Position numbers and translations under genes: made by a program. A model generated the notes under the pieces. It saw only the letters and a program-made list of their open reading frames with translations, did not search any database and had not been told where the DNA came from. A stretch of 63,978 nt of DNA, the filler included, from Stramenopiles sp. TOSAG23-2 (taxonomy: Eukaryota), in assembly GCA_900128395.1 (NCBI GenBank). It is 3 parts of 3 records of this genome, joined end to end, with 100 filler letters (N's around TTAATTAATTAA, not from the genome) between each part and the next. Parts side by side here need not be neighbours in the genome. Positions count along the whole stretch, not along the records: positions 1 to 21,820 come from LT649527.1; 2 more parts are not named here. One strand, given 5' to 3'. This document shows positions 1-63,978 of this stretch, piece by piece. Numbering within the stretch: the stretch's first letter is position 1; each line of letters begins with the position of its first letter.

Positions 1-24
1 AGCCACATGTATTTATTATTTAAG

Positions 25-1031
25 ACCCTATAGCTAAAAATCCTCAAAAAACAACGACGACAATAACACCAATAGTAGAAACAACAACAAGAAAAGGAGC
101 TTTAATTGGAACTACTACTTCAACACCAGCAGTTGTACAAACGAGCACAATTTTATCTACAACACAAGTAGCTCGTCCTGTAACCACTAGTAGTAGCACT
201 ACTACTACTACTACGTTGCCCCCACATATGCATACAAGTACACCTTTCCCTGAAATTGAAAATATTATTATTGAGCAAAAAATTGAGTTTCGTGGCACTA
301 CAAAGGAAAAGCTAGAAGCAAGCAAAAACCAAGTAGAAAAAGCATTGGCAAAATCATTAGGTGTAGCAGTTGAAACTGTAAATATTATTGATATTATTGA
401 AGTTCAAAAAAGAAGAAGGATTTTATTAGGAATATACGTGGAAGTTATTTATGAAGTAGATGTAAAAGATGATGTAGAAGCACAACGTCTTGAATTAGCT
501 ATGAAGGCAGGCGAATTTAAATCTACCATTAATAATAACATTCAAACTGAAACACCAGATTTAAAAGCAACTGTAGAAAGTATCGAGGAACCAAAAGTGA
601 CGAAAAACTACAAAAAGAAAAATTCAGATAAAAAAATTATTGAAGACAACAATGATAATGGCCAAGTTAATACTAATAATGATACAAGAAATAAAAATAA
701 AACGATGGAAATTGTAATTATTTCAGTTATAATAATATCCGTAATTTTATGTGTAGTAGGTGGAATTATAATTTACTATTGTTTTATGAAACAAAACAAT
801 GGGTCTGATGATGAATTAAAAAACGATTTGAAAAATGAGCATAAAAGAAGAAACACATGGGATTTAAGTACAATTGAGTTAAATAATCGAAATAATCCCC
901 GGAAGCAACAGAAGAAGGCAAAACAAATGAGAAACAAAAATGGTAGAGATAAAACACCATCTACATTTAGTTTAAATCCAGTCAGAGCTTCTGCAATTGG
1001 TTTTGCAATAGATGATAAATTGACAAAATAG
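25..1031 (+). CDS. 3' exon of a single-pass membrane protein (Thr-rich stalk, SEA-like 'RRRILL' domain, TM helix, cytoplasmic tail); 5' part lies outside the window
   Basis: The frame of ORF 216..1031 stays open back to ~24 and reads Thr-rich (KTTTTITP...TTTTTL). Possible AG acceptors at 23-24 or 32-33. Hydrophobic segment IVIISVIIISVILCVVGGIIIYYCF. Confidence 0.65.
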
Positions 1032-1051
1032 TGTGTGTGTGTGTGTGTGTG
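1031..1051. repeat. (GT)n microsatellite
   Basis: gtgtgtgt... run directly after the stop codon. Confidence 0.9.
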
Positions 1052-1447
1052 AGATTCGTGGTTTTTACTACGTTTTTGTGTGTTGTCGTTGGTAGAGAAT
1101 TGTAAAAAAAAAAATACGAAGGACAAATCATATATATATATAAATATTTAATAAGAGTGAAAAACATGTGTGTAAAATTGAAAAGCACATCAAAATCTGT
1201 CTGTTTTAGATATATATACTGTGTAATGATTTGCTTTTTCTTGATTGATGTGTGTGTGTATACTAATTACTGATTTTATTAAATTTATACAATACACACA
1301 CTTACATAAAAATATAAAAATGGGAGTTTTGATTTTTTACTGTAAAAATAGCATAGCCTTACAGATGCTTTTTCAGTTTGATTCATCTGTTTTAAGGTGC
1401 GTTTGCGGAGTCCTATTCCCTTGCTAAAAAATGAAATTTTTTTATTA

Positions 1448-1684
1448 TGTGTAATCTGTGGTAGAAAAAAGAAAAAGGAAACAAATATAAATACTACAAA
1501 AATTGTTCCTATAAGTGAAGAGTCGCAAAGGCTAATGAAAGTGAAGCAATTACAACAAATGCAACAATTAAGAAGTATTAGAGTGAAGTATGGTGCAGAT
1601 AGTGAAGAATACAAAAATGCAATTGATTTAAATACGGAAAAAGGTAATTTTAATAATAAAATTAATCCGCAGCAAGATGTTTAA
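1448..1684 (+). CDS. C-terminal fragment of a small protein (CVICGRKKKK...QQDV); 5' end uncertain
   Basis: Protein-like ORF 1397..1684 with no ATG start. The second copy (11699-11944) has a different upstream flank that reads ...TCACCCVICGRK, like a Cys-rich juxtamembrane segment. Confidence 0.4.
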   Translation, partial: CVICGRKKKKETNINTTKIVPISEESQRLMKVKQLQQMQQLRSIRVKYGADSEEYKNAIDLNTEKGNFNNKINPQQDV

Positions 1685-1880
1685 ATGAAACAGAATAAAA
1701 ATCCATTTGGGATTTGGGAGTAAAAATTAAAAAAAAATAAATGTGCGTTTAAACGTAAATCGGAGTAAAAAAAATTACCGATCATAAAATTTTAAAACTA
1801 TATTATACGAAAGGTTCGGTACAAAAGTTTTTAACGCTTCGTACTTCGTAACAAGTAAAACGTAAAACATTTTTTACATT

Positions 1881-3251
1881 TTAACACGGTGTTTGACACC
1901 AAATATACTCTTCACCTCCATATCCGCAACTATTGACACATGTATAAATATATAACCCACCCCAATCAATTTCGCCAGGGCCTGTTACATTTTCAATATT
2001 CAAATATGATAATAACTGCGGCATTATTTGAAATTCAAATTGACGCAATCCATTGCAATATGGACACTTGGGTATAGTTTCTAATACATTTGGTCGATTT
2101 GTATCACTACAAAACAATTCTTCCCCAGGTTGCCATCGAGCATAACGCAATATTTGATCTTTAGCAATATCAATACGGTAATGAAAGTAAGTCATGCTTT
2201 TATCTAAACTTTTACTAACAATAGTTGTATTATTACTTTTATTGCTATTTGAATCACCAGTTAATTTTTTTTTGACATCACTGACACATATTGCATTCAT
2301 CACATTGTCTATATCATTCTGTGTAATAGCCACATCTTCTTCTTCTTCTTCCTCCTCCTCTCCTTCTTCTGCTTTTTTCGGCCTTTGAACTTGTTCCTCA
2401 ATAACGTCTTTAAATTTATCAGTAATTGCAGCATTTGCATCCTTTAAGCAATCTGTTTCCAATTCAGACATGATTTCATATATTTTAAATTGAAAAGTAT
2501 CTAGACAATTTGTATCATGTTCATTATCGTTATCAAAAATAGTACGTTCATCATTAAATTCATCATAGGGATATATATCATTCTTCCGTGGCAACTGTGA
2601 TCTGATTATTCGAAATCCATTATGACCACCTTTTTTTAAACATTTTTCATTTTTGCAACAAAAAGCATAAATTGTGCGATGAAAAGCATTTGGCTTATGG
2701 ATTTCATCATCTATTGGTGCATACAATTGCAATAAAAATAACATATTAGCACCACAAACATTGCATGCAAGTTGTTTTTTACTTGGCTTCTTATTGGGAT
2801 TCAACCATATTGGTTTCCCACCTACATGTCCACCATCCCACATAACCCAATTTTTATTAGTATGTGTATGAATCATTTTCTTTATTGAGCCTTTGTACTC
2901 ATCTTCACAAAATCCTAAATCAACTGTAACATTTTCATTCGTTATATCTGATGGTTGAATCAACAACACTTTTTGTAACAATTTGTTGTAGATTTTTTTT
3001 GTCAGATGGCCATCGTATATATCAATATCACGATCGTACTTTTCTTGAATATTTTTCTTATTGTTTTTAAAATCATTTAATTTATCATTTTTCCATTTTA
3101 ATAACTGTTTCCTGTATTTATTTACATTATTAATTTTTGTAATATTATCCTTATTATTATTATTTATACTAGTATTATTATTTTTATTATTATCATTGTT
3201 GTTGTTCTTCTTCTTCTTAATATCATTATTTTGTACGGTCAATGATGCCAT
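1881..3251 (-). CDS. PDCD2: PDCD2/Tsr4-family protein (uS5 chaperone), copy 1
   Basis: GGKPIWL...CxxCG..M.FLLQLYAP...FHRTIY.FCC N-terminal motif. C-terminal QILRY...IPKCPYC...FEFQIMPQLL...DWG.LYIYTC (PDCD2_C). No MYND finger seen, so it may be PDCD2-like. Confidence 0.88.
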   Translation of the reverse strand: MASLTVQNNDIKKKKNNNNDNNKNNNTSINNNNKDNITKINNVNKYRKQLLKWKNDKLNDFKNNKKNIQEKYDRDIDIYDGHLTKKIYNKLLQKVLLIQPSDITNENVTVDLGFCEDEYKGSIKKMIHTHTNKNWVMWDGGHVGGKPIWLNPNKKPSKKQLACNVCGANMLFLLQLYAPIDDEIHKPNAFHRTIYAFCCKNEKCLKKGGHNGFRIIRSQLPRKNDIYPYDEFNDERTIFDNDNEHDTNCLDTFQFKIYEIMSELETDCLKDANAAITDKFKDVIEEQVQRPKKAEEGEEEEEEEEDVAITQNDIDNVMNAICVSDVKKKLTGDSNSNKSNNTTIVSKSLDKSMTYFHYRIDIAKDQILRYARWQPGEELFCSDTNRPNVLETIPKCPYCNGLRQFEFQIMPQLLSYLNIENVTGPGEIDWGGLYIYTCVNSCGYGGEEYIWCQTPC

Positions 3252-3723
3252 AATTCCTTTCCCACGCTTTCTTTCTATATGTAGTAGTTGTAGTAAAATG
3301 TATTGACGTTTTTAAATATCTTCCATTACAATTGATATGTATATTAATGTATATATTTATTATTTTTTGTTTGTTGTTGGCCAGAGTTGGGCGGCCTTTT
3401 TTTTTATTATTTATTATGTTATTTGCTGTTATTTGCCTGGTTGTTTTTTGAGGATTTTTAGCTATAGGGTCTTAAATAATAAATACATGTGGCTTTTTCC
3501 AGCTAGTAGGAACAATATATATTGTATTAACAATCACACCAACATGCGTAAAAAAAATAAAAATTTATTGAAAAATCATATACAAGTATATATATATGTC
3601 GTCATGTACTTCAGTAGAGATATACTACCTCTGGAAATACGATTTATCTGTACACTATAATATATTACGAGTCTAATAAATACTTGACCGACCGTAATGT
3701 TAGAAATATCACGCCCTTTTGTT

Positions 3724-6700
3724 TTACAACTTTGATGCTACAACAGTTCCATTAAGATGATTGTTGTTCCGTTCAACAATCATAACTCTTCCAACATCAC
3801 CATCAACAGTAACCATATCCCCATCTTCCACAATTTGCATCGCATTGGTACAATTTGTTACACAAGGAACTTTGGATTCTCTGCATACTATAAATATATA
3901 TATATACGTATATATAATAAGGAAAATGAATAAAAGAAAGTAGTTGTTGTTAGTATTCATGACATAGTATATGTATATATATTGATTAAGTTCAATCAAA
4001 TATGTATATATATATATATAAATATATTAGTATATATCAATAGTTACATACCTATGGCAGCATGGCTAAGCGTCCCACCAACTTCAGTCACACACGCACC
4101 AGCTTTTGACATGATAAGTGTAAAACTACTGTTTGTAAATTCGCTAAAAATAATTTCTCCTCTTTGCACAAGCATAAAATCTGCTGCACTTCTAATCATC
4201 CTCGCTTTACCAGTATATTTACCTTTGGAGCCAGAATCACCATGTAAGATATTAACACCAGGTATATTCTTATCATTGTATAAACTCATGTTACTATCAC
4301 TCACTTTTGCAATATCAGCAAGACCAAGGATGATTTGGCGCACATTTTTATCTCCAATAATTGGGCTAATAAACTCTGTTACGCCACTTGTCCTACCTTT
4401 GTATGGGCCATTAATTGAGGAAGGCGCATGTGAAAGTAATGTTTGCATTGAATATACATATCGATATTGCAATTTCTCATCCAAATTATCTAATAAAACG
4501 CTATCATCATCATTTATTGCAGATTCATTTTTCAAAAGTGCAATCAATTCATTCTCTGTAATAAATAAAATATGATTGATGTCATGTAAGATAATCCTTT
4601 GAGCATTTTTATGATCATCGTTTTTCCTATTTTTTAAAAATCGTTTTCCTACTGTAAATAATGCTCTACGTAAGATTCCAGCAGCCCACTGCATAAAATT
4701 TCAATGTAAAAATAGCATGTAAAGTTAGGGAGATGGAAACATGTAAATATATATTACATATATATAGCTCTACTATAATAGAAATTATAAACTTACCACA
4801 TCGCTATAAAGGCTTCTTTCATCACGTAAACGATGACATTTATGGGCATCCTCCATTAACTCTAACCATTCTTCTTGCTTTGATCGTATAATTTTTTTTA
4901 ATGCAGCTTTTACATTTTCATCATGTTTTAAGCGAAACATTTCTATATCATCATTAATTATTTTCCAAGCAGCACTAGCAAGTATACCAGGCATTTCTCT
5001 CCCACTGAAAAATGTTATATCGTATCCACCAACTTGGCGATACCAATTTTCATTTAAATATTGTTTCATACTTTCCCGAATTTCTATAGAGTAATTCGAA
5101 TCATTTTGTAATTTATTTAAAATTAGTAAAATTCTTTTATCTTGATCACTTTTTGACAATGAGGTGTCATCTGATATTTCAACAGCATGTCTCAGCAATT
5201 CAAGCGCATCCATATTCTTCACATTTAAAAATGCAGAACGTAAATATTTACCGGCTGAGTGTTCATATACTTGCTCTTTTAAATTCCCCTCTAACAATTC
5301 ATATGCATCAATCTGACTAAGTCCATTTTCACTACTAAATCTTAGAAAAAAATTCACTGGTAACATAGCTGCAGAATTAAATCGATGATGATTGAAAGCA
5401 CAAAATCGAAAATGATTTATTACATCTAAGACATAATTTAACAGATCTTCTGAGGATAACAATGCTTCCGGATCAATGTTAGATAATTTGTTATGCGTTT
5501 TAATCAACTCAGGCCTTCTTTCATTGTCCCAAAACTCTAAATCCTTTAACCATTTTTTATTTTGTAATACTTCTTTGCATTTGCTTTTAAATGATATTGC
5601 AGCTGGTACAAGATTAAACATTATTTTGGTAGCTAATTGCAAAACTAATGTTGGTGTCCATTGGAAGAAAATGTTTGTAAACAACTGTCCAATTGTTGGT
5701 AATTTAGATGACAAATGTTCGTCGCTCCATCCTTCGTTTAATTCTTTTTCAGTATCATCACCAAGGTACATGAAACCATTAATAAATTTTCCCGGAGGTG
5801 CAAAATCACTAATAGAATCAGGCAAATAGGAACCAATATCAGCTTTAATTGCAGCTGCAAATTGGCTTTCATAGCAGTTAGTGAATAATGGAGTACTATA
5901 TATATATATATATGTAATTGTTTTGATTTTGCGGCAAAGACAATACATATATTGTTAGAAAAATGAAAATATAAAAAAGAGAAATACAGCAGGATGTAAA
6001 TGAAATACTTACTGTGGTCGTATGAAATGTTCATTTAATTTCCATGACTCTCCAGGTTTTCCTGGATTTATAAACTCCATAGCTTCCGCAGCATCATAAT
6101 TTGGTTCTACAGAAGTTACAGGCCTTGATTGGAGTAAATATAAATATCCAACTGCATCAACTGCAAATTCAATGTCTTGCGGTATTTCATTGTATAAGTC
6201 TAATAATTTATTGCCATAATTTGATAATATTATTAATTGCTCCTGTGTTAAAGAAGATCGATATTTTAAATGATCTGGCAATTGTTTTTTAACCCAATGA
6301 CTATCAGTATTACTTTGATTATGACTATTTGCATTATTATTATTATTACTACTACTATGGGAATTGTTGAAAATAATATCATAATAATACTCTTTAACAA
6401 CAATTTCACGTACTAAAAGTTTGCCATCTTTTCTTCTTATTAAATATTTATCAGCAGATAGACTGCCGCTGACATAACCTTCCCCTTGGCCAAAAACGCT
6501 TTCAACGGTAAACTCAGTTATGCCCCCACTATTGACATTCAATGTAAACATTACCCCAGATGCTTTGGAATCGACTTGCACTTGGATGACCACTGCCATT
6601 ATAGGCTTTACACTCGTGAGAATCTTACCATCATTTAATTGCTTCAAATAAAAATATACATTTGGCATCCACAACGACGCCCAACATTTTTTTAAACTCT

Positions 6701-7148
6701 TAAAAACTTCATCTTCATTCGATTGGCCTAAAAATGTATCAAAAATGCCTGCAAACGATGCGGAAGCGCCATCTTCAACTGTTGCACTAGATCGAACGCT
6801 GACAGGCATATTATCATTAGCCTTTAAAAAAGTGCGTATTTTATTTTTGCAATATTCACTCAGTGATTTTGATATAATTTTGTTTGAAATATCTTTATAC
6901 AATTGTAAATCATTTTTTTCATTATGACCAATATGTCTATACAAGTAAGCTATTTGGCTATTCAAACCATCTATTGAATTGACATGGTGTTTATACAAAT
7001 CTGTTGCGCATAATAAAGCATTTGGTACTGGCTGAAATTGCGAATTGACAAAAGCGGAAGCTATTAGCTTTAAATTAAAACCCTTTCCACCAAGCTTAGA
7101 TGCGTCTAATGTATCAATTAATGCAGCTTCCTCAAGTGTGTACAACAT
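3724..7148 (-). CDS. PEP-utilising phosphotransferase with rifampin phosphotransferase/PigC architecture (ATP-grasp, substrate domain, His-swivel), 4 exons, ~1011 aa, copy 1
   Basis: Exons 7148-6013, 5895-4797, 4688-4052, 3887-3724, all GT-AG, total 3036 nt in frame. Motifs GGKG, VRSSATVED..ASFAG, SGVMFT, DIEFA, LLQSRPVT. Splicing rebuilds EHFIRPHTPLF, LYSDVWAAG and the phospho-His motif GGTLSHAAIVCRE. Confidence 0.9.
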
Positions 7149-8047
7149 GTTTTATATACCAGAAAAACAAGATAAATAAATAAATATTACATATATATAT
7201 ATATATATATATACGTATATAACTTTTCTTTCTCTCCGTGCACTGGATAAAGTTGTTTGTAAATGATACAAAATGATGGATTGATTTAAGATATGTATAT
7301 ATATATATCTAGATAGCTGTAGGACAGAAATATTATTAAATACATTTATATTTTATTATTTATTTCAATTTAGCTTCTGCTTCATCATCATCAATGAAGG
7401 AAGAAAGGGTATTTTTTAATTCTAAATTCAATACTAAGGCGTAGAGTACACGCGAAGTTTCGTTTGCAAAGACCCTTAAAGTTTGCGAAGTCTGTATGGT
7501 AATGCCATTATAAAAAACCTTATTTTCTCCAGTTTTTTAATCAATTTTTGCACATTATTTTAGTCTATAGTAAACAGTGTTATTTTATTTTTAAAACCGG
7601 TTTTAAAACCGGTTTGTAATTTTAGTCCTTTTTTCAGTGCTATTTACATAGTAGCCAATTTGAGACCATGTCTGTGTACGGAAGGCCTAAGTTTTCTCGG
7701 ACAAACTCTATAGGTAAGTATAAATTTTAATACTCTAACAGAAAAATTCGGACAGAATGGCAGAATGGCCAAAAAAAAGATTCCGGAATATTCATAGACT
7801 ACAGACAGGACAGTATTAATGCTATAAAATGTACTTGATATATTTTGATACACAAACACTTAAAAAACAACAGACCACTTTTCATCAACCAGAAAAGAAC
7901 TTCTTTCTGTCGTATTACTACTCCCCTAACAAGTACAGTACATCATAAGTGAACAGAAATGAAATAAATACATGTGTAGGAATTTTATTAAACACACACC
8001 CATATATATATATATATATCGTATATATTTCATTTCATAATTAAAAA

Positions 8048-11000
8048 TCATATTGTTACAAATTGCAAACCATCAGTTAAGAAATTCTTTAAATGTAAAA
8101 AATGTTTTGAACTACTTGAAAATAAGTCCGTTTGAGTTTCAATGACTTTGCAATAATCATTTAACTCTTTCATACGAGCAGCTAAAAATTCTGCATCATA
8201 GGAATGGAACCATGTTTTTGCAGGCAAACCGGACGCGACAATAATATTGTTCTCCATTAAATAATCATTTAAGCTGTAAAAATCAGAGACACGACGATAA
8301 ACAGCCCATTGATTTGGCGTTGGTTCAATTTGATGGATTTCCAGTAAATATTGTGCAAATTTCCTTCCTTGTTCTTTTTCCTTTGCAACTTGGACAAACG
8401 AAATTTGCAATTCTAATTTACAATCTGGTGGCATAATCGAGTCTAATTCTCTGTTTATATCACGATATTGTTGCACAACTTTGCGGCGTATTGCTAAAAC
8501 GGCATCTTTATGTACACCAATTCCATGTTGTACTTGCTCAACATATTTAACATTATTCTTACCAAATAATTCTTGACAAGCATCAATACGAGATTTTAAA
8601 TTTTGCAAGATCTCTTGTTGAACTTGAACATGATTATGCAAGGATGTCTCATACATTAAAGTGGATTCGTTTGCTTTATCATAACTAGCAGATTGCAAAT
8701 AACAGTTTCTCCAAAACACAATAGAGGATGGTAACTTGGATGGTTTAATAACCATATCGAATGTTTCATTTGGTTGATATTTAAGATTCTCAAAATACAA
8801 CAAATTTTCTTTCACAAAAGACCATATATCAATGCTTTCAAATCCATTCTCTTCTTCCCTTTCTTTTTCATTATTATATAAAAAATTCCCGAATATACCA
8901 GAATATAGATGTATGCTTAAAAAGATCAACAAATTTTCATTAAATTCAAAACGATGTGGAAATTGGTTATATACTTGGAAAACAACATCTAACCATTGCA
9001 AAAATATAGGCGAAAAGTCACGCCCAGATCCTCGATTTACATCACTATTCCTTCGATCAAATTGGTGACCAAAACAACACCACTCTTTCTCAATTAAGGT
9101 TGCAAAACCATGTATGGTTCGATAATGACTATCCATCAATAATTGTGTAGTGGCGCATATTTGGGGTGTACGATCCCAGCCATCACTACAATGGACAATA
9201 GATGGATGTCCAGCCTCCAAAGCATCGGTAACAAGACTAGTGCCATGCAATATAGAAAATATATGCTGCAACCATTGTGTCTGCCCTATGTCGGAATAAA
9301 AATTGAATTGCGCAGTAAAATTTTTCGCATCTAATAATTTTCGACACGTTAACATTACGTTGATCAATGAATTTCGCACTGTATGAATATTCTCGATACC
9401 AAGAAAATTCAGTTTTGCAAAATCTTCACCACCTAATGAACTAATATTTTCATAACCTTTACCGGCAATTGTGTTGCCCATTGCATTGATCCATGGCCTG
9501 GCATCAAATACGTGTAATACTTTATGATTTTGACCACCGGAAATGTGATAAGTATTATCATCTTCTCCACCATATAGATCTATACAATTTCGAATTGCTG
9601 TAAGAACCTTACGATCTGCAGTAGAATGTCCACCTATAATTCCTGTTAATGGTTGAGAGCAACGGCATAAGCATGCTCCATTTTTTTGATTTATCCAACA
9701 CAGGGCTACGAAGCGATTTTTACTTCTAAATTTAGCAGATTTCTTTAAAGTGATTGTATCGATTGAACGAGGGATTGCTAGCAACTTTGGGTATGTTGGG
9801 CACAATTTAAAATCCATATTTTCATTTGTTATTTTCCAATATGAATTATTTGCAAGTATACCAAGACGTGCAAAATCCAATTTTACCCGCCTTTGACCAT
9901 TGCTTATCTTATCATGATCAAATTCAAATTCGTTATTTATTTTATCAATAGACGACGACGACGATGTTTCTCCTGTTTCTTCCTTTGTAGAGTTGAATTT
10001 CATTCGGCATTGTTGTAAATCTCTTCTATATGTATTAGTTTCATCCCCCATTAAAGACAAAAATAATGAATATGCATATCCTCTTTCTGCAATCCTCCAA
10101 CGCACTTCTTCCACCAAACGTTGTGCAGCCATTTGTACGGCTTTGATCCATATCTTTGGATCTAATGCAAGCGATTTTCTTTGTTTTGCTGCTTTAACAA
10201 TCATACTATTAGTCGCTATTCCCAAAGATTGAATATTTTCCTTAGCTTTGATATAAAATATCCGTGTATCAACATCTTTACAAGTAAATGTAATGGTCTT
10301 AATTAAACGTTGTCGATGGCCGTCTTGACCATATTGTATTTTAGAGTAATGCTTTTCATTTGTAACATATTTTAAATCAATAGCAGAGATATTACCATAC
10401 CATAAACTAAATGCTTTGACGTATATAATATCTTTAACTGATGTATCTTCATACGGGCAAAATACGATTCTATATTGAGTTGCATATAATGAGCCTAGAT
10501 TACCCATGTGATTTACTTCTTCAACAATATCTAGAACCACTTCACCATCTCCTGGAAATACTTTGGATGGATTGTTATTATCTGTTCCTCCTTCAAATTT
10601 AAAATAAAGGCTTGGAAATGCCAATACAGGGCATATAGATATCAGCGTACCAAACTTTGTTTCCCGTTTCTCAAAATCACGATCTAAATTAATTAAAGAA
10701 GCAATATTATTGTTACTACTAATACTATTAATATTAGCGATAGAAGCAGTATTAATCGGACTATCGTTCAACTTATTTGCATTGCGCCAAATTAATTCGA
10801 TATGAATTTCTCCTTCCGCTGTTGAAGGTCTTACTAATTTATGCCAAGCATCTTTGTATATATGATTTTCCTCAGCGTAGTGCACAAACACCCTACAGCT
10901 TCCAAGTAAATCATCAGCATTTGTATTATCCCTATCGTAGACATCAATGATAAAATATGTGGTATTTTTATCTTGTAAAGCAGACAATGGTAGTTGAAAC

Positions 11001-11263
11001 CTTTCATTCCATGTTGGATTTAAATTGTTTTTTATAACAGTAGTTTCACCGAACTTTCTAGTAAAAATTTCACCACCTGTATGGCAAAGTAAAGACAACT
11101 TACAATATGGATCTGACTTTCCAGTTAAATCCGCATTTTTTAAATTCCTTGCTCCCACAACATGTACTTCTAAAACAACTGGGACCGGCAATACATCATT
11201 ATTATTTATTTGTGGAATGGTTTTGTAATTATTATTATTATTATTATTATTATGATCGTCCAT
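8048..11263 (-). CDS. Myotubularin-family phosphoinositide 3-phosphatase with N-terminal C2, PH-GRAM-like and C-terminal PX-like domains, copy 1
   Basis: Intact catalytic VHCSDGWDRT plus CPTYP, RSKNR, CRCSQP, DARP, EKEW..FGH.F, SPIFLQWLD. C2 motif ARNL..AD..GKSDPYC...NLNPTWNE. PX-like W.VYRRVSDF..L...LPAK. Start placed at ATG 11263. Confidence 0.93.
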   Translation of the reverse strand: MDDHNNNNNNNNYKTIPQINNNDVLPVPVVLEVHVVGARNLKNADLTGKSDPYCKLSLLCHTGGEIFTRKFGETTVIKNNLNPTWNERFQLPLSALQDKNTTYFIIDVYDRDNTNADDLLGSCRVFVHYAEENHIYKDAWHKLVRPSTAEGEIHIELIWRNANKLNDSPINTASIANINSISSNNNIASLINLDRDFEKRETKFGTLISICPVLAFPSLYFKFEGGTDNNNPSKVFPGDGEVVLDIVEEVNHMGNLGSLYATQYRIVFCPYEDTSVKDIIYVKAFSLWYGNISAIDLKYVTNEKHYSKIQYGQDGHRQRLIKTITFTCKDVDTRIFYIKAKENIQSLGIATNSMIVKAAKQRKSLALDPKIWIKAVQMAAQRLVEEVRWRIAERGYAYSLFLSLMGDETNTYRRDLQQCRMKFNSTKEETGETSSSSSIDKINNEFEFDHDKISNGQRRVKLDFARLGILANNSYWKITNENMDFKLCPTYPKLLAIPRSIDTITLKKSAKFRSKNRFVALCWINQKNGACLCRCSQPLTGIIGGHSTADRKVLTAIRNCIDLYGGEDDNTYHISGGQNHKVLHVFDARPWINAMGNTIAGKGYENISSLGGEDFAKLNFLGIENIHTVRNSLINVMLTCRKLLDAKNFTAQFNFYSDIGQTQWLQHIFSILHGTSLVTDALEAGHPSIVHCSDGWDRTPQICATTQLLMDSHYRTIHGFATLIEKEWCCFGHQFDRRNSDVNRGSGRDFSPIFLQWLDVVFQVYNQFPHRFEFNENLLIFLSIHLYSGIFGNFLYNNEKEREEENGFESIDIWSFVKENLLYFENLKYQPNETFDMVIKPSKLPSSIVFWRNCYLQSASYDKANESTLMYETSLHNHVQVQQEILQNLKSRIDACQELFGKNNVKYVEQVQHGIGVHKDAVLAIRRKVVQQYRDINRELDSIMPPDCKLELQISFVQVAKEKEQGRKFAQYLLEIHQIEPTPNQWAVYRRVSDFYSLNDYLMENNIIVASGLPAKTWFHSYDAEFLAARMKELNDYCKVIETQTDLFSSSSKHFLHLKNFLTDGLQFVTI

Positions 11264-11442
11264 GCTGGAGATACAAAAAAAAAATGATTCCCTATACAAT
11301 AACTTTTCTTATTCGTTTTCCTGAGCCTGAGCTGAGATCGTATAGAGAGTGATAATCTAAGTTGTAGTTTGTGCCTCCTTCATCATATATATATATATTT
11401 GTTTTTAATAATGATCCATGATCCACAAATAATACGTACCCC

Positions 11443-11484
11443 GATATAATTTTTAGTGTGCCGGCCAGTCGTAAATTTTCGGTA
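11443..11484 (-). repeat. 42-bp dispersed element, copy 1
   Basis: The reverse complement TACCGAAAATTTACGACTGGCCGGCACACTAAAAATTATATC is identical to 43849-43890. Confidence 0.9.
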
Positions 11485-12140
11485 TACTTAAACACTATAT
11501 TTAACTATCAAACACACAAATTAATCCAAAACTCAACCACTCGAAAACCTGAAAACCGACTGTTTTGTTGTTGTTGTTGTTGTTGTTTTTGTTTCTTGTT
11601 GTTGTTGTATTAGCTTATCTTTCTTTCATCAGTTTACAATAATAAATAGTTTATCTTGTGGCCCTTTTTTCTAGCATTATTTGACATGTGCATGTTGTTG
11701 TGTAATCTGTGGTAGAAAAAAGGAAAAGGAAACAAATATAAATACACTACAAAAATTGTTCCTATAAGTGAAGAGTCGCAAAGGCTACCAGGTAATGAAA
11801 GTGAAGCAATTACAACAAATGCAACAATTAAGAAGTATTAGAGTGAAGTATGGTGCAGATAGTGAAGAATACAAAAATGCAATTGATTTAAATACGGAAA
11901 AAGGTAATTTTAATAATAAAATTAATCCGCAGCAAGATGTTTAAATGAAACAGAATAAAAATCCATTTGGGATTTGGGAGTAAAAATTAAAAAAAAATAA
12001 ATGTGCGTTTAAACGTAAATCGGAGTAAAAAAAATTACCGATCATAAAATTTTAAAACTATATTATACGAAAGGTTCGGTACAAAAGTTTTTAACGCTTC
12101 GTACTTCGTAACAAGTAAAACGTAAAACATTTTTTACATT

Positions 12141-13511
12141 TTAACACGGTGTTTGACACCAAATATACTCTTCACCTCCATATCCGCAACTATTGACACA
12201 TGTATAAATATATAACCCACCCCAATCAATTTCGCCAGGGCCTGTTACATTTTCAATATTCAAATATGATAATAACTGCGGCATTATTTGAAATTCAAAT
12301 TGACGCAATCCATTGCAATATGGACACTTGGGTATAGTTTCTAATACATTTGGTCGATTTGTATCACTACAAAACAATTCTTCCCCAGGTTGCCATCGAG
12401 CATAACGCAATATTTGATCTTTAGCAATATCAATACGGTAATGAAAGTAAGTCATGCTTTTATCTAAACTTTTACTAACAATAGTTGTATTATTACTTTT
12501 ATTGCTATTTGAATCACCAGTTAATTTTTTTTTGACATCACTGACACATATTGCATTCATCACATTGTCTATATCATTCTGTGTAATAGCCACATCTTCT
12601 TCTTCTTCTTCCTCCTCCTCTCCTTCTTCTGCTTTTTTCGGCCTTTGAACTTGTTCCTCAATAACGTCTTTAAATTTATCAGTAATTGCAGCATTTGCAT
12701 CCTTTAAGCAATCTGTTTCCAATTCAGACATGATTTCATATATTTTAAATTGAAAAGTATCTAGACAATTTGTATCATGTTCATTATCGTTATCAAAAAT
12801 AGTACGTTCATCATTAAATTCATCATAGGGATATATATCATTCTTCCGTGGCAACTGTGATCTGATTATTCGAAATCCATTATGACCACCTTTTTTTAAA
12901 CATTTTTCATTTTTGCAACAAAAAGCATAAATTGTGCGATGAAAAGCATTTGGCTTATGGATTTCATCATCTATTGGTGCATACAATTGCAATAAAAATA
13001 ACATATTAGCACCACAAACATTGCATGCAAGTTGTTTTTTACTTGGCTTCTTATTGGGATTCAACCATATTGGTTTCCCACCTACATGTCCACCATCCCA
13101 CATAACCCAATTTTTATTAGTATGTGTATGAATCATTTTCTTTATTGAGCCTTTGTACTCATCTTCACAAAATCCTAAATCAACTGTAACATTTTCATTC
13201 GTTATATCTGATGGTTGAATCAACAACACTTTTTGTAACAATTTGTTGTAGATTTTTTTTGTCAGATGGCCATCGTATATATCAATATCACGATCGTACT
13301 TTTCTTGAATATTTTTCTTATTGTTTTTAAAATCATTTAATTTATCATTTTTCCATTTTAATAACTGTTTCCTGTATTTATTTACATTATTAATTTTTGT
13401 AATATTATCCTTATTATTATTATTTATACTAGTATTATTATTTTTATTATTATCATTGTTGTTGTTCTTCTTCTTCTTAATATCATTATTTTGTACGGTC
13501 AATGATGCCAT
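12141..13511 (-). CDS. PDCD2: PDCD2/Tsr4-family protein, copy 2
   Basis: Translation identical to 1881..3251. Confidence 0.85.
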   Translation of the reverse strand: MASLTVQNNDIKKKKNNNNDNNKNNNTSINNNNKDNITKINNVNKYRKQLLKWKNDKLNDFKNNKKNIQEKYDRDIDIYDGHLTKKIYNKLLQKVLLIQPSDITNENVTVDLGFCEDEYKGSIKKMIHTHTNKNWVMWDGGHVGGKPIWLNPNKKPSKKQLACNVCGANMLFLLQLYAPIDDEIHKPNAFHRTIYAFCCKNEKCLKKGGHNGFRIIRSQLPRKNDIYPYDEFNDERTIFDNDNEHDTNCLDTFQFKIYEIMSELETDCLKDANAAITDKFKDVIEEQVQRPKKAEEGEEEEEEEEDVAITQNDIDNVMNAICVSDVKKKLTGDSNSNKSNNTTIVSKSLDKSMTYFHYRIDIAKDQILRYARWQPGEELFCSDTNRPNVLETIPKCPYCNGLRQFEFQIMPQLLSYLNIENVTGPGEIDWGGLYIYTCVNSCGYGGEEYIWCQTPC

Positions 13512-13983
13512 AATTCCTTTCCCACGCTTTCTTTCTATATGTAGTAGTTGTAGTAAAATGTATTGACGTTTTTAAATATCTTCCATTACAATTGATATGT
13601 ATATTAATGTATATATTTATTATTTTTTGTTTGTTGTTGGCCAGAGTTGGGCGGCCTTTTTTTTTATTATTTATTATGTTATTTGCTGTTATTTGCCTGG
13701 TTGTTTTTTGAGGATTTTTAGCTATAGGGTCTTAAATAATAAATACATGTGGCTTTTTCCAGCTAGTAGGAACAATATATATTGTATTAACAATCACACC
13801 AACATGCGTAAAAAAAATAAAAATTTATTGAAAAATCATATACAAGTATATATATATGTCGTCATGTACTTCAGTAGAGATATACTACCTCTGGAAATAC
13901 GATTTATCTGTACACTATAATATATTACGAGTCTAATAAATACTTGACCGACCGTAATGTTAGAAATATCACGCCCTTTTGTT

Positions 13984-16900
13984 TTACAACTTTGATGCTA
14001 CAACAGTTCCATTAAGATGATTGTTGTTCCGTTCAACAATCATAACTCTTCCAACATCACCATCAACAGTAACCATATCCCCATCTTCCACAATTTGCAT
14101 CGCATTGGTACAATTTGTTACACAAGGAACTTTGGATTCTCTGCATACTATAAATATATATATATACGTATATATAATAAGGAAAATGAATAAAAGAAAG
14201 TAGTTGTTGTTAGTATTCATGACATAGTATATGTATATATATTGATTAAGTTCAATCAAATATGTATATATATATATATAAATATATTAGTATATATCAA
14301 TAGTTACATACCTATGGCAGCATGGCTAAGCGTCCCACCAACTTCAGTCACACACGCACCAGCTTTTGACATGATAAGTGTAAAACTACTGTTTGTAAAT
14401 TCGCTAAAAATAATTTCTCCTCTTTGCACAAGCATAAAATCTGCTGCACTTCTAATCATCCTCGCTTTACCAGTATATTTACCTTTGGAGCCAGAATCAC
14501 CATGTAAGATATTAACACCAGGTATATTCTTATCATTGTATAAACTCATGTTACTATCACTCACTTTTGCAATATCAGCAAGACCAAGGATGATTTGGCG
14601 CACATTTTTATCTCCAATAATTGGGCTAATAAACTCTGTTACGCCACTTGTCCTACCTTTGTATGGGCCATTAATTGAGGAAGGCGCATGTGAAAGTAAT
14701 GTTTGCATTGAATATACATATCGATATTGCAATTTCTCATCCAAATTATCTAATAAAACGCTATCATCATCATTTATTGCAGATTCATTTTTCAAAAGTG
14801 CAATCAATTCATTCTCTGTAATAAATAAAATATGATTGATGTCATGTAAGATAATCCTTTGAGCATTTTTATGATCATCGTTTTTCCTATTTTTTAAAAA
14901 TCGTTTTCCTACTGTAAATAATGCTCTACGTAAGATTCCAGCAGCCCACTGCATAAAATTTCAATGTAAAAATAGCATGTAAAGTTAGGGAGATGGAAAC
15001 ATGTAAATATATATTACATATATATAGCTCTACTATAATAGAAATTATAAACTTACCACATCGCTATAAAGGCTTCTTTCATCACGTAAACGATGACATT
15101 TATGGGCATCCTCCATTAACTCTAACCATTCTTCTTGCTTTGATCGTATAATTTTTTTTAATGCAGCTTTTACATTTTCATCATGTTTTAAGCGAAACAT
15201 TTCTATATCATCATTAATTATTTTCCAAGCAGCACTAGCAAGTATACCAGGCATTTCTCTCCCACTGAAAAATGTTATATCGTATCCACCAACTTGGCGA
15301 TACCAATTTTCATTTAAATATTGTTTCATACTTTCCCGAATTTCTATAGAGTAATTCGAATCATTTTGTAATTTATTTAAAATTAGTAAAATTCTTTTAT
15401 CTTGATCACTTTTTGACAATGAGGTGTCATCTGATATTTCAACAGCATGTCTCAGCAATTCAAGCGCATCCATATTCTTCACATTTAAAAATGCAGAACG
15501 TAAATATTTACCGGCTGAGTGTTCATATACTTGCTCTTTTAAATTCCCCTCTAACAATTCATATGCATCAATCTGACTAAGTCCATTTTCACTACTAAAT
15601 CTTAGAAAAAAATTCACTGGTAACATAGCTGCAGAATTAAATCGATGATGATTGAAAGCACAAAATCGAAAATGATTTATTACATCTAAGACATAATTTA
15701 ACAGATCTTCTGAGGATAACAATGCTTCCGGATCAATGTTAGATAATTTGTTATGCGTTTTAATCAACTCAGGCCTTCTTTCATTGTCCCAAAACTCTAA
15801 ATCCTTTAACCATTTTTTATTTTGTAATACTTCTTTGCATTTGCTTTTAAATGATATTGCAGCTGGTACAAGATTAAACATTATTTTGGTAGCTAATTGC
15901 AAAACTAATGTTGGTGTCCATTGGAAGAAAATGTTTGTAAACAACTGTCCAATTGTTGGTAATTTAGATGACAAATGTTCGTCGCTCCATCCTTCGTTTA
16001 ATTCTTTTTCAGTATCATCACCAAGGTACATGAAACCATTAATAAATTTTCCCGGAGGTGCAAAATCACTAATAGAATCAGGCAAATAGGAACCAATATC
16101 AGCTTTAATTGCAGCTGCAAATTGGCTTTCATAGCAGTTAGTGAATAATGGAGTACTATATATATATATATATGTAATTGTTTTGATTTTGCGGCAAAGA
16201 CAATACATATATTGTTAGAAAAATGAAAATATAAAAAAGAGAAATACAGCAGGATGTAAATGAAATACTTACTGTGGTCGTATGAAATGTTCATTTAATT
16301 TCCATGACTCTCCAGGTTTTCCTGGATTTATAAACTCCATAGCTTCCGCAGCATCATAATTTGGTTCTACAGAAGTTACAGGCCTTGATTGGAGTAAATA
16401 TAAATATCCAACTGCATCAACTGCAAATTCAATGTCTTGCGGTATTTCATTGTATAAGTCTAATAATTTATTGCCATAATTTGATAATATTATTAATTGC
16501 TCCTGTGTTAAAGAAGATCGATATTTTAAATGATCTGGCAATTGTTTTTTAACCCAATGACTATCAGTATTACTTTGATTATGACTATTTGCATTATTAT
16601 TATTATTACTACTACTATGGGAATTGTTGAAAATAATATCATAATAATACTCTTTAACAACAATTTCACGTACTAAAAGTTTGCCATCTTTTCTTCTTAT
16701 TAAATATTTATCAGCAGATAGACTGCCGCTGACATAACCTTCCCCTTGGCCAAAAACGCTTTCAACGGTAAACTCAGTTATGCCCCCACTATTGACATTC
16801 AATGTAAACATTACCCCAGATGCTTTGGAATCGACTTGCACTTGGATGACCACTGCCATTATAGGCTTTACACTCGTGAGAATCTTACCATCATTTAATT

Positions 16901-17408
16901 GCTTCAAATAAAAATATACATTTGGCATCCACAACGACGCCCAACATTTTTTTAAACTCTTAAAAACTTCATCTTCATTCGATTGGCCTAAAAATGTATC
17001 AAAAATGCCTGCAAACGATGCGGAAGCGCCATCTTCAACTGTTGCACTAGATCGAACGCTGACAGGCATATTATCATTAGCCTTTAAAAAAGTGCGTATT
17101 TTATTTTTGCAATATTCACTCAGTGATTTTGATATAATTTTGTTTGAAATATCTTTATACAATTGTAAATCATTTTTTTCATTATGACCAATATGTCTAT
17201 ACAAGTAAGCTATTTGGCTATTCAAACCATCTATTGAATTGACATGGTGTTTATACAAATCTGTTGCGCATAATAAAGCATTTGGTACTGGCTGAAATTG
17301 CGAATTGACAAAAGCGGAAGCTATTAGCTTTAAATTAAAACCCTTTCCACCAAGCTTAGATGCGTCTAATGTATCAATTAATGCAGCTTCCTCAAGTGTG
17401 TACAACAT
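13984..17408 (-). CDS. RPH/PigC-like PEP-utilising phosphotransferase, copy 2 (exons 17408-16273, 16155-15057, 14948-14312, 14147-13984)
   Basis: Same ORFs and splice sites as copy 1, shifted by 10260. Confidence 0.87.
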
Positions 17409-18308
17409 GTTTTATATACCAGAAAAACAAGATAAATAAATAAATATTACATATATATATATATATATATATACGTATATAACTTTTCTTTCTCTCCGTG
17501 CACTGGATAAAGTTGTTTGTAAATGATACAAAATGATGGATTGATTTAAGATATGTATATATATATATCTAGATAGCTGTAGGACAGAAATATTATTAAA
17601 TACATTTATATTTTATTATTTATTTCAATTTAGCTTCTGCTTCATCATCATCAATGAAGGAAGAAAGGGTATTTTTTAATTCTAAATTCAATACTAAGGC
17701 GTAGAGTACACGCGAAGTTTCGTTTGCAAAGACCCTTAAAGTTTGCGAAGTCTGTATGGTAATGCCATTATAATAAAACCTTATTTTCTCCAGTTTTTTA
17801 ATCAATTTTTGCACATTATTTTAGTCTATAGTAAACAGTGTTATTTTATTTTTAAAACCGGTTTTAAAACCGGTTTGTAATTTTAGTCCTTTTTTCAGTG
17901 CTATTTACATAGTAGCCAATTTGAGACCATGTCTGTGTACGGAAGGCCTAAGTTTTCTCGGACAAACTCTATAGGTAAGTATAAATTTTAATACTCTAAC
18001 AGAAAAATTCGGACAGAATGGCAGAATGGCCAAAAAAAAGATTCCGGAATATTCATAGACTACAGACAGGACAGTATTAATGCTATAAAATGTACTTGAT
18101 ATATTTTGATACACAAACACTTAAAAAACAACAGACCACTTTTCATCAACCAGAAAAGAACTTCTTTCTGTCGTATTACTACTCCCCTAACAAGTACAGT
18201 ACATCATAAGTGAACAGAAATGAAATAAATACATGTGTAGGAATTTTATTAAACACACACCCATATATATATATATATATCGTATATATTTCATTTCATA
18301 ATTAAAAA

Positions 18309-21300
18309 TCATATTGTTACAAATTGCAAACCATCAGTTAAGAAATTCTTTAAATGTAAAAAATGTTTTGAACTACTTGAAAATAAGTCCGTTTGAGTTT
18401 CAATGACTTTGCAATAATCATTTAACTCTTTCATACGAGCAGCTAAAAATTCTGCATCATAGGAATGGAACCATGTTTTTGCAGGCAAACCGGACGCGAC
18501 AATAATATTGTTCTCCATTAAATAATCATTTAAGCTGTAAAAATCAGAGACACGACGATAAACAGCCCATTGATTTGGCGTTGGTTCAATTTGATGGATT
18601 TCCAGTAAATATTGTGCAAATTTCCTTCCTTGTTCTTTTTCCTTTGCAACTTGGACAAACGAAATTTGCAATTCTAATTTACAATCTGGTGGCATAATCG
18701 AGTCTAATTCTCTGTTTATATCACGATATTGTTGCACAACTTTGCGGCGTATTGCTAAAACGGCATCTTTATGTACACCAATTCCATGTTGTACTTGCTC
18801 AACATATTTAACATTATTCTTACCAAATAATTCTTGACAAGCATCAATACGAGATTTTAAATTTTGCAAGATCTCTTGTTGAACTTGAACATGATTATGC
18901 AAGGATGTCTCATACATTAAAGTGGATTCGTTTGCTTTATCATAACTAGCAGATTGCAAATAACAGTTTCTCCAAAACACAATAGAGGATGGTAACTTGG
19001 ATGGTTTAATAACCATATCGAATGTTTCATTTGGTTGATATTTAAGATTCTCAAAATACAACAAATTTTCTTTCACAAAAGACCATATATCAATGCTTTC
19101 AAATCCATTCTCTTCTTCCCTTTCTTTTTCATTATTATATAAAAAATTCCCGAATATACCAGAATATAGATGTATGCTTAAAAAGATCAACAAATTTTCA
19201 TTAAATTCAAAACGATGTGGAAATTGGTTATATACTTGGAAAACAACATCTAACCATTGCAAAAATATAGGCGAAAAGTCACGCCCAGATCCTCGATTTA
19301 CATCACTATTCCTTCGATCAAATTGGTGACCAAAACAACACCACTCTTTCTCAATTAAGGTTGCAAAACCATGTATGGTTCGATAATGACTATCCATCAA
19401 TAATTGTGTAGTGGCGCATATTTGGGGTGTACGATCCCAGCCATCACTACAATGGACAATAGATGGATGTCCAGCCTCCAAAGCATCGGTAACAAGACTA
19501 GTGCCATGCAATATAGAAAATATATGCTGCAACCATTGTGTCTGCCCTATGTCGGAATAAAAATTGAATTGCGCAGTAAAATTTTTCGCATCTAATAATT
19601 TTCGACACGTTAACATTACGTTGATCAATGAATTTCGCACTGTATGAATATTCTCGATACCAAGAAAATTCAGTTTTGCAAAATCTTCACCACCTAATGA
19701 ACTAATATTTTCATAACCTTTACCGGCAATTGTGTTGCCCATTGCATTGATCCATGGCCTGGCATCAAATACGTGTAATACTTTATGATTTTGACCACCG
19801 GAAATGTGATAAGTATTATCATCTTCTCCACCATATAGATCTATACAATTTCGAATTGCTGTAAGAACCTTACGATCTGCAGTAGAATGTCCACCTATAA
19901 TTCCTGTTAATGGTTGAGAGCAACGGCATAAGCATGCTCCATTTTTTTGATTTATCCAACACAGGGCTACGAAGCGATTTTTACTTCTAAATTTAGCAGA
20001 TTTCTTTAAAGTGATTGTATCGATTGAACGAGGGATTGCTAGCAACTTTGGGTATGTTGGGCACAATTTAAAATCCATATTTTCATTTGTTATTTTCCAA
20101 TATGAATTATTTGCAAGTATACCAAGACGTGCAAAATCCAATTTTACCCGCCTTTGACCATTGCTTATCTTATCATGATCAAATTCAAATTCGTTATTTA
20201 TTTTATCAATAGACGACGACGACGATGTTTCTCCTGTTTCTTCCTTTGTAGAGTTGAATTTCATTCGGCATTGTTGTAAATCTCTTCTATATGTATTAGT
20301 TTCATCCCCCATTAAAGACAAAAATAATGAATATGCATATCCTCTTTCTGCAATCCTCCAACGCACTTCTTCCACCAAACGTTGTGCAGCCATTTGTACG
20401 GCTTTGATCCATATCTTTGGATCTAATGCAAGCGATTTTCTTTGTTTTGCTGCTTTAACAATCATACTATTAGTCGCTATTCCCAAAGATTGAATATTTT
20501 CCTTAGCTTTGATATAAAATATCCGTGTATCAACATCTTTACAAGTAAATGTAATGGTCTTAATTAAACGTTGTCGATGGCCGTCTTGACCATATTGTAT
20601 TTTAGAGTAATGCTTTTCATTTGTAACATATTTTAAATCAATAGCAGAGATATTACCATACCATAAACTAAATGCTTTGACGTATATAATATCTTTAACT
20701 GATGTATCTTCATACGGGCAAAATACGATTCTATATTGAGTTGCATATAATGAGCCTAGATTACCCATGTGATTTACTTCTTCAACAATATCTAGAACCA
20801 CTTCACCATCTCCTGGAAATACTTTGGATGGATTGTTATTATCTGTTCCTCCTTCAAATTTAAAATAAAGGCTTGGAAATGCCAATACAGGGCATATAGA
20901 TATCAGCGTACCAAACTTTGTTTCCCGTTTCTCAAAATCACGATCTAAATTAATTAAAGAAGCAATATTATTGTTACTACTAATACTATTAATATTAGCG
21001 ATAGAAGCAGTATTAATCGGACTATCGTTCAACTTATTTGCATTGCGCCAAATTAATTCGATATGAATTTCTCCTTCCGCTGTTGAAGGTCTTACTAATT
21101 TATGCCAAGCATCTTTGTATATATGATTTTCCTCAGCGTAGTGCACAAACACCCTACAGCTTCCAAGTAAATCATCAGCATTTGTATTATCCCTATCGTA
21201 GACATCAATGATAAAATATGTGGTATTTTTATCTTGTAAAGCAGACAATGGTAGTTGAAACCTTTCATTCCATGTTGGATTTAAATTGTTTTTTATAACA

Positions 21301-21524
21301 GTAGTTTCACCGAACTTTCTAGTAAAAATTTCACCACCTGTATGGCAAAGTAAAGACAACTTACAATATGGATCTGACTTTCCAGTTAAATCCGCATTTT
21401 TTAAATTCCTTGCTCCCACAACATGTACTTCTAAAACAACTGGGACCGGCAATACATCATTATTATTTATTTGTGGAATGGTTTTGTAATTATTATTATT
21501 ATTATTATTATTATGATCGTCCAT
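18309..21524 (-). CDS. C2-GRAM-myotubularin-PX phosphatase, copy 2
   Basis: Translation identical to copy 1. Confidence 0.9.
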   Translation of the reverse strand: MDDHNNNNNNNNYKTIPQINNNDVLPVPVVLEVHVVGARNLKNADLTGKSDPYCKLSLLCHTGGEIFTRKFGETTVIKNNLNPTWNERFQLPLSALQDKNTTYFIIDVYDRDNTNADDLLGSCRVFVHYAEENHIYKDAWHKLVRPSTAEGEIHIELIWRNANKLNDSPINTASIANINSISSNNNIASLINLDRDFEKRETKFGTLISICPVLAFPSLYFKFEGGTDNNNPSKVFPGDGEVVLDIVEEVNHMGNLGSLYATQYRIVFCPYEDTSVKDIIYVKAFSLWYGNISAIDLKYVTNEKHYSKIQYGQDGHRQRLIKTITFTCKDVDTRIFYIKAKENIQSLGIATNSMIVKAAKQRKSLALDPKIWIKAVQMAAQRLVEEVRWRIAERGYAYSLFLSLMGDETNTYRRDLQQCRMKFNSTKEETGETSSSSSIDKINNEFEFDHDKISNGQRRVKLDFARLGILANNSYWKITNENMDFKLCPTYPKLLAIPRSIDTITLKKSAKFRSKNRFVALCWINQKNGACLCRCSQPLTGIIGGHSTADRKVLTAIRNCIDLYGGEDDNTYHISGGQNHKVLHVFDARPWINAMGNTIAGKGYENISSLGGEDFAKLNFLGIENIHTVRNSLINVMLTCRKLLDAKNFTAQFNFYSDIGQTQWLQHIFSILHGTSLVTDALEAGHPSIVHCSDGWDRTPQICATTQLLMDSHYRTIHGFATLIEKEWCCFGHQFDRRNSDVNRGSGRDFSPIFLQWLDVVFQVYNQFPHRFEFNENLLIFLSIHLYSGIFGNFLYNNEKEREEENGFESIDIWSFVKENLLYFENLKYQPNETFDMVIKPSKLPSSIVFWRNCYLQSASYDKANESTLMYETSLHNHVQVQQEILQNLKSRIDACQELFGKNNVKYVEQVQHGIGVHKDAVLAIRRKVVQQYRDINRELDSIMPPDCKLELQISFVQVAKEKEQGRKFAQYLLEIHQIEPTPNQWAVYRRVSDFYSLNDYLMENNIIVASGLPAKTWFHSYDAEFLAARMKELNDYCKVIETQTDLFSSSSKHFLHLKNFLTDGLQFVTI

Positions 21525-21703
21525 GCTGGAGATACAAAAAAAAAATGATTCCCTATACAATAACTTTTCTTATTCGTTTTCCTGAGCCTGAGCTGAGATC
21601 GTATAGAGAGTGATAATCTAAGTTGTAGTTTGTGCCTCCTTCATCATATATATATATATTTGTTTTTAATAATGATCCATGATCCACAAATAATACGTAC
21701 CCC

Positions 21704-21745
21704 GATATAATTTTTAGTGTGCCGGCCAGTCGTAAATTTTCGGTA
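21704..21745 (-). repeat. 42-bp dispersed element, copy 2 (inside the large duplication)
   Basis: Identical to 11443-11484. Confidence 0.9.
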
Positions 21746-21820
21746 TACTTAAACACTATATTTAACTATCAAACACACAAATTAATCCAAAACTCAACCA
21801 CTCGAAAACCTGAACTCCAG

Positions 21821-21920
21821 NNNNNNNNNNNNNNNNNNNNNNNNNNNNNNNNNNNNNNNNNNNNTTAATTAATTAANNNNNNNNNNNNNNNNNNNNNNNN
21901 NNNNNNNNNNNNNNNNNNNN
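21821..21920. other. Artificial contig linker
   Basis: 100-nt N run with a central TTAATTAATTAA (stops in all six frames). Confidence 0.98.
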
Positions 21921-22899
21921 TTAAAAATTAAATATGGTACAAAGCCGTAGTCCTATATTTTAATATAACATACGATTTGTATTACTTGTAAAGTTAAAAA
22001 TTTATGGGAAGATTGTTTTGAAAGGAGTTGTATGAAAAGAGAAATGTCGTTGGTGAAAACTTTTTATAATGTGTTTTAATACGAGTATATATATTTTTGT
22101 ACAAAGCATAAAATATAAAAGTAAATGTAAAAATGATAAATATGATTTCGTACTAGTATATTATTTTTTGATTTCAATACATTAAATTACCAAGATTCCC
22201 ATTTTGTTATATCTAGAAATGTATATATCCGGATAATTTTCGATGATATTTTTCTGTCTACATCCAAATTAACACTATTCAGTATTGAAAAGGGATGAAT
22301 TATACCAGATCGTAGAAATAAATTTTGATGCAATAAAATAAATCGGTACACTATTGTATTTTTTAATGTAAAAATGAACAAATAAAACCACATAAAATCT
22401 ACATAGTATATTGTACTTATTAGTATATACACACACGAATGAACTAAAAAAAAAGTATGTGGAAGACCAGATTTTGGATTTTGAACGATGTAAGGCACAA
22501 TTAATAAATTAATAAGGTTTTCGGCATGATTTTTGAGAACGACAATACCAGGTAGCTACCAGGTATCGATACATAAGCACGATACAGTATACAAGTGTAC
22601 ATGCATAACGAATTACAGTACGCGTGCAACAAAATATATGGGATGAAAACATACTAAATCATATTATAATTATCTGCACTTGTTTGTTGTTGCAAAGGAA
22701 TATTCGTAGGATGTATGCATAACTATTAGACGGAACCGTTTGTATTATAGATATATATGCTGTGAAAATGACATAATAATGAAAAATATACGTTCGTACG
22801 AAGTAATAAAAATCATATGCATATATTATCATCATCACCAACTATATATCCATTCGGGATGAACACGCAGGTTTTTTTTTGCGATTTTGCAGTTTTATC

Positions 22900-23050
22900 T
22901 TTGAAACAAATGGCCAACAAGAAATTCATACTTTCTTCAGCCACGAAATGAAAAGTAGACTGGCTTAAAGCACGATGGGTCAATGAAACTTGTAGAAATC
23001 TACAAGCTAAAGTTATCTCAGTTTAGTGGGAGATAGATATTATTGTCTCG
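22900..23050. ncRNA. Candidate structured ncRNA, locus A (unidentified)
   Basis: Hairpins at 22989-23006 and 23014-23035 and a possible pseudoknot at 22929-22965, next to the conserved block 23051-23115. Confidence 0.35.
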
Positions 23051-23115
23051 CAGTTATTGTATTCTTTCTGGAGAGTAGGAATTATCATGAGTAAATTTTA
23101 AAAATCAAGTTATGC
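23051..23115. promoter_or_regulatory. Conserved ~65-bp block shared with 40060-40122 (candidate snRNA-type upstream element on the minus strand, or a repeat terminus)
   Basis: Identical CAGTTATTGTA (11 bp), identical AGAGTAGGAATTATCATGAGTAAATT (26 bp) and TTATGC, with near-identical spacing. The similarity is seen directly; the function is inferred. Confidence 0.45.
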
Positions 23116-23351
23116 ATTAATTAATATTTATATTTAAAATGGTGGTCAAATCTAAAAAGTTACGGTTCGTATAATAGTTTTACTTCCCGCTAAGTAATAT
23201 GCTCAATACTCAAATCTCAAGAATAATATATTCTATCCTACGTACTATAGTAAAGCTCTAATGCACCTCTGCAAACTATAAAATTCTATATATACGAATA
23301 TATTACTTCGTATCACAATACACGCGCCCTAACATAATCTATTTTACACGC

Positions 23352-26300
23352 TTACACGCACTCTAACAACTCATCATCAACAACCAATTCGTGATCATCG
23401 ACGTTAGCAACTATGTTATCATTTGCATTATTGTCGGCATGAACTTGCATGGTATTCTTTGAAAAAGATTCAGTACTACTACCTAAGATTTCATTTATGG
23501 GTGTTTTATCATATTTTACGATACTATCCATCATCACTAAAATCCCATCTTCCATACCACATAATAGAAAATCTGAAACTAAATCAAAACAACGTATGGC
23601 ACCATGCCCAAGTATTTGATGAATTTTAAATATTTCTAATGTGTTCAAATATCTAATTGTTACTATACCATCTTCAGAACCGCTGATTATATATCTTGCA
23701 TCAGCGGTCGTTTGAATAATCGACACATTACTAGGTGAGGTTCTTGACTTAGAAATCAAAGCACCATTAATAGAATATACGTATAAGCTGTGGTCTTCAT
23801 TTGATAATAAAATTATATCACCAGCTTTTGACAGAGAAATTAAATCTGGTAAACATGAGTCTGGATATAAAAAGCAACGTATCCGTGATCCATCGGAAAT
23901 ATTGTGCATATAAATTTTTCCATCATCAGACGAACTTACAATTATGTCTAACATGGAGGATGCGGCTAAACATCTTATAGGTCTTTTATGTGCTGTGATA
24001 ATAATCGCCAAATGCAGCCATTTAGCTGCAGCATTCCTACCATTGCTCTCTTCCATACCTTCAAGCGTGTCTATCAAATCGTTGTAAGATGTTTGAGCAT
24101 CGCCGCTGCCAAAAACTTTCCATACGCGTACAGTACAATCTAAACTTCCTGTAACAAACGCCATCCCGTCTTCGCATACTTCTAAACACGTTATTATATC
24201 CTTGTGGTTCATATGGTCAACTGTTGATTGTAACAACTGTCCCTGTAACGTGTGAAACTTGATCGTATTGTCTGTGTTTGCTATACTTGCTATCAAACGC
24301 CCGCGTTTAGGCCCATTTAATGGCATCGCAAAAACACCCGGGCGTGCTCTAGACCACCATTCTCGACTATTCCATAAACAACTTCGCTCCTGGGAGCCTG
24401 CAATTAGACGGCGGCGTTGCAGCTCTATCTTAAATTGCCTACTACTCGTTCGATCATTCTTTCGTTGTTGCTGAAGAGAGAGTTTATGCGTCGCGATTGT
24501 GTAATCAGAATAAATTGTAATAATTTTATCTTCACCATATGCTTTCAGAAAGGTTATTGATGGTAAATTCATACTGCTATTTGAGTTTTGTTGCAAGATT
24601 GGTATTTTGGTAACAAACTGAAAATCATCAAAATTAACCCGTGACCCAGCAGGATATACTAAGAAGTTAAGCCTTTGAAATGGCATACGTTTTGGATGAG
24701 CTTTCCGTAGCAATTGCGAAGGCGTTTGACCAAAATGAGCTATTTGTGACTCCGCTGCAGCACGATCGATCGGATCAGTTATAGAATCTAAGTCTACAGC
24801 ACCTTCATAAGTAAGATAATAAAACAAATTATGTGCCTTTTCTGCTTCTGGCCCATTTTGTTTATATCCAAAAATCAAATCAACCCAAAGATGCAAATTT
24901 TGAGATACGTATTCGCTCTCAAGTGCTGCTGCATTTATCCGTATAAATTCATGCGGGTTTGCTGCCCATGGCGGTAATTCCACGTCATCAACAATTTTAC
25001 CATCTTGCCTGGACCCTAGGGGAAATTTATCGCTATTAATCAAAAATTCTGGCATGCAAAAAAATTCTGGGATTAACTCCTTCACGTCAGACATCGAGTT
25101 TAAACAACTGTGCCAACATTCGGATATGGAGGAAAACAGGCGATCAGGACAGTCAAATTTACCACTCTGTAAAGCTATTGCTAAAGATGTGAATGGTTCT
25201 AACCTCAATAAATAGTGTAAAACAACCCCGGCACTTGAATAATGGGAACCGTAATGAAACTTTGGTATCCCGTCACCATCAAACATCTCATATCGCTCTA
25301 TGAATTGTGCTAGGCGGTCTTCATTCAATGCACCAACCGGTTTACTTAAATCTCGGTATGTTTTTGGATTATTCAAATCAATTGTTTCTGAGCCATAGTC
25401 AGCAATGACCCAAGGAAATATGGGATACTGCGTAATGTCATTATAGCTTCTTCCAGCTATTGTATTTAAATGCATTAAATATTCAAAATTTGTCATTTCA
25501 CGTCTTCGCCAGCGCTCTGTTAAACCACTTCGTTTCAAAACCTGCCAGGGCTTGTAAGTAGTAAGGCTTTTCCGTCTTCCAAGACGTGATGCTGCTTTTC
25601 CACGCAATATTTGTGCAGTTGAAGTGTTCGTAGTTGTACCCCCACTCAGGGTAGTCGGAATTTGAAAATCAAGCGATGGCGGAGCAACTCTTGAAATATT
25701 GTTCCATGCCATTTCTTTATCTTCATATTGTTCGAAACTTAAAAATATATTCGTCTTGTCGTTGAAAAAAAACTCCATGGCATTTGACCGAAGTAAATAC
25801 CGACGGCTAAAAACATGTCGAAGATCGCGTAACATCCAACGCATGGTTTTTCTTTCAGCAGAGTATATACTAATATGTCTCGTACTCTCACTACCTTTAT
25901 CTAGGACGCTATTGCTAGAGGTTTGTACATCAGCTGGTGATGGATAAAAAAACAGATGGAGATTGGATATATCTAGACGTCCCCGTACAACAGATAATGG
26001 TGTAACCCAAACAACACCAATTGCAGAAAACACAATTTCTTCTCCCGAATGTAATGAAAACATATTTTGTTGAAAGGTTGGAATATTATTCTCCATTTCA
26101 TAATTTTCTTCATCTTCGCTACATTCATTATTGTAGTCATTCTCTAGCGGCAGCGGTTGTTTATTTTTCATAGTATCATTATCAATGCTCCGATCGTCAT
26201 TCACTTTTAAAGCATTAAATTCATTATCTTCATCTGCATTATAGTCATCAGGCATACCTTGGGAAGGATCTCTTTTTATTTTCACAGCACTCAAGGCTGG

Positions 26301-29300
26301 AGTTTTTAAAGACATATCGTCAATCTGATCTGAAATTCCACGTGCTGGAGTTAAAACGTTCTGCTGTTGCTTTTTATTTGTAAACGTTAATAGACTTGCT
26401 CCATCCTCAATTTTAAATATGGATGGTGTGTGTGGCGGAGCTAAAGCAGAAGTAGAAGATGATTTTTTCGTCTCAATACGGCCAGTTCCTTTATTATTAA
26501 TTGAAACTGGTGTGCTTAACGATTCTTCCCTTTGTTGTTTCTGCTGGTGCTGCTGCAGCTGGAGCTGTTTTTGCTCTTCTTCATAAGCCTTTCGTTCTTG
26601 ATAACCATACTTACAATCTAAATGTTGATCAAAATTTGCGTTTGGACATAATAAACGTCGTCTTCGTAATGCGTCTTCTCGTTGTGACACCATCCAATGA
26701 ATATCTCTACTGGCAAAATCTTCTGGGCCAAATACATCACCAAAGTGTAATTTATCACTTAATTCCATCCATTTCCTGCCAGCATCAGCAAAATGATCAT
26801 CTTCAGTAGCAGCCAATGCCGCACGACGATTTACTTCCTTATATCCCAAGGTATTATCCATCTGTCTAACTCGATCAGATAGAACCTTAGCAACTTTTGG
26901 CTGACTCCACTCAAGCTCCCACATCATATATTGCTGCCATTTATAGTCGTAATAATTTTCTACTTCTAACCAATACGATCGCTCTTCTTCAGAAAGGGTA
27001 TATATTGCAACGTCATTGCCATTACCTGGAGTTTCATCGATTGGCACGATTAACCATGGTGCATAGACCCAATTCATTAATTTATCAATTGCCATGTTAA
27101 CAGCATCTCTGGTTGAACGGGAAGTAGATGAAGAAGAATCCTGGTCATCTGCAGATACCTTTTTAACATGCGACAAAGTTAACAAATCTTGCCTGTTTTT
27201 AGATTGATGCATCTCAACCAATTGCAGCAAAGAATGCTTTTGCTCGTTTTTTAAGTAGTCTTCTAAAATATCTTGCGTACCATTGACAATATCCGTTAAG
27301 GTGCAAAGTAAACTATCGCAAAATGCCGCAGCCAATTCCACTTTTCGTAAAGTATCTCCCTCAGGTTTCTCTGTAAATTTCTTTTTCGTTTTGTCCTCAT
27401 CTTGATTGGCTCTCATCATTTGATTTATTTCATTTTTAACCTCACCATTAAATGTAAGTGCAGAAACTTTATCGGCGAGAGTCAATGAATTGGAACTTTC
27501 TTCTCGATTTACGATATTCTTTGGCGATGACGGATTAGATTTAGAGCCACTGCTATTGTCTCTACCAAATATTACATTTCGTATTTCAATTAATGCAAAT
27601 TTGATTTCTCGAATCAGCACCATAGCCCATTGCTCTTCTTCATCTAGCATGTACATGCCCATGGCAGAGTTACTTTCAAAACTATTACTATGCCGCCTGC
27701 GTTGATTTGCACGATTATTTTCACTTCGCGAGGATCTTCCAGTTCCCAAAGACCCCAATAAGTCAGCGACAGAACTAATATCACTTAATGATTTAGTGCT
27801 CTCCCTTCCATTGTTTCCGCTACCAATTCCTACAACACCCTCAAATACATCTATGGAACTACTAGGGCTGCGAACTTTGTTACTATTAATACCCCACATT
27901 AATGATGAGACCAAGACCCCCAATCTTTCCGCATTTACTCGGGCATCCTCTGAACATGGAGCACCATTCTTCAATAAAAAAACGGACAAGCGCAACAAAA
28001 TTAAAATCAAGGGGCCACGGTTATTGCATGGATGTTCTTCGCTGCTTAAATCAAGACAACGTTGCCATAATACATTATTTGCTCGATCCCCTACTGAATA
28101 AAGTATATTATCATATATCGATAACAGTTTGGTAACCAAAAGAATTTGCTCTTGATCTACATTGTCTTCGGAATTGCTTGTAGCACCACCATCACAATTA
28201 TTATCTTTTTGAGATGATTTATCGATTACGACAAAATCAGACTCGCTCCGTGTAGATCTAGTAGAAATATTGTCCTTAGAAGCTACAGCTTTACCATCCA
28301 GAGACGAACTGCTGGACAAAACGAAATGTTCTATAATATTGGCAATACCTATTAAATTTTGCATTATTAATGGACTTTCACTGCTGCCACTATTGTAATA
28401 GTTACTCGGAGAATTGGAATCAATTCCAAACGGCCAATATAAGTTATTTTTTAATTGTGTTGTAATTTCAGCTTCAATTTGATCCAACAATCCTATCATA
28501 ATTTGTTGATTGATACCATGTCCATTCTTTGAAAAATTTGACATTACAATAAATTGTTCAAGGTGATTCCAACCTGTTTTTTCATTATTACACGCATGAA
28601 AAAGTAATATACGAATTAATTTTAACGATATTGGATACGTGTCTTGAAACAAAACTTCATCATCTTGACTCTTGTTCTTATTCTTATCCCCGCCTTGTCC
28701 ATACTTTCCCTGTCTAAATTTTTCTGAATTTGAAAATGCTTCTGAAAACATTGGATAAAAAGCCCATTGCCAATTTGCTTGATGCAGCATTTCTTTCCTA
28801 TTGGTTGGATTGTAAGTTAACAACAACAAGAAATCTTGCAAGGCCCTTGCTTGCATACTGTTTGGTGCGGTATTTAATACTTTTAAAAACACACACCAAC
28901 CTTGAGGATTATGTATTACCTGTTTATCGTCTATAATGACTGCGTTTTCATCAAGATTAAAAGACATTGCACGCACACGATTGCGCTGTTTTGCAACACG
29001 TGAATTACATAATAAAAATGACAATAATGAATCGTAATATATATCCTCTACATTATGATTTAACTCTTGACGGGAAAAATTCTGATACAAGAGATGATAA
29101 ACACCTTTCTCATACAGCAGTTGGGGCAAACTTTTACTGTTCCCGTCGCTCATAATATTCCTAAAGCTATACTTTTTTGTTAAACCTCCCCCTACAACAT
29201 TGCTAGACGTTGCTCCATTTTTTTTTGAAGGTGTGGTATAATATGATACATATGCCGTTAATACATGCAATGCAAGACAACGAGCTTTCGTATCTTTGTA

Positions 29301-31442
29301 TTCACCAAGACGTTGAATCATGAACAGCGGAAATAATAAACGTTTGCTATCTTTATGATTAAATACGGAATCAATAACTTGTGCTATATTCTTGTTACTT
29401 TCCGCAATGTGTTCGTCAAGAAGTAATTTTAAAAATAAAGTCAAGCCACCTCTTAACGTTTTTGCTTTTCTACAATTTACTAGAAACCTCATGACAGCTT
29501 CAACATCGTCTTTTTCAGTATTATGTGATAAAACAACTCTCAACATACGAAAAACATCGTCACGAAATGCTTTCCCCGGCGATAAAGCATCAGAAGCTCT
29601 ATCGGGACCATGTGCTGAAGATGGCGAAGAAGTTGTACTCCCGCCACTGCTAGTTGGATACGCGTCCCGACAACTATCCAAAAAGATCTGAGCACCAACA
29701 GTACGACTTATAGTAACAGGGTTTTCATCTAAGGCTTGGATTAACAATCTCATTATACGCTGTTGTACCGGCTTAGAAGAACGCTGCCAAATATTAAAAT
29801 TAAATAATATACGCCTCAAGACATGTCGATGTAAATTACGATTGCTCTTGTTCCGATATAGCTTTTGTTGCTGATTTCCTTGGACTTTTGCAAGAGCACA
29901 AATTTTTGTGATTAATTCATCACATTCGTCTACTTCTATCAAAATAGCTTTTGTTCTCAGTAGAAACTCTAACATGGAAACACCATTGCTACCTATAAAA
30001 TCACGTATATTTTCATCGTGATGAATTAAAAATAAAACTAGCAAATCTAATACCTCCGCTAGAGAACATGCGCTTACTTTGATCGAAAGTCTTGATTTCG
30101 ATATCGATAACAAAGTATTATTATTATTATTATTATTATTAATATTATGCACGAATGTATTTGTTTCATGTAAAAGTGACAAAATCATACCAGTACCACC
30201 AATGCACTGCAACACATCCCGTATGCCATTAACGATCCAACGCCTTGTTGAATTATTTGATCTCATTTCACATGCAATGGACTGATGATTTGAAGACAAG
30301 TTAAAACACATTTGTTGATTACATGTGTTTGGATGTATACATAAAAAACTTCGTTGTATAGCATCCAATGACATAAATCGATTTGTATCCCTACTTTCTA
30401 ATGCAGTTAAAATTGTATTGCAAGTAGAAGGTCCAAAATTTTCATTTGAGATCAATGTAGGTCCCATTTTACCGTTCATATTTTCCCCAAACGTACATCG
30501 AGCTACGCGAGTTCTTGGATGAACAAATGGTAAGTTACCCTGAAAATATATTTCACCATTTAAATAGACTATTACACTCGATTTCCCCATGAAACGTGGA
30601 CGGACTGCTACTACACCGATAGTATACCATGTTTTTGGGTCCAATAGTTTATTCCCCTCACCAACTGATACAGTCGAATAGTTGCTTGAAACAACTTTAA
30701 TACGTAATTCACGACCGCGAAAATATATACAAATACCTTCCTTATTATCTGCAACCATATTCAATAAGCAAGCTCTATCCATAGGCTGTACATCGGCATC
30801 ATCAATATAGTTATTTACATAGAAAGAGCTCCAAAAACTAAAATCACGCGAAAATGGCCATTTATCCAAACCGTGTTTAACATCAATACCCGACCCAATA
30901 CCATTAAAACAAAAAAAAGATGCTTTAGATCGTTCTAATAAACTATTTTGATAATTCAAAAGAGTGGCTGATCTCAAGGATAATATTGCTGCTTTTTTTA
31001 GCGATGGTAAAGTATGAATAACTCTTAGTAGGCTCGTCAAACTAAATGCAGTAGAACCTTGGCCATATATTAAACCGAGGAAATGGAAGTAAACAAGTCC
31101 TTCCTTTATTGTTAAATTGGAATTTACAGAAAATTCATAGGACGAAAACAAAAATGTTTCTGAATTGAGCGTGGTGGCACAGCTATATCCGTTATCATCG
31201 CAAATAGAATATAGGAATCGCAATGGGCCATGCTCATCTACGCTTACAAACGTATTTATAATTTCTAACAGTTCATATCGGCTATTATTATTTAGTTTAT
31301 TAAAATTGGATATTTCAATATTTTTTAATACCTTTTTAACAATTCGTGGTGGCAATATTAATTTCTTATTTATGCAATTTTGTATTTCATCCATTAATTC
31401 TGCGTTGATGGCATCATCATTTTCATCGATCACCCTACTCAT
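23352..31442 (-). CDS. BEACH-domain protein (neurobeachin/LRBA-like: ConA-like, ARM region, PH, BEACH, WD40)
   Basis: RRYLLR..AMEFF (PH). MTNFEYLMHLNTIAGRSYNDITQYPIFPWV, HYGSHYSS, DVKELIPEFF, WVDLIFGYKQ, FGQTPSQL (BEACH). C-terminal WD repeats. ATG at 31442. Confidence 0.96.
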   Translation of the reverse strand: MSRVIDENDDAINAELMDEIQNCINKKLILPPRIVKKVLKNIEISNFNKLNNNSRYELLEIINTFVSVDEHGPLRFLYSICDDNGYSCATTLNSETFLFSSYEFSVNSNLTIKEGLVYFHFLGLIYGQGSTAFSLTSLLRVIHTLPSLKKAAILSLRSATLLNYQNSLLERSKASFFCFNGIGSGIDVKHGLDKWPFSRDFSFWSSFYVNNYIDDADVQPMDRACLLNMVADNKEGICIYFRGRELRIKVVSSNYSTVSVGEGNKLLDPKTWYTIGVVAVRPRFMGKSSVIVYLNGEIYFQGNLPFVHPRTRVARCTFGENMNGKMGPTLISNENFGPSTCNTILTALESRDTNRFMSLDAIQRSFLCIHPNTCNQQMCFNLSSNHQSIACEMRSNNSTRRWIVNGIRDVLQCIGGTGMILSLLHETNTFVHNINNNNNNNNTLLSISKSRLSIKVSACSLAEVLDLLVLFLIHHDENIRDFIGSNGVSMLEFLLRTKAILIEVDECDELITKICALAKVQGNQQQKLYRNKSNRNLHRHVLRRILFNFNIWQRSSKPVQQRIMRLLIQALDENPVTISRTVGAQIFLDSCRDAYPTSSGGSTTSSPSSAHGPDRASDALSPGKAFRDDVFRMLRVVLSHNTEKDDVEAVMRFLVNCRKAKTLRGGLTLFLKLLLDEHIAESNKNIAQVIDSVFNHKDSKRLLFPLFMIQRLGEYKDTKARCLALHVLTAYVSYYTTPSKKNGATSSNVVGGGLTKKYSFRNIMSDGNSKSLPQLLYEKGVYHLLYQNFSRQELNHNVEDIYYDSLLSFLLCNSRVAKQRNRVRAMSFNLDENAVIIDDKQVIHNPQGWCVFLKVLNTAPNSMQARALQDFLLLLTYNPTNRKEMLHQANWQWAFYPMFSEAFSNSEKFRQGKYGQGGDKNKNKSQDDEVLFQDTYPISLKLIRILLFHACNNEKTGWNHLEQFIVMSNFSKNGHGINQQIMIGLLDQIEAEITTQLKNNLYWPFGIDSNSPSNYYNSGSSESPLIMQNLIGIANIIEHFVLSSSSSLDGKAVASKDNISTRSTRSESDFVVIDKSSQKDNNCDGGATSNSEDNVDQEQILLVTKLLSIYDNILYSVGDRANNVLWQRCLDLSSEEHPCNNRGPLILILLRLSVFLLKNGAPCSEDARVNAERLGVLVSSLMWGINSNKVRSPSSSIDVFEGVVGIGSGNNGRESTKSLSDISSVADLLGSLGTGRSSRSENNRANQRRRHSNSFESNSAMGMYMLDEEEQWAMVLIREIKFALIEIRNVIFGRDNSSGSKSNPSSPKNIVNREESSNSLTLADKVSALTFNGEVKNEINQMMRANQDEDKTKKKFTEKPEGDTLRKVELAAAFCDSLLCTLTDIVNGTQDILEDYLKNEQKHSLLQLVEMHQSKNRQDLLTLSHVKKVSADDQDSSSSTSRSTRDAVNMAIDKLMNWVYAPWLIVPIDETPGNGNDVAIYTLSEEERSYWLEVENYYDYKWQQYMMWELEWSQPKVAKVLSDRVRQMDNTLGYKEVNRRAALAATEDDHFADAGRKWMELSDKLHFGDVFGPEDFASRDIHWMVSQREDALRRRRLLCPNANFDQHLDCKYGYQERKAYEEEQKQLQLQQHQQKQQREESLSTPVSINNKGTGRIETKKSSSTSALAPPHTPSIFKIEDGASLLTFTNKKQQQNVLTPARGISDQIDDMSLKTPALSAVKIKRDPSQGMPDDYNADEDNEFNALKVNDDRSIDNDTMKNKQPLPLENDYNNECSEDEENYEMENNIPTFQQNMFSLHSGEEIVFSAIGVVWVTPLSVVRGRLDISNLHLFFYPSPADVQTSSNSVLDKGSESTRHISIYSAERKTMRWMLRDLRHVFSRRYLLRSNAMEFFFNDKTNIFLSFEQYEDKEMAWNNISRVAPPSLDFQIPTTLSGGTTTNTSTAQILRGKAASRLGRRKSLTTYKPWQVLKRSGLTERWRRREMTNFEYLMHLNTIAGRSYNDITQYPIFPWVIADYGSETIDLNNPKTYRDLSKPVGALNEDRLAQFIERYEMFDGDGIPKFHYGSHYSSAGVVLHYLLRLEPFTSLAIALQSGKFDCPDRLFSSISECWHSCLNSMSDVKELIPEFFCMPEFLINSDKFPLGSRQDGKIVDDVELPPWAANPHEFIRINAAALESEYVSQNLHLWVDLIFGYKQNGPEAEKAHNLFYYLTYEGAVDLDSITDPIDRAAAESQIAHFGQTPSQLLRKAHPKRMPFQRLNFLVYPAGSRVNFDDFQFVTKIPILQQNSNSSMNLPSITFLKAYGEDKIITIYSDYTIATHKLSLQQQRKNDRTSSRQFKIELQRRRLIAGSQERSCLWNSREWWSRARPGVFAMPLNGPKRGRLIASIANTDNTIKFHTLQGQLLQSTVDHMNHKDIITCLEVCEDGMAFVTGSLDCTVRVWKVFGSGDAQTSYNDLIDTLEGMEESNGRNAAAKWLHLAIIITAHKRPIRCLAASSMLDIIVSSSDDGKIYMHNISDGSRIRCFLYPDSCLPDLISLSKAGDIILLSNEDHSLYVYSINGALISKSRTSPSNVSIIQTTADARYIISGSEDGIVTIRYLNTLEIFKIHQILGHGAIRCFDLVSDFLLCGMEDGILVMMDSIVKYDKTPINEILGSSTESFSKNTMQVHADNNANDNIVANVDDHELVVDDELLECV

Positions 31443-32061
31443 ACTACAAAAGAAACACAAGAAAATGAAAAACGATATGTATGTATATATATATATGATG
31501 CGCTGGATATAGTATGTTATATTTCTATTTTCATATTAAGAATATCTATTTTAGATAGACTACTGAGAACATATTATAATATATATATATATAGACTATA
31601 TATCTTAATATAATATAATAAAATATTAATAGTATTATTATTAGTGCTAATAGTCTTTTATTATGAATCTGCAACACTACCATCACCCCAATAATATATA
31701 AAATGCAAAAAATACCTGGTCCAGCCAGCCTTGCCTGGCTTGCCAGCCTGGGCCAGCCTGGTGATATCATGTTACAATACTAACTACTATAGTATTATTC
31801 ATCATTTTTAGCAACACACAGACAGTACTAGATGATGGTATAAGTTATTTGCGGATATTTTGGTAATAACATGTTTATACTGGTAGGAAGAATATTTGAT
31901 ATTTTGTGATTTTAATTAATATTGCACGCACATATATACATTTATGTGCTATTATTTTATGATAGACCATACAGCTGTAATATCTATAGTACCTGTAGTG
32001 ATGCAGTCCAGCAGTATAATATAGTTTATATATAGCTATTTTAATCTTTCTCATCATTTTA

Positions 32062-32129
32062 TTACCCTTTCCTTGATTTCTTTGTTGGTTTACTATCATC
32101 ATTTGAAGCACCACTTTTTCGTTTCTTGC

Positions 32130-32170
<41 letters not shown>

Positions 32171-33381
32171 GTGCGGGTAGAAGAAGGGGAGGTGCTGTAT
32201 AACAATGCTTGTATGCCTTTTAAAAATTCAGCATGTTTATTACTACCAGAATCTTTTCCATTGTAATCATATTCAATTTCATACGTTGGTGCACAATCTT
32301 CTAAATTTTCTAAACCTTGCTCAGAATATCTAGTTATGGACATGTCTACTACATGTTTTGCCAAACCATCTTTTAAAATAAAAGTTGTACGATTTTTACG
32401 ACGGAAATTGATTGGTTGAAAGTCGGGATTTTTATGCAGCGTCAATTTTTTATATTTTGACAAGGTTTCAATATTATCAATATGAATTATACCAGTATAT
32501 GCTCCATATGGTATAGGAAAATATCCATAGTTTGGTAAATCATGAAATGCACCTGCTAACGATATTATTCTATAAAATCTTTGATTATAATCTTTTAGAT
32601 TTTGTTGTGGCTCAAATTTTTTGCCATCATGAAAGCGTATCAAGCGTCGATCAAGCGATGAAACACATGACATATCTTCAATTACCCACTGTACTTGATT
32701 TACAATATTGGATGGTATTAAACGATTATCTTGAGATTCGGCAAATTTTAAGAACGGATCGTGGTTTTGATCATGATTATTGCTACAACATTCTAACAAT
32801 AATTTTAAATATGTACCATTTTTTATCTTCACACGGGCACCTTCATGTATACGTTTAATCCTATCGATAGTATCGACTAGCGCTTCTGTAACTTTCACAT
32901 AATTTTCAGCATCCGAGCGTTTTTTTTTATCCTCTAGTAAAACTTCCCTACTAATTCCAATGCGCAGAGAATAATGATTTTTCATATTATAATCTAGTGT
33001 TTTGCCTTTCTCCTTCGTTTTGACAATGACTCCAGTAATTTTATTTGTTCTGCTATCTTTTAAAACTTTACCCGTTGTCTCGTCGACAGATACTCGCACT
33101 TTGTTGTTATAAAATACGTCCAGCATTTGTTTCTGCACATAGCGGCGACTATTGGTCTGCGTTCTAGTATTATATGCTTTTAGCAACGCAGCTTTCATTT
33201 CATTGAAATATCGTTCGGATACACCAGGTATAAAGCGTTTCGTCGCTTTATTAAAATATCCTAATCTTCCTTCAATTTCAACGTTAGATAAACCACCAGC
33301 ATTCGAATCTCTACGCAATTGATCGATATATTGAGTAATATATTCCGGTATTTCTGATTTTAACAAATCACTAGGCTCCAT
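32062..33381 (-). CDS. Metal-dependent mRNA 5'-triphosphatase (Cet1/CYTH tunnel family)
   Basis: Motif A VEIEGRLG, then FIPGVS, RVSVD, LRIGISRE, RRKNRTTF, VDMS and motif C YEIEYD. First ATG at 33381. Confidence 0.85.
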
Positions 33382-34051
33382 GTCTACTTGGTTTATGTAG
33401 CTATTTTGCAATATAGTAAAACTTCTTGGTTAATCCATACAATATATATTTATGTGTTGAAGATATATATATATATTGTACACAGCTTGAAAACAATTAT
33501 TATTTATGTAAAAATATTATATTTATATAGTACTATAATCCAATAATGCAACTACTAATACTAATATGAAAAATATTGTTTTCCGATTCCAGGCATTACC
33601 AGGTGCACAGGCCTGGGCAGGTATTAATTTGGTACATGTTGTTGCGTATAGACAGATTACTTACAGTATGCGGTATAAGTGGTGGTAGTCTCGGCCAGTT
33701 TAAGTTAGCTAGCTCTAGCTAGATCTAGCTATAGTCGTCTAGCCGCCTAGCTCTCCTCGTAGTCTAGCCAGCTACAGTAGCTATAATAGAGCTACTAACC
33801 ACTCAGCACCTTACACATCATTATTGTTATTTTAACATTTTCTACCACATATATAGCAACGCTATAGGGACATATATATATTATATTTATAATATTATTA
33901 TTTCGAGGGAGAAGATGATTAGTTAATACTTTTTTACAATATCAATTAAACATTTGTTCCTTCTCATTAATTTTTATTTCATTTTTTGGGTGCATATGTA
34001 TATATACTGTAAAGAGAAAGGAGCAAAGAAAAAACAATAAAGGAGAGGAAG

Positions 34052-35623
34052 ATGGTAAAAAAAAATAAAAAATGTGAACCTTCATCAAATAATAATAATA
34101 AGAAAAAAATAACGTCAAACCCAACAACAAAGCGAAAACGAAAGCAACGTACTAAAACCAATTCAAGAAAGACCAAGACAAAGAAAGATGGTACTGATCA
34201 CCACAATATTAGTGAAAATATTAACGATTTTGAATATGTGAATAAAAATGTAACAGTTAAAAAGATTATGGAAGATAACGTAAACATATTGAATTTACAG
34301 TCGAATAACAATAAGAAAGATGAAAAAGATGAAAGCAATAATAAGAAAGCAATAATTAGAACAAAAGCATTTGCAGAGAATCATGCACAATATTTGCATG
34401 TAGAAAACGGATATCGTGTGGATTATACACTTTCGCAAAGTGTATGGTCTATATTCCAAATCCATAATGAAACAGTCAACGTTTGGGTGCATATGTTAGG
34501 TGCTTGTATTTTTTTGTATTTTTTATTAAGTATTGGTACATTAAAAAATTTAAACAATAATAATAATAATAACAACATATTTGTAGCACTGGCGGAAACA
34601 ACAACGATTGTTGAAAATAATGCGGATTCGCTATATATGCAAATTGAGATGGCAAGGGCCGGTTCCTATAAAGTAGCCATGGAACGATTTCGTTTGGCAC
34701 AGATAACCATGGAAGCTAAAAAAAGGCAATTTTTAGATGCGGCAAAAGAATCATCAAATGCAATGAAACAAAAACTTTTTAATTTAAAATCTGCGTTTGA
34801 AGATTCATTGATGGAAATGGCATCTTCTGGGAAAAAATTGATTAAATTGCAAAGCGATGATAACGATTCGAAGGAAGGTAAATTATACGATGCAAGCGAA
34901 CGATTTGTACAGTCAATTGATCATGCACGAAAATTTGGTCGTGAATTGGTATTAGATACACACGAATATGTATTAGATAAAAATAGTATAGCATTATGGC
35001 CAATGTCCATTTTTATTATTACTGCAATATATTGCATGGCATGCTCATCAGTATACCATTTGTTTTCTTCCCTGGACGAAGCAACCGTGGATTATTATCG
35101 AAAATTAGATTTGGCTGGTATATCATTGCTTATATGCGGCTCTCCTTATCCGTATATTTATTATCACATTTGTTCGTTGAATTGGGTAATCTTTTATTTA
35201 ATCGGATTTACTGCCGTTTCATCATTCACATTTTCCTTTGCGTTTATTAAATATGAAAAAATTTTTGAAATACATCCTGAAACATTTCGTATTGTAAGGA
35301 CATTAGGCTATATTTTTAATGGTTTAATTTTTTTGATTCCAATTAGTCATATTACATATGGCCATTACAACTATAATGAACCGCTTGCATTGGATGTTTT
35401 GAAATTAATGATATATGAAGGTTTTATCTATGGAATCGGTAGTTTATTCTACGTGAAAGGATGGCCGGAGGTTTGGTCTAAAACTGGTCGGTTTGATATT
35501 TTCTTCAGTAGTCATCAAATATGGCATTTAACTGTTTTGATTGCATGTTGGGTACATTATATTGCGATGGTTCGTTTATATCGGTGGCGTCAAAACCATA
35601 CGTGTCCAATCGATTTATTATGA
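34052..35623 (+). CDS. PAQR/AdipoR (haemolysin III family) 7-TM protein
   Basis: GYR...SIFQIHNETVNVWVH, SSVYHLF, KLDLAGISLLICGS, PE...GRFDIFFSSHQIWH. Confidence 0.93.
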   Translation: MVKKNKKCEPSSNNNNKKKITSNPTTKRKRKQRTKTNSRKTKTKKDGTDHHNISENINDFEYVNKNVTVKKIMEDNVNILNLQSNNNKKDEKDESNNKKAIIRTKAFAENHAQYLHVENGYRVDYTLSQSVWSIFQIHNETVNVWVHMLGACIFLYFLLSIGTLKNLNNNNNNNNIFVALAETTTIVENNADSLYMQIEMARAGSYKVAMERFRLAQITMEAKKRQFLDAAKESSNAMKQKLFNLKSAFEDSLMEMASSGKKLIKLQSDDNDSKEGKLYDASERFVQSIDHARKFGRELVLDTHEYVLDKNSIALWPMSIFIITAIYCMACSSVYHLFSSLDEATVDYYRKLDLAGISLLICGSPYPYIYYHICSLNWVIFYLIGFTAVSSFTFSFAFIKYEKIFEIHPETFRIVRTLGYIFNGLIFLIPISHITYGHYNYNEPLALDVLKLMIYEGFIYGIGSLFYVKGWPEVWSKTGRFDIFFSSHQIWHLTVLIACWVHYIAMVRLYRWRQNHTCPIDLL

Positions 35624-36424
35624 GATACGTAACGTTTCGTATGAAATAAATCGAGTTTGAAAAAAGCAATATTACATTAAATTATAATATAAATATATAA
35701 ATATTTAATATTATATAATTTTGTACGAACGTACACATTATTAATGTGTACGAATATGATATGTATATGTACATGTATTAGATATAAAGCAACATATGAA
35801 CTTCCAATGCTCTCTATCATGCTCTTACAAAATATCTCTGTTTCTCATGGGACTATAATCAGACGGTCTACAATGATAAGTAAAGCAGTAGGGTTTCCGA
35901 ATTTTTTCATAAATAGTACAAAACAAGTTGTCCACAATATCTATTTGGATAAATTTCGGGACAAATAATCACACCTAAATTTAAAAAATATCCAATAAAA
36001 TAATAATAATACCAGGTAATATTAATAATACAAATAGAATAATTGTAATGCAACTAACATTATGGTATTAATATATATTATAATTACAACAAATTATAAT
36101 AATATATGTTACTCTTACAGTATAACAGAACAAGGATGATGGAGATAATAAACATCAATTAATTATTGACAACGTGTGATCTTATCATTATTCTAATTAT
36201 TGTATTATATTATTATTTAAATCTTTACGCGATAAATTTCACACACATTTATATAATATATATTATATATATATATATTGTTCTTATTTTTTTAGAGACC
36301 ACAACTGTTAATATATTAAAGATAGGTTATATAATTCAAGTTTTGTTGTGTTTGTTTAATATTGATAATATATTTTTTGTTCTTCTTGTTAAATTTTTGG
36401 GATATTAATTTTTTCATTTACAGA

Positions 36425-39400
36425 ATGAGTCAAAAGCAAAATGACAACTGGCATATTGACTTTGCATCAAAAGTACAAGAGAAATCGGATAGGAAAAAAG
36501 CAATATCTAGTAGTGGCACAAGTGGTAGTAAAACCTCAATAGATGATGAAGATGACCCGTTAACTAAAACGTTTCGTCGTAGAGATTTACGGAGAGAGTT
36601 GGCACAAGCACGCGGACGTATTGCAAATCCCAATGAGAGAATCCCACCAAAAGTTGGACCGGATGGAAGGCGTAGACCAAAACGGGCACCACCGCCAAAG
36701 AAACCGCCGCCACCTCAACAAAGCCCAATGAGCGATAGTCATGAATTTGGTGGCGATTTTGGTAGTAAAATGAATAGTGACAATAGAAGTAGGACAGGTG
36801 GTGGTAGTGTACGACCACCACCAAATAATCCTTTTCGTCCACCACGCGGGAAGCCACCTCCACCGAACTCACCGAATAGATATAATAAGAATAGCAACAA
36901 CAACAGTAGCAATGATAAATATGATGATAATAAAAATAAACATGGTAGAAGAAGAGTAGATCCGAATAAATTGAAACGTAGGCCACCACCTCGTGGCAAA
37001 ATACCACGACCCCGAGGAATAAATTCAAATAATCCTAGATCTGTCGATAATAGTGGCGGTGCGTCAACATCGCAATTAATTGCATTTGCTACAAGGCATC
37101 AAGCACAAATACAAAAGCAACAAACACATTATATACGTAAACCACCATCTGGACAGCCACCTCGACGAAAAACTGCTACAAGTAGAAACCCCAATGTTAA
37201 ACCACCTGTACCAAAAGGCTCGCCATTGCCAAAACATAAAAATGACAATAAAAATCCGAGACGTCCCCCAAGAGCTAGAAATAATCCAAATAGTAAAAAG
37301 CCACCACCTCCAAATGGACCACCCCCAAAAAGTGCAATTGAAGCAGGTATACGTGCTCGTTCAAGGCAAAATCCGTCCAATTTGTTTGAATTAGGTCCAA
37401 ACACTGTATATATAAGCGATGATGATGACGATACTGATAGCGACAGTGAAGAATACAAAAAGAAAATATTACGTCGACAGCAAGGACAGGCACAAATGCG
37501 GCGTCGCCCACCTGGTCATAAAAAAATGAATCCAAATCGCAATGATAATAATAATAATAACAAGAAGGATAGGAACAAGCACTATGGTCCAAGGGGTTAT
37601 AGCCAAAGCGATCATAGTGGCAATGAAAGCAGGCATCGCAACCATCGCAACGATGAGAGTAGTACTGTTGGTAAGAAAACAAGCGATATGTCCGATAGCG
37701 ATACGGATGGGGATGATGATACATTTTATGACGTTGAAGAAGATAAACGAGTAGATACGACAAAAAATGTAGTTGTTGAGAAGAAAAAAAAAGGTAGACC
37801 TAAATTAAGCATACAAGTAGCTGATTCAAATAAAGCTACTCCGCGAAAATCGAAAAAGATACCAATAGACGAAGGAAAAGTTAGCAACAATACAGCAGTG
37901 GTGGACGAAGGAAAAAGCCCGGATAATGCAGTAGTTAAAAGGAACAAGAAAAAGAAACGACCTAATTTAACAGTAATGGTTACAGATAGTAATCATGAAG
38001 CAGAGGATAGTAGCAACAATAATACGGCGGATAACCCATTTAGCGGTGTAGGTAATTTACAAATTAATGTCGACGACGGCACACAAAATTTCAACGAAAC
38101 GTACCATTTAAGCAATAGTGGTGCATTTAATGCAGAAGGATTTGTCATACGCGAAACTGGTATCGCAAAAGCCCCTAAAGATGGCAAGGATAGCAGCCGA
38201 ACAGATTGGTATAACGAGGAAGATGATGGGTCAGGTTATGGTAAAAATATACGCGCGGAAATGTTAAAATTGTGTGTCCTAGGACGTGGCGCTGGTGGTA
38301 TTGTATATAAAAGTTTGCACATGCCCACAATGCGCATTGTAGCTGTAAAAAATATTCCAGTATATGAGTCGGATAAAAGGCATCAGATGGTTCGTGAATT
38401 GAAAGCATTGTATCAAAACCTGGTTCCAATTAGCGGGGATGGATCAACAACTGCACGTGGTGGCATTAAACTTGGTCCATGTCCGCAAATTGTATCATTT
38501 CATGATGCATTTATCAATCCAGATGAAGGCAATATATCAATTGTATTGGAATATATGGATGGTGGATCGTTGCAAGATATTGTTGATACTGGTGGATGCC
38601 CGCAAGAGAGCGTCTTAGCAAATGTCTCATACCGAGTTTTAGTAGCGTTGGCATTTATTCATGATAAACATCAAATACATCGTGATATTAAACCTAGTAA
38701 TTTATTAATTAATCACAATGGGGAAGTGAAAGTAAGTGACTTCGGCATAGTGCGTGAAATGGAAAGTACAGTAGCAAAAGCAAATACGTTTGTTGGAACA
38801 CTGACCTATATGTCACCAGAACGTATCAGTGGCGAAGCTTATTCGTATGCATCCGATTTATGGTCATTTGGTTTATCAATATTAGCTGTTGCTCTAGGAA
38901 AGTATCCGTTAAATACGGAAGGTGGTTATTGGGGTTTATTGCATAATTTGAGAGATGAGCCTAGTCCGAAATTACCAGAAGATGAATTTTCCCCAGACTT
39001 TTGCGAATTTATCAATCTATGTTTACATAAAGATCCAAACGAACGCCCTACGTGCAGGGAATTGTTGGACCACCCATTTTTAGAAGGCTGCGCCGTTGCA
39101 ATGGAAGATCAAACACGGACTATACGGGAAAACATGCAAGCAGCACTAGAAGGTTTTGATGATGAAAATGGCGAAGATGAAGACATGATAAGTCAAGGAT
39201 CAGATACGGCTAGGACCGAGTTGGATGAATTATGTGAATTATCGATGAATCGCTTGTATGATTTGTGGTCAAAAGGCAAGGCAAAACAAGAGGAGGAGGA
39301 TAATAATGGTGAAGGAAAACGTAGTGGTAGCACTGTACCTAGCCAATTCCCACGTATTACTCGTTTAAAATTGGCAAATTTATCATTCCAACTTGGATTA

Positions 39401-39556
39401 AGTGTGAACGCAGTTGTACGTTGTTTTGAACGTAAATGGAGGGAATTAACAGGTGCTGGACATGAGACTGCAAGGCGCGCAAGTAGAGTTAAATTGAAAC
39501 CTGGGGAGCCCGATATGCTACGAGTCTTAGTAGCAGAAGGTGGAAGGAAGAAGTAA
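36425..39556 (+). CDS. MAP kinase kinase (STE7 family) with a long Pro/Arg-rich disordered N-terminus
   Basis: LGRGAGG, VAVK, EYMDGGSL, IHRDIKPSNLL, VSDFG, activation loop STVAKANTFVGT..YMSPERI. ATG at 36425. Confidence 0.93.
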   Translation: MSQKQNDNWHIDFASKVQEKSDRKKAISSSGTSGSKTSIDDEDDPLTKTFRRRDLRRELAQARGRIANPNERIPPKVGPDGRRRPKRAPPPKKPPPPQQSPMSDSHEFGGDFGSKMNSDNRSRTGGGSVRPPPNNPFRPPRGKPPPPNSPNRYNKNSNNNSSNDKYDDNKNKHGRRRVDPNKLKRRPPPRGKIPRPRGINSNNPRSVDNSGGASTSQLIAFATRHQAQIQKQQTHYIRKPPSGQPPRRKTATSRNPNVKPPVPKGSPLPKHKNDNKNPRRPPRARNNPNSKKPPPPNGPPPKSAIEAGIRARSRQNPSNLFELGPNTVYISDDDDDTDSDSEEYKKKILRRQQGQAQMRRRPPGHKKMNPNRNDNNNNNKKDRNKHYGPRGYSQSDHSGNESRHRNHRNDESSTVGKKTSDMSDSDTDGDDDTFYDVEEDKRVDTTKNVVVEKKKKGRPKLSIQVADSNKATPRKSKKIPIDEGKVSNNTAVVDEGKSPDNAVVKRNKKKKRPNLTVMVTDSNHEAEDSSNNNTADNPFSGVGNLQINVDDGTQNFNETYHLSNSGAFNAEGFVIRETGIAKAPKDGKDSSRTDWYNEEDDGSGYGKNIRAEMLKLCVLGRGAGGIVYKSLHMPTMRIVAVKNIPVYESDKRHQMVRELKALYQNLVPISGDGSTTARGGIKLGPCPQIVSFHDAFINPDEGNISIVLEYMDGGSLQDIVDTGGCPQESVLANVSYRVLVALAFIHDKHQIHRDIKPSNLLINHNGEVKVSDFGIVREMESTVAKANTFVGTLTYMSPERISGEAYSYASDLWSFGLSILAVALGKYPLNTEGGYWGLLHNLRDEPSPKLPEDEFSPDFCEFINLCLHKDPNERPTCRELLDHPFLEGCAVAMEDQTRTIRENMQAALEGFDDENGEDEDMISQGSDTARTELDELCELSMNRLYDLWSKGKAKQEEEDNNGEGKRSGSTVPSQFPRITRLKLANLSFQLGLSVNAVVRCFERKWRELTGAGHETARRASRVKLKPGEPDMLRVLVAEGGRKK

Positions 39557-39889
39557 ACTTGAGATGTGTTTACGTAGTGTTATTGTAAAAATAAAACATA
39601 AATGTGATTTGTGTATATTTTAAATAAAAAGATACGTTCGTACATTTGTACCATGTTTTGTAGAGGTACGGTATATAAAATATTAAATGATTTCGTGCTG
39701 TACTATATCATATATATTCATATATATATTCCAACATATGATATGATAGCCCAAGTAAAGGAGCTCGCAGCCTCTAATTGGATTTCTACTACTATGTCGA
39801 GATATTATACGACTCGTACGTACTTCGTACAAACTTGCGATTACTAAAACTTGCGCTTATAACAATCGTTTTGCTTTAAAATGTGCATT

Positions 39890-40050
39890 TGGTGAGTCGT
39901 ATAACGACTTGTACCCCGGTACAATTTATTGTCCGCCTTCCTATATGATGTTCGTTTTTCATCAACTGCTACGAGTAGTTGATACCATCTATTTACCTTC
40001 ATTGGTACGTATTCTCTATTATGGGAATATCAACACACTAGTGTAAGATC
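39890..40050. ncRNA. Candidate structured ncRNA, locus B (unidentified)
   Basis: Six to seven back-to-back inverted repeats between 39894 and 40044, several with G-U pairs on the + strand, next to the conserved block. Confidence 0.4.
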
Positions 40051-40059
40051 AGATTATTT

Positions 40060-40122
40060 CAGTTATTGTAATTCTTTGAAGAGTAGGAATTATCATGAGT
40101 AAATTAAAATAATAAATTATGC
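40060..40122. promoter_or_regulatory. Conserved ~65-bp block shared with 23051-23115
   Basis: See 23051-23115. Confidence 0.45.
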
Positions 40123-41603
40123 GTAAACTTAATTATATATATATATATATGATACTCTCGTGTACATTTTTTTATCTTTTAAAAATAATACGAAGTACGA
40201 CTCGTATCTCATATACGTGGGAATACCTCTATACAATATCAAACGCATTTTAAAAATATGATGTCTTTATCACACATGTATGTGTTGAAAATGCACATTT
40301 TTGTATTAAAAATGTAAAATTTGATGCTTTAAGCATATTTTATTTAACAAATTCGTATCGAATATCAATTTAATATCATATAATAACACATTTTTATGTT
40401 TTGATCACACTAAAAAGGGCGAATTGAATCCAACATATGTTAATAATGACTATTTTCCATTAATTTCTGAGCAAGGTGCAATTTTTTCCTATATTTTTTC
40501 AAATAAATAAATAAATCTTTGCAAAATTAATAAAAAAACTCAAAATTCTAAAACGAATGGGATTTTCTACAAATATTTTACAAACCAGTCCATCAAAAGA
40601 GTTTGTTGGAACCATTTAGTATACATTTTGAACCATATTGGGAGAGTCAATAGCTTGTATTTGATTTTTCATATGTTTCCACGGTAAATTGCGCAAAAAA
40701 AAAAAAACAAGGTGAGAGAAAGTTGCGTTCAGCACCATCATGTGTTGTTTGAACTAGTTTTTTCGCTTTTTCTCGAATAATTTCTACACTGACTTTAAAA
40801 TAACATACAGGTATTGCTTGTATGAGGATATACTTAATATACGTGGCTGAAAATCGCACCCAAGTACGTGTCTATTGCGGATATTACGAATAACTCATAT
40901 ATCCCAGCTAATCTTTAATTGACCCACGCAGAGCAACCAGAACCACCGAAGTTTGTGACAGACTCCAATTTCATCACTAATATCAACATTTAAACCGTTT
41001 GAACAAAGTAAAATCGAAATATAACATGTTGTAGACATACCTACAAGTCATACCGTTTCATCTTTGCCCACCATTTGTTGCGAAACGTGGTATTTGTATG
41101 CAGTGATCTCTAAATGTGTATTTTTAGCCTTTTCAAAGTTCGTTGATAAATTTATCGTTATATTTTTTCATCCGAATAAATTTAATTTGACTTGACGCAG
41201 ATAAAAATATTGATCATTTTACTGGTAGGCATGCAGGCTTGATAGTATACAATTTTAAAAATGTAATTTTAGAACTTTTTTTAAAAATGGGGAGAGTTTG
41301 CCAGGTTTGAACTCGATGAAAAAAAAGCATGCACATAGCAGGGCCTAAAATCATTGTTTTGATCATATTTTAGTACAATTTCTTCATGCTGTGTCCATGG
41401 TAAAACAAAGGAGTAGATTTTACTAGAATTTACGTGTACATTTACCTGCTATTTATATGCTATTTCGCCAATAATCGCATATAAAAACATATACATACAT
41501 ACAAAAACATATATATATCAACAGAAACATAGATAGACGGGATAGATAATAACAACAAAAACTAAACAGAAATTTATAAAAAACTTCTAAAAACATTACA
41601 AAT

Positions 41604-42438
41604 ATGCCAGCAAAAAAAGCAACACCAAAAGGTCCATCATACAAGTAAGTAAAACTTATACATAGAAAAAATTACGTATAAAATTTTTCACATTTTGCCT
41701 TCCGTGGCCATGAGCCAGACAAAACGCTCCTGACCCCCTCCATTTCCAACATCGAAGTTTGTATTTTCATAGATACATTCCTTCATTTACATGTAAGGCA
41801 TACTTGAAAGTCTTTCTTTCATCGTGCTTACGAAAGCGAAGAAGTTCGTTGCGTTAAAACGGTCGAATAGAAAGCGCTGCGTTGTAAAATGTGGAAACTG
41901 GATTCGGATGCTGTCAACTCCAACCCCCATGAGCTCGACCTCAAAACCACATATCACCTCAAAGTACAATTGTTCACTAACAACAAAAATATATATTCAT
42001 ATACATAACTATACCATCGCGTTACACAACAACAGAGACCAAATCAAAGCATGTATCCTTGCATTGAAAGAGCGTTCCGGTTCTAGTTTACAAGCAATCA
42101 AAAAATTCTTAGGTGCATCCCCAGCGCAATACCGTTTCATCAACGCAGCATTACGTTCAGGTGTAGCAAGTGGATTCTTTGTTAAAAACAAAGGTAAATA
42201 CAAGTTGAGCGCAGAAGCCAAAAAAGGTCCAAAGAAAAAGAAGAAAAAGAAGAAGAAGAAGAAAAAGAAGAAAAAGAAGAAGAAGAAAAAGAAAAAGAAG
42301 AAAAAGAAAAAGAAGAAAAAGAAAAAGAAAGCAAAGAAAAAGAAAGCAAAGAAAAAGAAGCCAGCAAAGAAAGCAAAAAAAGGCAAGAAAAAGTCAAAAG
42401 ACAAAAAAAAGAAGAAAGCTAAAAAAAGCAAAAAATAA
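41604..42438 (+). CDS. H1: Linker histone H1 (2 exons: 41604-41644, 42036-42438; 147 aa)
   Basis: MPAKKATPKGPSYK|DQIKACILALKERSGSSLQAIKKFL...ALRSGV..G.FVK.KGKYKL globular domain and Lys-rich tail. GTAAGT donor at 41645, CACTAAC branch site, CAG acceptor ending at 42035. Confidence 0.93.
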
Positions 42439-43738
42439 ATGATTTTGGTTTTATAAAGTCATTTATCGTTTTGCGATGCTTTACGTTTCAAAAGCCTCAG
42501 AATTCGTCCATGCATTCTTGCATTTGTTTTCTATCTCCGTGTAGATTGTAGCACGTTCACGTGTACATATTACAATATACATATTTGCATTGATGTGCAT
42601 TATGAAGTGTATTTTAAAATGTTACACATGTTTTGGAACATTTTAAATATAATACTTCATTTGGTATATCTTCAAGTGTGAATCGTCAATGTTGCAGATT
42701 ACATTTTATTTAATAAAAAAAGAAAAAATAGTTTAATAATCGAGCAATGGGTAGAGTGTGTTTAAATTGTTTTAAATATATTTTAGAAATTGTTGTTTAT
42801 TACTTTTGCGTGTATATATACTTCGTATATTTTTTTTTTGTGTCTCTTTTCAGAATACTTTCATTTCTCCGTAAAGCAAAATTTATTCGTTTTTTTTCAC
42901 CTAAGTTGAACCGCGGAAAGTTCTTTAATATTTTTATTTTGTCTAATATTTTTCAAGTACAAATATAGGTAAATCAATACATTTATAACTATAAATATCT
43001 ATATTATTTTTAAAATGGTTATATATTTAGTATTACACAGCATATATTAAAAATTAGTCTAGTAAAATGTATGCCTACCAATCTGGGCAAGTTTCTCAAT
43101 GTTTTGTTTGTTTTTTTTTGTTTACATTTCATTGTGCGTGCCAGCGGGGTGAAATGGTGTTTGAAAATTAGTGTTATGCCCTTGCTATTTCAAATGCTTT
43201 TTTCATCACGAGATACTCTACGATGGAAACACCACTGTTTTAACTTATCTCATCAATTCACCAAAAAATAAAACAGCACAGTATTGACCTTTAGCTATTT
43301 GATATACGCACGAGGAGTGGAATTAATGTAGGTAAAAAAAGATAGGGTATTATGAGTTTATCAGGTTAGTAAACTTTCGGTTCTAATATGTACTTTTATG
43401 GATTTTTATTCCTGATATAATGGTAATAATGGTAATAATGGTAATTTATAAGTTGGTGTTACCACAATCTACCAGGGCACAGGCGCATTCCACTGGCCTG
43501 GCTGGCCCACAGCATTATGATTTTTTAAAGTTATCATCAACTCATACATCATAAATACATAAATACTACACCTCGACAGCATAAGGCCTGTGCTGTGGGC
43601 CAGGAGAGAAAAGCCCCTGGAAAGCACACTGGCACATCTCAGTATACCAGTATACCAGTAGACGACTAGCAGTGGTGCAGTATTCTTACACACTATGAAA
43701 CATTTTGACGCTTGTATCCCTTGCTGTGTCAATGCTAT

Positions 43739-43838
43739 NNNNNNNNNNNNNNNNNNNNNNNNNNNNNNNNNNNNNNNNNNNNTTAATTAATTAANNNNNN
43801 NNNNNNNNNNNNNNNNNNNNNNNNNNNNNNNNNNNNNN
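43739..43838. other. Artificial contig linker
   Basis: 100-nt N run with a central TTAATTAATTAA. Confidence 0.98.
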
Positions 43839-43848
43839 AACAAATTTG

Positions 43849-43890
43849 TACCGAAAATTTACGACTGGCCGGCACACTAAAAATTATATC
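43849..43890 (+). repeat. 42-bp dispersed element, copy 3
   Basis: Exact reverse complement of 11443-11484. Confidence 0.9.
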
Positions 43891-44099
43891 AGGTCTCCAT
43901 ACTTTTATGAATTATTATATTAGATACAAAATATAATATATATATATTAATAGGAGAATGGATATTATATAGAAACAAAAGAAATAGATTTTAAAGGTAA
44001 ATAATAAGAATATCATATTATTATATATTTATATATACATATTTATATATACATATTTCAGAAGCAGGTATAAAAATAGCTTCATCTTCTAACTATACA

Positions 44100-44381
44100 T
44101 ATATATATCATCTTTTTTAAAAAAATATGGCAACTATTGAGGAACTCGAAGAGCAGGTCAAAGCACAAGGTGAAGTGGTAAAAGCAGCAAAAGCAGCTGA
44201 TAAAACATCAGATGAAACAAAAGCTGCTATTGCAAAATTATATATATATCATCTTTTTTAAAAAAATATGGCAACTATTGAGGAACTCGAAGAGCAGGTC
44301 AAAGCACAAGGTGAAGTGGTAAAAGCAGCAAAAGCAGCTGATAAAACATCAGATGAAACAAAAGCTGCTATTGCAAAATTA
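44100..44381 (+). repeat. 141-bp direct tandem duplication of the AspRS 5' end
   Basis: 44100-44240 equals 44241-44381. It includes the ATG and the first 38 codons. Confidence 0.95.
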
Positions 44382-46106
44382 TTGGAGATAAAAAAGGCTA
44401 TTACAGCATTGAATCCAGATCATCCACAAGCTATTAAAAAGAAAGAGAAAAAGAAGAAGAAGAAAAAAAGTGGTGACAAACCAGCTTTAACTAAAAAACA
44501 ATTAAGAATGATTGAAAGAGAGAAAAAATTAAAAGCTGCTGCAGAAGAGAAAGCGAAAAAAGCATCAGAAGCAACGACATATGGTGAAACTGGCGTTATT
44601 ATGTCAAAATCTGTTTCTGGCCGTTCATGGATTAACATTCAAGATTTAAACAAAAATATTAGTGGACAAAAAGTACTTGTACGTGGACGTGTACATTCAG
44701 TTCGTGCACAATCAAAAAATGTGTTCTTTACATTGCGTGCAACCACATTTACGGTACAAGCAATTTTAACAAAAAGTGACAGTGCAACAAAAGATATGTT
44801 ACAATTTGCTGGTGCAATACCACGTGAAAGTATTGTTGATGTGGAAGGTGTTGTTACGACTGTAAAGGACACGATTAAATCAGCAACGCAAGGGGATGTT
44901 GAAATTAATATTAGTTCCATCTTTGTTGTTTCAAAGTCAGCACCTGAGTTACCATTTGCCGTGTCAGAAGCATCAAAACCTGGCTCCATGCTTTTCAATG
45001 AAGGCGAACTTTTAGCATCAAAAGATAATGATAAAAAAGAGGAAAATGCCGTTGTAAAAGTTGGCTTGGCAACTAGGTTGAACTATCGTTGGATTGATAT
45101 TCGCACTCCTGCCCATCAAAGTATTCTACGTGTACAATCGCATGTGTGTAATTTGTTCCGTGAATTTTTATATACAAGAGATTTCGTTGAAGTTCATACA
45201 CCAAAATTAAATGCAGGTGCAAGTGAAGGTGGTGCAAATTGCTTTACGTTAGATTATTTCGGCACAGATGCTTGCCTTGCGCAATCTCCTCAGTTGTTCA
45301 AACAGATGACAGCTGCATGCTCTGGCTTAGGCCGCGTATTCGAAGTTGGTCCAGTTTTTCGTGCTGAAAATTCACATACGCATCGTCATTTATGTGAATT
45401 TACTGGTTTGGATATGGAAATGGAAATTAAAGAACATTATTTTGAAGCCCTTGAAGTATTTTCGGATTTATTCATTTTTATTTTTGAACAATTGGACCTT
45501 CGCTGTAAACATGAGTTAAATTTGATTGCACAAATGTACCCGGTAGAAAAATTCAAATTTTTAAAACCATCTTTACGTTTAACATTTGCAGAAGGTTGTG
45601 CATTGTTAAAAGAACATGGTATATCGGATTATGAAAGGGATACCTTGGGTGTTACACCACAAAGCCCAGTCGAAGATCTTTCAACGCCAAATGAAAAACT
45701 TTTAGGTCGTATAGTTAAAGAAAAATATGGCACTGACTTTTTCATGATGGATGAATATCCATTAGCTGCAAGGCCATTTTACACAATGCCACATCCTGAA
45801 AATCCAGAATTATCAAACTCGTACGATTTTTTCATGCGTGGTGAAGAAATTATGTCTGGTGCACAACGTGTTCATGATCCGGAACTGTTGGTTCAACGTT
45901 GTAAAACAAAGGGCTCGCATGGGGAGCCAATGAGTGACGAAGCTATTGAAAGTATTAAAGGATATATTGATTCTTTCCGTCATGGTGCATTACCACATGC
46001 TGGTGGTGGTGTTGGACTTGAACGTGTAGTAATGCTTTTCTTAGGTTTGAAAAATATTAGGCTTGCATCTGCATTCCCTCGTGATCCAAAACGTATTAGT
46101 CCATAA
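44268..46106 (+). CDS. DARS1: Cytoplasmic aspartyl-tRNA synthetase with an N-terminal WHEP-like domain
   Basis: OB fold (VLVRGRVHSVR...ESIVDVEG), TRLNYRWIDIRT, EVHTPKL..SEGGA, LAQSPQL, motif 2 GPVFRAENS.THRHLCEF, motif 3 PHAGGGVGLERV...FPRDP. Confidence 0.97.
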   Translation: MATIEELEEQVKAQGEVVKAAKAADKTSDETKAAIAKLLEIKKAITALNPDHPQAIKKKEKKKKKKKSGDKPALTKKQLRMIEREKKLKAAAEEKAKKASEATTYGETGVIMSKSVSGRSWINIQDLNKNISGQKVLVRGRVHSVRAQSKNVFFTLRATTFTVQAILTKSDSATKDMLQFAGAIPRESIVDVEGVVTTVKDTIKSATQGDVEINISSIFVVSKSAPELPFAVSEASKPGSMLFNEGELLASKDNDKKEENAVVKVGLATRLNYRWIDIRTPAHQSILRVQSHVCNLFREFLYTRDFVEVHTPKLNAGASEGGANCFTLDYFGTDACLAQSPQLFKQMTAACSGLGRVFEVGPVFRAENSHTHRHLCEFTGLDMEMEIKEHYFEALEVFSDLFIFIFEQLDLRCKHELNLIAQMYPVEKFKFLKPSLRLTFAEGCALLKEHGISDYERDTLGVTPQSPVEDLSTPNEKLLGRIVKEKYGTDFFMMDEYPLAARPFYTMPHPENPELSNSYDFFMRGEEIMSGAQRVHDPELLVQRCKTKGSHGEPMSDEAIESIKGYIDSFRHGALPHAGGGVGLERVVMLFLGLKNIRLASAFPRDPKRISP

Positions 46107-46557
46107 AAAGGAGGATATATGGGAATTTGTTTAATTCGGAAACGACGGGAGAAAGGCTGCGAGAGAGTATGAAGAGGAGTATGAACTTATTTTTTTAAAA
46201 AAACTAGATAAAAATATTATTTTTATTTTTATTTATAAATTTACGCATAATTTATTTTTAATTTACATTTTTATAAATTTAAAAGTATATTTCGTAAAAA
46301 ATCAAAAAATATTTTTTATAGTACGAGTATATAAGAAAAATTTTTGTATTGTCTCGTACGAACACGTATTATCAGGAAATTAACACAAATATTTTTATAA
46401 ATTGTGAAATACTTAAACGTATACAATCATATCAATATTATACTACGTATTATATATATCATATTTGACTTCGTCGTAGAATACCTGGTAGAGGAGTAAA
46501 TTTTCTCTATTTTTATTTTTACCACACGCACACATAATTTTTCAAAAAATATTTGTC

Positions 46558-49500
46558 TTAATAATCATCTTCATCATCGTATATATTTTTCTGCTCCTCT
46601 AATACACTTGGATCAACCATACGACCTAATCCAATTTTTTTAAACAATTTAGAGGCAAATCTACTTTTTGATATTGCTCTTTTAGCAGCTTGTTTTGTAC
46701 GATATTGTATTGTTGCTTTTCTTTTTGCTTCTTTTTCCGCTTCTGTTAATTCTGGGATTGGTTCATATCCTTTAGCTATTAACCATGCTAATGAACGATC
46801 AAAATCTTTATTATTAATAGCTGTGGCTTTTGTTACGGCATCACGATCATACCTTAGCTCGTGAACAAGTTTTAAAAACGTCTCATCTGCAAAGTACTTA
46901 TCATGCACTTTATTTTGTACGGCTGCAGCTGCTGCTTTTGTCGCTGCAACTGCTGCCTTGGATCCTTTTACAGTATTTTTCCGTGATTGTAAAGCTAGTT
47001 CTAATGCACGCTGTTCAACAGCTCGCACAAATTCGCCATTATTTCCATTAGGATTGGTTTGTTCCGCATACCATGGTAAAAATTCTTCAAAATCTATTTT
47101 TCCATCCCCATTTTGATCCATCTCAACTAATAATCTTTGAACATTTTTTGTTCTTACTGGCTTACAAAGCTCCCAGTTCAATAATGCTTTTAATTCTTTT
47201 TCATTTAATTCTCCACTACCATCCTTATCAAATTCCTCAAATGCTTTTTCTGCTTTCTCTTCGCATAAATCAAACCATTGTGGATCTAAACGTTCAATTT
47301 CTTTTGTTTTTAAGTTATGATATCTATATTCCATTATTTCTGGAACCCAAACTTGTTTCCACCTCGCATCGTCATGTTTAAATATGCGGCCATCATGGTA
47401 ATGTCGCAATTTAAGTCTTCCACTATTCCATGCAGGTATAAAAACTTCTTCAAACGCATCGACAGCTTTATCGTCTTCTAACCAATCTGCTGGTGGGACA
47501 TCGATTAAAAACTCTTCTCTACACCATCGTACAAAAACATCTTTTTTCTCTTTAAATGCTCTGTGATCAATTGGTCCAACGGCAGTACCAGGTACCAATG
47601 GATGTTCAATCATTTCTTTGATGTTTTCAGGTACAAAATTTTCATATGCAGCATTTTTAGCAGCATCGTATTTTTCATCTACTTGCTTTTTCACTTCTAT
47701 AATTTTATCAATGCCTTTCGATAATTTGTCAATACCTTTCATCATGGCATTTCCAGTTACCTTTGCAACCACTCGGGCAGTTTTCAAACCATTTGCTTCT
47801 ATTCTCATTTTAAAACGCATCAATTTTAAGAATTTCGATGCTTTTCGACCGTATACGGAATCTGATGTGAACCAGTCTAAAAATTCTTCAAAATCAATTA
47901 CACCATTTCCATCCTTATCCATTTCAGCCATACAATCCTCTAAATCTTTTCCATCAATAGGCTCATGTAACTCTTCCCTCATCATTTCACTCACTTCATT
48001 TATATCAATAGATCCGCTGTTATCCGCATCGTAACGCTCAAATGCTTTTTTGACCACTTCCCTCATATTATCCATACGAGCTTTCTTTGCAGCAGCTGCT
48101 GCTTCTTTTGCAGCATGTTCTATCTGGAATTGTTGGATCGTTTTCCACCCTCGACGTTTTATAATATTATGCGCTTTGTTATGGGTACCAGCAGATTTTT
48201 TAAACTGCTTTCTTTCTTCCACCAATACGTATTTATGGTATTGCATTCTTCCTTTTAGATGTCCTAGTTGGTAACACTCCATACAATACGTATCTTCGCA
48301 TTCTTTACAAGCCATTTGAGCTAATCTAACTTCACACGTACCACACATTTGTTTATTTGCATGCAATGCTTGAATGTTACACGATACAATTCTATGGGAC
48401 TGGTAGGAACCAGTCAAATGTGATTCTTCCATACAGTCGTCGCACATTGGTACATCGCACGCATCTAGACACTTCCAAGTTGCCAGATCGTTTTCACATA
48501 CCATACACAATGCTGCTTGTTTAAATTTCAATGGTGAAGGAACTCCCCATGCTGGGTCATCCGGTGGCAATGTCCCATCTTCCATTGCAGTTAATAGCGA
48601 TCCAAGTTTTTTCTTCACAACGGGTTCTCCTCGCGGTGTTTCATAACCATTTGGGCGATCAAAGGAAATAGCACCAGTTATACGATTTAAATAAAACACA
48701 TTACCCTGACGATCTTTCTTCCGCACCCATAATGGCTCTTTTTCCCAATAATCACCTGCTGCAGCAGCTCGCACAATAACTTTTCTTGCATACCATCCAC
48801 GTGCAATACGTTGTATATTGATCATTCTCGGCAATTCAATATAATTTAATTTATCTAATTTTTCTTGTAAAAATGTCATAATATCACCTGCATTGAATTT
48901 TCCTGTATAGTCCTCTTGGACCCAATCAAATATTTCATCTGGCTCTGGTTGTTTTAATTTTTTACCTCCTCGACGGCCATAACGCCAATATAGACGTAGT
49001 CCAGGTATTTTCATAACTTTGAACCGTACCCCCAATGACCTGCCATAATCATTTGGATCTTCCTCTGTTGCATCAATTTTAGCAAATTGAACCCTTTCAT
49101 TTACACGAAAAATTGGTTGTCGGGTCCATTCATCAACTTCCTCAACAACTTGTGCCATTCTACCAAAATTTAATTTTCTACCTGCCAAGTCCACCATCGT
49201 ACTAGCTGCAGTTGCAAACTCTTTCTTTTCAGAAGCGGTTTCAGACCATGGTGCGAAAAAATGTACAAAAACCATATGGAACTTTTTCATTTCACTGCTT
49301 GCATTGTATGGTGTCAATTTCAAGACATCCTTTTCCCGCTTCACTCGAATATCAAATAAATATTTATTTTTTGCTCGCATTTGCTCAGCTAACGTTTGTG
49401 CAAGAATTTTTCTAAATATTTTTTGTATAGCCTGGGCAGATCTAAATTCTAATGCATCCTTGACTTTTTTTGCTTGTGACCTCCATTTTGCTAAGTTTGG

Positions 49501-52380
49501 GCGAAGATACCTTGTTCGTGACATAAATAAAATTGTTTTCCTCATTATTCCACGTCTTTTCGCTTTTTTGGACCATCGATCCCATGTTTCTACCAATGTT
49601 GCATTTTTCCAATGATTCATAGCACGCCTTGCAAGTTTTTTCAAATGCAAAACACGTTTAATTTCTTTATGCCAGGCATGAAAATGTTTCGTACCATGCA
49701 CGTTGAAAAAATGTCGATCTCCCTTTTCCTTCAATGAATAAAAAAATTTTCTACGCTCCCAATATTGTATCCAATGCCTCAATCGTTTCTTTCTGTTGTA
49801 TCTATTTTCCCATTTTAACGCTAATGCTTTATTTCGCTTCATGACTTTTCTATGTCTTTCATATCGATCTAGCAATTCAAATGATATCATAGCATCCCAT
49901 AACCAATATTTCTCTTTGTAAAAATCAATAGCCATTTGAATTCTCTCACGTCGCCAGAATAAAAACATTTTCATGACTTTAAATGTTTCTCTAATTCTGA
50001 TGGCATTTGCTTTTTTTACTTTAGGAATTTGATCAAACGAATTCCAGGTTTCTAATGCTGCACAACTTAAAAATACGCGCCTGGCTAATTTCTTTCTATA
50101 ATCTATATTATATTCCGTTACCTCACGCCAAGAACGGAATGCGGATGCTTTTATTAATGAAGACCAATACATATATGCTTTTCTCATCAATGCACGTATT
50201 CGTAACTCTTCTGCTACATACACCGTCCATGCGTGTATGGCAATTTTTTTCTTTTTCTTACACATGTGAACAATGGCTTTTGTATGTAATTTTAAATCTG
50301 CCCTAGCTTTTCTAGAATTTCGTATGGCATTTGTGACGTTTTTCCATGCATATAAATTAGGTATAAATATAGCATATTGATTTTCTCGCCATCTTAACAG
50401 AACGCGGCGTCGTAAACGAGCACGTTTACGATCATGAAATCTTTGAGAAACTTTCATAACTAAATTTTTCTTTGTATTATATTCTTGCTGTGCATATTTT
50501 CTTCCAAATCTACCTCGGATTCTTGCTTGAAGCCGTAATGCCATATTGGTTTCTAAAATGAACTGTTCCTTCCAAAGACGAACCATTCTTTGTCCATACA
50601 AACGACGCATAAATTGTTGCAATATACGAGCACTTCTATCAACTCGTGCCATGATACTTGCTGCGATATTTTTCATCATTTGTGCAATGGAAAAAGATTG
50701 AAATGCATTTTGAATTTTTATTGCCGCTACATGACGTTCTGCCTCTTCCATGAGCAATTTCATGGACGCGGTGGAATCATCTATTGTTTCTGTTATGGTT
50801 AAAACAAATTTTCTAATTTGATAGTGACGGAAGACATCTTGTATAGATGCTGCAGCATTATTACGTTCAGCTGATTCTAGCATGAAGTTTATCGCTTCCA
50901 TTACATTATCTAAATACTCCTCGCGAAATTTTCTAGCTGCTTCACGTCCACGACGACCACGGAAGATAGCTTGAATTTTGCGTGCCGCATTTCTTAATAT
51001 TAATGTTTCTCTATATTTGCGTCTTCCAATTCTACCACGAACGACTCTTTGTAAACATATTGTAGCGATATGTTGAATAATTTTCCATCTTAAATATAAT
51101 CTTCGATTTATCATTTTTCTCCTACCTAAATATCCTCTAAATATACGCTGTATAATTAGTGATGCTTCTATTTCATGTTTTCTTCGCAATTTATTTTTTA
51201 TAATTTTTCTTGCTAAAACACATCTCCATTTTCTTTGAAGCATGATTACTTTTCTTTCAAAACGTATTAAACGTCTACGATATAATAAATGCCTTAACTT
51301 TCTGCTCCTATATGCCAATTGTAACGTACATGCTGCATTAATTCTTTCTTGTTCTACACAAAGCTCAACAAAATGTCTCCATTTTTTAAATCCACCACTT
51401 ATCTTGTTGTGTAAAAAATTTAATAAAAATTGTTTTAATTTTTCTTGTCCATGTGCAAGTGCAAATTGTCTCATTTCCTCTTCTTTCTCTTCCTCCCTCG
51501 CTTTAATATTCCATTTTACCCAATGATCGAATCCAGCTAATATTGCCTTGTTTCTAATCCTTTCTAGTATTTTTCTAGCCTTTCGCATTCCTCTTTCTAC
51601 GACAAAGCCATTTAAATTATGTTCAAATAAAAAGTCTAATGGTAAAGTATCACGGATTGCTACCATATCCTCGAATAATTGTTTTTTCGCAACTTGCCTA
51701 TCTTCATCTACTCTTTTTGTTTTCTTTTTAATTTTGGACAATGACGTTCTCATAGTTTCCGGAACTTGTGCTGACATAATATTTTCATACAGATTCTGCT
51801 CCATAGATTGAAAATTTGAAGTGTTATTACTAATATTCGAACTTTCACGTTCTGTATAAAAGTCTTTTTGTGTTTGACCAATATCAACTAGTTTTGGTTC
51901 TGCACATGGTGCAGATAGATATGGATTTTTTTTATTTACATTTCTTCTTTGATATTCTGCAAATGATTCTTTATCACTATTCGAAAATATCGGTCGTTGT
52001 TGTTGTTTCTTTCTCTTTTTTTTGCTAAAGCCCCAATTTACAGGAGCAGTGGCTGGACGATTATTATTGTTACTATTATTACTAGCTTGTTTTTTATTAT
52101 TACTTCTTGGATCAAACGTAATTGGACGACGTGGTTGTTTTTTTTTTCGTCTTTTCGGGACTGGCGAAAAAACTCTTTCGGTATTTGCCATTTTACCTCT
52201 GTAGAAAAATTGATTGACTGATACTTCGTTTATAATTGTTATATCAGTTTCATTTGTTTTTACACTGCGATGACTTTCCTCATCCGAAGAAACCTCTTCA
52301 CTAATACTTGGTCGCTGAATATTATCAACAACGGTATTGCCATTATTATCGTCATCAGCAACAATGTCTGACTCTGACAT
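46558..52380 (-). CDS. Giant multidomain protein: IQ motifs, Sfi1-like Trp repeats, redox-inactive thioredoxin fold, WW, two B-boxes, two EF-hand pairs, possible UBA
   Basis: IQ: IQRIFRGYLGR, LQRVVRGRIGR, IQAIFRGRRGR. Trx: VHFFAPWS...FAKIDAT. WW: WVRKKDRQGNVFYLN..TG..SFDRP. B-box: CMVCE...C..C..PMCDDC..H and CGTCE...CKECEDTYC.EC...H. EF-hands: DADNSGSIDINE, DKDGNGVIDFEE, DKDGSGELNEKE, DQNGDGKIDFEE. Confidence 0.85.
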   Translation of the reverse strand: MSESDIVADDDNNGNTVVDNIQRPSISEEVSSDEESHRSVKTNETDITIINEVSVNQFFYRGKMANTERVFSPVPKRRKKKQPRRPITFDPRSNNKKQASNNSNNNNRPATAPVNWGFSKKKRKKQQQRPIFSNSDKESFAEYQRRNVNKKNPYLSAPCAEPKLVDIGQTQKDFYTERESSNISNNTSNFQSMEQNLYENIMSAQVPETMRTSLSKIKKKTKRVDEDRQVAKKQLFEDMVAIRDTLPLDFLFEHNLNGFVVERGMRKARKILERIRNKAILAGFDHWVKWNIKAREEEKEEEMRQFALAHGQEKLKQFLLNFLHNKISGGFKKWRHFVELCVEQERINAACTLQLAYRSRKLRHLLYRRRLIRFERKVIMLQRKWRCVLARKIIKNKLRRKHEIEASLIIQRIFRGYLGRRKMINRRLYLRWKIIQHIATICLQRVVRGRIGRRKYRETLILRNAARKIQAIFRGRRGREAARKFREEYLDNVMEAINFMLESAERNNAAASIQDVFRHYQIRKFVLTITETIDDSTASMKLLMEEAERHVAAIKIQNAFQSFSIAQMMKNIAASIMARVDRSARILQQFMRRLYGQRMVRLWKEQFILETNMALRLQARIRGRFGRKYAQQEYNTKKNLVMKVSQRFHDRKRARLRRRVLLRWRENQYAIFIPNLYAWKNVTNAIRNSRKARADLKLHTKAIVHMCKKKKKIAIHAWTVYVAEELRIRALMRKAYMYWSSLIKASAFRSWREVTEYNIDYRKKLARRVFLSCAALETWNSFDQIPKVKKANAIRIRETFKVMKMFLFWRRERIQMAIDFYKEKYWLWDAMISFELLDRYERHRKVMKRNKALALKWENRYNRKKRLRHWIQYWERRKFFYSLKEKGDRHFFNVHGTKHFHAWHKEIKRVLHLKKLARRAMNHWKNATLVETWDRWSKKAKRRGIMRKTILFMSRTRYLRPNLAKWRSQAKKVKDALEFRSAQAIQKIFRKILAQTLAEQMRAKNKYLFDIRVKREKDVLKLTPYNASSEMKKFHMVFVHFFAPWSETASEKKEFATAASTMVDLAGRKLNFGRMAQVVEEVDEWTRQPIFRVNERVQFAKIDATEEDPNDYGRSLGVRFKVMKIPGLRLYWRYGRRGGKKLKQPEPDEIFDWVQEDYTGKFNAGDIMTFLQEKLDKLNYIELPRMINIQRIARGWYARKVIVRAAAAGDYWEKEPLWVRKKDRQGNVFYLNRITGAISFDRPNGYETPRGEPVVKKKLGSLLTAMEDGTLPPDDPAWGVPSPLKFKQAALCMVCENDLATWKCLDACDVPMCDDCMEESHLTGSYQSHRIVSCNIQALHANKQMCGTCEVRLAQMACKECEDTYCMECYQLGHLKGRMQYHKYVLVEERKQFKKSAGTHNKAHNIIKRRGWKTIQQFQIEHAAKEAAAAAKKARMDNMREVVKKAFERYDADNSGSIDINEVSEMMREELHEPIDGKDLEDCMAEMDKDGNGVIDFEEFLDWFTSDSVYGRKASKFLKLMRFKMRIEANGLKTARVVAKVTGNAMMKGIDKLSKGIDKIIEVKKQVDEKYDAAKNAAYENFVPENIKEMIEHPLVPGTAVGPIDHRAFKEKKDVFVRWCREEFLIDVPPADWLEDDKAVDAFEEVFIPAWNSGRLKLRHYHDGRIFKHDDARWKQVWVPEIMEYRYHNLKTKEIERLDPQWFDLCEEKAEKAFEEFDKDGSGELNEKELKALLNWELCKPVRTKNVQRLLVEMDQNGDGKIDFEEFLPWYAEQTNPNGNNGEFVRAVEQRALELALQSRKNTVKGSKAAVAATKAAAAAVQNKVHDKYFADETFLKLVHELRYDRDAVTKATAINNKDFDRSLAWLIAKGYEPIPELTEAEKEAKRKATIQYRTKQAAKRAISKSRFASKLFKKIGLGRMVDPSVLEEQKNIYDDEDDY

Positions 52381-52799
52381 TCTTTTTTACTCTTTTTTAA
52401 TGTATATATATATATATATGTAAAGTTTCAATATGTGTATTTAGATTAATATAGTGTCATATTGGTCAATAGCTTTGTCTTTCGATTTAATATTATAGTG
52501 TTGTTGCTCTTTTTATAAGAAAATTTGCTTGTCTTACCATCCGTTCTTTTGCTTTTTTTTGCTATGTATATATAAAGTATAATTGGACTTTACATAATAA
52601 TAATAGTTGCAACTTGTACTCTTCTCTTCTAATAAAAAATGTAAACGGCAAAGGAAAAAAAAGGCTGGTGATACATATAGGGATATATGAAAAAGTACTA
52701 GTATAGTATAAATTGTACTAAAATAGGATTTTTTTATGATTGGGAAATAATGGAAAACTCAAAATAATAAAATCTCATCTCCAACTTGATTTTTTATTT

Positions 52800-53681
52800 T
52801 TATTCTTTCTTATCTTTTGCTCCACCACCTAATACATCAATTAAATTTTTAACAATATCTTTAAACCAAAATATTTGTAATGTTGTTAAAAATACATTTG
52901 CAATAAGAAATGTATAAAATGCAGTATACGAATGGATTTTATTTTCCATATACAATGCATAATTATCTTTCCAGAATAAGTAGGAAACATATGGCCATGC
53001 AACGATTCTTACCAGGAAGAACATCAATGAAAAATAACCTCCAATAACAATTTGCAACGTAGGGTAATCTTTTTCGATATCTTGGATGTAAACTTGAGAA
53101 TGACGATCGTTAACAAATAAAACTATCAATGCCAATGCCATTGATGAAATTTCACTCAAACCGAAAAAGAAACCAGCATACATATGTAAATATGGATTTA
53201 ATCCAAAATAAGCTAATGTTGCCGTAACAGCATGATGTATAATATGCTCAATACCATCTTTTGCATATACACTATCAAAAAAGTTCTTAATTTCCCATGC
53301 TACGTGAAACATGCACATACGCGATGCAGTTGGTGAGAAAGTATATAATCTCTCACTGCCAAATGCAAGGTCGTTAGAGAACATATCGCCAGCTTCTTTT
53401 GATATTGCTAACATAACGCCATCATATACAAGATATGTAAATGCTGTAAATGCTGTAAATTGTCTTGCAAATTTAAATCTATTCGCTGCCGAACCTAAAT
53501 ATCGATGTAAGCAAGAAAACATTGTAAGCAATAAATATAAAAACCCATTATAAATAAACAATCCAAGAAAATATGCCACTGATGTAGATACTATTTGATT
53601 GAAATTTGGTGGACCAGCTGCTTTATAATCTTCATATGTAAATAAAATATTATAATCATTTCTAATATTTAAATATTCCAT
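52800..53681 (-). CDS. TLC (TRAM/LAG1/CLN8) domain membrane protein
   Basis: Multiple TM helices, HIIHHAV, SEISS, FFLVRIV, LQIFWF. ATG at 53681. Confidence 0.85.
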   Translation of the reverse strand: MEYLNIRNDYNILFTYEDYKAAGPPNFNQIVSTSVAYFLGLFIYNGFLYLLLTMFSCLHRYLGSAANRFKFARQFTAFTAFTYLVYDGVMLAISKEAGDMFSNDLAFGSERLYTFSPTASRMCMFHVAWEIKNFFDSVYAKDGIEHIIHHAVTATLAYFGLNPYLHMYAGFFFGLSEISSMALALIVLFVNDRHSQVYIQDIEKDYPTLQIVIGGYFSLMFFLVRIVAWPYVSYLFWKDNYALYMENKIHSYTAFYTFLIANVFLTTLQIFWFKDIVKNLIDVLGGGAKDKKE

Positions 53682-53719
53682 TATTCTTATATATATATAT
53701 ACTATATTAAATTGACTTC

Positions 53720-53754
<35 letters not shown>

Positions 53755-54372
53755 ATCGTACAAACACAGTGCAATCTTGTGATAATAGTAAGTATAGTAA
53801 ATATATCAGTAGTAGTACAACTAAACAAAATATAGGTTATATATCACGTTCTTTCATTGTTCAAACTTTGTTCAAACTTTGTATTATTATTATTACATCA
53901 TCATACACTTTTTGCTGTGAATTTTTTTTTTTTTTGGACTGACCGACGACTGCTGATATATTGATGTAGGTTGGAGTTTTTCCAAAATAATTGTTATAGT
54001 GCTATTTATTAATAAGTCAAATCAAATCTGAAAAATAATCTGGAGGTAGAGGACAATGCTATTTTGATATCCTAATGCTGTGTCCATATGATATTATATA
54101 TACCTGGTGGTATAAAAATAAATAAAATAAAAACCACCTGGTGGTAATAAAGTGAAGAATGTTGAAGCACACATTGATAAAGGTGATATTAGATATGTTG
54201 CATATACAACAACAACAACAACAACTATTGATCATAGTATTATAAAATTGTTTATTCATTCGTTAATTACATATCTTGTTTTCTTTTCTTTTTTGTTCTT
54301 CTATAGTGTTTTCTGTGTTGTACTAATAATAATAACAATTTCAACCATACTATAGATATTAAAAAAAAAAAA

Positions 54373-56532
54373 ATGTCAAATGTTATTAATGATTTACAAA
54401 AAAAAATTAAAAACTGGAACCTCTTCGAAAAACGCGATTGGCCACATAGAGGCAAAAAAGTCACAGATGTTCCATGTTTTGAATTATTACATTATCCATT
54501 GAATGAATTCGTTAGTCCAGGTGGTAAAAATCATAACTGTGATAATTGCAATCAAGGTTGTCAATGTATACATGATAACGTTTTATGTTGGAAATGTAAA
54601 GGTGCCTTCTGTCTTTGGTGCACGGCGCCACAAAGAAATCCCAACCTGTTAACCAACCTCCCAGTCGAAACTATTGTAGAAAAAGGTTTTGGAACATGCC
54701 CAACTTGCCAAGAGCCGTTGCGTGCAATTGCAATGCCAATTATCTTTAGACAAATGAAGGAAATGTCAGCATTTGGGCCAGATGGTAATCAAGATGGCGG
54801 CTTCAAAATACTACAAAGTGAAGCTGAAATGGCATTAAAACAAGCGAATCATTTTCGTAAAAAAATTAAAGCTGACGCTGATGATGAAGATGAAAAAAAC
54901 AATAATAAAAACTCTGATGAGGACGAAAAGAATAGAAAAAAAGCAATTAGCGAATATACGCATGCGATAAATTGCATAAATACGATTGCGTCTACAACTC
55001 GTGGTAATCGTTTTGCTTTACGTGCTAAGGATATTTATTTAATATCACACATTCATCGCGCTAAACTTGAAGGTAATAAGAAATTAGCTAAAAAAATTAA
55101 AAAAATACAACCTGAGGCATCCATTCGTCCACAGGCAGCTACATTACGAAGAGGAACCAAGTATGGAAGTACTAACAATGATCGCAAGAAGAACTATATT
55201 GCATGGAACCGATTTGATAATGCTTTTTACAATTTGTTTTTTACCCCGCCTGTAATGTGGGTGAATCATTTGTTACATGTCGATACAAGAAATGCCCAAT
55301 CACGACAAGCAGCACTTGATTCTGATTATACAATATTTCAATTGGAAAACAAATTTAACGGTTTATTAAATATTCGCAATGGTGTTTCAAATTGTCCGGA
55401 GGTCCAATCTTGTGGAAAACCAGCACTTAATACAATTAATAATACATATTCTTCTTTATCTGGAATAAGACGTGGTGCCAACCATTTTCAACCTTTGGTT
55501 CATCCAAATGCTCTTTGTCATCAGGAAAAAATGTCTTCACTGATACAATTTTGCTGGGCTTTTCCTACATTTCTTGATGCATCGGAATATTTGCGTATCA
55601 AAATCGAAAATAAAGAAATGACGGAAGAAAATACGAAAGGTTTTGATTATTTGAAATGCAAATTTAATAAAAAGTTAAGCCATAAATTAACAAAAAAATT
55701 TAATAAATTAAATTCTGGAGGAGAAAAATTGCAAACAGCGAGAATCTACGTAACAAGTACAAGTACAACAACTGCATCATTTGCAATAGCCGCGTTAAAT
55801 ATAATGGCAGTTATTAGCAATGTGGCATGTAAAGTGTATGTTTGTTATATTGATATGACTTCGAGCAGACAGAACTCTGATCCAGGTACATTAGCAGCAG
55901 GTAGACCAAAGAATTTGGAAGATTTTCTCTTTAAAAAGGCATCAACAGCTATGGTACATATGTATCGTAGAATTAAATATTTCAAAACAATATCTACATC
56001 TGAGCTTTTATTATTTCCAGAAAATTGTCATGATGGTTTGGTATGTAGTTTTTGTGGGATTACAACAGGACATAATGAGCCATTGCTTAGATGTTCACGT
56101 TGCCGTGGGGTTAATTATTGCTCAAAAGCATGTCAACAAAAACATTGGAACTTTCCGGCAAATCCGCATAAAAAAGTTTGCAAAAAAGTCAAGTCTGCTA
56201 CAAGTAATCATGAAAAAGAAACAGATCAGTATGATAAATTAACAATCGGAACTCGTGTGCGAATATTCGATTTAAAATCTGAAGCAGGAAAAAAATTAAA
56301 TGGTAAAATTGGATATGTAGGGCTTAAAAAAAAAAAAGATGATAATAATAGTCGTGTTGGTGTTGTTTTGGAAGATAATTTATCAATCGATGGGGTTCTA
56401 AAATGCATTAAAGGAACAATTACATGGGATGAACTATCTAACAAACCAATGAAATTATTGAAACAAAGTAATTTAATGATAATGGAATCGGATGGGCATG
56501 GGGTAATGATGATGCCTATGATTAGTTCATGA
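54373..56532 (+). CDS. MYND zinc-finger protein with an N-terminal RING-like Cys cluster
   Basis: CSFCG...LLRCSRCRGVNYCSKACQQKHW...HKKVC (MYND). N-terminal CDNC...CWKCKGAFCLWC...CPTC. C-terminal GTRVRIFDLKS..GKKLNGKIG module. Confidence 0.8.
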   Translation: MSNVINDLQKKIKNWNLFEKRDWPHRGKKVTDVPCFELLHYPLNEFVSPGGKNHNCDNCNQGCQCIHDNVLCWKCKGAFCLWCTAPQRNPNLLTNLPVETIVEKGFGTCPTCQEPLRAIAMPIIFRQMKEMSAFGPDGNQDGGFKILQSEAEMALKQANHFRKKIKADADDEDEKNNNKNSDEDEKNRKKAISEYTHAINCINTIASTTRGNRFALRAKDIYLISHIHRAKLEGNKKLAKKIKKIQPEASIRPQAATLRRGTKYGSTNNDRKKNYIAWNRFDNAFYNLFFTPPVMWVNHLLHVDTRNAQSRQAALDSDYTIFQLENKFNGLLNIRNGVSNCPEVQSCGKPALNTINNTYSSLSGIRRGANHFQPLVHPNALCHQEKMSSLIQFCWAFPTFLDASEYLRIKIENKEMTEENTKGFDYLKCKFNKKLSHKLTKKFNKLNSGGEKLQTARIYVTSTSTTTASFAIAALNIMAVISNVACKVYVCYIDMTSSRQNSDPGTLAAGRPKNLEDFLFKKASTAMVHMYRRIKYFKTISTSELLLFPENCHDGLVCSFCGITTGHNEPLLRCSRCRGVNYCSKACQQKHWNFPANPHKKVCKKVKSATSNHEKETDQYDKLTIGTRVRIFDLKSEAGKKLNGKIGYVGLKKKKDDNNSRVGVVLEDNLSIDGVLKCIKGTITWDELSNKPMKLLKQSNLMIMESDGHGVMMMPMISS

Positions 56533-57234
56533 AGAGTCGTCGATTTTACGTGTACTAACCTGTCATTTATAAACATTATTTTTGAAATTTTTACGAAGCC
56601 GTATTTATAATTATTTTTATACATGTATCACACATCACATATCGTCACATATAATACGTAGTGCACTAGTCTGTGAATAAACAGGAATATTTTTTTTGGC
56701 GATTCTGTCACAATTTTTCTGTTAGACTATAAAAATCTATACTTAAATTAACGTTTGTCACAAAAAAATTAGTATTGAAATAGGATTAAAAGTAAAATAT
56801 TTTGCTTTTCCTATATAATTAAAAGATCCAAACTCCGTTCTCCTTAATAATAATATGAAGGTCAATCTAAGTACAAATTATTAGTATACGTTTAAATAAA
56901 TATATAGGATAAAAATAAAACGTAATAGCATTGTTAAGTAAATATTCCTGTATTTTCACCGAGTCTTTGCTTGCCCTGCTGTGTGTATGTGGGCTTGCGC
57001 TCAGAAGTCCTAAATTTATGGGCTGAGGCAAGGGGCAAGACGAGACGATTATTATTATTTTATTATGAGTGTAGGGACCGGAGTAACATATACGTATATC
57101 GGCGACTTCAACTGTGAGGGAGAGAGATTGAAAGTTATTGGTGCATTGATAGTAATATATTCATACGAGGCAATTACTTTGAACTATCGTAGGTAGTGTT
57201 TGATTACAAAAACAACAAAGAAGACAAAAAAAAA

Positions 57235-59754
57235 ATGGGAAACGCATCAGGAATGACTTCGATGAATCGACCTCAAACGAAAGGGTGGTTAAAAGCATGT
57301 GAAGATATACCAGAGGAACATCCTGCTGCCCGTGAACGAGCCTTTCGTGCATGTTGGTTTAATGGTATATGGATGGCGCATATAAATCCTGCCGGGATAA
57401 TTCGCTCTTCTCCTTGGGATGGTTTGGGAAGGAAAGGGGCAAAAATCGATCGCTTTTCATTTTACGATACAGTATTTAATGAAACTGCAGCGTTATTGCT
57501 TGAGGATACTTTTGCTAATAAAAATATTTTGAGTGGTATTCCAGAGTGCAAACAATTTATCAACAGATATTTACCAGGTGTTGTCTTACGCAGTGACGAC
57601 AATGGCATGCCTACAAATGCAGAATTATGGAACAAAATATTCGAGTGTGGTGACTTTCGCCCTTACATTGAAGTTGCTCGCGCATATCCAGATCTTGATA
57701 CTAGAGAAGCTGGTAAACACGCATCCGTGAAAGGAACATCTGCGGAAAATCACCCTGATGAGTATCAAAGAATCACTACAAAAGCAGGAAGTCGATTATG
57801 GGGAATCGGATTTTCTAGTCCGGGCGGAAACGATGTAGATACGTTGAAGGCAGCTTATCCCAGTCAATTAATGGTTCGTTTTGATGAAGTAGGTAAGTCT
57901 TTGATTTACGAAGCTTTAGAAATCGTTCCTACCGTATTACCTGAAACATTAACAAAAGAGGATGGTGTGAAGTTTGTTGTTAACAATTTCGTGGATGGTA
58001 TTAAAGGCCACTGCTCTGGTGAAATTCTGAATGCTTATGTTAACGAGTTGATGAGAATGAAAATAAAAGGAAGCAGTACAACGAATAACCCAATGGAAGT
58101 ATACATGATGTCAAATGCAATGCATGATATGGATGCAAGGGCCGAAGAAGAAGCCGGTATAAATGTAAAATCAAATGTTGACCCTGATGCGGCTGTATTG
58201 TTTCCAGTTGCAGAGTGGATACGTTACAAATATTCATGCAGTCACAGCGTACGATTTAGTATTGAAAAAATAAAAGGTGCGCGTTTGTGCGTTTTTAATT
58301 TTAAAAGACCGCATGGTGATTTACCAGAAGAAGTAGCGATGGGCCGAAATTCAGCTTTCTTACCGTTATCAAAGCTTGGCGTGGCTTCTGAAGACGATGA
58401 TGATGGAGAAGTTGCTGTTGGAAGCCAAGCATGCGGTGGGAAAATCGAGCCTCTTGCCGTGTTAGTGTTTGAAATGGAAAATAAGGGAGGAAATATCAAC
58501 CCATCATTCGCAAGAACACAGATCTTCCCACCAAAAACAGGAAGAGAATTTACCGCCAGGGAAAAAGTTGATGATTGGACACCCAATGAAATATTTTCAA
58601 AGGCTACCAGGCATTACATAATTGGTGATGTAAGCGAAATGAAAGAGTTGGCAAACTTTTTATGTAGTAAAAGTCCTCATATTAATGGTCTATTTGACCA
58701 ATTTCCTTCAACTTTTACTAGTGATAACACAAATGTTTCTAGTACCAAACCTATGATGACAACAACATCATCAAAGAAAGTAACCAGTGCTACTTTACAG
58801 AAAAAGAATTCCACGAAAAAAAATGCTGTTTCAAATTCGCTTCTTGGATCAATTAAATTGTTACATCCAAAGAAAACATCTGATATTGTGCTTGATAAAG
58901 TAACTGGGAGCAGCAGTTCGCCCACAAAACCACCACCGGCCAAGAAATTAAAAACGACGAAGGTTCCTGAACAATCTTTTCAAACAAAAAAAGAAGTCCA
59001 TGAATTTTTGCAACGTTGTGGTGTAACGGATCCACAAAGAGCCAACGCGTGTCTTAAAGCTGCATTGTTAAATGGAAAATTAGCTGTGCCAAAGGAATTA
59101 TTGCATGCTAAAGATGCATCCTCCTATCTAAATACCGAAATTTTTACTGCACCATGTTACTGTTGTGGTGATGGGAGCTATGTTTGTAGAGTACGTCATA
59201 TTATTCATCAAGACAATGGCGGAACTGATGTCGTAGATTGGGAAGATGACCATCCATTTTATTGCAATAGCTGTGAAAAATCAGCGTATGTATCTCTTTT
59301 ATGTTACGGCGAGCCACAATTCGTCAGCGAAAAAAGTCACAATCACTGTAATAAATGCCCTGCTTTTGGCGAATGTATCGGGGATTATCGCGAAAGACAC
59401 TGCAATTCGTGTGGAAAACATTACTATGGTGGTGCTGGAGGTATATTTAATTGTATTGGTTGTGGTCGGTCGAGTAACGATGCTGAACAATTTGACTCTA
59501 ACGTTGAGAAAGGCCCAAGTTCAAAAACGACACTTTTGAACAACCCAAATCTTTTACAATGGAATGGCTTGCTAAAGTTGAACGAAAATATTGTTATTCC
59601 AAACCTTGACGAGGAAAGAGACAAGCTGCGAAAAACGATTCAAAACAATGAACGTTTCTCTAATGAGATATCTGAAGAAGAAATAAACAATCTCCCTCTT
59701 TGTGAATTGCGCGAAGAAATGAAATCAATAATATTTTATGGAGTGAGATGGTGA
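57235..59754 (+). CDS. Uncharacterised 839-aa protein: possible N-myristoylation (MGNAS), divergent NADAR-like N-terminal domain, C-terminal Cys/His-rich domain
   Basis: Long ORF with ATG at 57235. NADAR-like spaced motifs (ERAFRACWF, GLGRK, IEVA, LWGIG, GKSLIYEAL). C-terminal CYCCG...CNSC...HNHCNKC..FGECIGDYRERHCNSCGKHY...CIGC. The domain calls are less certain than the CDS. Confidence 0.75.
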   Translation: MGNASGMTSMNRPQTKGWLKACEDIPEEHPAARERAFRACWFNGIWMAHINPAGIIRSSPWDGLGRKGAKIDRFSFYDTVFNETAALLLEDTFANKNILSGIPECKQFINRYLPGVVLRSDDNGMPTNAELWNKIFECGDFRPYIEVARAYPDLDTREAGKHASVKGTSAENHPDEYQRITTKAGSRLWGIGFSSPGGNDVDTLKAAYPSQLMVRFDEVGKSLIYEALEIVPTVLPETLTKEDGVKFVVNNFVDGIKGHCSGEILNAYVNELMRMKIKGSSTTNNPMEVYMMSNAMHDMDARAEEEAGINVKSNVDPDAAVLFPVAEWIRYKYSCSHSVRFSIEKIKGARLCVFNFKRPHGDLPEEVAMGRNSAFLPLSKLGVASEDDDDGEVAVGSQACGGKIEPLAVLVFEMENKGGNINPSFARTQIFPPKTGREFTAREKVDDWTPNEIFSKATRHYIIGDVSEMKELANFLCSKSPHINGLFDQFPSTFTSDNTNVSSTKPMMTTTSSKKVTSATLQKKNSTKKNAVSNSLLGSIKLLHPKKTSDIVLDKVTGSSSSPTKPPPAKKLKTTKVPEQSFQTKKEVHEFLQRCGVTDPQRANACLKAALLNGKLAVPKELLHAKDASSYLNTEIFTAPCYCCGDGSYVCRVRHIIHQDNGGTDVVDWEDDHPFYCNSCEKSAYVSLLCYGEPQFVSEKSHNHCNKCPAFGECIGDYRERHCNSCGKHYYGGAGGIFNCIGCGRSSNDAEQFDSNVEKGPSSKTTLLNNPNLLQWNGLLKLNENIVIPNLDEERDKLRKTIQNNERFSNEISEEEINNLPLCELREEMKSIIFYGVRW

Positions 59755-59830
59755 TACTCGTAGCCAGGTAAATAGCATTAATTAGGCCGTACACAGGCTT
59801 ACGAAAGTACATTTTAATTTTTCTTTTGTG

Positions 59831-62800
59831 TTACCATTTTAATTTTTTTAAAAACGCGCTATACTTTTCTACAACTAAAATATCATCCAAGCTCTTCATA
59901 TCTACTAAATCAATCACCAACTTATTTCGATAAAATGCAACCTGCCTTTCCATTTTACTCATTAAAAATCTATAACGACTTTGTTTTCGTTTCAATACAT
60001 AAAAAAATGCTGAAAGGCCAATGTAAATAATCTCATTCTCGTTCATATTTGATTTTGTATTAAATTTGTTACATCGATCATTAATCAACCAATTCCCATA
60101 TTTACATGAATCTACAACAACATGATAAAAAAAATCCGGATTCTTATTTGGTTGTTGAGGCAACCGTTGGATAAGAGAATGGTATTTAATCGCAGCAACT
60201 AAATACATGTGAAATGCATTGATACGGACTGTCTTTATTCCATTCAATACAATATCAAATAATAATGCATGGCATTTTGGTTTTAAAAATGCGCGTATTT
60301 TCTTTGAAAGTTCTTCACCGGTGGTTACATTTGTAACTACATCTTTCATTTTCACATTTTCATATTTTGAATAATCTCCTTTGATTTCACCAGTTGTAGT
60401 ATTAATCAGTAGACCACACCATGTTAAATTACCACCCTCCTCAATACGAGTAAAATCATTTTCTTTTAACTTGCAATTGAAATTAATCTTTGTTTTTGAT
60501 GATTTTACATTACATGCAAATTCCGGTACACCAGTATGCATCGTACGTACAAAATATTCAGCTATTGTCTTTTCTTTAGTAACAAGTAAATAATCATCAA
60601 TTAAACGAACCATAATAGATGGTGATGCTATATCAGATGATAGGGAAGAAGACGAAGATGATGGAGGTAACAATAAATGTGAATGAGAAGTTTTCCCTTT
60701 TTTGACATTTTTATTCTTCTCTAAGTGGTTTGCTGACGTAAATACTTGTGGAAATTTCATCCTTTCCATTTTTCCGTAATACAAATTACACATTAAAGTT
60801 GAAAGTATGCTACCTTGTGGTATTCCATTTGTTTGCAAATAACTTTGCCCAGGGGCAACATTTACGAGGTTGTTAAAAACATGATCTTTCAAAATTTCAA
60901 TCAATTTTTCTTTTTCTTCATTACGATAAATAACACTATCCGTAAACACTGCTGATCGTTTTGATTTCGAAAGCTCATTAGATAATTGCAAAAATTGTTT
61001 TTCATTACCCAATGTATTTGCCTCTTGAATATACGTAACTCTTGTAGATTGGTCTGCTGGTTCAGGATGCACAACTGAATATCGTTGAAATACATATTCT
61101 GTCTCTTTTAATATATTTTGAACAATATCAAAACATTTCTGCTGTGAAATGGAATCATAACATGTCATAATGTCCAACGCGACAAAATACAATTTCTCGC
61201 CTTTGTTCTTGACTAAAAAAGGTCTTAACTTTTTATATATATCATCATGCCCATATACAGCTGCTCCTAATAATGATGGATTTCGCTCAGTTTCATATTT
61301 TAATGCTTTGTATGTATTTTTTAATAATTGATTTTTCGATAAACCACGAGAGGTTGATGATGATGAAGAACCAACATTATTCTTACTTTTTTTTCTTTTT
61401 CTAGACATGTTCATAATAGGTCGAACAGTTCGTTTTTTCGGCACAAATCGAAGTATAACTTCTGGATTTTCCTTTTTTCTACTACTACCCGTATGAATCA
61501 TACCATTAGTATTTTCAACATCAACATTCATAAATGTGGAATTATCTGAACGTAATAACTTTTGTCTTTTTAATTTTTCAATTGCAATTGATTGAATTTG
61601 GTTCCATACTGAGCGACGATAATAACCAACTTTATTAAATGATGACTCCATTTCAGTAATGTAAAAATCATGCCTTAATATTGGAATAACTATTTCTATG
61701 TATATATATTGAACAAATTTTTGAAGTAACGTTAAACGCATTTCATTTGTGGATGGTGGTTCATGATGTTCGGGCATAACACGAGAATTATTGTTATCCC
61801 TTGTTACTAAAGAGGGGGATGATGATGATGACGATAACCATGGCATGTGAGTGGTTTTAATCGACATGATTAATCTATCCAAACGAACAACATCATGCCT
61901 ACCACATTGCAGAAAATATTTTAAATTCGATCGGAAGACATTTTCGTTATGTTTTGATCCAAAAAAACTTGGTGATAACAAACAATGTAAGACATTCCAA
62001 ATGTAATGAACAACATTAGTTGTTGGTGTATTCAGTTGCGTTAACATACCAAGTTTTAATTCTAATTCATGAATGGTCATATCTTTCATTCCTGGTTCTT
62101 TGGGGGGGGGGATATTTCCTTTCTCTTTAAACTTGATAAGTGGGCAATGTTTATTAATGAGACGGTTGTATTCACATGTTGCATGGTTTTCCATTATTTG
62201 TTGAATTGGAAGGACAAGTTTTAAATATGATTTTGGTAATCTTCTTATCTTAGCCCCACTTTTCTTTGAATTATATTTGTTTTTCATTCTATTTTTCGCG
62301 CCAGATTGTTTTAAAATATGTTTAAAGATAATATCCATCGCCTTTGTCTTACTAGCTAAAGAAGAATTTGCAATCATTATATCTATACGTTTTGGTGGAC
62401 CTATGAAGTGATATTTAGATAAGCCTGGTTTAGACGGGAAAGTTTGCGAATAAAACATACTCATTCTTGGTACGTATACAATTTTATTGGATAATACTTT
62501 ACGACGGTGCAATTCATTCGAAACATCGCTTAATGCGGGTCCAGTAATTTGCATAAAACAACCATTTTCTAGACTTTTAAAAATACTGCAATTTAATAAC
62601 ATATGTAACATTAATTCATCTCCAATTTTGTTTAAAATATCTTCCCAAAAGTTTGTTTGCAATATATTTACAAGTGTATTTGGGTAAAAATTAGCAATAG
62701 CAGGTGCACCAACAATACTTGAGGTGCCAGATATATTGTAACCGGTTGGTGCACCATAACCAAGCGAAAGTACGTTGTGCAAGTTTACATGTTGCTGATC

Positions 62801-63193
62801 ATGGCTATTATTTTTTTTCTTATTATTATTATTATTGTTCCCATTACTACTACTACCAATGCTATTATTTCGTTTGATAGTAGCAGCTAATTTTGCATAT
62901 TTATCACATAAAATGGATATCGCATATTGTACAAGTTCTTTCTGCGATGAATTTTTCGTTAGCAATGCTTCATTTAATTTCTTTTGTTCATTCAACAATT
63001 CTTGTTCCGCATTTTCTGTAAATATTGGTGTTCTAGCAATATAAAACATGTCTTTTGAATTGTATTTGTCGTCGCAAAAGTTTGTTTTTTGAATTTCTAA
63101 TGAAACAGATCGAGGCTTGATTAAATTGTTTACATAATCTTCAACATTTTGTATGTCTGTGTATATATTTTTCAACATACTTTTAGCTGACAT
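59831..63193 (-). CDS. TERT: Telomerase reverse transcriptase, intronless, 1120 aa
   Basis: TEN (NVLSLGY, WE.IL..IGD.LM.HML..CSIF...NGCFMQITG), CP (Y..LI.KHCP), QFP-region FFGS.HN, T motif FYITE...YYRR.VW, motifs 1/2 LRFVPKK..VRPI, A YFVALDI..CYDSI, B' GIPQGSILS..CNLYY, C VRLIDDYL, E WCGLLI. Confidence 0.98.
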   Translation of the reverse strand: MSAKSMLKNIYTDIQNVEDYVNNLIKPRSVSLEIQKTNFCDDKYNSKDMFYIARTPIFTENAEQELLNEQKKLNEALLTKNSSQKELVQYAISILCDKYAKLAATIKRNNSIGSSSNGNNNNNNKKKNNSHDQQHVNLHNVLSLGYGAPTGYNISGTSSIVGAPAIANFYPNTLVNILQTNFWEDILNKIGDELMLHMLLNCSIFKSLENGCFMQITGPALSDVSNELHRRKVLSNKIVYVPRMSMFYSQTFPSKPGLSKYHFIGPPKRIDIMIANSSLASKTKAMDIIFKHILKQSGAKNRMKNKYNSKKSGAKIRRLPKSYLKLVLPIQQIMENHATCEYNRLINKHCPLIKFKEKGNIPPPKEPGMKDMTIHELELKLGMLTQLNTPTTNVVHYIWNVLHCLLSPSFFGSKHNENVFRSNLKYFLQCGRHDVVRLDRLIMSIKTTHMPWLSSSSSSPSLVTRDNNNSRVMPEHHEPPSTNEMRLTLLQKFVQYIYIEIVIPILRHDFYITEMESSFNKVGYYRRSVWNQIQSIAIEKLKRQKLLRSDNSTFMNVDVENTNGMIHTGSSRKKENPEVILRFVPKKRTVRPIMNMSRKRKKSKNNVGSSSSSTSRGLSKNQLLKNTYKALKYETERNPSLLGAAVYGHDDIYKKLRPFLVKNKGEKLYFVALDIMTCYDSISQQKCFDIVQNILKETEYVFQRYSVVHPEPADQSTRVTYIQEANTLGNEKQFLQLSNELSKSKRSAVFTDSVIYRNEEKEKLIEILKDHVFNNLVNVAPGQSYLQTNGIPQGSILSTLMCNLYYGKMERMKFPQVFTSANHLEKNKNVKKGKTSHSHLLLPPSSSSSSLSSDIASPSIMVRLIDDYLLVTKEKTIAEYFVRTMHTGVPEFACNVKSSKTKINFNCKLKENDFTRIEEGGNLTWCGLLINTTTGEIKGDYSKYENVKMKDVVTNVTTGEELSKKIRAFLKPKCHALLFDIVLNGIKTVRINAFHMYLVAAIKYHSLIQRLPQQPNKNPDFFYHVVVDSCKYGNWLINDRCNKFNTKSNMNENEIIYIGLSAFFYVLKRKQSRYRFLMSKMERQVAFYRNKLVIDLVDMKSLDDILVVEKYSAFLKKLKW

Positions 63194-63236
63194 AATGTTG
63201 AGGTTGCTTGCTTATGCACAATATTGTTATTATTAT

Positions 63237-63632
63237 TTATTTATTGTTACTATTATTGATATTTTGTAATTTACTTAATTTAACTGCAAGCTGTATTTTA
63301 TCATTATTATTCACAGTATATTTCTGTCCTTTTAATAATAATAAATCTCTACTTGAAGTATTGTTATATTTCCTCAATTTATTATTCAGTTTCTTCACTT
63401 CAGTCTTTTTTATAGCAATCGAATCGTCCGTATCTGATATTTCGTGCTCCAAATACTTAACACGTTCTATGCTATTATTATACGATGTTTTAATTAATTG
63501 TAATCGTATTAAAAAATTTCCAATAATATCTTTTTGATAATTATATTTCTCGTCGTCCTTCTTCTTTTGTTGCTCAACAATTTGTACCAATTCTGTTTGA
63601 AATGCCTCTATTGCTTCAATATTAAATTCCAT
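63237..63632 (-). CDS. Hypothetical 131-aa coiled-coil protein immediately upstream of TERT
   Basis: ATG-initiated ORF with charged, heptad-like composition. No recognisable family. Confidence 0.5.
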   Translation of the reverse strand: MEFNIEAIEAFQTELVQIVEQQKKKDDEKYNYQKDIIGNFLIRLQLIKTSYNNSIERVKYLEHEISDTDDSIAIKKTEVKKLNNKLRKYNNTSSRDLLLLKGQKYTVNNNDKIQLAVKLSKLQNINNSNNK

Positions 63633-63978
63633 ATGTATGATTGGTTGTATAAAAAATTATTCGTCGTGAACTAATTTTTCTTGTTTTCAATGTTGCATCT
63701 ACCTCTGTTTTTCTTCCTTTCTATATATATGAATCTCTTAATCTTCATTTTTGAATTGGTTCAAAATGCATATTGGCAAACATTGCACTATTTATGCGTA
63801 TTATTTTCTCTTCTTGTTTTTTGGTGGTGTTAATTTTTCTGACGCAATTTGAAATTTTGGAACTCTCAAGTACAAAAAATACCTAATTTGGCCTATCAAA
63901 AATATCAAACACTACAAATCTAGTGAGTATATGAAAAGGACTATATTAAGTATAAATATGATAGGAAATGAAAAACAG

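Follow-up and report, generated by a model that had tools for sequence, protein, structure and literature searches.

The locus considered here raises the question of whether an intron-bearing gene of Stramenopiles sp. TOSAG23-2 codes for a working small-molecule dikinase and, if so, to which known enzymes it is closest and from where it came. The small-molecule dikinases in print are bacterial and archaeal, and their few known substrates are rifamycins, some phenolics and prodiginine precursors. The gene lies on the minus strand at 7148..3724 of the window (the whole stretch of DNA analysed, 63,978 nucleotides). Its 1011-aa spliced product, the query of the comparisons below, is named WIN. A first-pass annotation had read the locus as a four-exon gene with three canonical introns, acquired horizontally and akin to rifampin phosphotransferase (RPH), PigC and RedH.

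The gene model is consistent in all its parts, and the coordinates and protein length of that annotation match it. The start ATG is at 7148, one codon after an upstream stop codon, and the exons sum to 3036 nt, that is 1011 codons and a stop. Exon 1 (6013..7148) codes for residues 1–378 and supplies codon 379 with two of its bases; the whole ATP-grasp nucleotide-binding domain is encoded here, together with the beginning of a linker. Exon 2 (4797..5895, residues 379–745) codes for the all-helical core of the putative substrate-binding middle domain. Exon 3 (4052..4688, residues 746–957 and the first base of codon 958) codes for the remainder of this domain and for the swivel domain's first half, which includes the motif GGTLSH954AAI, while exon 4 (3724..3887, residues 958–1011) carries the second swivel half and the TAA stop (3726..3724). 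The three intervening GT..AG introns, all likewise on the minus strand, are intron 1 (5896..6012, 117 nt, phase 2, GTAAGT..TATAG, GC 0.22), intron 2 (4689..4796, 108 nt, phase 0, GTAAGT..TGCAG) and intron 3 (3888..4051, 164 nt, phase 1, GTATGT..TATAG), the last of which splits codon 958 (Val). Their GC content is 0.17–0.23 versus 0.33 in the exons, and if any of them is read through, an in-frame stop follows after at most three codons. Note that (TA)n runs are found inside intron 3. All three junctions, including that of intron 1, are gapless in the alignment of WIN with two uninterrupted relatives, P0152 and P0001. A third, P0002, is also uninterrupted and starts past junction 1, so that its gapless support is confined to junctions 2 and 3. 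Intron 3 begins 10 nt beyond the codon of His954 (4064..4062), codon 958 being four residues past this histidine, which agrees with the annotated position of an intron just after the catalytic His in the swivel motif. The boundary between exons 3 and 4 cuts the Pfam PEP-utilizers profile (PF00391) exactly between its positions 39 and 40: exon 3 matches positions 2–39 of 72 (4e-07) and exon 4 positions 40–72 (3e-07). Exon 1 matches the Pfam PPDK_N profile (PF01326) at 6.2e-56 over positions 3–314 of 328. E-values of 6e-56 for PPDK_N and about 1e-7 for each swivel half exclude a chance match. Judged on its sequence, the locus is confirmed as a real spliced eukaryotic gene.

The host setting bears on the reading of the gene as a bacterial contaminant, a chimera of the assembly or a dead pseudogene. 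The window was put together from three contigs with artificial N spacers between them, and the gene is part of a 10.1-kb unit that occurs twice (99.89% identity over 10116 columns); both features would suit a chimera. The second unit (11699..21814) ends 6 nt short of the contig end, and such a near-identical tandem unit at this position leaves the assembly not beyond doubt: the duplication could be an assembly artefact. The first-pass annotation did not mention the second copy of the gene (13984..17408, minus strand), which is string-identical to the first. Against a foreign or chimeric gene stand, besides the three spliceosomal-type introns with their in-frame stops, a GC3 of 0.236, compared with 0.22–0.30 in ten neighbouring ORFs, and a codon usage correlation (RSCU r) of 0.92, compared with 0.84–0.96 for the neighbours. 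Moreover, the same contig carries PDCD2 (PDCD2_C) and myotubularin/C2/PX genes on both sides of the gene, and two sequences from independent records match WIN, namely P0003, a 147-aa fragment 99% identical to it, and P0002, with 65% identity. Against a pseudogene stand the intact reading frame and the intact set of catalytic motifs. Codon usage, introns and linked eukaryotic genes together rule out contamination, as had been argued before from the introns, and the three-fold reading as a whole is highly improbable. The window also encodes an asparaginyl/aspartyl-tRNA synthetase with matches at 100, 92, 77 and 74% identity, whose best named matches (42–54% identity) are mostly from stramenopiles and plants, with one from a glomeromycete fungus. 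No match was found to Rfam in the window, or to PADLOC for exon 1, exon 2 or P0001.

The domain order of WIN is an N-terminal ATP-grasp, a helical region of ~530 aa and a C-terminal phospho-His swivel domain. The nucleotide and metal motifs of the ATP-grasp are intact, its VRSSATVED..SFAG and PQDIEFAVD..LLQSRPVT motifs aligning to PEP synthase 8a8e, and the swivel motif GGTLSH954AAIVCRE is identical in WIN, P0002, P0152 and P0001. The chain ends 57 residues past His954, and no PEP/pyruvate TIM barrel (PF02896) was found by Pfam in any WIN exon or in P0001, P0152 and P0002. Alignment to the NCBIfam models of RPH, PigC and RedH follows the same layout, with exon 1 on their N-termini and exons 3–4 on their last roughly 110 positions. 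The annotated architecture of ATP-grasp, large central domain and C-terminal swivel without TIM barrel is therefore borne out by Pfam, in the order of the RPH/PigC/RedH models and not of PEP synthase or PPDK. A role in central or starch metabolism, as a PEP synthase, pyruvate phosphate dikinase or glucan water dikinase, would account for 8a8e being the best single PDB match of exon 1 (1.6e-31) and for the match of this exon to NF005057 at 2e-49. It is nevertheless scarcely credible, since PF02896 is missing, the swivel is C-terminal rather than central, and the PEP synthase/PPDK models (TIGR01418, NF005057, TIGR01828) yield 168 bits against a cut-off of 598 and 155 against 740; in addition, eight true PpsA proteins form the outgroup of the ATP-grasp tree with 96% support. 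Glucan water dikinases have their nucleotide domain at the carboxyl terminus, after the His domain, and carry starch-binding modules; Pfam detected no such modules in WIN.

The terminal domains also match the prodiginine enzymes, exon 1 reaching 1e-43 with the PigC model and 1e-39 with that of RedH, and exons 3–4 aligning to the model C-termini in the shared domain order. A PigC/RedH-like condensing enzyme for prodiginine-type synthesis, with a pyrrole aldehyde as the compound activated, is, however, a most doubtful identity for WIN. The exon 1 scores are 149.5 and 136.1 bits versus cut-offs of 1300 (NF052631) and 1350 (NF052632), exon 2 has no match, and the contig carries the PDCD2 and myotubularin genes and no biosynthetic neighbours.

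The middle domain is the divergent part of the protein. Plain sequence searches with exon 2 gave zero matches in Pfam (in a set without PF27448, Rph_4th), NCBIfam and PDB, the Atlas gave no usable match for it, and a word-indexed search retrieved one protein, P0001, among 3715 candidates. Profile methods reach further. When only the middle regions are compared by hhalign, the WIN group aligns with RPH-type fused proteins (97.6%, E 3.5e-12, 383 columns), the latter being a set of 60 fused proteins picked through their ATP-grasp domain; the identity of the middle domain to the RPH-type consensus is only about 13%. Searched against PDB, the A1 profile, which spans the central and swivel domains, matches RPH-Lm best (2.5e-44), with further stretches in RPH-Lm residues 529–616 (5.7e-4) and 679–746, while the match of the same profile to PEP synthase and PPDK is confined to the swivel domain. 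The Atlas model of P0001, a protein 43% identical to WIN, superposes on bacterial proteins of PPDK_N, Rph_4th and PEP-utilizers composition (TM 0.65/0.78, 788 residues). The AlphaFold2 model of exon 2 (pLDDT 85.9) has RPH-Lm as its top Foldseek match in PDB, but this match is weak (E 0.08, TM 0.30, 12–15% identity) and none of at least 500 matches of this model reaches E ≤ 1e-3. PF27448 is absent from the precomputed Pfam annotation of P0001 and P0152, and present in 107 among the 120 listed exon-1 matches. One motif stands out at the end of exon 2, RLRDER (residues 734–739): all 12 rows of alignment A2 carry it unchanged, and across the 70 rows of A1 its conservation is at least 90%. In the alignment it falls on the Arg-Glu..basic block of the fused proteins, and it resembles block 9 of RPH, a block that excerpts of Stogios et al. 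(PMC4844700) describe as catalytic and kept even in distant clades. At the level of sequence profiles and models, the middle domain and the substrate domain of the RPH type (Rph_4th) are homologues. The relation of the central domain to the RPH/PigC substrate domain, which the first-pass annotation had made decisive, is thus found for the RPH type by hhalign, by the A1 profile and by the superposition of the P0001 model; the structure prediction that it had proposed places RPH-Lm first without making the match strong.

If WIN were a true rifamycin-inactivating phosphotransferase, an RPH orthologue shielding the eukaryote from rifamycins, the three-domain order, the rank of RPH-Lm as top PDB match for both the A1 profile and the exon-2 model, and the retained block-9-like Arg/acidic/basic motif, the one seen of the twelve rifampin-binding sequence blocks, would all be expected; the remaining evidence makes this very unlikely. 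With exons scanned separately, NF041857 (RIF_Ptrans_rph) gives 132 bits for exon 1, 28 for exon 3 and 0 for exon 2 versus a cut-off of 999, and NF000283 gives 78 and 18 bits versus 1700. The Foldseek alignment to RPH-Lm has 12–15% identity, whereas members of the validated RPH clade (clade A) share >42% with RPH-Lm; a clade N protein conferred no resistance (both according to excerpts of Stogios et al., PMC4844700). In the tree of the central and swivel domains, the three RPH-nearest proteins (P0230, P0244 and P0259) are separated from WIN by a split with 100% support.

That split is the deepest of the tree, and it places WIN opposite the RPH-like fused proteins and, with 100% support, within a group of 36 rows of which 30 are of the H-type, the subunit type of two-component dikinases. 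The hhalign comparison of the WIN group with a two-component H-type set gives E 1.2e-56, a value inflated by the choice of this set through similarity to exon 2. The ATP-grasp tree differs: the WIN clade is nested among non-PpsA dikinases near P0069 and P0125 (93% support), and the ATP-grasp of WIN groups with fused proteins and not with partner subunits of two-component systems. P0069 (26% identity, blastp 9e-75) and P0125 (25%, blastp 6e-70) are also the nearest full-length matches outside the WIN clade. Both trees come from fast searches, have long branches and are affected by skewed composition, that of WIN included, over sequences comprising no PigC, RedH, HpeH, CreH or PpsA (of PpsAB). 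By sequence comparison, the nearest kin of the middle region are HpeH-like subunits of two-component dikinases from bacteria and not RPH, PigC or RedH. The kinship with RPH, PigC and RedH claimed beforehand holds at the superfamily level but goes no deeper, WIN lying across the deepest split from RPH-like proteins and far under every curated cut-off. Of the phylogeny that had been called for, the ATP-grasp tree sets WIN apart from PpsA and the central and swivel tree joins it to HpeH-like subunits rather than to RPH-like proteins, in a sampling without PigC/RedH. A substrate domain of the HpeH-like, two-component type makes a rifamycin specificity unlikely, and the substrate of WIN is probably not rifampin.

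The HpeH-like affinity suggests instead that WIN could be a phenol-type kinase like HpeHI, CreHI or PpsAB, fused to one chain and trapping or activating phenolics. Characterized two-component members phosphorylate phenolic hydroxyls, according to excerpts of PMC12167813, and the middle and swivel module of WIN groups with two-component H-type subunits both in the tree and by hhalign, with the reservation made above on the choice of the set. On the other hand, the data set comprises no HpeH, CreH or PpsA, the bacterial relatives are only 22–29% identical to WIN, and its ATP-grasp domain stands apart from the partner subunits. In the loci examined, the neighbour of these relatives is an ATP-grasp partner with a cNMP-binding domain, a cyclase or an MFS transporter, and not a gene of aromatic catabolism. 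A phenol-type kinase is an outside chance, well ahead of the readings discussed so far. MarK was considered as a further candidate and set aside; in the excerpts of PMC12624787 it belongs to another family and makes ADP.

The origin of the gene is approached through its relatives. WIN has three close ones (P0002, P0152 and P0001; 43–65% identity). Beyond them, among 120 listed exon-1 matches every source name is bacterial or archaeal, and in a scan of 185,579 prokaryotic species genomes with alignment A3, 162 of 215 pattern matches encode relatives (22–29% identity); with P0001 alone, none of 28 pattern matches in the prokaryotic genome scan was confirmed. No named eukaryotic relative was found among the sequences searched, and titles and opening lines of abstracts in the literature yielded no described eukaryotic member. 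Mentions of “PEP synthase” in mites and rotifers in published passages leave the kind of protein unspecified. With prokaryotes as the source of every named relative and no eukaryote among them, horizontal acquisition is likely, in line with the first-pass annotation, and a bacterial origin of the gene is likely but not proven. As P0002, P0152 and P0001 come without a taxon, their clade with WIN could be a eukaryotic family of greater age that was inherited vertically; P0001 and P0152 could also themselves be prokaryotic. A tentative extension, which we regard as possible though still less probable than its negation, is that the single-chain dikinases WIN, P0002, P0152 and P0001 make up a clade restricted to eukaryotes, which goes back to a single ancient transfer, from bacteria, of a fused gene with an HpeH-like substrate domain. 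It would have evolved a specificity of its own, for example to trap or inactivate phenolic or antibiotic metabolites that a bacterivorous protist encounters.

The explanation that best accommodates these observations, and which we hold to be probable, is that WIN belongs to the RPH superfamily as a single-chain small-molecule dikinase, competent in catalysis and native to a eukaryote with an AT-rich, intron-poor genome, which would act by His-swivel phosphotransfer and is likely of bacterial origin. By homology to RPH and HpeHI, the N-terminal ATP-grasp would bind ATP and phosphorylate His954 on the swivel domain, which would then shift with its phospho-His to the helical middle domain and hand the phosphate to a hydroxyl on the small molecule bound there; AMP, phosphate and the phosphorylated substrate would be the products. 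The gene most likely came from bacteria, long enough ago for intron gain and the adoption of host codon usage. WIN brings no new mechanism but adds a member to a known enzyme superfamily. A member that is native to a eukaryote, carries introns and has a divergent substrate domain would widen the range of the family; it would also make a tractable example of how a foreign enzyme settles into a eukaryotic genome.

The named comparison system is RPH-Lm of Listeria monocytogenes (PDB 5FBS/5FBT/5FBU, 5HV1-3) with the wider PRK06241 RPH-like group. WIN shares with it the single chain of ATP-grasp, large helical substrate domain and C-terminal His swivel without TIM barrel, the Arg/acidic/basic motif, and the first rank among PDB matches of the central and swivel profile, with stretches inside the rifampin-binding domain. 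It differs by the identity of its middle domain (about 13–15%), NCBIfam scores far under the cut-offs, the lack of PF27448 annotation on its close relatives, its position on the opposite side of the deepest central and swivel split, and its eukaryotic, intron-bearing nature. The PigC/RedH prodiginine ligases have the same domain order and terminal domains that align with WIN through both models, but these models score WIN at about a tenth of their cut-offs, its middle domain is unmatched and the pathway context is missing. P0069 (868 aa) and P0125 (1304 aa) are alike in the fused order and in their H-like middle domain, though at low identity and not as sisters to the WIN clade in the central and swivel tree. 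The two-component dikinases (HpeHI, CreHI, phenylphosphate synthase PpsAB; PRK08296-like H subunits) include the H-type subunits closest to the middle and swivel part of WIN, the homology beginning at the H amino-terminal motif PGPGSW, which aligns to NPGKPGESW of WIN. They differ in that an ATP-grasp upstream within the H-type ORF was found in 0 of 80 bacterial loci, and in that the two partner subunits scanned match PPDK_N only over positions 76–318 and carry a cNMP-binding domain, whereas the PPDK_N of WIN is complete (3–314) and all three parts are carried in a single spliced ORF, with the ATP-grasp fused in front.

The dikinase gene of the window (3724..7148, minus strand) codes for what, judged from its sequence, is a real intron-bearing eukaryotic member of the rifampin phosphotransferase (RPH)-type superfamily of small-molecule dikinases, and probably a functional one. 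Its four exons code the ATP-grasp domain (exon 1, 7148..6013), the core of the middle domain (exon 2, 5895..4797, 366 aa), the rest of it with the first half of the swivel domain (exon 3, 4688..4052) and the second half of the swivel domain (exon 4, 3887..3724, with TAA at its end). The three introns (117, 108 and 164 nt from first to third) start with GTAAGT, GTAAGT and GTATGT and finish with TATAG, TGCAG and TATAG, respectively. Their GC content is 0.17–0.23 versus 0.33 in the exons, and read-through of any of them leads to a stop within three codons. Joined by script, the exons amount to 3036 nt, coding 1011 residues plus the stop. The spliced protein, WIN, aligns without gaps at every junction covered to its closest relatives P0002 (65% identity; it starts after junction 1 and tests junctions 2 and 3 only), P0152 (46%) and P0001 (43%), all uninterrupted ORFs. 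Residues conserved at the junctions are 379 (His/Gln), 745/746 (Val/Ile-Trp) and 958 (Val). The break between exons 3 and 4 cuts the Pfam PEP-utilizers profile exactly between its positions 39 and 40. The first-pass annotation of a gene with four exons and three introns is borne out in all details checked. One intron had been placed within the swivel motif just past the catalytic histidine, and intron 3 indeed begins 10 nt beyond the His954 codon (4064..4062). An open frame of 213 codons runs antisense to exon 3 (3934..4575, plus strand); nothing supports it, and it probably arises from the composition of the coding strand.

Physical linkage to the dikinase gene is limited to genes at 1..21820, the first of three contigs; between them stand artificial spacers (21821..21920 and 43739..43838), each made up of TTAATTAATTAA with 44 N on either side. 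On this contig the dikinase gene is accompanied by a PDCD2_C gene, a myotubularin/C2/PX gene and an unannotated ORF. It shares with the PDCD2-like and myotubularin genes a 10.1-kb unit (1448..11553) that recurs in tandem at 11699..21814 with 99.89% identity. The copies differ by one mismatch and three small gaps, none inside the dikinase gene, whose second copy (13984..17408) is identical. The repeat ends 6 nt before the contig end and so may be either a recent tandem duplication or an assembly artefact. Contamination as the source of the dikinase gene, which the first-pass annotation had doubted from the introns, is excluded by these introns, by the eukaryotic genes linked to it and by its host-like codon usage: GC3 is 0.236 (0.22–0.30 in ten neighbouring ORFs) and the RSCU correlation 0.92 (0.84–0.96 in the ten neighbouring ORFs). 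The other two contigs encode BEACH, TERT, kinase, EF-hand and tRNA-synthetase genes. The very long uninterrupted frames of the BEACH-domain protein (23352..31535, minus strand, 2727 codons) and of telomerase reverse transcriptase (59831..63211, minus strand, 1126 codons) point to an intron-poor genome. A WHEP-domain tRNA synthetase of class II (44262..46106, plus strand) has matches without taxon at 100, 92, 77 and 74% identity; among named matches the best are at 42–54%, none is above 54%, and most come from stramenopiles and plants, with one from a glomeromycete fungus. The host lineage appears to be one with few named sequences.

Exon 1 codes a complete ATP-grasp domain (PPDK_N, 6.2e-56, profile positions 3–314 of 328) whose motifs VRSSATVED..SFAG and PQDIEFAVD..LLQSRPVT align with PEP synthase 8a8e. 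The swivel domain, with GGTLSH954AAIVCRE, is at the C-terminal end of exons 3 and 4. A PEP/pyruvate TIM barrel was looked for in the protein and is absent. The NCBIfam models of RPH and of the prodiginine ligases PigC and RedH are matched by exon 1 at their N-termini and by exons 3–4 over their last ~110 positions; the domain order is therefore that of RPH/PigC/RedH. The RPH/PigC architecture initially assigned holds for this order and for the missing TIM barrel; the scores are 132–150 bits versus cut-offs of 999–1350. An Asn/Ser-rich low-complexity insert with a 24-nt periodic repeat (6297..6351, exon 1, ~residues 266–284) sits in a variable ATP-grasp loop where the relatives have a different sequence.

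Exon 2 has no match in a plain sequence search of Pfam, NCBIfam and PDB. HMMER, run exhaustively with exon 2 over 1.84 billion cluster representatives, finds 174 proteins with E <= 1e-3; 23 of these have E <= 1e-10, and two, P0002 and a fragment of 99% identity, have E <= 1e-30. Almost all of the remainder are proteins of ~550–570 aa with the domain at ~residues 100–340 and a swivel domain after it. Their resemblance to PRK08296-type models stays below cut-off, and the middle part of several also aligns with the middle of the PRK06241, RedH and RPH models. AlphaFold2, given 70 aligned sequences, predicts an all-helical structure for exon 2 with pLDDT 85.9 and pTM 0.78; no PDB fold matches it at E <= 1e-3, and its best match, Listeria RPH (RPH-Lm, 5hv2; probability 0.92), is weak (E 0.08, TM 0.30). 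By stronger evidence, from three comparisons, the middle domain is homologous, very distantly (~13% identity), to the RPH substrate domain. First, hhalign of middle regions only, between the window group and 60 fused proteins, gives 97.6% and E 3.5e-12 over 383 columns, the 60 having been picked via the ATP-grasp domain and thus independently of the middle domain. Second, the HMM of the 70 aligned central and swivel sequences has RPH-Lm as its top PDB match (2.5e-44), with stretches inside the rifampin-binding domain at residues 529–616 (5.7e-4) and 679–746, whereas PEP synthase, PPDK and enzyme I are matched in the swivel domain only. Third, the Atlas model of P0001 superposes on a bacterial PPDK_N + Rph_4th + PEP-utilizers cluster (TM 0.65/0.78, 788 residues) and on a 557-aa PEP-utilizers + Rph_4th cluster (TM 0.51/0.88). 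In addition, the invariant RLRDER motif (residues 734–739) coincides in the alignment with an Arg-Glu..basic block in the fused proteins, a block that passages of Stogios et al. (PMC4844700) give as catalytic, phosphate-contacting and retained even in distant clades.

Among longer proteins the exon 1 search finds P0152 (3.8e-72) and P0001 (4.7e-64), followed by a gap to 1.7e-34. The 120 matches listed carry PF27448 (Rph_4th) in 107 cases, a PpsA TIM barrel in 8 and neither in 5, P0152 and P0001 belonging to the last group. Both trees built come from quick searches, and they have long branches and a skewed composition. The ATP-grasp tree (67 rows) groups WIN, P0152 and P0001 (99%), separate from 8 true PpsA (96%) and 16 two-component partner subunits (100%); the fused P0161, P0069 and P0125 are nearest, at supports (83 and 93) that do not reach the starred level. 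The central+swivel tree (56 rows) shows a fully supported split between 20 fused PF27448-type proteins, among them three that come closest to RPH and two out of the seven passing the NF004881 cut-off, and 36 other rows: 30 H-type (substrate+swivel) subunits (these were picked by similarity to exon 2), P0069, P0125 and the window clade (99%), to which P0151 is sister (97%).

A RLRDER-region pattern hits 215 sites in 185,579 prokaryotic species genomes, 162 of which encode relatives; the best 80 have 22–29% identity to exon 2. The sources are for the most part Acidimicrobiales/Ilumatobacter and Myxococcota, and otherwise groups such as NC10 and Rokubacteria. In all 80 the ORF span that contains the domain measures 412–883 aa, in none is an ATP-grasp domain found upstream in the same ORF, and in 22 an ATP-grasp gene is directly downstream on the same strand. 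The two partner subunits scanned, L009 and L010, have PPDK_N positions 76–318 only plus a cNMP-binding domain. Hence the eukaryotic protein is not just an H-type subunit fused to such a partner; it seems to descend from a form that was fused beforehand, such as P0069 or P0125. The C-terminal cNMP-binding domain of the partners (L009 6377-7627, L010 6377-7633) has PADLOC matches (~1e-15) to the sensor portion of TIR effectors of Pycsar systems, and in Variovorax (L057 979-4194) an adenylate/guanylate cyclase resembling Pycsar cyclases (~1e-17) is found upstream. This suggests that the bacterial relatives include a cyclic-nucleotide-controlled two-component dikinase. In Ilumatobacter nonamiensis (L001 1338-4466 and 6386-7621) a homologue of type IV methyl-directed restriction enzymes (PADLOC 1e-255) lies before the H-type gene, and an MFS transporter gene, not an ATP-grasp gene, comes after it.

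All named relatives (prokaryotic genomes, listed exon 1 matches, Atlas clusters) are bacterial or archaeal; P0001, P0002 and P0152 carry no taxon. With P0001 as the sole query, the prokaryotic genomes yielded no close relative. No named eukaryotic relative occurs among the matches listed, filtered by shared words, from a database that includes EukProt, MMETSP and NCBI eukaryotes. The best reading is that the gene is of bacterial origin and, from its introns and codon usage, would have resided long in the host. The horizontal acquisition claimed earlier is likely, given the named relatives, and is qualified by the three closest relatives being without taxon. Literature searches found no description of a eukaryotic RPH-type dikinase. 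Proteins with PPDK_N and PEP-utilizers domains annotated as 'PEP synthase' are present in some invertebrate genomes, and a eukaryotic member is for this reason not rated as unprecedented.

All motifs needed for the dikinase mechanism are intact in WIN, whose chemistry is inferred from its homologues RPH (passages of PMC4844700) and the two-component phenol-type dikinase HpeHI (passages of PMC12167813). By homology with both, the ATP-grasp domain would phosphorylate His954 and the swivel domain would move the phosphate to the middle domain, where it would be passed to the hydroxyl of a small molecule, with AMP and phosphate as products. The genomic context of the gene gives no support for a PigC/RedH-like function. 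Missed cut-offs and the place of WIN in the tree make rifamycin specificity unlikely. That the substrate is phenolic may reasonably be guessed from the two-component relatives, a kinship judged from sequences other than those of the characterised two-component enzymes. In sequence comparison, the substrate domain of WIN is HpeH-like.
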